A stretch of 33,609 bases of DNA from a virus (Duplodnaviria > Heunggongvirae > Uroviricota > Caudoviricetes). How positions within the stretch are numbered: position 1 is the stretch's first letter; each line of letters begins with the position of its first letter. Positions 1 to 33,609 of this stretch are shown here, piece by piece. The notes beneath the pieces were generated by a model that ran no database searches, had not been told where the DNA came from, and saw only the letters and a program-made list of their open reading frames with translations. The position numbers and the translations under genes were made by a program. The stretch lies in the IMG/VR virus record IMGVR_UViG_3300043470_002422; one strand, given 5' to 3'.

Positions 1-192
1 TTTACCGTCAAATCTACCGAAGATAAAGAGATGTTAATTTTTTTTATCAATGGGGGATTTTCGATACCAAACGAATATGTTGTCAGTTTATTTAATGTAT
101 TGGACAAGACACTTACCAAAAAAAATAGTCTCTTAGAAAGAACATTTTATAAATCTATTTATAATAATAAAGCTAGATTTCGTATCATATAA
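1..192 (+). CDS. 3' end of an upstream gene (partial, hypothetical)
   Basis: Frame 1 is open from base 1 to TAA at 190-192 (FTVKSTEDKEMLIFF...KARFRII*), 12 nt before the next ATG. Not in the ORF track. Confidence 0.55.
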   Translation, partial: FTVKSTEDKEMLIFFINGGFSIPNEYVVSLFNVLDKTLTKKNSLLERTFYKSIYNNKARFRII

Positions 193-204
193 AAATAAAA
201 AATC

Positions 205-1164
205 ATGAAAAATAAAAAAATACTCCTAATAGGAGGAAGCGGAGCTCTTGGAAAAACTCTAATAGGGCTCTATCAAAACGTGAATCAAATCAAAGTATTG
301 AGTAGGGACGAACACAAACAAGTCAATTTAATATCTTCAGATTGGGTAAACAAAGAAAACGTTAGTTTTATGATCGGAGACGTTAAGGATAAAGATTGTA
401 TCCTAAACGCTATAGAAGATTATAGACCAGATATAATCATAAACGCAGCTGCGTTGAAGCACGTTCCTGTGTGTGAAATAAACCCATACGAATCGGTTAA
501 CGTGAATATAATTGGGCATCAAAACTTGTTAGAGGCTGTGAGACGTAGTAAGCATACTATAGAGACTTTGATTTATGTATCATCTGATAAAGCGTGTAAA
601 CCGGTAAACATCTACGGAATGTGTAAAGCAATCTCTGAAAGATTGTATATTGAATTTGCAAAAAAACAAACGGATATAAAAGTTTGCTTAGTTCGATATG
701 GAAACGTTTTGGAATCTACAGGTTCTGTTATTCCATACTTTAAGCAGCTATTAAAAGATGGAGTAACAGAACTACCCATCACAGATTTACGTATGACAAG
801 ATTTTTATTAACACTGGAATCAGCAGCTAAGCTAATAGAATGGGCATACTACAGTCCCATATCACACGGTAAGATAGCAATACCTAAAGTACAATCATTT
901 AAGATAATAGATATCGCAAATGCTTTAATATCAGAATATCATCCAAATTCAGACATTAAATTGAAAGTTGTAGGAATACGAAAAGGTGAAAAATTACACG
1001 AGGAAATGATATCTTCCGAAGAGTGGTTGCGTACTGAAGATCACGAAAACTATCTTATTACAGATGAAATAATTAGAGAAGAGGGGATTTCTTATAATTC
1101 CTATGACAGTGTGATGCACGAAGAGAAAGTTCATGATTTCTTAAAGCTTTGCGGTGTGATCTAA
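205..1164 (+). CDS. UDP-N-acetylhexosamine 4,6-dehydratase (PseB/FnlA/CapD-type SDR, Polysacc_synt_2)
   Basis: GGSGALG Rossmann motif, SRDEHKQ, IGDVKD, AAALKHVPVCE.NP.E, SSDKACKP.N.YG..K, RYGNV..S.GSV, MTRF, GIRKGEKLHEEM. Confidence 0.9.
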   Translation: MKNKKILLIGGSGALGKTLIGLYQNVNQIKVLSRDEHKQVNLISSDWVNKENVSFMIGDVKDKDCILNAIEDYRPDIIINAAALKHVPVCEINPYESVNVNIIGHQNLLEAVRRSKHTIETLIYVSSDKACKPVNIYGMCKAISERLYIEFAKKQTDIKVCLVRYGNVLESTGSVIPYFKQLLKDGVTELPITDLRMTRFLLTLESAAKLIEWAYYSPISHGKIAIPKVQSFKIIDIANALISEYHPNSDIKLKVVGIRKGEKLHEEMISSEEWLRTEDHENYLITDEIIREEGISYNSYDSVMHEEKVHDFLKLCGVI

Positions 1165-1171
1165 TAATATA

Positions 1172-1240
1172 ATGGGAGTAACAGAAATATACAACGGACA
1201 AAGATCAAGTAATTTACTAAGGAAAAATAGGATCTTATGA
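1172..1240 (+). pseudogene. 22-aa mini-ORF, probable internally deleted GT11 paralog
   Basis: MGVTEIYNGQRSSNLLRKNRIL*. Its TGA overlaps the ATG of the GT11 gene (ATGA). The start resembles GT11 N-termini of the M-x-V-T-E-x-Y-N-G-Q-G-L-G-N-Q type (from recall). Confidence 0.45.
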
Positions 1241-2148
1241 TAACAACAAATTTAACAGGTAACTTAGGAAATCACATGTGGCAATATGCTGTATGTAGAG
1301 CCATATCCGAAAAACTTGGATATGAATGGGGGATAAATCCTTCTCCCTCGCATGACTATCACAATGGGATGAACCAAATGTATTTTATGGATGTGGATTT
1401 TGGGAAATTTCCAGAAGGTGAATTTGTAGACTTTCATGAAAAATGGACAACATATAGACACATAGATGATGTCAATATCACTTTTTTAGATCCTAGAGTT
1501 TATCAGATTCCAGATGGGACTCGAATGATAGGAGATAATGGAGCATTGGGAGGAATTTATCAATGTGAAGATTATTTGATAGAAAGGAAGGAAGAGATAT
1601 TAAAATGGTTCAGCATCAGGAACGAATACAAGAATAAGTTTGATTTGGAGATGGAAAAAATGGGAATTGTTCTTGATGAAAATACCTGTGTTATAAATTT
1701 CAGAGGTGGAGAATATAGGGGCCTTAGTAATGTAATTCTAAGAAGAGAATATTGGAGGGACTCTATAAATCATATGCTTTCTCTAAATCCTCAAATGAAA
1801 TTCGTAATTGTCACAGACGATCCGGGATGCGCTTCCTCGTTTATGCCATTTGACATTCCGACTGTACACGGAGAGATTGGATTAGATTTTTATACAGTTA
1901 ATCAATCAAAATGGGTAATTTTATCCAACTCTACTTTTGGATGGTGGGCAGGATGGTTAAACACCAGGGCAGAAAAAATCATAGCTCCAAAATATTGGGC
2001 AAGACACAATGTTAGTGATGGGTACTGGGCAACTGGGGAATCTTATACCAGAGGATTCACATATCTTGATAGAGAAGGATCTCTATCTGACTACGAAACT
2101 TGTAAAAAAGAAGCTTTAGATTACTATAAATTAAAAAATATTATATGA
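1237..2148 (+). CDS. GT11 family (alpha-1,2-fucosyltransferase-like) glycosyltransferase
   Basis: N-terminal GNLGNHMWQYA, INFRGGEY (variant of H-x-R-x-G-D-Y), IVTDD, and SNSTFGWWAGWLN..AEKIIAPKYW. Confidence 0.88.
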   Translation: MITTNLTGNLGNHMWQYAVCRAISEKLGYEWGINPSPSHDYHNGMNQMYFMDVDFGKFPEGEFVDFHEKWTTYRHIDDVNITFLDPRVYQIPDGTRMIGDNGALGGIYQCEDYLIERKEEILKWFSIRNEYKNKFDLEMEKMGIVLDENTCVINFRGGEYRGLSNVILRREYWRDSINHMLSLNPQMKFVIVTDDPGCASSFMPFDIPTVHGEIGLDFYTVNQSKWVILSNSTFGWWAGWLNTRAEKIIAPKYWARHNVSDGYWATGESYTRGFTYLDREGSLSDYETCKKEALDYYKLKNII

Positions 2149-3008
2149 GAATTTTTGACGGATTTTGTTTCTTTAACGAGCTTGACATACTAGAAATTAG
2201 ATTAAATACCCTGGATCCCCATGTTGATTATTTTATAATAGTAGAATCCTCCGTAACACACACTGGAAATCCTAAACCCTATTATTTTGAAGAAAATAAA
2301 GAAAGATTCAAAAAATTTCTACCAAAAATCATACATTTGAAAATAGAAGATACCCCTAATAATTTCACTGATCTGGGAGAAGATTTATTAGGTTCTGATT
2401 TTGATTCTCTAGAAGTTAATAGGATAAGTGGATTTATAAAAAATCAAAGTTGTTTTAATATAAACCACGAGATTCATTATGGGAGGGATTTTTACCAAAA
2501 AGAATGTGTCAGAAGAGGATTTGAGTTCTGCGAAGACGATGATATTATAATTTTTTCAGATTGCGACGAAATTCCAAATCCTGAAATTCTAAAATCTTTA
2601 AAGACCTTTTATAACCCAGATTTGTTCTATGATTTTTTACAGACTACTTATTATTATTATTTAAATGTTCTCAAGGAAAAAAACTGGAGAGGATCTTCTA
2701 TGGGGTCTTTTAAAAGATTAAAGGAATTTTCTCTTAATCAATTAAGGGCTCAGAAAAATCAAGAAATTGAAAATGGAGGATGGCATTTTAGTTTTATGGG
2801 AGGTCCAGAAAAAGTAAGAACTAAGATAACATCCTATTCCGCTCAGGAAATGCTAAATGCAAATGTATTACAATCTATAGAGAACAATATAAATAATAAT
2901 ATAGATCCTTTCTTTCGAAGTACTCTTTCGACAGTGTGGATAGATTCATCATACCCTTCATATATTACCGAAAATCTACCTAAATTTAATCACATGATAA
3001 AAAAATAA
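2145..3008 (+). CDS. GT17 family (beta-1,4-N-acetylglucosaminyltransferase-like) glycosyltransferase
   Basis: FCFFNELDILEIRL, VDYFIIVES..THTG.PKP, SDCDEIP (DxD), GGWHFSFMGG. Confidence 0.88.
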   Translation: MRIFDGFCFFNELDILEIRLNTLDPHVDYFIIVESSVTHTGNPKPYYFEENKERFKKFLPKIIHLKIEDTPNNFTDLGEDLLGSDFDSLEVNRISGFIKNQSCFNINHEIHYGRDFYQKECVRRGFEFCEDDDIIIFSDCDEIPNPEILKSLKTFYNPDLFYDFLQTTYYYYLNVLKEKNWRGSSMGSFKRLKEFSLNQLRAQKNQEIENGGWHFSFMGGPEKVRTKITSYSAQEMLNANVLQSIENNINNNIDPFFRSTLSTVWIDSSYPSYITENLPKFNHMIKK

Positions 3009-3012
3009 TAAT

Positions 3013-3035
3013 TTCCTGAAATTATTCCTGAAATT
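3013..3035. repeat. TTCCTGAAATT direct repeat x2 (period 12); first copy lies in the quasi-palindrome ATTTC-CT-GAAAT
   Basis: Seen directly at 3013-3023 and 3025-3035, in the intergenic region before rfbH. Confidence 0.6.
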
Positions 3036-3067
3036 TTATCTAAGATAATCTATACAAATTCAAAAAA

Positions 3068-4354
3068 ATGATAAACCAAGAAAGTATTAAAAGTCTGGTG
3101 GGAAATCACGTTTCCCCCTACATATACAACTCCAAAGAGTTCAAGCCCGGAAAAACCCCCATCTATTATTCAGGTCCATATTGGGACAATAGAGAAGCAG
3201 AAGCAGCTATAGACTCTTTGCTTAATGGAAGATGGATAACAGCAGGGGAAAAAGTCTTTTTGTTTGAAAGAAAGTTCAGCAAAAGATTTAATGTACAGCA
3301 TTCTCACATGGTAAATTCAGGCAGTTCTGCAAATCTTGTTATGATAACTGCTTTGAAGACTAGATTTGGCTGGGAAGACGATGACGAAATTATAGTTTCC
3401 CCAGTTGGATTTCCAACAACCATTTCTGTTTTGCACCAGAATAGATTAAAACCTGTATTTGTTGATATCGAATGGGAAACCTTAAATTTTGATGTCAGCA
3501 GAATCGAGGAAAAAATCACTCCAAAAACAAAGGGAATTTTCGTTTCTCCTGTTCTGGGTAATCCTCCAGACATGGATGAAATTCTAAGAATTGCAGAGAA
3601 ACATAATCTTAAAATTATAGGCGACAATTGTGATTCTTTAGGAAGTAAGTGGGATGGAAAATACCTAAATGAATACTATGTTGCTTTCTCAAATTCTTTC
3701 TACCCGGCACACCATATTTCTACTGGAGAAGGTGGAATGATCTGCACAAATGACGAGGAAATTAAAAAGCTTCTTGTTAGTATTTCATGGTGGGGCAGAG
3801 ACTGCTATTGTGTTGGATCTGCTAATCTACTTTCTTGTGGGACTTGTGGAAAGAGATTTGACAACTGGTTAGAATCTTATGACGGAATTGTGGATCACAA
3901 ATATGTCTTTTCTAATATGGGATACAATCTAAAGCCTTTAGATCTTCAAGGTGCTATAGGACAAGTTCAACTTGAGAAGATAGACGAAATAGAAGAAAAC
4001 AGGAAAAAATCTAAGAGCCGAATAGAAGAAATTTTCATCTCCAATATTAAGGGGATAAAACCGGTTCAAACTCATGCAAAATCAGATGTTTGTTGGTTCG
4101 GTACCCCGTTTATTTGCGAAGAAGAAGGACTAAAACACAGACTTGTTGATTACTTAGAAGCCAATAAAATTCAAACCAGAAATTATTTTGCTGGTAATAT
4201 TTTACTTCATCCTGGTTACAAATTCCTAGATGATTTTAATAACTACCCAGAGGCAAATAAAGTTCTTGATAAGGTTTTCTTCATAGGAGCAGCTCCCCAC
4301 TATACAGAGGTAGTTTTCGATTACATTGAAGAGGTTGTTAAAAATTTTAAATGA
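3068..4354 (+). CDS. rfbH: RfbH/DdhC-type NDP-4-keto-6-deoxyglucose 3-dehydrase (E1), DegT fold
   Basis: VNSGSSANL, GDNCDSLGS, SFYPAHHISTGEGG (His where aminotransferases have the Schiff-base Lys), WWGRDCYC, DHKY...GYNLK, RNYFAGNIL.HP. Confidence 0.85.
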   Translation: MINQESIKSLVGNHVSPYIYNSKEFKPGKTPIYYSGPYWDNREAEAAIDSLLNGRWITAGEKVFLFERKFSKRFNVQHSHMVNSGSSANLVMITALKTRFGWEDDDEIIVSPVGFPTTISVLHQNRLKPVFVDIEWETLNFDVSRIEEKITPKTKGIFVSPVLGNPPDMDEILRIAEKHNLKIIGDNCDSLGSKWDGKYLNEYYVAFSNSFYPAHHISTGEGGMICTNDEEIKKLLVSISWWGRDCYCVGSANLLSCGTCGKRFDNWLESYDGIVDHKYVFSNMGYNLKPLDLQGAIGQVQLEKIDEIEENRKKSKSRIEEIFISNIKGIKPVQTHAKSDVCWFGTPFICEEEGLKHRLVDYLEANKIQTRNYFAGNILLHPGYKFLDDFNNYPEANKVLDKVFFIGAAPHYTEVVFDYIEEVVKNFK

Positions 4355-5049
4355 GAGTAGTTATTCTAGGCGATGGTCTATTGGGAAGCTATCTAAGAGA
4401 TAAAACCCAATGGGATTTTATAAGCAGGAAAAAAGACGGAATCGATTTTTCTAATCTAGATTCATATTCTTCTAAATTGGAAGAATATGATGTTGTTGTT
4501 AATTGTATTGCAAATACCGACACTTATTCAGAAGATAGGAATTTGCATTGGGAAATCAACTACGAAGGCGTTGCAAATTTAATTGATTTTTGCAACTCTT
4601 CAAATAAAAAAATAATTCATATCTCTACAGATTATATCTATACCTTTTCAAAAGATAACGCTTCAGAAAATGACGTTCCTGTCCATTCCAGAAATTGGTA
4701 TGGATACACTAAATTACTTGGAGAGGGGTACGTTTTATTGAGATCTAAAAATTATCTAGTCATAAGGACTACACAGAAAAAAACCCCATTTACTTATCCA
4801 AAGGCATACATAAATCAAGTAGGAAATTTTGACTATGTTGATAAGATAGGAGATTTGATAATAAGACTGATAGAATCTGGTGCTACTGGAATTTATAATG
4901 TGGGGACAGATAAAAAGTCTATGTACGATCTAGCTCTACAGACAAACGATAAAGTAGTTGCAACTATGGATTTATTTGATCCAACGACACCAATTAATCT
5001 AACCATGGATTTATCGAAAATGAATAAATTCCTAGATGATGGTATATAA
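4351..5049 (+). CDS. RmlD-like NAD(P)-dependent 4-keto-sugar reductase
   Basis: ILGDGLLG, VVNCIA.T, ISTDYIY, YGYTK (YxxxK); short at 232 aa. Confidence 0.8.
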   Translation: MRVVILGDGLLGSYLRDKTQWDFISRKKDGIDFSNLDSYSSKLEEYDVVVNCIANTDTYSEDRNLHWEINYEGVANLIDFCNSSNKKIIHISTDYIYTFSKDNASENDVPVHSRNWYGYTKLLGEGYVLLRSKNYLVIRTTQKKTPFTYPKAYINQVGNFDYVDKIGDLIIRLIESGATGIYNVGTDKKSMYDLALQTNDKVVATMDLFDPTTPINLTMDLSKMNKFLDDGI

Positions 5050-5052
5050 TAA

Positions 5053-5137
5053 GGAGAGGTGGCAGAGCGGTCTAATGCGGCAGTCTTGAAAACTGTTGAA
5101 GGTCACACTTCCGGGGGTTCGAATCCCTCCCTCTCCG
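5053..5137 (+). tRNA. trnS: tRNA-Ser (anticodon UGA), long variable arm, no encoded CCA
   Basis: Acceptor stem GGAGAGG/CCTCTCC, anticodon arm GCAGT-CTTGAAA-ACTGT, variable arm, T arm GGGGG-TTCGAAT-CCCTC, discriminator G5137 followed by CTC. Confidence 0.95.
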
Positions 5138-5153
5138 CTCTTTAAAAACTAAT

Positions 5154-5177
5154 ATAGGATCCGTAACTGGATCCTAT
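5154..5177 (+). terminator. Hairpin after the tRNA, probable terminator
   Basis: ATAGGATCC-gtaact-GGATCCTAT, 9-bp perfect stem; the following T-tract is short. Confidence 0.55.
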
Positions 5178-5221
5178 TTCTGTGTAATCTGATACCTTAT
5201 AAATTCAAATTGAACTAAGCA

Positions 5222-5276
5222 GCAAAGAGATTATCAATCCATAGCAAGATATTAGAGGATTGATCCTTTTCTTTGC
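5222..5276. other. Long imperfect intergenic hairpin
   Basis: GCAAAGAGA (5222-30) pairs with TTTCTTTGC (5268-76, one G-U); ATCAATCC (5233-40) pairs with GGATTGAT (5257-64); 16-nt loop. Confidence 0.55.
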
Positions 5277-5291
5277 ATTTTATTTTCGAGT

Positions 5292-5384
5292 GATATATAA
5301 ATCAAATTAAGAAATTTAAAATAAATGAAGGAAAAGTTTTTAATTTTTTAAGAATCGAAAATCGATATATAAGGAAGATATATA
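5292..5384 (+). promoter_or_regulatory. Three GATATATA copies (5292, 5364, 5377), putative late-promoter motif
   Basis: The exact 8-mer also lies upstream of other structural-type genes (11580-87 on minus, 17703, 19714). Confidence 0.5.
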
Positions 5385-5409
5385 GTAAAAATATAAAAAT
5401 AAAATCAAC

Positions 5410-7518
5410 ATGAGAAAAGTATACGACTTCTCCACATTCAACTTCATTTACGAAGCAGAAGCTGCAGCAGCTCCAAAAGCAGAAGCAGCTCCGGCAGCAG
5501 CAGGAGCACCAGCTGCAACAGAGGCTAGTAAACTTTATGACAAGACGTTAGGTCTTATCATAACCACAGCTTTAAATTCTTACAGTTCAGAATTATCATT
5601 TCCTAGTAAACCTTATGATCAGAATATAGATGCTGACATTGCATCTGTAAAAGCTGTAGGAGCGACAGAAAAACCAGCAGCTCTGGTAAAGATCATGGAA
5701 AAAGTTAAAGCTGCTTCAGCAGATAACACTTTAGAAGGAGCAAAAGAAGCAGTAGATGCTTGGGTTGCTGCAGGAACAAAAGCAACTGAAGCTCTTAGCA
5801 AAATGATTGATCAGTATAAAGACAAGCCAGAAGAGCTTAAACACATTAACGATTTTGTTAATGCCCGCCTTGATGCTTACTTGAAAGGGATTCAAGATTC
5901 ATCTAAGGCTAATACTCTTAAGGGAGCTTTAACTAAACTAGCAAATGAATCTAATTCCTATGAAGGATCTGATTTTATTTTCGAAGGAATTCTAGAAGGA
6001 AAAAAAGGAATGATCGGGGATATCTCTAAACAGATAACTCTAGTTAATGCTAAGCTTGCATCCCTTTTACAAACTCCAGGAATGGAAGCTGATGTTAAGA
6101 GACTTCAAAGCGAAGTAACTAAAATCTCAGCAGATATGGGAGCTCTTTTAGCGAAGAAGAATAGCGAAATTAGTAAAGACGATATCAAAAAAGCGGCGGC
6201 AAGACTTGCAGAAATACCAACTGAAGCAGATCAAGCAGCAGAAAAAATGCTTAAGCAAGATACTACTAATAAAGAAGCAGCAGCAATCCTAGTTCAAGCA
6301 TTAGGTTTAGTTGATGAAGCTAAAGATAAAGAAGTTGTTTATCTCGGTAAAAAAGAAGAAGCTTTACAAAAAGAAAAAGCAGCATCCTTCGTCAAATACG
6401 ATAAAGATAAAGCTGGTGAAGCTAATCCTAAAGTTATGGAATTCCAAAAGCTTGTAATGGACAAATTTAAGGACGTTAAAGGAATTTCAGGTCTTTCTCA
6501 ATTCAAAAATATGGGAACGTCTGGTAAATTTGGTCCAGCTACTGCATCAATGGTAAAAATTCTAAAAGATGGTTACGGACTTAAAGATTCAGATTCTTCT
6601 GATATTACAGGTGAACTTTTTGCAGAGCTAAAGAAAAATGAAGAAATCAAAGAATCTAGAATACTTACTTTTGAAGGATTTGCAGGAATTAACGAAGGAT
6701 TTAACGTTGAAGCAGCAACTAAATCTGCTTCTAAAAATACTTCAGGTGGAGGAAGTAAAAGTGGGGGAAGTAAAAGCGGAGGAAAATTTCTATACAAGAA
6801 AGGAGACACTGGTAACGTTGTTGTTGCGATCAATAGAATAGTAGGTCAAAAAGAAGACGAAAAGAAATACACAGATGATACTGTAGCAAGAGTTAAGGAA
6901 TTCCAAAAACTTAATAGATTCAACGTGGACGGGATTGTAGGGGAAGATACTTTAATAGGACTTTACGACACTAGAGGTGAGTCAAAAAAACAAACTAAAT
7001 TAAATGATGCAAAAGCTGTAAGAGGACCATGGTCTTATAAGATATTAGCGGATCTTCTAAAAGAAGTTTATACAGAAACTAAAGGTAAAGCTAAAGAAGA
7101 AGGAACCTTGACAGATGAAGATATATTAGGGGAAACTTCAGGACTATCTTCCTTTATTAATACTATACTTCCAGCAGCTAAGTATGCAGCATTTCTAGGA
7201 ATTGCAGGAATACCGGCAGCTGTATTAGGAACTTCCATAGACGCTCTTAAAGATAGAAGAAACGGAGTTAAAGGAGTAGTAGACGCTCTTGATGGGTTTG
7301 TAAAAGAATCTGATCTTGCTTATGTTTTAACTATTGTTAAAGCTCTATCTGGTAAGAAAATGAAGGATGGAACTTCTGCAATTGAAAGATTTAAGAAGTT
7401 ATATAAAATGGACGAAGGAGAAGATCTAAGAGAAGACGTTGAAAGCGTAGGAACCAAAACTATGTCAGTTAAAGGAGATCTTATTAAAGAGGAAATTCTT
7501 AAATTGTTAGGAAAATAA
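5410..7518 (+). CDS. 702-aa Ala/Lys-rich protein with two peptidoglycan-binding (PG_binding_1-like) domains; putative head-internal protein
   Basis: PGBD1: GEANPKVMEFQK...GKFGPATASMVKIL (about 6412-6570). PGBD2: LYKKGDTG..V..I...TVARVKEFQK....VDGIVGEDT (about 6787-6966). N-terminus MRKVYDFSTFNFIYE. Confidence 0.65.
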   Translation: MRKVYDFSTFNFIYEAEAAAAPKAEAAPAAAGAPAATEASKLYDKTLGLIITTALNSYSSELSFPSKPYDQNIDADIASVKAVGATEKPAALVKIMEKVKAASADNTLEGAKEAVDAWVAAGTKATEALSKMIDQYKDKPEELKHINDFVNARLDAYLKGIQDSSKANTLKGALTKLANESNSYEGSDFIFEGILEGKKGMIGDISKQITLVNAKLASLLQTPGMEADVKRLQSEVTKISADMGALLAKKNSEISKDDIKKAAARLAEIPTEADQAAEKMLKQDTTNKEAAAILVQALGLVDEAKDKEVVYLGKKEEALQKEKAASFVKYDKDKAGEANPKVMEFQKLVMDKFKDVKGISGLSQFKNMGTSGKFGPATASMVKILKDGYGLKDSDSSDITGELFAELKKNEEIKESRILTFEGFAGINEGFNVEAATKSASKNTSGGGSKSGGSKSGGKFLYKKGDTGNVVVAINRIVGQKEDEKKYTDDTVARVKEFQKLNRFNVDGIVGEDTLIGLYDTRGESKKQTKLNDAKAVRGPWSYKILADLLKEVYTETKGKAKEEGTLTDEDILGETSGLSSFINTILPAAKYAAFLGIAGIPAAVLGTSIDALKDRRNGVKGVVDALDGFVKESDLAYVLTIVKALSGKKMKDGTSAIERFKKLYKMDEGEDLREDVESVGTKTMSVKGDLIKEEILKLLGK
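6748..6786 (+). repeat. 15-bp coding tandem repeat (GGSKS linker)
   Basis: ggaggaagtaaaagt gggggaagtaaaagc ggaggaaaa, between the two PGBDs. Confidence 0.7.
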
Positions 7519-7525
7519 AACCTCG

Positions 7526-8059
7526 ATGGGAAGACTTCTAAACATACAAGATTTTAAATCTTTCCATTTAATGGAAACAGAAAAGAGTCCCCTGAGTGGG
7601 ACTTTTTCTGTTAACGAAGACGTAGTTCCAAGTCCGGTTAAAAAAGGTAAGGAAGAATCCTACAGAAGCATAGCATATAAGCTTTCTGAAATTTTTGGCC
7701 TATATGGATTTTTCTTCGCTCAAAAACCTGGATTCATGAAGCCAGACCAATGGAAAAAATACACTTCAGATATAGTAAAAATTACGGATCCAACTGAAAA
7801 GTGGAAAAAAATAATAGACACAGTATCTGAATTTCAAAATAAAGTTTCCTCTCCTGAGATCCTCCCTTCAAAAGGAGAATTTGGACATCTAGGACAATAT
7901 AGTTACGAACAGGAAACATCTCAGCTTCCTACAGCAGCTAAATTGTTAAAGAATGCACATGATGCGATTTTCAAAACTTTCAATCCAGAAGAGCAGAAAA
8001 AATCAATAACAATTTTAAATAGTATCATATCAGGTACTAAAGCATTAAGTCTCGAATAA
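7526..8059 (+). CDS. Hypothetical protein, 177 aa, helical
   Basis: ORF track; tightly packed in the operon; N-terminus ...QDFKSFHLME is similar in style to the 702-aa protein. Confidence 0.7.
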   Translation: MGRLLNIQDFKSFHLMETEKSPLSGTFSVNEDVVPSPVKKGKEESYRSIAYKLSEIFGLYGFFFAQKPGFMKPDQWKKYTSDIVKITDPTEKWKKIIDTVSEFQNKVSSPEILPSKGEFGHLGQYSYEQETSQLPTAAKLLKNAHDAIFKTFNPEEQKKSITILNSIISGTKALSLE

Positions 8060-8063
8060 AAAA

Positions 8064-8756
8064 ATGGGGAAAAACGTATATCATATAACAGAGAAAGATC
8101 AGTATATGCCACCATCTTCTATGGATTTAATAACCATAGCAGACGCAATAGGGACAAGGCTGATGAATGTTTACAATGAAATTGAAAATATCAAAGTTGC
8201 ATATCCACAGGATTCTTCTAAATATACATCTTTTATAGATTCTTCCATCTTACCTCTTAATGACAAGATAAAGTCCATTATTCAAACAGAAATACCAAAA
8301 CTAGAAACTGTATCTGTTTCTAAATACAGAGGAGACACTTCTGCATATAAAGATCTTGGATATTTGGTTAATACCGTAAAAGATAAAGCAACTCTAGATC
8401 TTCTTTTAAAATTAAAGGAATTTGAGAAAGAAGTATCTGAGATTGAAAAAAAATCCGAAGGGATTAAAGCTTCTGTTAATTCAGCATATCAGGCATCCGA
8501 TGCTACTAAATCTTACGAAGATGCAGTAAAAGCTATTATAGATAAGGTTAGAGCTGGCATCGAAAAACAAGCAGAGCAAAATATCAGAAATAAAAAAAGA
8601 GGGGATATTATAGCAGGAACTACAGATCTAAATTCTGTAAAAGGTTCCAGAGCTGCAGGTACCACTGGTCCTACTAAGGATGAAGCAGCTGCATTAAAGA
8701 AGAAGAAAAATATAGATGATATTTCTGCATATTTAGCAAAGAAATACAAATCTTAA
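8064..8756 (+). CDS. Hypothetical coiled-coil-rich protein, 230 aa
   Basis: ORF track; starts 4 nt after the previous stop. Confidence 0.7.
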   Translation: MGKNVYHITEKDQYMPPSSMDLITIADAIGTRLMNVYNEIENIKVAYPQDSSKYTSFIDSSILPLNDKIKSIIQTEIPKLETVSVSKYRGDTSAYKDLGYLVNTVKDKATLDLLLKLKEFEKEVSEIEKKSEGIKASVNSAYQASDATKSYEDAVKAIIDKVRAGIEKQAEQNIRNKKRGDIIAGTTDLNSVKGSRAAGTTGPTKDEAAALKKKKNIDDISAYLAKKYKS

Positions 8757-8903
8757 ATTTTTTTCCTCCGAAAGAAACTTTTTCTCCGAAAACCATCTAA
8801 AAGAATTACTTATATTCCCAGGAGAAGAATCTATATAGGCCCACCTAATCTCAGTTATCCTCGGGTAAATCCAAACCCCAAATCTCAGATAGATAAATAG
8901 ACT

Positions 8904-9110
8904 ATGATCCCAAATCAAGAATACCTAGAAGCTATCAAAAGAAAACTAGATGCTATGAATAAAGTAGCAGGAGTAGACCCATCTATCAGACCAGAACAAG
9001 GACAGGTTTGGGGTGAACCTAAATCTTTTGATGTGATGGATTGGCAGGGACAAGCTTCTATGAATTATCTAAAAAGTATAGGAAAGAATCCTAATCTATC
9101 AGATATCTAA
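8904..9110 (+). CDS. Small hypothetical protein, 68 aa
   Basis: ORF track; plausible composition; A-rich leader (gatagataaatagact). Confidence 0.55.
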   Translation: MIPNQEYLEAIKRKLDAMNKVAGVDPSIRPEQGQVWGEPKSFDVMDWQGQASMNYLKSIGKNPNLSDI

Positions 9111-9119
9111 CCGTATATT
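9111..9119 (+). promoter_or_regulatory. CCGTATATT motif (also 9587-9595, and CGTATATT at 30111-30118)
   Basis: Lies 16-23 nt before the ATG of each of the three signal-peptide ORFs. Confidence 0.4.
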
Positions 9120-9137
9120 AAGGTAAAGATATAAATC

Positions 9138-9578
9138 ATGAAATTAAAATTTATTGCGGGGGTTCTTCTCCTTTTCGGAATGAGTGAATTAAATGGGCAA
9201 AATCTAGAAGCTGATTCTGTTTACAAATATGAATTTAGAAATAGAAGACAATTTGAAAAGGATCTGGAAAGTGAAACTATCAGGAAACCTTCTAAGAAGA
9301 CAACTTGGGAGTATGACCACTACCATGTTAATATAACTGATTCTACTTTTATATTTTCAAAAACTAAGGTGAATATAGTTAATAAATTCACAATCAAAGA
9401 GACTGATATCTATGATGAAAATTTCTATTTAAAATCCCTCTATGCAGTGAATTCGTGCGGGGGTGAAATCAATGTAAAGATAACCTATGATGATATTGGA
9501 TATTATGTTGTAGTTTATTTTATTGGTCCAAAAAATAAATATTCTGCAATTTATTTTCGTTCCGAATACAATTTTTAG
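9138..9578 (+). CDS. Secreted hypothetical protein, 146 aa, beta-rich
   Basis: Signal-peptide-like N-terminus MKLKFIAGVLLLFGMSELNG. Confidence 0.7.
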   Translation: MKLKFIAGVLLLFGMSELNGQNLEADSVYKYEFRNRRQFEKDLESETIRKPSKKTTWEYDHYHVNITDSTFIFSKTKVNIVNKFTIKETDIYDENFYLKSLYAVNSCGGEINVKITYDDIGYYVVVYFIGPKNKYSAIYFRSEYNF

Positions 9579-9618
9579 TACTGGGACCGTATATTTATAT
9601 GAATAACAATCATACATC

Positions 9619-10146
9619 ATGAAAAAATTAGCTTTAATCCTTATCCTAATTCCTACAATCTTAAAGTCTCAAAGTGCTAGAGAAATTAAAGTGATTCAGC
9701 TTCTAAATGAATATAGAGTTGCTAACAATCTTAAACCTTTAACTATAGATACAGGATTAAACAAAGCTGCTGAATACCAAGTTAAATACGAATCCTTAAT
9801 TGATAGTGTAACCCATTACCAATATACAGATCTTCCTGGGTTCAAAGAGATTCCTCAAGCTGAAGATAGAATTAAAGAATTTTCTGATCTAGAAGCTCCA
9901 ATAGGTGGAACCGAGATAACAATGGGTACTAAAAACTTCGGAAGTTTAAGCCTCGTTAAACAAAAATACTCTTATAAGGAGGTAGAAAAATACATTATTG
10001 ATTCTTATAAATCTTGTTCAAGCCACGATGAAATAATGTTAAACCCTAACGCTCATAAAGTTGGAATTTCTATATTCAGGGAAGAAATAATAGAAGGTAG
10101 CGATGTTAAAATTAGATTATTTTGCGTCATCACATTCGGTAGTTAA
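9619..10146 (+). CDS. Secreted CAP/SCP-domain protein (YkwD-like)
   Basis: Signal peptide MKKLALILILIPTILKSQ; LLNEYR..NNL.PL..D..LNKAA, THY, S..HDEIMLNPN..KVGISI. Confidence 0.8.
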   Translation: MKKLALILILIPTILKSQSAREIKVIQLLNEYRVANNLKPLTIDTGLNKAAEYQVKYESLIDSVTHYQYTDLPGFKEIPQAEDRIKEFSDLEAPIGGTEITMGTKNFGSLSLVKQKYSYKEVEKYIIDSYKSCSSHDEIMLNPNAHKVGISIFREEIIEGSDVKIRLFCVITFGS

Positions 10147-10153
10147 TCCAATA

Positions 10154-10185
10154 AAAAAAGTCTTAAATTTATTTAAGACTTTTTT
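10154..10185. terminator. Bidirectional intrinsic terminator between convergent genes
   Basis: Perfect 15-bp inverted repeat AAAAAAGTCTTAAAT-tt-ATTTAAGACTTTTTT. Confidence 0.85.
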
Positions 10186-10192
10186 GTGTGTT

Positions 10193-11554
10193 TTAAAATT
10201 CGTTACATATAAAAGGTTTCTGTCCTACTCCTGGACCGCCTTTTTGTCTAATTCCTGGGAATTTTATCTTAATTTTTCCTCCTCCTTCTGATTTGGATTT
10301 CTTTGGAAATCCTACAGCGGGAACATAATTAACTGAAGATTTAACTTTCGGATCTATTACTTTAATTTCTGTATCAGTTATTACAGATTCAGCTTTTATA
10401 ATAAAATTGACATACCTAAATTGTGTGTATTCATTTGGTCCTCCTAGAGGGGCAATTTCTGCTGTTGTATATTTTCCATTTGGTTTTCCCCCCTCACCAA
10501 GTTCTGCTATAACAATCGTCTTTCTATTCATTTCCTCGTCTTTTCCTTTCCCAAAAGTTCCATTGTTTAAAATGAAGTTTCCCTTTTCGTCATAATATCC
10601 AAATTTAAGAGGGGTTGGTGGATTTGGTCCACTTGTTCCGTCCCCATTAGATCCTTTGGAATTGATAATTATTTTGGATTGTATTATTTTCTTTTTCTCT
10701 TCTGATAAATTATTTTCAGCTGCAGATTCTCTAAAAAGATCTATTATGGTATTTGCTCTATTGTAGGACAATTCACCCCAGGATATTTTTTCTGCTTTAC
10801 CTCCGTTGTCATTTGTATTTCTATATCTGCTAGCAGATGATTGAATTTCTAAAGAGGTTAAAGTTAATTTATCATTCGATGCATATTCCTTTATAAAAGT
10901 ATCGATAGTTTTTTTAATTTCCTCTAAAACATTTGGGTCATTAAATGCATCAGGGTTTACTTTTCCTCCTTGCGAATCTTCCCCTGAACCCCATCTATTG
11001 TCTTTGAATAATTTATTCTCCTCTTCTGCAGATAACCCAACTATTTCAATTTTTTTTATTTCTTCTTTTTCTCCTTTTTTCTCAATCTCTACAGAAGAAG
11101 GTGTTATTGAAATGAAAGGATTTGTTCTTACACTAGTTTTTCCCTTAATTGTATTGTTTACTTCTTTCTCTGATTCAAATCCACTAGCTTCCATTAAATC
11201 AGATAACTGGTCATAGACGGAATTTTTCTGATCTTCTGACAATTTTTCCCATAAGTATGGAGCTGCATAAGCCCCATCTGTAGTAGCCTTATCTGTTGGG
11301 AAATCCTTACCTGGATTTTTCTTCTTCCACTTAGCTAGCCAAGACTCGTAAGGATTTTCATCTTTAGCATAAGTAGGACGAAAAATATTTCCTAGCTCTA
11401 TTTGCTTCTCCAATAGTTTTTCAACAAATTGAATTACAAATTCCCTTGATGGTGTGAATTTGGTTTTTCCTTCATCAGATTTTGCTTCTTTTATTATATT
11501 TAGCTCGAAATCAAGATAAGCTTGGAAAGATTCTAAAACAAATTTTTTGCTCAT
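10193..11554 (-). CDS. Hypothetical protein with a divergent OmpA-C-like domain (likely start MSKKFVLESF at 11554; ORF track extends to 11611)
   Basis: LEIQSSAS...ELSYNRANTIIDLF...FRYVNFII parallels the OmpA pattern I.G.TD...LS..RA..V...NRRVEF. GATATATA lies on the minus strand at 11580-87, inside the longer ORF-track start. Confidence 0.6.
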   Translation of the reverse strand: MSKKFVLESFQAYLDFELNIIKEAKSDEGKTKFTPSREFVIQFVEKLLEKQIELGNIFRPTYAKDENPYESWLAKWKKKNPGKDFPTDKATTDGAYAAPYLWEKLSEDQKNSVYDQLSDLMEASGFESEKEVNNTIKGKTSVRTNPFISITPSSVEIEKKGEKEEIKKIEIVGLSAEEENKLFKDNRWGSGEDSQGGKVNPDAFNDPNVLEEIKKTIDTFIKEYASNDKLTLTSLEIQSSASRYRNTNDNGGKAEKISWGELSYNRANTIIDLFRESAAENNLSEEKKKIIQSKIIINSKGSNGDGTSGPNPPTPLKFGYYDEKGNFILNNGTFGKGKDEEMNRKTIVIAELGEGGKPNGKYTTAEIAPLGGPNEYTQFRYVNFIIKAESVITDTEIKVIDPKVKSSVNYVPAVGFPKKSKSEGGGKIKIKFPGIRQKGGPGVGQKPFICNEF

Positions 11555-11626
11555 TTTCTTTATGTTTATTAATTTCATGTATATATCCATTTCCTTTATT
11601 ATATTCTTCAAATCTAAATGTAGTTA

Positions 11627-11651
11627 GAAACAATCCATCTTAAAAACTATA
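11627..11651 (+). promoter_or_regulatory. Bipartite motif GAAACAAT-N9-AAACTATA upstream of uvsX
   Basis: A second copy, GAAACAAT-N10-AAACTATA, is at 20472-20497; a weaker GAAATTTT-N9-AATCTATA is at 3030-3054. Confidence 0.5.
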
Positions 11652-11674
11652 TAACTTAAGAAAATAAAAAGTTT

Positions 11675-12868
11675 ATGGCTAAACAAAAATCAGAATTCTC
11701 ATTTCTTGATCTAGATAAAGAATTATCTAAGATCGCCGGGTTTGAAACCGGATCTATTCTAACAGAAAATACATTCAGCGAAGTTGACGACTGGATTCCT
11801 ACCGGTAATTATCTACTAAATGCTCAACTATCAGGATCCTTATTTGGAGGTATTCCTAACACAAGATCTTTAGGTCTAATGGGAGATCCCGGAACAGGTA
11901 AATCTTTCGTTTGTCTAAATGTTGTTAGAGAAGCTCAAAAGAAAGGTTATGACGTTATGTATTGTGATACCGAGGGTGCAATTGATAAATCAACTGCTAT
12001 CAATTTTGGTATTAACACAGATAAAATCAGATACCAACCAATCAAGACCGTTACTGAATTTCAAACATTCGTTTCTAACCTTCTTGCAATTGTAAAGAAA
12101 GCTAAGGAGAATGGTGCATCCCCAAAAATCCTTTTAATTCTAGATTCTTTGGGTATGTTAAGTACAGATAAAGAGCTAAACGATGCAATGATTGGAAAAA
12201 ATGCAGCGGACATGGGGGCTAAAGCAAAAGAACTTCGTAAGTTGTTTAGGGTTATCACTTTGGATTTAACTGCAGCTAAAATTCCTTTGATCTGTACGAA
12301 CCACGTTTATACAGGTGGTGGATTTATGCCAACAAAAGAATCTTCTGGCGGTGACGGTCCAATCTTCGCAATGTCTGTTATTTCTTTCCTTTCTAAAGCT
12401 CAATTAAAAGAGAATGGTAGCACGACAAAGACTGGTATTATCGTAACATCTAATCTTAAAAAGAGTAGATTCACAATTCCAGAACCTGTTAAATTTCACA
12501 TCTCATTTGCTAATGGTATGAATCCTTATGTTGGTCTTCAAGACTTCGTTACATGGGAAGCATGTGGAATAGAAAGAGGAAAATTAGAAGAAGTTAAAAA
12601 TAAAGAAGGTAAAAAAGAATTAGTTTTCACCCCTAATGCATCGTCAACCAGATGGGCAGTTAAACATCTAGGAAAAACGGTTACGTCTTCTCAGTTATTT
12701 AGCGGAGATATTTTCACACAGGAAGTTCTAGAATCTCTAAACGAAAAAGTTATCAAACAGCACTTTCTTCTTCCTACAATGGGAACTAACGAGGAAATTA
12801 CAAATGCTCTGGAAGCAGAGATTGGTTCAGATTTTGATAATTTAGGTAATGCAGAGGAACAAGATTAA
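11675..12868 (+). CDS. uvsX: UvsX/RecA-like recombinase (T4-type)
   Basis: IPTG.YLLNAQLSGSLFGGIP, Walker A GDPGTGKS, YCDTEGA, Walker B LILDSLGML, TNHVY, SGGDG. Confidence 0.93.
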   Translation: MAKQKSEFSFLDLDKELSKIAGFETGSILTENTFSEVDDWIPTGNYLLNAQLSGSLFGGIPNTRSLGLMGDPGTGKSFVCLNVVREAQKKGYDVMYCDTEGAIDKSTAINFGINTDKIRYQPIKTVTEFQTFVSNLLAIVKKAKENGASPKILLILDSLGMLSTDKELNDAMIGKNAADMGAKAKELRKLFRVITLDLTAAKIPLICTNHVYTGGGFMPTKESSGGDGPIFAMSVISFLSKAQLKENGSTTKTGIIVTSNLKKSRFTIPEPVKFHISFANGMNPYVGLQDFVTWEACGIERGKLEEVKNKEGKKELVFTPNASSTRWAVKHLGKTVTSSQLFSGDIFTQEVLESLNEKVIKQHFLLPTMGTNEEITNALEAEIGSDFDNLGNAEEQD

Positions 12869-13145
12869 ATTTAAGTACCTCATGAATCTTTGGCGAACAA
12901 TGCCAAACTATCCTACTAAAGAGGATGCGATTTATGAATTAAATGTTTATCTAGTAAAAGACGGTAGACCAAATGGAAGCTTTTCAGAACAAACACTGAA
13001 AGCTCCATTCGGTCCTGACTGGGAAAACACTAAGTATAAACAGATTATCGACGAAATGATCGAGACAGGAGAACTCGAGGTCGATTCTAAAAAAGTTTCT
13101 TCTAAAACATGGTATAAAATTAAAAACAACCCCTATTATCAGTAA
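12849..13145 (+). CDS. Hypothetical protein, 98 aa, possible winged-helix
   Basis: Overlaps the uvsX end and is coupled to the helicase (TAATG); C-terminal IIDEMIETGELEV...KTWYKI resembles a helix plus wing. Confidence 0.6.
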   Translation: MQRNKIKFKYLMNLWRTMPNYPTKEDAIYELNVYLVKDGRPNGSFSEQTLKAPFGPDWENTKYKQIIDEMIETGELEVDSKKVSSKTWYKIKNNPYYQ

Positions 13146-14440
13146 TGGAATTATCCTATTCAGAAAATATAATACTTAGAAACATAATCAACACCCCTGC
13201 ATATTTAGAAAATGCTAAATCTGAGTTCTTTAAAAATGATTCTTTCGGGGAAATTCTTAGACTCTCAAAGAAATTTTGGGATCAATACAACGAAATTCCA
13301 TCTAGAGAGCAAACTAAAGAATCTGCTAAAATTGAGAATCGAGGTAAATTAGAGCTATCTGAGATAGATGCAATCTACGACATTCAGTTAAAAGATTACC
13401 AGGAGGATTGGTTGAAGGAAACTACGGAGTGTTTCATCGAGTATAAAAACCTAACTAAATCTGCAGTCGATGCAGTTCAATATATCCAAAAAACCCCAGT
13501 CACAGCGGAGAACATCAAAGAGGTTATTAATACCTTTAAGAATATCGTCGTAGAAAGAAACAATTTAGACTTCTCTTTTGATGAAGGTCTAGATTTCTTC
13601 AACCCTGAGAGTCATAAACAGTTAAGCCATAACACATTTAAATCCGGTTATTCATTTATCGATACCGTATTGGGTGGAGGATTTTCTGCTAAGTCTTTAT
13701 ACGTCTTTATGGGAATGCCCAAAGTCGGAAAGTCTCTGTGGCTGGGTAATTTGGCAACTCAAGCATCTAAGATGGGAAATAATGTGGCAATTATTACCCT
13801 CGAGATGAACGACAGAAAATATGCTAAGAGGATAGGTGCTAATATGTTAAACATACCAATTGGTGATTATAACACAGCAGCCAACGATTCCCCTACTATT
13901 AAGAAGAAAATCAGCTCAGTTCAGTATGACAATTTAAAAGTTCCAGGCCAAATTTGGATTAAGGAATTTCCAACTTCTCAAGCTTCAAGCTTGGATATTG
14001 AAAGATACTTAAGAAAAGTAGAAGAACAAAAAGGAATTAAATTTAAAGTTGTTGTAATTGACTATATCAATATTCTAAAGAACTGGAGAAATCCAAACTC
14101 TGAAAACACCTACATGAAGATCAAACAGATTGCAGAGGATTTAAGAGGTATGGCAATGTCAAACGAATGGTCAATCTTAACAGCAACTCAGACTAAGCAG
14201 GGGGATTTTGACTCCACTGACTTAACAATTACTTCAGCAGCTGAATCCTCAGGACTAGTTGCTACTGTGGACGGATTATTTGGTATTATCCAGGATCCGA
14301 TTATGTATGCTAACAGAGAATATAAACTAAAACTAATCGCAAATAGAGATGACGGATATAAAAATTCCCACAAGGTATTTAATGTCGACTATAACTATAT
14401 GAGAATAACAGAAGGAAGCGAACCAATACATGTGGAATAA
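13145..14440 (+). CDS. gp41: T4 gp41-like replicative DNA helicase (DnaB family)
   Basis: IDTVLGGG, Walker A GMPKVGKSLWL, ITLEM, IKEFPT, VVIDYINI, IAEDLRG.A, TATQT, AESSGLVATVD. Confidence 0.92.
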   Translation: MELSYSENIILRNIINTPAYLENAKSEFFKNDSFGEILRLSKKFWDQYNEIPSREQTKESAKIENRGKLELSEIDAIYDIQLKDYQEDWLKETTECFIEYKNLTKSAVDAVQYIQKTPVTAENIKEVINTFKNIVVERNNLDFSFDEGLDFFNPESHKQLSHNTFKSGYSFIDTVLGGGFSAKSLYVFMGMPKVGKSLWLGNLATQASKMGNNVAIITLEMNDRKYAKRIGANMLNIPIGDYNTAANDSPTIKKKISSVQYDNLKVPGQIWIKEFPTSQASSLDIERYLRKVEEQKGIKFKVVVIDYINILKNWRNPNSENTYMKIKQIAEDLRGMAMSNEWSILTATQTKQGDFDSTDLTITSAAESSGLVATVDGLFGIIQDPIMYANREYKLKLIANRDDGYKNSHKVFNVDYNYMRITEGSEPIHVE

Positions 14441-14915
14441 CAAGAAAAAAACAGAAGAACCTCAGGAAGTTGAAGAAAAGAAAATTCAACTAGGTGATAA
14501 AATATTTGGAGCTCACAACAACTCTAATTCTACTAATGAATATAAAGAAAGCTTCGAGCTAGATACGGGTAATAGAATTCTAGAGGACAGTTATGACGAA
14601 GAAGAATACCTGCACAGAAAGAAATTGGAGGAAACTGTTTATGCTGCATTTCAGTCTTCTAGATGGTATCCCCTTTCTTATAAGAAAAAAATTCCTAAGG
14701 ATCTAGTTCCTCATCTTTTTCAAGATGTACTGGAAAAGCTAGAAAATAGTGAATTTAGTTTTTCTGAGAAGTTTGTGGTCATTTGTGACTTTGTTTCTAT
14801 CCCCTATGCGAAGGCTTATGAGCAAATACCAGTAAAATATAAAGAAATTATCATCAATGAGTTAGAAGCTAAATTTAGCATTTTATCTAAAAGAAAGATA
14901 AGAAAATTATTTTAA
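14430..14915 (+). CDS. Hypothetical protein, 161 aa
   Basis: ORF track; overlaps the helicase stop and ends 3 nt before gp47. Confidence 0.7.
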   Translation: MWNNKKKTEEPQEVEEKKIQLGDKIFGAHNNSNSTNEYKESFELDTGNRILEDSYDEEEYLHRKKLEETVYAAFQSSRWYPLSYKKKIPKDLVPHLFQDVLEKLENSEFSFSEKFVVICDFVSIPYAKAYEQIPVKYKEIIINELEAKFSILSKRKIRKLF

Positions 14916-14918
14916 GCA

Positions 14919-16019
14919 ATGATAGAGAATAAGAACGCAAAAAGAGTATTTTTTATAACAGACACTCACTTGGGAGTTAGAAATTCCTCTAACGAGTGGA
15001 TTGATATAATGAGAGAATATTTTCACGGTTGGTTTATTCCTCTGGTAAAAGAAAATTATCGTCCTGGTGATGTATTAATCCATCTCGGAGACGTTTATGA
15101 TTCTAGACAGAGCATAAATATCAAAGTTCTAAATCTTGGAATTGATATTTTTGAATCTCTATCCGATATTTTCAAAGATGGAATTTATGTTATAGCAGGG
15201 AATCACGATCTTTGGGGAAAGACTACAAATGAAATTAACTCATTGAAGTCAATCAAATGGGTTCCGAATGTTAATATTTTAGAAGAACCAGAAACCCTAG
15301 TTCTTGGCAAGAAGAAATTCTTAATGATGCCTTGGAGAAAAGATCATGCAACAGAAGAGGAATTTTTGGATGCTTCTAAACCACATGATTACCTTTGCTG
15401 TCATGCTGATATTAGAGGTCTAAAGTTTAACCGTTATGTGAACGTTGAAGAAGGAGCAGATTCTCAGAAGTTTGAAAAATTTAAAACTGTATATTCGGGC
15501 CATATTCACTATGCTCAGGTAGTTAAAAATATCCACATGTTAGGATCCCCTTATGAGTTAACTAGATCTGATATGGGAAATACAAAGTCTGTTACCTTAT
15601 TGGATTTGACAACAGGTGAAGAGCAGAAATTTGTAAATGACTTTTCTCCTAAGTTCAAGAAGTTTTTATTTGATCAAATTCTAGAAATGACTATTGATGA
15701 TCTAGAACCTGAATTTAGAAACAACTTTGTGGACATTATGATAGATCCAAAGATGGCTTTGAAAGCTCCTTTGAATATCCTGACCGATAGTATAGGATCC
15801 CAAAGAAAATTAGGATTCCATCCATACGACCCAAATCAAGCGAACAAATTATCTGCTCAAATCTATGATACAGACGGAAGGCAATTTAGTGTAATGGATT
15901 TTGTTAAGGAATACATCAACACAATGAATTATGATGATTCGACCAAGGAGAGATTAATAGCAAGCGTAGAGAAACTTTATAAGATTACAGTAGACCAAGA
16001 TCAAGAGACGAGAATATGA
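14919..16019 (+). CDS. gp47: T4 gp47/Mre11/SbcD-like metallophosphoesterase nuclease
   Basis: DTHLG, HLGDVYDSR, AGNHD, CHAD, SGHIH, GSPY. Confidence 0.92.
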   Translation: MIENKNAKRVFFITDTHLGVRNSSNEWIDIMREYFHGWFIPLVKENYRPGDVLIHLGDVYDSRQSINIKVLNLGIDIFESLSDIFKDGIYVIAGNHDLWGKTTNEINSLKSIKWVPNVNILEEPETLVLGKKKFLMMPWRKDHATEEEFLDASKPHDYLCCHADIRGLKFNRYVNVEEGADSQKFEKFKTVYSGHIHYAQVVKNIHMLGSPYELTRSDMGNTKSVTLLDLTTGEEQKFVNDFSPKFKKFLFDQILEMTIDDLEPEFRNNFVDIMIDPKMALKAPLNILTDSIGSQRKLGFHPYDPNQANKLSAQIYDTDGRQFSVMDFVKEYINTMNYDDSTKERLIASVEKLYKITVDQDQETRI

Positions 16020-17680
16020 GAATTAAGAAAATTGAATGGAGAAATTTTTCCTCTTACGGAAACAGAAAGCAAGAGATTGAATTTGGAGATGAAGCATCCT
16101 TATATCAAGTAGTTGGAGAGAATGGTGCAGGTAAATCTTCCATCTCTGGAGTTATAACTTTTGGACTTTATGGTAAGCTTGAAGGAAAAAAATTAAAGGA
16201 CATTCCAAATAGAATCAATGGTAATGCTTGGGTTAGGATAACCCTAGAATGCAATGGATCTGAAGTTGTAGTTGAAAGAGGGCTTGAACCTAATTTATTC
16301 AAACTCTATATTAATGGGACTGAGTATGATCAAGCTGGGGTTAGATCTGTTCAGGATTATCTATCAGAAGACATCCTAGGAATCCCCTACTATGTGTTTA
16401 ACAACACTATCTCCCTCTCTATCAATGATTTCAAATCTTTCATCAAAATGTCCTCACAGGACAAAAGAAGTATCATAGACAAGATATTTGGATTTCATGT
16501 TCTGAATCAAATGAGGGATCTTTTGAGGGATGAGAATAGAAAAATAAAAGAAACTCTAGACAATATTGCTGGTAAATTATCCTCATTAGAATCCACTATT
16601 GGAAGTTCTCTAAATGAGATGGACAATTTAGCAAATCAATTAAAACAGGAATCTACTGATAAGAAAGGTCAGCTTCAAAAGTCTTTAGAAACGTTTGAGA
16701 ATCTCCAATCTATTCATTCTAAGAAAACTGAAGAATTTAGGGAGAATGAGAACAATTTATCAATTGAAATTTCCAATACCAATCGTTTAATAATAGAGTC
16801 TAGAACTAAAATCCAAGACACGCAGAGGAAAATAAAGCTATATGAATTGGATCAGTGTCCAACTTGTCAGTCATCTTTGGATAGTGAATTCCACCATTGC
16901 ATAAAGGATGGACTGATTGCTGAACAAGCTTCTTCCACTTTACAGCTAGATGAGCTAGCTAAAACTATGTCAGATCTAAGAGAAAAAGAAAAAGAAGTTT
17001 TTTCTATTAAAACAGATATCTTAGACAAAGGAAGAAAAATAGAAATCAAAATTTCTGAGATTAGAAGAGATCTAAAACATCTGGAAGAAAATACAGGTGA
17101 CAAACAACTTCAGTCTTTACAGAGAATTGTTGACAATTTATCAATTGAAAAGGATAAAATGTCTACCGAGTCTTTTAAAAATCAGGAAAAGAATAACTGG
17201 CTTAAAACTCTAGATGAAATCCTGGGCGAGAAAGGGGTGAAACAAATGGCAATTAGAACCATTCTTCCATCTTTAAATTCCGAGATCCTGGATCTTCTTT
17301 CTAAAATGCACTTGGATTATCAAGTAGTATTTGACGAGGAATTTAATGCTACTATTTACCACATGGGGGTAGAGATAGCAACCCAGACTTTAAGCACTGG
17401 AGAAATGAAAAAGGTCGATTTCGTAGTTCTAATAGCTATTATGAAGCTAATGAAAATGAAATTCAGCAGCATTAATCTTCTGTTCTTAGACGAGCTATTC
17501 AGTTCGGTTGACCCTGATGGAGTACATTCCATTCTTAGAATTTTAAGATCAGTTTGTAAAGAGCTAGGACTTAACATTTTTGTTATCAATCACGCTCCAA
17601 TGCCTCATGAAATATTTGACTGGAAATTAGAAGTTTCAAAAGCAAATAATTTCTCCTCTATTTCAATAGATAAATTTTAA
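16016..17680 (+). CDS. gp46: T4 gp46/Rad50/SbcC-like ATPase
   Basis: NFSSYGN, Walker A GENGAGKS, coiled coil with CPTC zinc hook, signature LSTGE, Walker B LFLDE, INH. Confidence 0.93.
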   Translation: MRIKKIEWRNFSSYGNRKQEIEFGDEASLYQVVGENGAGKSSISGVITFGLYGKLEGKKLKDIPNRINGNAWVRITLECNGSEVVVERGLEPNLFKLYINGTEYDQAGVRSVQDYLSEDILGIPYYVFNNTISLSINDFKSFIKMSSQDKRSIIDKIFGFHVLNQMRDLLRDENRKIKETLDNIAGKLSSLESTIGSSLNEMDNLANQLKQESTDKKGQLQKSLETFENLQSIHSKKTEEFRENENNLSIEISNTNRLIIESRTKIQDTQRKIKLYELDQCPTCQSSLDSEFHHCIKDGLIAEQASSTLQLDELAKTMSDLREKEKEVFSIKTDILDKGRKIEIKISEIRRDLKHLEENTGDKQLQSLQRIVDNLSIEKDKMSTESFKNQEKNNWLKTLDEILGEKGVKQMAIRTILPSLNSEILDLLSKMHLDYQVVFDEEFNATIYHMGVEIATQTLSTGEMKKVDFVVLIAIMKLMKMKFSSINLLFLDELFSSVDPDGVHSILRILRSVCKELGLNIFVINHAPMPHEIFDWKLEVSKANNFSSISIDKF

Positions 17681-17730
17681 TTAGAAGCCTTTAAAAATTC
17701 CAGATATATAGTCTAAATAAATCTGGAATT

Positions 17731-18597
17731 TTGAAGCCTTTATACAGTAGATCACAAAATTTAAAAGTTACTAAAACAGAACTAGCCAAATTAGGTCTCA
17801 CTTCTGTTCAAGCGACTATGATCGAGCCTAATACTCAAGGTCTCGGTTTATTGGGGATTGGGTATTTAAAACCTCTTCCTGATGTTCCTACTGATTACCA
17901 AGCAGTAACCAATTCTAAAGGAAATCCCGTTTATTCGAAAACTACAGTTCAGACTTATTCCATATTTTTTGCTCAATATGAGAACACTTATATTCCGGAA
18001 GGAGATGAAAAATTATATTCCTTTGTTGCAGTAAGAACACTAAATCCTATTACCTCAAGTGATTGTGCAAAACAACTTGGAATGAAACAATCTAATGTTT
18101 ATGGGTTAACCCTTAGTGAATATGAGGCTGGAACTTTTCAACATCCAGTTTATCTCAATCAAAATAAAGAACCATTAACTTTTAATTATACAGATATTCC
18201 TGTTATGCTTCAAACTGTTCCAGGAAGGCTTGATAATGTTCCTATTGGTGCACCTAATTTCCCACTAACTCCTAACAGAATTGCTAGCCAGCTTGGAATG
18301 CTACCTCAACCACCATACCCAGATTTTGTTACCTCTTTTGGTCAAACTGGGGGAACTGCAATTTCTGCCGGAGGAACTGTTGGATTTAGAGATGCTTCTC
18401 TAATGGTTCCTACTACAGTTCAGCCTACCGCATGGAATTGGAACTTTGGACCATCTGCTTCCCCTACAGGAAGTACCGCACAAAATCCAAGTTCGGTAAC
18501 TTATGGATCTACTGGAAGCTTTAGCGTAACTCTAACCGCTTATAATGCCTATGGATCCAAATCAATAACTAAACAAAACTTTGTAATCGTATCATAA
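17731..18597 (+). CDS. Virion-type protein with a C-terminal PKD domain (TTG start uncertain; ATG alternative at 17818)
   Basis: VGFRDAS...PTAWNWNFG...STAQNPS.VTY..TGSFSVTLTAYNAYGSKSITKQNFV; Thr/Ser/Pro-rich; GATATATA at 17703. Confidence 0.75.
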   Translation: MKPLYSRSQNLKVTKTELAKLGLTSVQATMIEPNTQGLGLLGIGYLKPLPDVPTDYQAVTNSKGNPVYSKTTVQTYSIFFAQYENTYIPEGDEKLYSFVAVRTLNPITSSDCAKQLGMKQSNVYGLTLSEYEAGTFQHPVYLNQNKEPLTFNYTDIPVMLQTVPGRLDNVPIGAPNFPLTPNRIASQLGMLPQPPYPDFVTSFGQTGGTAISAGGTVGFRDASLMVPTTVQPTAWNWNFGPSASPTGSTAQNPSSVTYGSTGSFSVTLTAYNAYGSKSITKQNFVIVS

Positions 18598-18598
18598 A

Positions 18599-19726
18599 AT
18601 GTCGGGATTTTTAGAAAAATATAATATAGACGAGGTATTCCTAAGGGGAATTATCGTTGGACTTCTCAGAAGCTTAAATGAAAAAGTAACCTACACTCAG
18701 ATTAATGAACAACAAGAAATATTGGAAGTTTACATTCCTTTTTTCTATTCAATGTCTGGAGACGAATCTTTTTTACAGGACTTCTATTTAGACTATTTAG
18801 ATTGTGACGGAAATTCTCCTTTTGCAGAGGGTAACTATGATATTATTCCTAGAGGAGTAGTAACTTTTACTGGGGTTAATATAGATACAGCTTCAATAAC
18901 AAATGGATTTGTAAGGGCAACTTATAACATTGAAACGGTAGAGGGACAGATGAAAGCATTTTCTGCTTATACGTCTTCTATTCCTCTTAGTATGACCTTT
19001 GATATAAAACTGAGAGCAGATACTTTATTAGATACATTTAAAATTTTCCAATCTGTAATTCAAACTTTCTATAAAGTTTATAGTTTTAATGTTGAGTTTG
19101 GAGGAATGAGGGTTCCGGTTCAAGTTGGATTTCCTGAGCAATATCAAAATGACAAGCAATTAGAATTTACCTATTCAAATACACAAAAGTGGATCGAAAC
19201 CAATTTTTCCATTCAAGTTGAAACTTATTATCCTCAGAAGGACATTGCAACTGAGAGATTTAGAGGAAATCTAATGCAAGCTGGAATTAAACTTAAACTT
19301 TCTATAGGGGATACTGTAATTGGAAGTTCAAGTTTATTTACAACTCCTGCTAATTCTAGTACCCCTGGCCTTCCTAGCCCAACTTCAAACTTACCTACTG
19401 TTTCTGTTCCAGCTAGCTCAACAGGAATAACTTTAAATCAAATCTCGGGATATTACATTAGTGAAGATTCTGTGAATGCTCAATTTGCTTCCCTTCAGAT
19501 GTTCACAGGAGCCGGGGTAATTCCGGTAACTGCTCCTTACATAACTTACATAGATATGACACCTTTGGATATTTCCAATAAGGTTTTAGGGATAAATTTA
19601 TTCATCACTGTTTCTTGTTCTTCTTTAGCGGGTAATGTGATAGCTACCAATGTTTCCGGATCAACAATTACTTTTGAATCCAGCGTATCTGGGGTAGATT
19701 TTTATTTTACCGGGATATATACTTAA
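18599..19726 (+). CDS. T4 gp15-like tail sheath stabilizer/terminator with a Ser/Thr/Pro-rich C-terminal extension
   Basis: IPFFYS..GDE.FLQD, IPRG, IPL.MTF.I...D..DTFKIFQ..I..FY, ..VP.QVGFP, F.IQVETYYP; then an SSLFTTPANSSTPGLPSPTSNLPT linker and a beta domain. Confidence 0.55.
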   Translation: MSGFLEKYNIDEVFLRGIIVGLLRSLNEKVTYTQINEQQEILEVYIPFFYSMSGDESFLQDFYLDYLDCDGNSPFAEGNYDIIPRGVVTFTGVNIDTASITNGFVRATYNIETVEGQMKAFSAYTSSIPLSMTFDIKLRADTLLDTFKIFQSVIQTFYKVYSFNVEFGGMRVPVQVGFPEQYQNDKQLEFTYSNTQKWIETNFSIQVETYYPQKDIATERFRGNLMQAGIKLKLSIGDTVIGSSSLFTTPANSSTPGLPSPTSNLPTVSVPASSTGITLNQISGYYISEDSVNAQFASLQMFTGAGVIPVTAPYITYIDMTPLDISNKVLGINLFITVSCSSLAGNVIATNVSGSTITFESSVSGVDFYFTGIYT

Positions 19727-19740
19727 AATAATTTTTAGAT

Positions 19741-20055
19741 GTGTCCGTAAATTCTCCAAATAATCCGATTTTAGAACCAGGTCTTAGTGTTAGAATTATC
19801 GATGGTTCCACTAGTCAAACTTTTGATACCCTATATTTTGTAGGAACCTCGAATAACTATGTTAAAAAATCTGCTAAAAGCGAGACTATTAACTATTCAA
19901 CATTTGGAAACTTCTGGACTAAGCAGATTTCAGTGGAGAGTAATTTTAGGGATATTCTAGACGGGGGAGATTCTGCACCAGGAACAGCACAGTTCTTCGG
20001 TCCAATCATAGGAGGGGAATTCCCAACACAAACAAGATTATTAAACAACATATAA
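19741..20055 (+). CDS. Hypothetical virion-associated protein, 104 aa (GTG start)
   Basis: ORF track; ILDGGDS motif; NNPIL shared with the next ORF; GATATATA at 19714-21. Confidence 0.55.
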   Translation: MSVNSPNNPILEPGLSVRIIDGSTSQTFDTLYFVGTSNNYVKKSAKSETINYSTFGNFWTKQISVESNFRDILDGGDSAPGTAQFFGPIIGGEFPTQTRLLNNI

Positions 20056-20061
20056 AAGAAA

Positions 20062-20424
20062 ATGGCTTATAGAATACAATTTAGAAGAGATACATCTACA
20101 AACTGGGATAGTAACAATCCTATCCTTTTACAAGGAGAGTTTGGCTATGAACTTGATACCGGATTTGCTAAAATTGGTGACGGATCCTCTACATGGGATC
20201 AATTAACTTATTTTGGAGGAACAGGTCCAACTGGACCAACTGGTTCAACTGGACCAACTGGTTCAACTGGTGTAACCGGATCAACTGGACCTTCTGTTTC
20301 TTCTCTAGCTCCTGGATCGTCGGGTGCTACCGGAACAACCGGAGAATTAGCTCTGGATACAAACTATCTTTACGTTTGTGTTGGAACAAATACTTGGAAA
20401 AGAACCCAGATAACAGGCTGGTAA
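20062..20424 (+). CDS. Mini-fibre: Mtd_N-like domain, short collagen-like G-X-T repeat and fibre C-terminal cap
   Basis: [10 protein letters not shown]...[23 protein letters not shown]; G-X-T triplets; [21 protein letters not shown]. Confidence 0.8.
20215..20295 (+). repeat. Collagen-like coding repeat (8 G-X-T triplets, then GPS)
   Basis: CAACTGGACCAACTGGTT occurs twice (20228-20263) plus a partial third copy. Confidence 0.85.
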
Positions 20425-20444
20425 TTTTTTAATAATGAATATTT

Positions 20445-20469
20445 AAAAGCCCTTTATTGGGGCTTTTTT
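20445..20469 (+). terminator. Intrinsic terminator after the virion module
   Basis: AAAAGCCC-tttattg-GGGCTTTT followed by more T. Confidence 0.8.
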
Positions 20470-20471
20470 GT

Positions 20472-20497
20472 GAAACAATTCTTAGCAGTAAACTATA
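20472..20497 (+). promoter_or_regulatory. GAAACAAT-N10-AAACTATA(AT) motif upstream of cluster 2
   Basis: Matches the motif before uvsX and includes TATAAT. Confidence 0.5.
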
Positions 20498-20519
20498 ATA
20501 GATAATAAATTATAGAATT

Positions 20520-20795
20520 ATGTCAGAACCAATAAAATTATCTCAAGAAGAATTAGATTCAATTAAAGATCTAAGAGAAAAAATAAGATCTAACGTTGAA
20601 AAAATCGGAAGACTTAACATCAAAAGACACTTTACAGAGACCGAGTTGAATTTGATTAAAATGGATATAGATACGGAATATCTAGAAACAGAAGAATTGA
20701 GTAGACAGGAATCTAAAATTGTTGATTCTATCATAGCGAAATATGGTGATGGTGATTTAGACTTCACTACAGGTATCTACACTCCAAGATCTTAA
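20520..20795 (+). CDS. Hypothetical coiled-coil protein, 91 aa
   Basis: Heptad-rich body; C-terminal KYGDGDLDFTTG.YT. Confidence 0.7.
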   Translation: MSEPIKLSQEELDSIKDLREKIRSNVEKIGRLNIKRHFTETELNLIKMDIDTEYLETEELSRQESKIVDSIIAKYGDGDLDFTTGIYTPRS

Positions 20796-20814
20796 TTTTT
20801 CTAACAACCAATTT

Positions 20815-23130
20815 GTGAGTAAAATAAAAATTTATGCACATGGGTCGTACATAGGAAATACCGGGTACAATCACCATACACGAGATTTTTTTAGATCTCT
20901 TTCTAAATATTTTCCGATCAAATTTAGAAATTTTACTGTAGGTGATTCTTGGAAAGGTCTAAGCGAAACCCCGCATGACGAAGAAGATTATCTAGATGAC
21001 TTAGATAAAAATTTATTATACAGTCAAAGATTGTGGGTAGGGGAAGGTCGAATGGAGGATTTTAAAATATATCCTTCTTCAGAAAAAGAATTTGGAGCCG
21101 ATCTTAATATAGTTCTAAATGAATCAAATCATTATTTATATTACGAAAAATATTCAGGACCCAAAATAGCATATAATGTTTGGGAATCAACCAGACAGAC
21201 TGAAGAATTTTTTAAAAAATTAATATTATTTGATGAGATATGGGTTCCTAGTAAATGGCAAAGAGATTGTACTATAGATCAAGGAGCAAATCCAGACCAA
21301 GTTAAAGTTGTTCCTGAAGGAGTGGATGTTGATACTTTTTATCCAGAATCTGTTGATTTGCTTGACGAGTACAAGGATAAAAGATTTAAATTTCTTTTAA
21401 TGGGAAGATGGGACTATAGAAAATCTACTAAAGAAATTATAGAAACTTTTCTAAAAACATTTTCACCGGAGGAACCCATAGATATTGTTGTCTCAATTGA
21501 TAACATGTGGGGAGAAGAAATGGATGGATTTAAAACCACAGAGGAAAGACTAAAAAACTATGGACTTTTGGATCCTAGAATTAAAATAATACACTTTCCA
21601 AAAAGAGAGGATTACATAAAATACCTTAAAACCGGACATGTCTTTCTTTCGTGTGCTAGATCTGAAGGATGGAATTTACCTTTGATTGAGGCCATGGCCT
21701 GTGGAACACCTTCTATCTATTCTGAGTGTTGCGCTCAGATGGAATTTGCAGAAGGTAAAGGATTACCTGTTAAAATAATAGGGGAAAAGCCTGCAAATCA
21801 AAACACCTACGGCAGATACAGTATGGGTGATCTCCCAGGTAATTACTATGAACCGGATTTTATTGATCTTTCTAGAGTTATGAGAGATGCCTATGAAAAT
21901 TATGAATTTCACAAAAGTAAAGCTGTAGAAGAAAGTGTCGAGTTAAGAAGAAATTTTTCTTGGGAAGAGATTGCTAAAATAGGAAAATCAACAATAGAAG
22001 ATTTTGTCGTAAAAGTAAATCAGCCCGGATACAATAAGAACAAAGACACTAATTCAATTCATATTTCTTATTTAGATGGACCAAAGGTTGAGATTACTGG
22101 AGATTTTGAGTCTTCGTATCATATAGAGTTTATTGATTCTAAAACCGAGAAGATCATTCATTCGGAAACAATAACTAATAATATGTGGTGTGTTTGTTCA
22201 AGAAAATATTACACAGATTGGGTAATTAAGATCAACGGTAAAGTTGTTGACACTTTTGGACTTGAGGGTAAAAGAGTTTTAATTTCTTTTGAGTCTAAAT
22301 CTATTGGGGATACAATTGCATGGGCTCCTTATGTAGTAGACTTCGAAAAAAAACACAAATGCAAGATTATATTATCTACATTTCATAATGACTGGTTTAA
22401 GGGGGTTAAAGAATACTCTAATTTTGAATTTATATCCCCCGGAAGTAACACAAATTGTTATGTTGTTTATAGAATTGGATGGTTTAGATCTAATGGAGGT
22501 AGATGGGACGATTTTAATTCATACCCAAATCCATTAAATTCACAGCCTCTCCAAAAGACATCTTCTGATATTTTGGGATTAGAATTTGAGGAAAGAAATT
22601 ATGGAATTAATTTTACTCCGAGAAAAAATCCTATGACTGAAAAATATGTTGTAATTGCCCCGGAGTCTACCGCAGGATGTAAAGAATGGACTAGAGAAGG
22701 ATGGGAAATTCTAACAAAGATGCTAACTGAAACTGGGATTCAGGTAATTTGTTTAACTCAAAAACCATATTTTATTAAAGGAGCCCGTTGTATACATGGC
22801 AAAAATTTGGAAGAATCTATTAATATACTGTATCACTCCGAATATTTGATCGGACTGAGTTCAGGTCTTTCCTGGATTAATTGGTCGCTAAAAAAACACA
22901 CAGTTATGATTAGTGGATTTACTGCTAAGGATCACGAATTTAAAACTAATATAACTAGAATACAAAATTCAAATGCTTGTAATTCTTGTTGGGAAAATAC
23001 AAATTTTATTTTTGATACTGGAGACTGGGATTGGTGTCCAGTCTGGAAGGGAACAGATAAACAACACATTTGCTCAAAATCTATATCACCAATAACAGTA
23101 TTTAATTTATTACCAGAGATAAAAAAATGA
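20815..23130 (+). CDS. Fusion of a GT4 glycosyltransferase and an Aah/TibC-type (autotransporter O-heptosyltransferase, BAHT) domain; GTG start
   Basis: GT4 part: VVPEGVD, GRWDYRKS, SEGWNLPLIEAMACGTP. From about 22051: GKRVLISFESKSIGDTIAWAPY, STF.ND.F, KEW..E.W, IGLSSGLSW, MISGFT, CNSCW, WCP, HIC. Confidence 0.88.
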   Translation: MSKIKIYAHGSYIGNTGYNHHTRDFFRSLSKYFPIKFRNFTVGDSWKGLSETPHDEEDYLDDLDKNLLYSQRLWVGEGRMEDFKIYPSSEKEFGADLNIVLNESNHYLYYEKYSGPKIAYNVWESTRQTEEFFKKLILFDEIWVPSKWQRDCTIDQGANPDQVKVVPEGVDVDTFYPESVDLLDEYKDKRFKFLLMGRWDYRKSTKEIIETFLKTFSPEEPIDIVVSIDNMWGEEMDGFKTTEERLKNYGLLDPRIKIIHFPKREDYIKYLKTGHVFLSCARSEGWNLPLIEAMACGTPSIYSECCAQMEFAEGKGLPVKIIGEKPANQNTYGRYSMGDLPGNYYEPDFIDLSRVMRDAYENYEFHKSKAVEESVELRRNFSWEEIAKIGKSTIEDFVVKVNQPGYNKNKDTNSIHISYLDGPKVEITGDFESSYHIEFIDSKTEKIIHSETITNNMWCVCSRKYYTDWVIKINGKVVDTFGLEGKRVLISFESKSIGDTIAWAPYVVDFEKKHKCKIILSTFHNDWFKGVKEYSNFEFISPGSNTNCYVVYRIGWFRSNGGRWDDFNSYPNPLNSQPLQKTSSDILGLEFEERNYGINFTPRKNPMTEKYVVIAPESTAGCKEWTREGWEILTKMLTETGIQVICLTQKPYFIKGARCIHGKNLEESINILYHSEYLIGLSSGLSWINWSLKKHTVMISGFTAKDHEFKTNITRIQNSNACNSCWENTNFIFDTGDWDWCPVWKGTDKQHICSKSISPITVFNLLPEIKK

Positions 23131-23849
23131 TAGACATTAGTAATTTTGATTGGGGTTGGATGGACGAGCCTTGTGAAACTTATCAAATCATGTCAGATGG
23201 GACACACAAACCAATGGGACTTTATCATAAGGATTCCATCATTAAAGAAATTTTTGAGGGGGAAAGCATATATGAATTATTTTTTGAAGTGGAGGAAAAT
23301 GATATTGTTCTTGATGTAGGAGCTAGCCTAGGTCCTTTCACCAGGTCTATTTTACACAAAAATCCAAAGCATGTATTCTGTTTTGAACCAAGCTACAGAG
23401 AATTTAAAGTGTTAGTTAAAAATACCATGGGATATCAGGTAACTCCTATCTTTAAAGGAATTTCTGATAAGAATGGGATATCGGAATCTGATATGCTCTT
23501 TGGTGGAGAATCCGAAATGGAATCTATTACATTTAAATCTTTTATTGACTTATTTGGAATTGATAAAATAGATTTCCTTAAAACCGACTGCGAAGGAGGG
23601 GAATATGATATTTTCACTAGTGGAAATCTTCCATATATAAAAGAGAACGTAAAAAAAATAGTTGGAGAATGGCATCTTAGTACAGATGAACTTAAGACTA
23701 AATTTAGAAATTTTAGAGATCATATATTACCAAACTTCAATAAAGTTATAATTTTTTCTGTAGACGGGATTGACATTACCTGGGATTTGTGGAATGAACA
23801 CTTCATTGAATATTATACCGAAATTATAATTCACATTGACAATAGATAA
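23127..23849 (+). CDS. FkbM-family SAM methyltransferase
   Basis: VLDVGASLGPFT, CFEPS, IDKIDFLKTDCEGGEY. Confidence 0.87.
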   Translation: MIDISNFDWGWMDEPCETYQIMSDGTHKPMGLYHKDSIIKEIFEGESIYELFFEVEENDIVLDVGASLGPFTRSILHKNPKHVFCFEPSYREFKVLVKNTMGYQVTPIFKGISDKNGISESDMLFGGESEMESITFKSFIDLFGIDKIDFLKTDCEGGEYDIFTSGNLPYIKENVKKIVGEWHLSTDELKTKFRNFRDHILPNFNKVIIFSVDGIDITWDLWNEHFIEYYTEIIIHIDNR

Positions 23850-23851
23850 AA

Positions 23852-24496
23852 ATGGCACAAGGAGTACATAAAATTACGGAGGATTTTGAAAAATCACTAT
23901 GCGATTATACCGGATCGCCTTATGCAGTTGCATTAGATAATATGAGCAATGCTTTATTTTTAGCCCTTTACTACGAAAAAAATATAAAGAAAAGTATTAA
24001 GGCTGGAACTGTCGATTGCCCTGCTAGAACTTATCCTTCCGTTCCGTGTGAAATAATTCACGCAGGTCTGAAGGTTAATTTTACCCCAGTGGAAGGGGAT
24101 ACCATAAAAGGAGCTTATCAGCTTTTTCCAAGCAACGTCTGGGATTCCGCTTTAAGATTTAGCGCTGATATGTATATCCCAAAAACCCATATGTGCTTAT
24201 CCTTTACTGGACCATATAAAACACTGAAGCTGAGCAAGGGAGGAGCAATATTAACCGATGACTATCAAGCAATGTTATGGTTCAAAAGAGCTAGATTTAG
24301 TGGGAGAAGAGAATGCTCATATCACGATGATAACTTTGATATGCTAGGATGGAATTTTTACATGATGCCGGAACTCTCAGCAAGAGGACTTTTGATGATG
24401 ACTCAGTTTTATAACATGGACGGGTCAAAAAAATACAACGAAGATCTAGAACTACCATATCCTGATTTATCAAAATTTGAAATTTATAAACAATGA
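23852..24496 (+). CDS. Short DegT/DnrJ/StrS-family PLP sugar aminotransferase, 214 aa
   Basis: FEKSLCDYTGSPYAVA...SNALFLAL, TYPSVP, WDSA, CLSFTGPYKTL (Lys), GGAILTDD, LGWNFYM. Confidence 0.8.
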   Translation: MAQGVHKITEDFEKSLCDYTGSPYAVALDNMSNALFLALYYEKNIKKSIKAGTVDCPARTYPSVPCEIIHAGLKVNFTPVEGDTIKGAYQLFPSNVWDSALRFSADMYIPKTHMCLSFTGPYKTLKLSKGGAILTDDYQAMLWFKRARFSGRRECSYHDDNFDMLGWNFYMMPELSARGLLMMTQFYNMDGSKKYNEDLELPYPDLSKFEIYKQ

Positions 24497-25071
24497 AAAA
24501 AGCATTAGTCGGATATGGTGGACATGCCAAAGAAGTGATGGCACAAATGGGGTTAAATATTACTTGTTTTGTAGACGACAAATATTTGATCACCGGAACA
24601 AAACCATTATCTGAATTTGATCCGAAAGAATACTCTTTGATGGTTGCAGTTGCAGACCCGATAGACAGACATAATATTATACAGAAACTTCCAAAAGAAA
24701 CTAAATATTTTACCTGGATACATCCAACTGCTTTACTGATGGGGAAAATAGAAATCGGAGAAGGTAGCTTTATCGGTGCTTATTCTATTCTAACTACAAA
24801 TATTAAAGTTGGAAGTCATTCAATCTTAAATAGGGGTAACCACATTGGCCACGACTGTATTATAGGAAATTATTTCAGTGCAATGCCCGGATCTATAGTT
24901 TCAGGAAACGTTCATATAGGAAATATGGTTTATTTAGGAACAAATTCCTCCATAATAGAAAAAAAATACTTAGCACACAATATCAAAATAGGTGCAAATA
25001 GTGTAGTTATAAGAGATATAAAAGAACCTGGTATTTATGCTGGATCTCCTGCTAGAAAAATTTTAAAATGA
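24493..25071 (+). CDS. PglD/NeuD-family sugar acetyltransferase (left-handed beta-helix)
   Basis: GYGGHAKEV, FVDD, IHPTA, hexapeptide repeats, GNHIGHDC, GIYAGSPAR. Confidence 0.88.
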   Translation: MKKALVGYGGHAKEVMAQMGLNITCFVDDKYLITGTKPLSEFDPKEYSLMVAVADPIDRHNIIQKLPKETKYFTWIHPTALLMGKIEIGEGSFIGAYSILTTNIKVGSHSILNRGNHIGHDCIIGNYFSAMPGSIVSGNVHIGNMVYLGTNSSIIEKKYLAHNIKIGANSVVIRDIKEPGIYAGSPARKILK

Positions 25072-26057
25072 AAGATCTAATATTAATAACCTCATATTGT
25101 CCCGATGACCATAGAGAAAATATACTGAGAAATTTAGTTTATTCTTTAGAAAAATACAAAAGTAATTTTGAGGTTATGGTCGTAAGTCATACCCCAATTT
25201 CTTTAGACATTCAAAAAAAAGTTGAATTCTGCTTTTATGATAAAAAGAATGAAATCCTGACCGATTGGGATCTCCTAAATCAACCTTGGTTTATCCCTAG
25301 CGGGGGAAGAAGAATTCAATCTTCTTTCCTTAGCAAAAAAAATACACATTTAGCAATCTGGAGGCTAATGATACTGGGATTTTCAAATGCCAAAAATTTA
25401 GGATTCTCAAAAGTCCATCATATAGAATATGATTGTGAGATAAATGAAATTAGTGAATTTCTAGAAAATAGCAGATTGTTAAATGAGAATAATAGTGTTG
25501 TCTATATGGATATTCAAGAAAGAATATCCCCTGTAATGTTTGGAAGTTTTCAATCTTACTTTATTCCAAAAATCCACGAATTACTTGTTAATCTTAATGA
25601 AGAAAAAATTAAAGATTTAATAAGACATGCTATCTCTAAGTCTCCAGAGGGTCTTTTAAAACAACTAATAGATGAAAGTGGTAATGTTGTTGTCAAGAAC
25701 AGAGACGTTTTGAAAAAAAAAGGAAATAGATTTGGAATAATTAATAGCCAATCGATTAATAAAAATCCTTGGTCAGTTCCTTATTATGACTACTTAACAG
25801 AAACAGTCGATTTTATTTCCTGGAACACATCAAACAAAGAAGGCATAGAATATAAGATAATAATAAATAATACCAATTTAGTTTACATCCCTAAAGTTTA
25901 TATTGATTGCTGGACAATTAGGTCTCTGGGAAAAATAGAAGAAATTAATTCTATTATAGTTCTAGAAAATGAAATAATTAGAGATACTTTTTACCTGAAT
26001 TCAGAATCAGACAGGGAATTATTTAAAAAAATGAGCTATAGAGTAGTAGAAGATTAA
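25068..26057 (+). CDS. Hypothetical protein, candidate GT-A glycosyltransferase (paralog of 28690-29670)
   Basis: LILITSYC, VSHTPI, F.DKKNEIL..W, HHIEYDCEI. Confidence 0.6.
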   Translation: MKDLILITSYCPDDHRENILRNLVYSLEKYKSNFEVMVVSHTPISLDIQKKVEFCFYDKKNEILTDWDLLNQPWFIPSGGRRIQSSFLSKKNTHLAIWRLMILGFSNAKNLGFSKVHHIEYDCEINEISEFLENSRLLNENNSVVYMDIQERISPVMFGSFQSYFIPKIHELLVNLNEEKIKDLIRHAISKSPEGLLKQLIDESGNVVVKNRDVLKKKGNRFGIINSQSINKNPWSVPYYDYLTETVDFISWNTSNKEGIEYKIIINNTNLVYIPKVYIDCWTIRSLGKIEEINSIIVLENEIIRDTFYLNSESDRELFKKMSYRVVED

Positions 26058-26059
26058 TA

Positions 26060-26611
26060 ATGATTGAAAATATACATTTATGGCATGCTGACAGAGGAAC
26101 TTATTTTGATCGAAATGTGAATATAATTTCGTGGAGTGACCAATATCAAATCAGATTAGGCCGATATAATTCAATTGGTAGAGATTGTAACTTTTTCCTG
26201 CATGCAAACCATAGACCAGATTGGGTAACGACATCTTCCCAATTGTTAGGACCTGTTACGGACGAAATTGCTCAAATGCACATGCAAATGGGACATCCCT
26301 CATGTAAGGGTGATATTATAATTCAAAATGATGTTTGGATCGGAGCAAAGTCTACTATAATGTCCGGGGTTAAAATATCTAACGGATCTATCGTTGGAGC
26401 TGGATCCGTGGTAACTAAGGATGTTCCCCCGTATGCAATTGTTGCCGGCAATCCGGCTAAGATAGTTAAATCCAGGTTTACTGAGGAACAAATTGAAAAG
26501 TTATTAACTATTGCTTGGTGGAACTGGGACGAACAAAAAATTAGAGATAACTCGATGACTATGTGGTCAGATAATATAGATGAATTTATAAATAAATTTT
26601 ATGAAAATTAA
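26060..26611 (+). CDS. CatB/Vat-like (XAT) hexapeptide O-acetyltransferase
   Basis: NSIG, NHRPDWVTT, GDIIIQNDVWIG, GAGSVVTKDVPPYAIVAGNPAK, WWNW. Confidence 0.85.
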   Translation: MIENIHLWHADRGTYFDRNVNIISWSDQYQIRLGRYNSIGRDCNFFLHANHRPDWVTTSSQLLGPVTDEIAQMHMQMGHPSCKGDIIIQNDVWIGAKSTIMSGVKISNGSIVGAGSVVTKDVPPYAIVAGNPAKIVKSRFTEEQIEKLLTIAWWNWDEQKIRDNSMTMWSDNIDEFINKFYEN

Positions 26612-28121
26612 TAAAGCAATTTTTGGTGTTGATGATTCTTACTTTTTAGAATTTTGGCCTATACAAGCTAGGATTTGTAAAGAGTTATTAAACATAGAAC
26701 CTGTTCTATTTTATATTTGTGATGAGGATAGCGACTTCTATAATGATGGGAACGGTTTAGTTAAGAAAATTAAAAAAGTAAAAAACACTCAAAATGGTAA
26801 TGTAATAAATTCTGGATTACTTGCTTGTATTGTACGAATGTATGGCACGAAATATTTTCCAGATGAGGTGTGTCTTACTTGCGATTTAGATATGCTAATG
26901 ATTAATAAAGATTATTTCGTTAATCAAATTGAAAAATATGATAATGATAGTTTAGTTATTTATTCAAGTGATGCGTATGATTTAAATAGACCAGAAGCGA
27001 TTGAGCTGTTTAAAAATCAACCATTTCCTTTTACCCAAGAAATGTATAACTATCCATATAATGCGGCTAAAGGTAGAGTATTTGACAAAATTTTAGACAC
27101 TAATTGTACTTTTGAAGAGTTTACTAATCGTCACGGAAATTATAAACCAGGATATCATTTTATGTGGATGATTGATGAGTTTTATTTTGCGGATTGTGTA
27201 AATAATAAAAATCACGGTATTGAAGTTCATAAACTTAAAAGAGGATACATTTCTCCTTGGATTGCTGATAGAAGAATTGATAGAGGAAATTTCCCTGTTA
27301 AATTAGAGTGGGATGGTGAAATTGAATTCCAAAAAAAATATGGTATTTACGATGAAAAAAAACTTAGAGATGGTTATTATATTGACGTAAATTGTTGTAG
27401 ACCTTATAGCAAATATAAACAAGCGATAGATGATTTAATAGATATTGTATTGTGTGATAAAAATAATATACAGAATAATATAATGTATGATTTAGGGATA
27501 AAACACCAAACGGATAAAATAGTACATCATAGATATGATAGGATTTATCCTTTATTTTTAGATCGATTAAAAAACTCACCGATAAAACTTTTTGAAGTTG
27601 GATGTGGTTCTGATTATGCATCATTTAACATGTGGAAAGAATATTTTCCAAGCGGGATGATATTTTCTATGGACATTAATGAAGAAATTGAAACAGATAG
27701 AGGCATAGTTTATAAAGGGGACCAAACCAAAGAAGAAGATCTAAATAGAATGGTCGAAATAATTGGTAAGTGTGATATAATAATTGATGACGGAAGTCAT
27801 GTACCGCAACACCAAATAGAAACATTTAATTATCTTTTTGAAAACATGCTAGAAAATGGTGGGATTTATATTATTGAGGATATTGAGTGTAATTATTGGA
27901 ATCCAAGAAATATGATTTACGATTACCAAATAGGTGACTATAATATTGTGGACTATTTTCAGTCTTTACCGCACAAAATAAACTCGGAATTTAGTAATAT
28001 GAAAAATCATAAATCAATCTCGTCACTAACTTTTTTCAAAAATTGTATAATTTTAACTAAAATGACATCTGATGAAATTGAAGAAAATAAACAAGAATAT
28101 AGATTTAAAAATATGTTATGA
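26601..28121 (+). CDS. Fusion of a putative GT-A glycosyltransferase and a MycE/TylE-type sugar O-methyltransferase
   Basis: N-terminal: FWP, IVRMY, TCDLDML (DxD). From 27483: TDK..HH.Y...Y, LFEVGCG, MWKEYFP, GDQT, IIIDDGSH, GG.YIIEDI..NYW. Confidence 0.75.
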   Translation: MKINKAIFGVDDSYFLEFWPIQARICKELLNIEPVLFYICDEDSDFYNDGNGLVKKIKKVKNTQNGNVINSGLLACIVRMYGTKYFPDEVCLTCDLDMLMINKDYFVNQIEKYDNDSLVIYSSDAYDLNRPEAIELFKNQPFPFTQEMYNYPYNAAKGRVFDKILDTNCTFEEFTNRHGNYKPGYHFMWMIDEFYFADCVNNKNHGIEVHKLKRGYISPWIADRRIDRGNFPVKLEWDGEIEFQKKYGIYDEKKLRDGYYIDVNCCRPYSKYKQAIDDLIDIVLCDKNNIQNNIMYDLGIKHQTDKIVHHRYDRIYPLFLDRLKNSPIKLFEVGCGSDYASFNMWKEYFPSGMIFSMDINEEIETDRGIVYKGDQTKEEDLNRMVEIIGKCDIIIDDGSHVPQHQIETFNYLFENMLENGGIYIIEDIECNYWNPRNMIYDYQIGDYNIVDYFQSLPHKINSEFSNMKNHKSISSLTFFKNCIILTKMTSDEIEENKQEYRFKNML

Positions 28122-28693
28122 AAAATAAAGAAGAAAAAATTGAAGAATTACTACTTACACCAAGAATGTTTTATAGTGATTTTAAACCTAGATATAATCA
28201 ATTGAAAGGTTTAAAAATGCTGATAGATAAATTTATTGATGATAATATGACCATGGTTGAAATAGGTTCTTTTGCTGGGGTTAGTAGTGAATTATTCTCA
28301 CTACACTGTAAAAAAATATATTGTGTTGACTTATGGGACCCATATTGGGAAATAACAGATAAACAAAAAGTAGAATTTGCGGAGTATTCTTTTGATAAGA
28401 TGTCTAAAAATTATAACAATATAGTAAAAATTAAAAATAGTAGTGTCGAAGCGGCAAAACAATTTGATGATAACTCTTTAGATTTTGTTTATATTGATGC
28501 GGCACATGACTATGAAAGTGTAAGGCAGGATATTTTAACTTGGTTACCAAAGGTTAAAAAGGGAGGATATATCGGAGGACATGATTTTAGATTTGATGAA
28601 AACATCGGTGTATATGAAGCTGTTAATGATATTTTTTGTTACGATTATATGATAACATCATTCCCTGATTCAAGTTTTGTTGTAGAAGTATGA
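28118..28693 (+). CDS. Class I SAM methyltransferase (Methyltransf_24-like)
   Basis: VEIGSFAGVS, VDLW, LDFVYIDAAHDYESV..DI..WLPKVKKGGYIGGHD. Confidence 0.87.
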   Translation: MKNKEEKIEELLLTPRMFYSDFKPRYNQLKGLKMLIDKFIDDNMTMVEIGSFAGVSSELFSLHCKKIYCVDLWDPYWEITDKQKVEFAEYSFDKMSKNYNNIVKIKNSSVEAAKQFDDNSLDFVYIDAAHDYESVRQDILTWLPKVKKGGYIGGHDFRFDENIGVYEAVNDIFCYDYMITSFPDSSFVVEV

Positions 28694-29670
28694 GAAAAAT
28701 AGTTTTAATAAGTTCATATTGCGATACTCAGGAAAAAATTGATATTTTATACGACAATATAAAAATATTAAAGGGGTTAGATTTAGATACGTTAGTAATA
28801 AGTCCAATCACATTACCTGAAGACATAATAGAACTATCTGATTTTGTTTTTTTTACAAAAGAAAATCCTTTGCTAAATTGGCCGGTTCGTGGATTTACTT
28901 TTTGGGAAACAAATTTTTCTAAAGATGGTTGGATGACCATGCACAGAAATGTTGCGGAATATGGATGGGCTGGTTTATACCAAATAAAAAAAATGAGTCA
29001 AATTGCATTAAGTTATGATTACGATTATTTTTATCACATAATATATGATTTGGAAATTGATGAATACGTTATTGATACTATAAATTCTAATATAACTAAC
29101 TTAGTACATCCAAGAATTAATCCTAATAATAATGATGATTGGTGGGATTGTACTCTGCATTTTATGATATTTGATAGGGAAATAATGGGTAAAATTGTTG
29201 ATGTAATAAATCTTGATGATTATTTGAAGCTGGATGGTGTTGCCGAAGGACAAGCGTTATTATGGACTAAATTATTCCCAATCCAAATTTCAAAAACACC
29301 AGTAAGAGATAAAATTTATTATTGGGGTGACAGGGGATTTTTTGATTACTCAATGAACCCAAAATATAAATTATTTATTAGTAAAAATACACCAACAACC
29401 TGTTGGATTTCTGAAGACGATGTTAATATTGAAAAACCAATATCCTCTAACCTTAGATTTTATATTTATGACATCAAAGAACCTCAAAAATTAACATTCA
29501 ATTTAGATGAAGTTCTTTATGAGAGAGAATTAAGTGAAAATGAAATTTTTGAGTTTGAAGTAGATTCAAATACAATAAAAAATATAAAATTAATTGACAC
29601 TTATGGTGAGTATGATTACTCTACTATCTATAAAGAAATTGATAGAAATTTAATTTACTTAGGACATTAG
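28690..29670 (+). CDS. Hypothetical protein, candidate GT-A glycosyltransferase (paralog of 25068-26057)
   Basis: IVLISSYC, VISPI, F.TKENPLLNW, YHIIYDLEI. Confidence 0.6.
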   Translation: MRKIVLISSYCDTQEKIDILYDNIKILKGLDLDTLVISPITLPEDIIELSDFVFFTKENPLLNWPVRGFTFWETNFSKDGWMTMHRNVAEYGWAGLYQIKKMSQIALSYDYDYFYHIIYDLEIDEYVIDTINSNITNLVHPRINPNNNDDWWDCTLHFMIFDREIMGKIVDVINLDDYLKLDGVAEGQALLWTKLFPIQISKTPVRDKIYYWGDRGFFDYSMNPKYKLFISKNTPTTCWISEDDVNIEKPISSNLRFYIYDIKEPQKLTFNLDEVLYERELSENEIFEFEVDSNTIKNIKLIDTYGEYDYSTIYKEIDRNLIYLGH

Positions 29671-29698
29671 AAGACTAACTTAAATATTAATTAAAAAT

Positions 29699-30088
29699 AT
29701 GATATACAATCCAAAAATTTACATAGATAAAAGTCCGATCCATGGTTGGGGGGTTTTTGCCAAAGAGCATATAAAGGAAGGAGAAATATTCGAGGTTTGT
29801 CCTGTTATCACACTCCCCATCAATAAAGGAGAATCCAGTTCTCTTTTAATAGACTATAGATTCAACTGGCCACAGGGAAATGAATGGGAAGAACAAGTTT
29901 TCTCTTTCGGTTTTGGTGGGTTGTATAACCATAGAAATGATGCAAATTCTTATTGGAGATCCAATATTGAAAACAAAACTTTTGAATTTATTGCACACAG
30001 GGACATTTTTCCAGGGGAGGAAATTTTCATCTGGTATGGAGACATAGGGTATTGGAACGACGGGAGAACTCACACGGAAGTGATATAG
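29699..30088 (+). CDS. Stand-alone SET-domain protein-lysine methyltransferase
   Basis: SPIHGWGVFAKE.I..GE..E, LYNH...AN, RDI.PGEEI.I.YG. Confidence 0.88.
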   Translation: MIYNPKIYIDKSPIHGWGVFAKEHIKEGEIFEVCPVITLPINKGESSSLLIDYRFNWPQGNEWEEQVFSFGFGGLYNHRNDANSYWRSNIENKTFEFIAHRDIFPGEEIFIWYGDIGYWNDGRTHTEVI

Positions 30089-30134
30089 TTTTTTAATATA
30101 TAAATAGGATCGTATATTAAAAAAAAAGAATCCT

Positions 30135-33100
30135 ATGAAAAACTTATTTAAACTTCTGCTTCTTTCTTTGCTCTTGTTCTTACCTGCAAAAGCTAGTGCT
30201 ACCCATATGATGGGTGGAGACATTTCCTATGAATGTATTTCACCAGGTAAGTATAAATTATTCATAAAAATCTATAGGGATTGTAGAGGTATTTCATTTA
30301 ACAACCCAACAATTAGTGCTTATTGTGTTGATGGAAATGGTGGTATTACTAATAATACTCCTATAACATATACAAGAACAGCTATCAATGACATTACACC
30401 AAATTGTTCTTCAGGTACTGCGCCATGTAATCCTGAAAACACTACAGTAACTTCTGAAGGTATTGAAGAACATGTTTTTGAAGCTATCATGGATTTTAAT
30501 ACAGATCCTTTTAAAGCTTTAAAGGATGCAGGTTGTTGTGAAATTAGAATTAAAGTAGAACAGTGTTGTAGAAACGATGCTATAAATACTATCAATCCCG
30601 GAAATTTCTTTACTGATGCAATGATTAACATCTGTAACATTGCTAAAACTAAAAAAAAATGTAACACTTCTCCTCAATTATCTATACCTCCTGTTGCTTA
30701 TATTTGTTGTAACCAACCATTTAGATATAATAATGGTGTTCGTGAAGTTACTGATGGTGATAGTTTATCTTATGAACTTTCAACTCCATTAAGCGCTCAT
30801 AACACTAATGAAAACTATGCTGGTGGGTTTAATTCTCAAATTCCAATGACTCCTTATTGTCCTCCAAATCCAGGAATTATTAATTGCAGACCATTACCTA
30901 ATGCTAATCCACCAAGAGGTATTTATTTTGATAAAGAAACAGGTGATATTGTTTTTACACCTACAAAATGTGATGAAGTAGGAGTTATAGTAATTCAAAT
31001 TAATGAATGGAGAAAGGATTCTACAACTAATAAATGGATACTAATCGGTTTTACAAGACGGGATATGCAACTTATTGTTAAACAATGTCCTGATAACAAC
31101 CCACCTTCATTTCCTGACTCTAAAAACAAATACTCTGTATGTGAAGGAGAAAAAATATGTTTTAGAATTAAAACAAAAGATGATCCGTTTTTACCTAATC
31201 AAACAAGAGCAGACACTACTACTTTAACTTGGAACAACGGTATTCCAGGTGCTACTTTTAATATAGTAAATTTAAATGTTAGGGAAAGAGAAGCAGAATT
31301 TTGTTGGACTACTAAAATTGGAGATGCTAGACCTAATCCTTATTCATTTACAGTTACAGTCAAAGATGATAATTGTCCCAAACCAGCATCAGCTAATAGA
31401 GGTTATAATATTACTGTTGCACCTAGAGCTGTAGATACCCGTAAGTATACCGTTTTAGATTGTGGTAAATTAAAGTTTACAGCCACTCCTAAAGATACAG
31501 TTAACTACAATCCTAAAAACTATAGATACAAATATGTAATTAGAGATTCAACAAACAGCGGTGTTCCGTTTTTTATGACTTTTAACAGAACTGATAGTTT
31601 TAAATTTAAACGTGGTGGAAAATATATCATTGAACACGAAATCAATAATCCTCCGTTCAATTGCCCAACCATTTATTCAGATACTATTATTATACCACCT
31701 GTATTAGATGTTGAGTTATCCTTTGGTAAAGACACATTTATATGTGCAGGTAATTCATTAACAGTAGAACCAATTGTAGCTTATGGTTTTGCTCCTTATA
31801 AATTTAGATGGGAAGTGCCTGTTGGAACTCATAATCCTGCAGATACTTTAAATAAAATTACCATTACACCAACTCAGACGACTCGGATTGCACTTAGACT
31901 TACCGATAAAAATAAATGTGTAGACTCTGATACCATTTTGATTAAATACATTAAAAATCCTATCGTTGACCTTGGTCCTGACCGAAGAATATGTACTTAT
32001 GATTTTGCTACATTAGATGCTCAAAATGCAGATACTCTAATGTATGAATGGAGTTCGAATGGAGTTACGATTATTGGATCAAGTACCCTTGTAGTAAATT
32101 TATACGAAAAAATATTCCCTTCTCAAAAGTATTCAGTTAAGGTATTAGATAGTGTTTACAAATGTTTTGATACTGATACAATAGAGGTATTTGTCAATGA
32201 CACAGTTATAGCTCTTTCTGGAGGGGATAGAGAAATTTGTATTTTTGATACCTTAAAAGTTACATCTAAACGTAAGCCATTGGGATACACTCGTCAAATT
32301 ACTTGGAGAGATATTATTTCTGGTACAACTATGGCAACTGATAGCGCTTTCAGTTTAAGAATATCCACACTTGCGACTCGTAAATATGAAATGCTTTTAA
32401 GAGTTAATCAAAAAGGAGTTATCTGTGAAGACTTAGACACATTTACTTTAACTGTTAATCCATTACCTGCCTTTACTCCAACAATACTACCACCTAGATG
32501 TTATCAAGATGGTGCTATTAATTTAAATTTAGCTAACTTTGCTACTGCAAATAATAAAACAATTCCTGCTGACTCGATTAGATTCTTTCAAACTAAAACA
32601 CCAAGTTGGATTACAGGTGGTCCTGTAGGTAGAAATACTTTTGTTTGGAATTTTCCAATTTACATTACTAACGCTCAAGTACCTAAAGCAGGTTTAACTG
32701 ATGTAATTAGTTATGATTATAGAGATAAAAAAGGATGTTATAATAGAGGTAGTCATTCAATTAGATTAAATCCTAATCCTGTAGTTAAATTAAGAGAAAG
32801 ATCATTTTGTCAAAAACCCTATCTCCCAACAAATGGGTCTGGTAATACATCAGGGTCTCAATATGGAGAAAGTTTAGTAGATCTTAGCGTTTTAATAGTG
32901 TCTCCGTTCTCTAGAATTGGTGGTATAGAAACATTTAGATGTTTATCTGTTCCTGATGGTTCAGGTGTTAATCCCGATCTTATTATATTTTGGGATAATT
33001 CAATCCCTGCAAAGCCATTATTTGATCCCGGATCTCCTGAAGAACCTCAAAAAACAGGTAAATACGAAATAGAGTATTGTTTCCAAGATGCAGTTTCAGG

Positions 33101-33609
33101 TTGTAAATCATGTGATTCAGTAATAATTGACGTTATTAAATTACCTGAAATACAATTTGAATTTATACCTAGTCAATGTATTAACTTTCCTGAGTTAGAT
33201 TTAAATAACTATGCTAAAGATAGAAACACAGATAAGTTTTTAGTAGATGGAATTTGGTCTACTGTTGAGTTTAGAAATTCAAGAGATAAATCAAATCCTA
33301 CTATATCAAATGCTTTAAACAACTCAATAAAATTAAACAAATTCAACCCATCAGTTGCTGGAGCAGGACAGTATTTAATAAAATTATTTGATAATTCAAG
33401 TGGTTGTTTAGTTGAGGATAGTATAGAGGTAGTAGTTAATGGTTTACCTATTGTTAAAATAGATTTGCCTGACACTATTTGTTCAAGTTTATCTACATTA
33501 GAATTAACAAGTATACAACCCGGAGGAAATGTAGGTAAATGGTCAGGTGAAGGAGTTGTTGGAAATGAATTTGATCCAAGTATTTCTCCTAAATCAAAAC
33601 AATATGAAG
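30135..33609 (+). CDS. Large secreted Cys-rich Ig/PKD-repeat surface protein of Bacteroidota T9SS-cargo type (partial, >1158 aa)
   Basis: Translated by hand: open from ATG 30135 to the window end. Signal peptide MKNLFKLLLLSLLLFLPAKASA; THMMGGDISYEC...YRDCRG; QCCRN; DGDSLSYEL; TGDIVFTP; RRDMQLIV; repeats such as VDLGPDRRIC, TVNPLP, VVVNGLPIV. Confidence 0.85.
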   Translation, partial: MKNLFKLLLLSLLLFLPAKASATHMMGGDISYECISPGKYKLFIKIYRDCRGISFNNPTISAYCVDGNGGITNNTPITYTRTAINDITPNCSSGTAPCNPENTTVTSEGIEEHVFEAIMDFNTDPFKALKDAGCCEIRIKVEQCCRNDAINTINPGNFFTDAMINICNIAKTKKKCNTSPQLSIPPVAYICCNQPFRYNNGVREVTDGDSLSYELSTPLSAHNTNENYAGGFNSQIPMTPYCPPNPGIINCRPLPNANPPRGIYFDKETGDIVFTPTKCDEVGVIVIQINEWRKDSTTNKWILIGFTRRDMQLIVKQCPDNNPPSFPDSKNKYSVCEGEKICFRIKTKDDPFLPNQTRADTTTLTWNNGIPGATFNIVNLNVREREAEFCWTTKIGDARPNPYSFTVTVKDDNCPKPASANRGYNITVAPRAVDTRKYTVLDCGKLKFTATPKDTVNYNPKNYRYKYVIRDSTNSGVPFFMTFNRTDSFKFKRGGKYIIEHEINNPPFNCPTIYSDTIIIPPVLDVELSFGKDTFICAGNSLTVEPIVAYGFAPYKFRWEVPVGTHNPADTLNKITITPTQTTRIALRLTDKNKCVDSDTILIKYIKNPIVDLGPDRRICTYDFATLDAQNADTLMYEWSSNGVTIIGSSTLVVNLYEKIFPSQKYSVKVLDSVYKCFDTDTIEVFVNDTVIALSGGDREICIFDTLKVTSKRKPLGYTRQITWRDIISGTTMATDSAFSLRISTLATRKYEMLLRVNQKGVICEDLDTFTLTVNPLPAFTPTILPPRCYQDGAINLNLANFATANNKTIPADSIRFFQTKTPSWITGGPVGRNTFVWNFPIYITNAQVPKAGLTDVISYDYRDKKGCYNRGSHSIRLNPNPVVKLRERSFCQKPYLPTNGSGNTSGSQYGESLVDLSVLIVSPFSRIGGIETFRCLSVPDGSGVNPDLIIFWDNSIPAKPLFDPGSPEEPQKTGKYEIEYCFQDAVSGCKSCDSVIIDVIKLPEIQFEFIPSQCINFPELDLNNYAKDRNTDKFLVDGIWSTVEFRNSRDKSNPTISNALNNSIKLNKFNPSVAGAGQYLIKLFDNSSGCLVEDSIEVVVNGLPIVKIDLPDTICSSLSTLELTSIQPGGNVGKWSGEGVVGNEFDPSISPKSKQYE

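Follow-up and report, generated by a model that had tools for sequence, protein, structure and literature searches.

A candidate protein O-glycosylation cassette beside a collagen-like fibre gene in the neck/tail module of a large lake phage

Does a phage that carries a long run of sugar-modifying genes within its neck/tail morphogenesis module glycosylate its own virion? The question is raised by a window of 33,609 nucleotides (the whole stretch of DNA analyzed here) from a large lake-water phage whose host phylum is Bacteroidota; the surrounding 89-kb contig carries 106 ORFs and represents ~35% of the genome. A preliminary description had proposed that the phage glycosylates its own virion proteins, and Pfam, NCBIfam, PHROG and PDB searches recovered the ORFs and domain families that it named (Table 1). 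The locus is best read as a phage-encoded cytoplasmic protein O-glycosylation cassette that would act on a virion fibre, a reading to which we assign a probability of roughly 55%. The analysis shows which family the enzyme belongs to, that its catalytic residues are conserved, that all the enzymes are soluble, how the genes are ordered, and that related phages carry fibre genes together with the enzyme; which protein accepts the glycan, which sugars are used and what this does to the virion we infer.

Table 1. Features of the window, with assignments and the matches on which they rest.
Feature	Position	Strand	Length (aa)	Assignment and basis
Second sugar cluster	205..5049	+		PseB-like 4,6-dehydratase, GT11-like, GT17-like, RfbH/DegT-type PLP enzyme, short RmlD-like reductase (Pfam, NCBIfam)
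PKD/Ig-like protein	17731..18597	+	288	C-terminal PKD, Pfam E 7e-8
gp15-like protein	18599..19726	+	375	Weak T4 gp15 tail-sheath stabiliser likeness
Conserved protein (orf104)	19741..20055	+	104	Between gp15-like and fibre genes
Mini-fibre	20062..20424	+	120	Mtd_N/HylP-type trimeric fibre head and collagen-like run; proposed glycan acceptor
Acidic protein	20520..20795	+	91	19 bp upstream of GT4-BAHT gene
GT4-BAHT enzyme	20815..23130	+	771	GT4 and TibC/Aah-type (BAHT) bifunctional glycosyltransferase (TIGR04414, 4RAP, Pfam, PHROG); GT4 ~aa 107-388, EX7E motif 284-292; BAHT aa 411-765
FkbM-family methyltransferase	23127..23849	+	240	4-bp overlap with BAHT gene; Pfam Methyltransf_21 5e-9, TIGR01444 4e-12
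Compact DegT/PseC-like protein	23852..24496	+	214	Pfam DegT 1e-10, N-terminal part only
NeuD/PglD-type sugar N-acetyltransferase	24493..25071	+	192	TIGR03570 157.4 bits (cut-off 160.8); Pfam PglD_N and Hexapep
Phage-specific glycosyltransferase candidate	25068..26057	+	329	GT-A domain aa 1-~220, YDCE 121-124; C-terminal beta-sandwich
Vat/CatB-type hexapeptide O-acetyltransferase	26060..26611	+	183	NCBIfam Vat 1.6e-38 (below cut-off), Pfam Hexapep
Two-domain protein	26601..28121	+	506	N-terminal GT8-like GT-A domain (DLD 95-97), C-terminal SAM methyltransferase
Methyltransf_24 class SAM methyltransferase	28118..28693	+	191	Pfam PF13578 5e-18
Paralog of 329-aa GT-A protein	28690..29670	+	326	BLASTP E 4e-6, aa 1-125 including YDxE motif
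SET-domain protein	29699..30088	+	129	Candidate protein lysine methyltransferase, Pfam SET 5.6e-16; cassette end

The GT4/TibC-type fusion noted previously is a genuine member of the TibC/Aah family. Its BAHT domain scores 231.8 bits against TIGR04414, whose equivalog cut-off is 200, and aligns to residues 23-380 of TibC (PDB 4RAP) with an E value of 7.8e-44, while further matches of the protein are to Pfam Glycos_transf_1 (3e-10) and PHROG 2170 (3e-29). The catalytic Asp (D110), the phosphate-binding Thr and Lys (T226, K230) and the heptose-binding Trp (W305) of TibC (PMC4358343) correspond to D499, T619, K623 and W687, and all four iron-finger cysteines are kept (Cys339/342/358/370 as C722/725/741/753); the aligned positions are near-invariant across 106 phage and MAG homologs. 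Arg286 of TibC, an adenine contact whose mutation cripples the enzyme (PMC4358343), is a Ser in the phage protein and an Arg in only nine of the 106 homologs, so that ADP-heptose is only a putative donor. Since this residue is replaced and the 89-kb contig carries no ADP-heptose pathway genes, heptose is doubtful as the transferred sugar. The BAHT domain is proposed as the initiating protein O-glycosyltransferase.

Nine packed genes follow, encoding three methyltransferase domains, two acetyltransferases, a DegT-like protein, three GT-A-type domains and a SET-domain protein, with intergenic gaps of -11 to +2 bp from the GT4-BAHT gene to that of the 326-aa GT-A protein. The operon, first counted as eleven genes, comprises ten from 20815 to 30088 and reaches eleven only if the 91-aa ORF is included. 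Profile matches bear out the acetyltransferases and methyltransferase domains, among them PHROG 21658 (methyltransferase, 2e-17) for the C-terminal part of the 506-aa protein (aa 296-432). What had been called an aminotransferase does belong to a DegT-like family, but looks truncated; no other cassette gene, however, is as well conserved (75-90% identity in relatives versus 57-66% for BAHT), and a weak alignment to PseC puts a Lys at the PLP-lysine position. The three further GT-like domains, which have no Pfam match, are supported by the predicted fold of the 329-aa protein (AF2 pLDDT 88.6; Foldseek matches to TarS, glycogenin, TarP and GT8/nucleotide-diphospho-sugar transferases, E 1e-5 to 4e-8), by paralogy for the 326-aa protein, and by an Atlas model of the 506-aa N-terminal half that resembles GT8 proteins (TM 0.56-0.60).

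Several of these genes travel with BAHT. The FkbM methyltransferase adjoins it in many relatives and is fused to it in Microcystis phage Mel-JY01, the 329-aa family accompanies it in relatives, and homologs of the 326-aa protein adjoin it in five loci (L007, L010, L020, L025, L036). The Vat/CatB-type enzyme is 72-87% identical in relatives, and the SET protein recurs beside the cassette in G021 (74%) and L007 (63%).

Which protein could receive the glycan? In a survey of the contig's 106 ORFs, the sole run of at least five G-X-Y triplets fell in ORFs 17731, 18599 and 20062, as did the three 30-residue windows richest in Ser/Thr; the GT4-BAHT gene lies downstream of these ORFs, which are all within 3.1 kb of it. 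This Ser/Thr enrichment exceeds chance, and confirms the Thr/Ser-rich stretches reported earlier for the virion-module products. The mini-fibre is composed of a head (aa 1-51), nine G-X-T triplets (aa 52-78), more Ser/Thr/Gly-rich sequence and a short conserved tip; it matches Pfam Mtd_N (2.4e-16) and Collagen (5.5e-6), PDB 6x3m (1.6e-18) and BclA (1wck, 5.6e-4), as well as 36 PHROG families, mostly of tails or tail fibres. Its collagen-like stretch is very short, as is that of relative G021, which has five triplets. The gene is flanked by orf104, which is 84-85% identical at the same position in G021, G022 and G024 and has no family match in Pfam or PHROG, and by the 91-aa acidic protein, 59-61% identical in G021 and G022, with a distant 83-aa homolog (E 1e-6) between the BAHT and sheath genes of L048.

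Each of four closely related phages (TerL 85-86% identity) keeps an Mtd_N fibre gene after orf104 and a BAHT cassette of exchanged content ahead of the neck gene; this adjacency may just reflect repeated insertion at one hot spot of a conserved backbone. The fibre ortholog of G024 carries 39 proline-free G-[TS]-S triplets, which supports the view that the mini-fibre is a short allele of a longer collagen-like fibre.

More widely, BAHT relatives are encoded on at least 558 IMG/VR contigs. A collagen-like ORF lies within 10 kb of BAHT in 39 of 80 loci, often directly adjacent (L047, L048, L007), and collagen repeats occur in 16 of 18 BAHT-bearing records; the pairing is also seen in 6/8 MAG loci, one of them with merely a 7-triplet G-T-G run, and a 275-kb Arenicellales contig has collagen-like genes on both sides of BAHT. 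The preliminary description had suggested examining synteny between BAHT and G-X-T-type fibre genes across related phages, and co-occurrence is indeed seen: at sheath-anchored loci of one phage group, upstream collagen-like ORFs accompany 13/14 BAHT-positive versus 6/28 BAHT-negative loci (Fisher p 1.2e-5, kinship ignored), and a relatedness-aware contrast, underpowered with 4-6 independent contrasts only, gave a sign test p >= 0.125. The collagen ORFs are Ser/Thr-poor and proline-containing at 18 of the 39 collagen-bearing phage loci, so the residues that accept sugar may lie outside the triplets. The proteins known to be modified by BAHT enzymes are autotransporter passengers with a beta-helical fold rather than collagen-like helices (PMC4358343).

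The cassette could instead glycosylate another protein, which we regard as unlikely, though as an alternative to be taken seriously. One candidate is a 1557-aa adhesin whose ORF starts 46 bp past the cassette and bears a signal peptide and a CHU_C T9SS domain; the arrangement echoes tibC-tibA and aah-aidA, and bacterial BAHT genes adjoin genes of secreted adhesin substrates (PMC4358343). However, the adhesin has no window of at least 13 Ser/Thr per 30 residues, and no copy of its gene occurs in G021, G022 and G024, all of which have BAHT cassettes and two of which (G021, G022) keep the neighbouring genes; it is therefore not a conserved BAHT partner. The PKD and gp15-like neighbours are acceptor candidates solely through Ser/Thr richness and adjacency. 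The former, with a Ser/Thr-rich stretch at aa 240-269 that is among the contig's top three and a 72% identical counterpart at the same position in G021, may decorate the virion and is a second-rank acceptor candidate. The latter belongs to a tail family by PHROG (2.4e-5), but its earlier assignment to T4 gp15 is weak (Pfam T4-gp15_tss E 2.5e-3, 17.5 bits where the cut-off is 25); it has no PDB match, its predicted fold (pLDDT 30) gives no usable structure, and its 125-aa C-terminal extension with a Ser/Thr/Pro-rich linker is missing from G021 and G024. Because the contig covers only ~35% of the genome, a larger fibre, such as a giant collagen-like one, or other acceptor (sheath, capsid or decoration protein) may be encoded in the remaining ~65%. 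Distant acceptors are made plausible by relatives G001-G003, whose collagen-like proteins of 1098 and 1192 aa are encoded 40-50 kb from BAHT. Against these possibilities, it is the fibre gene that recurs with BAHT across lineages.

The second sugar cluster of the preliminary description is real, and extends ~9 kb past the window start with more glycosyltransferase, PseC-like and P4H-like 2OG oxygenase genes; it probably supplies deoxy- and amino-sugar donors. The ~34 sugar genes of the phage, some of them from families characteristic of polysaccharide synthesis (GT2, GT11, GT17 and GT31-like), together with a secreted T9SS adhesin that denotes an interest in the host surface, might serve to remodel host LPS, capsule or glycoproteins, for instance to block superinfection, with the BAHT-like enzyme acting on a host molecule. 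Large cyanophages and other jumbo phages, big aquatic phages too, likewise carry extensive blocks of nucleotide-sugar and glycosyltransferase genes, the 'LPS' or polysaccharide clusters, whose target is only putative; host-surface remodelling has been proposed for those of cyanomyoviruses. The window cassette differs from them in including an enzyme dedicated to protein O-glycosylation and in its place within the neck/tail module beside a fibre gene; it also co-varies with fibre genes. Moreover, hydrophobicity stays below 1.5 in every 19-aa window of the ~34 products, so that there is no flippase, polymerase or initiating phosphoglycosyl transferase among them, nor is there a ligase or ABC permease, which supports the cassette enzymes being soluble sugar-transferring and tailoring proteins. 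The BAHT family is known only as cytoplasmic protein O-glycosyltransferases (PMC4358343), and host-surface remodelling is in our view improbable.

Hypermodification of phage DNA with a glycan, evading restriction, is very improbable: DNA-glycosylating phage GT-B enzymes are known (cited in PMC12619734) and the contig has a dCMP deaminase gene, but the BAHT domain exceeds its equivalog cut-off with its protein-acceptor architecture (beta-barrel, iron finger) intact, the cassette sits in a structural module with fibre genes, and neither within it nor close by is there a gene for a hydroxymethylase or a base-modifying enzyme.

The closest known systems are TibC-TibA and Aah-AIDA-I of E. coli (TIGR04414; PDB 4RAP/4RB4; PMC4358343), with homology over the whole enzyme (beta-barrel, GT-B catalytic domain, iron finger) and a soluble enzyme encoded beside a repetitive, surface-exposed fibrous protein. 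In contrast to them, the window enzyme is phage-encoded, carries an N-terminal GT4 fusion, lacks Arg286 and nearby ADP-heptose genes, and neighbours a collagen-like fibre rather than an autotransporter; its gene is followed by those of extension and tailoring enzymes, which suggests an oligosaccharide and not single heptoses. To our knowledge, DNA glycosylation systems use far fewer than five glycosyltransferase domains plus methyl- and acetyltransferases, which also counts against a DNA target.

BclA of the Bacillus anthracis exosporium has a densely O-glycosylated collagen region whose oligosaccharide is capped by a methylated, acylated 4-amino-4,6-dideoxyhexose made by the anthrose pathway, and its repeat length differs between strains (PMC10050317), as between the phage fibres. 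Both proteins have a trimeric collagen-like stalk with G-P-T-type triplets, although the alignment of the repeats reflects low-complexity similarity and is no proof of homology. With its 4,6-dehydratase, aminotransferases, acyltransferases and methyltransferases, the phage might produce a sugar of similar kind. BclA differs in its Gram-positive host and in belonging to a spore rather than a virion, and we know of no BAHT enzyme involved in its glycosylation. Mycobacteriophage glycosyltransferases modify the phages' own structural proteins, with shielding proposed (Freeman et al. 2023, Cell Host Microbe, as cited in PMC12619734). By that account, those glycans, in phages of Actinobacteria, are experimentally shown at the C-termini of capsid and tail-tube subunits, whereas the putative system described here involves the BAHT family, a proposed collagen-like fibre acceptor and a different host phylum. 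Our literature search found no paper on the pairing of a phage BAHT enzyme with a collagen-like fibre.

Glycosylation of its own virion proteins by the phage is thus favoured by the TibC/Aah-type enzyme, the soluble sugar operon, the BAHT link to collagen-like fibres and the short-allele character of the mini-fibre, while the glycosylated protein, its acceptor residues, the sugar and the virion effect are inferred. In the fibre reading, the BAHT domain would attach a first sugar to Ser/Thr hydroxyls of a phage structural protein, most likely of the fibre with the Mtd_N head, in its collagen-like stalk; the fibre gene lies 390 bp upstream. Lengthening of the glycan would fall to the fused GT4 domain and the three GT-A-type enzymes, and the methyltransferase domains and acetyltransferases would decorate it, using activated deoxy- and amino-sugars provided by the PseB/DegT/RfbH/RmlD-like genes at 205-5049 and beyond and by the NeuD/PglD-like and DegT-like genes of the cassette. 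The glycosylated trimeric fibre would then be assembled into the virion, where its sugars might make it more stable, shield it or contribute to adsorption.

We consider it likely, at a probability of approximately 0.75, that the sugar-gene cassette headed by the 771-aa GT4-BAHT fusion protein (BAHT, TibC/Aah-type) performs protein O-glycosylation. Positions 14783-48391 of an 89,451-bp IMG/VR viral contig, read on the minus strand, make up the window; the completeness of the contig, 35% (CheckV), points to a genome of roughly 250 kb. Its GC content is approximately 33%, its plus strand carries nearly all of its genes, and the same DNA is present in at least 23 lake-water metagenome runs; no near-identical DNA was found in the phage collection searched. 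The host is probably a member of the Bacteroidota; among the phage's products is a signal-peptide protein of the type IX secretion kind (CHU_C, 1557 aa). When BAHT relatives were located on MAG contigs, five of the eight contigs were labelled Sediminibacterium, Saprospirales, Lutibacter or Ignavibacteriaceae.

ORF calls and family searches recovered the ORFs and domain families of the preliminary description. The SbcD/SbcC nuclease comes first, followed by the 288-aa PKD protein, the 375-aa gp15-like protein, a 104-aa ORF (orf104), the 120-aa fibre, a 91-aa ORF (orf91) and the cassette; on the 3' side of the latter lie a T9SS giant gene, an 851-aa neck protein, a 260-aa ORF, the large terminase, a 1123-aa sheath and a tube-like protein. 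The neck, terminase, sheath and tube genes thus place the cassette inside a T4-like neck/terminase/tail block. The cassette had been described as an 11-gene operon; it is tightly packed, with gaps of -11 to +2 bp from the GT4-BAHT gene to that of the 326-aa protein and the SET-domain gene 28 bp further on, but it holds 10 genes. The T4 late-promoter motif TATAAATA matched 7 times versus 6.7 expected, and sigma-70-like and terminator-like sites showed no excess, being at or under shuffle expectation. A few scattered contigs of 160-210 nt cover the region in one metatranscriptome run, and since DNA carry-over is possible we do not take them as evidence of transcription.

Features of the window and of related loci (window coordinates unless a locus or contig is named)
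Feature	Coordinates	Remarks
Second sugar cluster	205-5049	PseB-like dehydratase, GT11-like, GT17-like, RfbH/DegT-type PLP enzyme, short RmlD-like reductase
702-aa protein	5410-7518	PG_binding_1 peptidoglycan-binding domain; between both sugar clusters
175-aa protein	9619-10146	CAP/SCP domain; between both sugar clusters
SbcD/SbcC nuclease	14919-17680	
288-aa PKD protein	17731-18597	
375-aa gp15-like protein	18599-19726	C-terminal extension at 19340-19726
orf104	19741-20055	
120-aa fibre	20062-20424 (+)	alternative joints at 20221-20270
orf91	20520-20795	acidic
Cassette	20815-30088	
GT4-BAHT	20815-23130 (+)	
FkbM methyltransferase	23127-23849	
DegT-like protein	23852-24496	
329-aa protein	25068-26057	
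506-aa protein	26601-28121	
326-aa protein	28690-29670	
SET-domain protein	29699-30088	129 aa; ends cassette
T9SS giant protein	30135-33608, on to 1557-aa ORF L003:13584-18257:-	signal peptide, PKD-like, CHU_C type IX secretion domain
P4H-type 2OG-Fe(II) oxygenase	L004:2213-2953:- (contig 50212-50952)	~2 kb before window start; PF13640, E 2.8e-14
Shorter BAHT-like paralogs	L040:11062-11937, L047:11074-11949, L132:8175-9110, L133:12106-12999	

The membership of the 771-aa enzyme in the BAHT family is secure. Residues 411-765 score 231.8 bits against TIGR04414, the NCBIfam equivalog for Aah/TibC (cut-off 200), over profile positions 8-370 of 374, and align with residues 23-380 of TibC (PDB 4RAP) with an E-value of 7.8e-44, bearing out the TibC-type fusion claimed for this gene. 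In TibC, Asp110 is the catalytic base, Thr226 and Lys230 are ligands of the beta-phosphate and Trp305 is a ligand of heptose O4 (PMC4358343). These residues align with D499, T619, K623 and W687 of the window enzyme; in 106 aligned phage and MAG homologs Asp and Trp are invariant (106/106 each), Lys is present in 105/106, and the Thr site carries Thr in 99 and Ser in 7. The iron-finger cysteines of TibC (339, 342, 358 and 370), which are required for dodecamer assembly (PMC4358343), correspond to C722, C725, C741 and C753, each found in 106/106 homologs; at the level of sequence, the finger is conserved.

The donor sugar may differ from that of TibC. There, Arg286 contacts adenine N1 and is the basis of ADP-donor specificity, its alanine mutant being largely inactive, and Pro300 is the determinant of D,D-heptose selectivity (PMC4358343). 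The window enzyme carries Ser668 at the first position, where just 9/106 phage and MAG homologs have Arg, and Ser682 at the second, as does Aah. No gene of the ADP-heptose pathway (CTP_transf_like, SIS_2, PfkB) was found on the 89-kb contig, which represents approximately 35% of the genome, and the host might supply the donor. The donor is perhaps other than ADP-heptose.

The GT4 domain (residues 107-388; PF00534, 40.3 bits versus a gathering threshold of 26.4; PHROG 2170, 3e-29) has its EX7E motif, EGWNLPLIE, at residues 284-292, and its fusion to BAHT suggests that both transfers act on one substrate. Streptomyces phage homologs of the GT4 domain are 25% identical and neighbour endolysin and ribonucleotide reductase genes. 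After many phage BAHT genes comes a second, shorter gene for a BAHT-like paralog (292-315 aa). Such paralogs match the window protein only at 480-770, and thus lack the N-terminal barrel; they could be second transferases or non-catalytic partners.

Counting the candidate GT-A domains, the cassette encodes five glycosyltransferase domains in total, along with two acetyltransferases and three methyltransferase domains of sugar type. The FkbM methyltransferase is found fused into a homologous 1226-aa protein of Microcystis phage Mel-JY01 (45% identical). The 214-aa DegT-like protein matches its family profile in part only, and a weak alignment with PseC places a Lys at the PLP-lysine position; its gene is the most conserved of the cassette, with 75-90% identity where the BAHT of relatives shows 57-66%, and the protein seems to be shared widely and to be under strong constraint. 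A spike in lake-metagenome depth (~50 versus ~7) coincides with this gene. Further members are a NeuD/PglD-type N-acetyltransferase, a Vat/CatB-type acetyltransferase, a Methyltransf_24 enzyme and the SET-domain protein. The latter is a candidate protein lysine methyltransferase whose target may be a virion or host protein, and its gene also lies beside the cassette in the close relative G021 (74% identical) and in the IMG/VR locus L007 (63%).

Family searches with the 329-aa protein gave no match. Its model (pLDDT 88.6) displays a GT-A domain and a beta-sandwich, and Foldseek returned TarS, glycogenin, TarP and GT8 proteins with a probability of 1.0, at TM scores of only 0.35-0.45 and approximately 10% identity. 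The 326-aa protein is its paralog (E 4e-6), and an invariant D122 lies inside a YDxE motif in the family of both, which we regard, on the model, as candidate GT-A glycosyltransferases. In the 506-aa protein, the N-terminal half is GT8-like in an Atlas model (TM 0.56-0.60) and the C-terminal half is a methyltransferase. These three proteins account for the further GT-like domains that had been proposed. The second sugar cluster, also described previously, is present and runs approximately 9 kb past the window start; this upstream island encodes a hexapeptide acyltransferase, a PseC-like aminotransferase, a P4H-type 2OG-Fe(II) oxygenase, GT2, GT92-like and GT31-like enzymes, DUF3431 and DUF5672. 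The oxygenase could be a prolyl or lysyl hydroxylase of the collagen-like fibre; the BAHT locus L029 has a homologous domain within an ORF of 617 aa.

No autotransporter, the type of acceptor encoded next to known BAHT genes, was found in the window; the BAHT gene has as neighbours the collagen-like fibre upstream and, in this phage only, the CHU_C protein downstream. The phage's own fibre is the best-supported acceptor, at odds that we put slightly above even. Among the 106 ORFs of the contig, the ORFs starting at 17731, 18599 and 20062 contain the sole collagen-like run as well as the three 30-residue windows richest in Ser/Thr; all three ORFs are at most 3.1 kb upstream of the glycosyltransferase gene, in agreement with the reported Ser/Thr-rich proteins beside the sugar operon. 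The fibre has an Mtd_N/HylP-type head (PF18454, 59.8 bits versus 26.3, E 2.4e-16; PDB 6x3m, E 1.6e-18) and matches 36 PHROG families, mostly tail or tail-fibre. Its collagen-like part is short, consisting of nine uninterrupted triplets; it reaches 26.5 bits with the Collagen profile, slightly below the cut-off of 27.2, and aligns with the collagen region of BclA (1wck, E 5.6e-4), which is heavily O-glycosylated, the glycan being a pentasaccharide capped by anthrose (PMC10050317). A complex prediction for the BAHT domain (19-sequence alignment) and the fibre, run without controls, scored 0.00 and is evidence neither way. In the lake metagenome run X14, many alternative joints and loose ends fall exactly at the fibre triplets, which fits microdiversity in repeat length or sequence, or cross-mapping from other fibres.

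For the 375-aa protein, the gp15-like label is compatible with its position beside the neck, terminase and sheath genes, but the match to PF16724 (T4 gp15) is sub-threshold (17.5 bits, cut-off 25) and phmmer found no match in the PDB; a fold model from four near-identical sequences was unusable (pLDDT 30). Its 125-aa C-terminal extension, a Ser/Thr/Pro linker followed by a small beta-rich domain, is absent from the orthologs of G021 and G024.

The close relatives G021, G022 and G024, with TerL 85-86% identical to that of the window phage, were compared with it. In G021, the order of genes is unchanged between DnaB and the sheath; its GT4-BAHT is 76% identical, and its fibre, of 109 aa, has 5 triplets. 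G022 keeps the gp15-like gene, orf104, orf91 and the fibre (202 aa, with a differing C-terminus), and its cassette differs, comprising GT2, GT9-like, FkbM, GT4, a methyltransferase, a stand-alone 400-aa BAHT and a shorter BAHT-like paralog. The G024 cassette resembles it, also with a stand-alone BAHT, and the fibre after orf104 is 281 aa long; it shares the N-terminal head and contains 39 G-[TS]-S triplets, all free of proline (Ser/Thr fraction of 0.87 at X/Y positions). Given this shared head and position, the mini-fibre of the window is the short allele of a canonical fibre of the Ser/Thr collagen-like kind. Fibre repeat length and cassette content both change among near relatives, while a BAHT gene and the fibre are always retained; this adjacency could also stem from an insertion hot spot within a backbone that is otherwise conserved.

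A pattern scan of IMG/VR identified at least 558 contigs with BAHT relatives. In the best 80 loci (50-66% identity), a collagen-like ORF lies within 10 kb in 39, many of the collagen-negative loci being on contigs shorter than 10 kb. Fibres commonly adjoin the enzyme genes, as in L048, with three directly upstream, L047, where a 3034-aa fibre abuts a BAHT pair, and L007, where the fibre is convergent with FkbM; L036 and L040 have comparable layouts. One order that recurs is fibre(s), sugar genes (the 329/326 family among them), DegT-like, NeuD-like, Vat-like, GT4-BAHT, FkbM, a small orf91-like gene, sheath and tube. L048 carries a distant 83-aa homolog of orf91 between BAHT and the sheath gene, and 83-aa ORFs that do not align occupy this position in L020, L023, L024, L029 and L040; orf91 is a conserved small component of the module. 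Long collagen-repeat DNA was detected in 16/18 BAHT-bearing records, including both complete ones. On bacterial MAG contigs, collagen-like repeats lie near BAHT in 6/8 loci, one being merely a 7-triplet G-T-G run, and flank the BAHT gene on both sides in a 275-kb Arenicellales contig. In the further relatives G001-G003, large collagen-like proteins are 40-50 kb from the BAHT gene.

As a control, we used the sheath gene of the phage group as an anchor, considering the upstream side only, in the 42 loci that had 7 kb or more of sequence on that side. Collagen-like ORFs (at least 8 triplets) occurred in 13/14 BAHT-positive and 6/28 BAHT-negative loci (Fisher p 1.2e-5, a value confounded by relatedness). 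The sheath tree implies at least 6 BAHT state changes; among its 4-6 phylogenetically independent pairs, approximately 3.4 show the collagen trait going with BAHT and 0.1 show it going against, and so small a number of pairs does not allow the sign test to become significant (p >= 0.125). The relatedness-aware test pointed the expected way but had too little power.

Against the fibre as acceptor, the substrates known for BAHT enzymes are autotransporters of beta-helical structure rather than collagen helices (PMC4358343). In 18/39 collagen-bearing loci the collagen ORFs contain proline and are Ser/Thr-poor, so triplet hydroxyls may not be universal acceptor sites. It is rather unlikely that the acceptor is another protein, such as the T9SS adhesin or an unseen fibre. 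The T9SS giant gene, between the SET and neck genes, is absent from G021, G022 and G024, where the flanks are 75-85% identical; the adhesin is thus an insertion specific to the window phage, and was ruled out as a conserved acceptor since close relatives bear the cassette without it. That the cassette remodels the host surface is improbable: hydropathy stays below 1.5 in every 19-residue window of the proteins of the cassette and the upstream sugar island, and no flippase, polymerase, ligase or initiating phosphoglycosyl transferase was seen among them, which is more in keeping with modification of a soluble acceptor in the cytoplasm than with lipid-linked export. Modification of DNA by the cassette is very improbable.

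More broadly, and only tentatively, TibC-type enzymes may glycosylate the collagen-like fibres of tailed phages as a widespread second substrate class in hundreds of aquatic lineages. The lineages behind the at least 558 IMG/VR contigs would carry self-contained cytoplasmic O-glycosylation cassettes that place methylated, acetylated oligosaccharides on Ser/Thr of G-X-[ST] triplets, forming a BclA-like 'glycan nap' on virions. The donor would be other than ADP-heptose because the adenine-contacting Arg is lost, and the P4H-like oxygenase of the neighbouring island might hydroxylate the fibre too. Cassette and repeat length would be quickly swapped among close relatives, as a host-range or anti-defence device. 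To our knowledge, experimentally shown virion glycosylation in phages is limited to mycobacteriophages, and our literature search found no paper on phage-encoded TibC/BAHT enzymes or glycosylated collagen-like phage fibres. What is new is the carrier and the fusion architecture of a BAHT-type glycosylation system, as well as, probably, the acceptor class and possibly the donor.

If glycosylation of collagen-like fibres by these enzymes holds true, particles of aquatic phages would commonly bear glycosylated proteins, and this would affect how they adsorb, how stable they are, which hosts they infect and how defences or grazers recognise them. With just two genes, those of the 771-aa enzyme and the 120-aa fibre, a compact test system would be at hand. 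It would also be explained why this jumbo phage carries so very many sugar genes, and a new class of acceptors, probably along with a new donor, would be added to the BAHT family.
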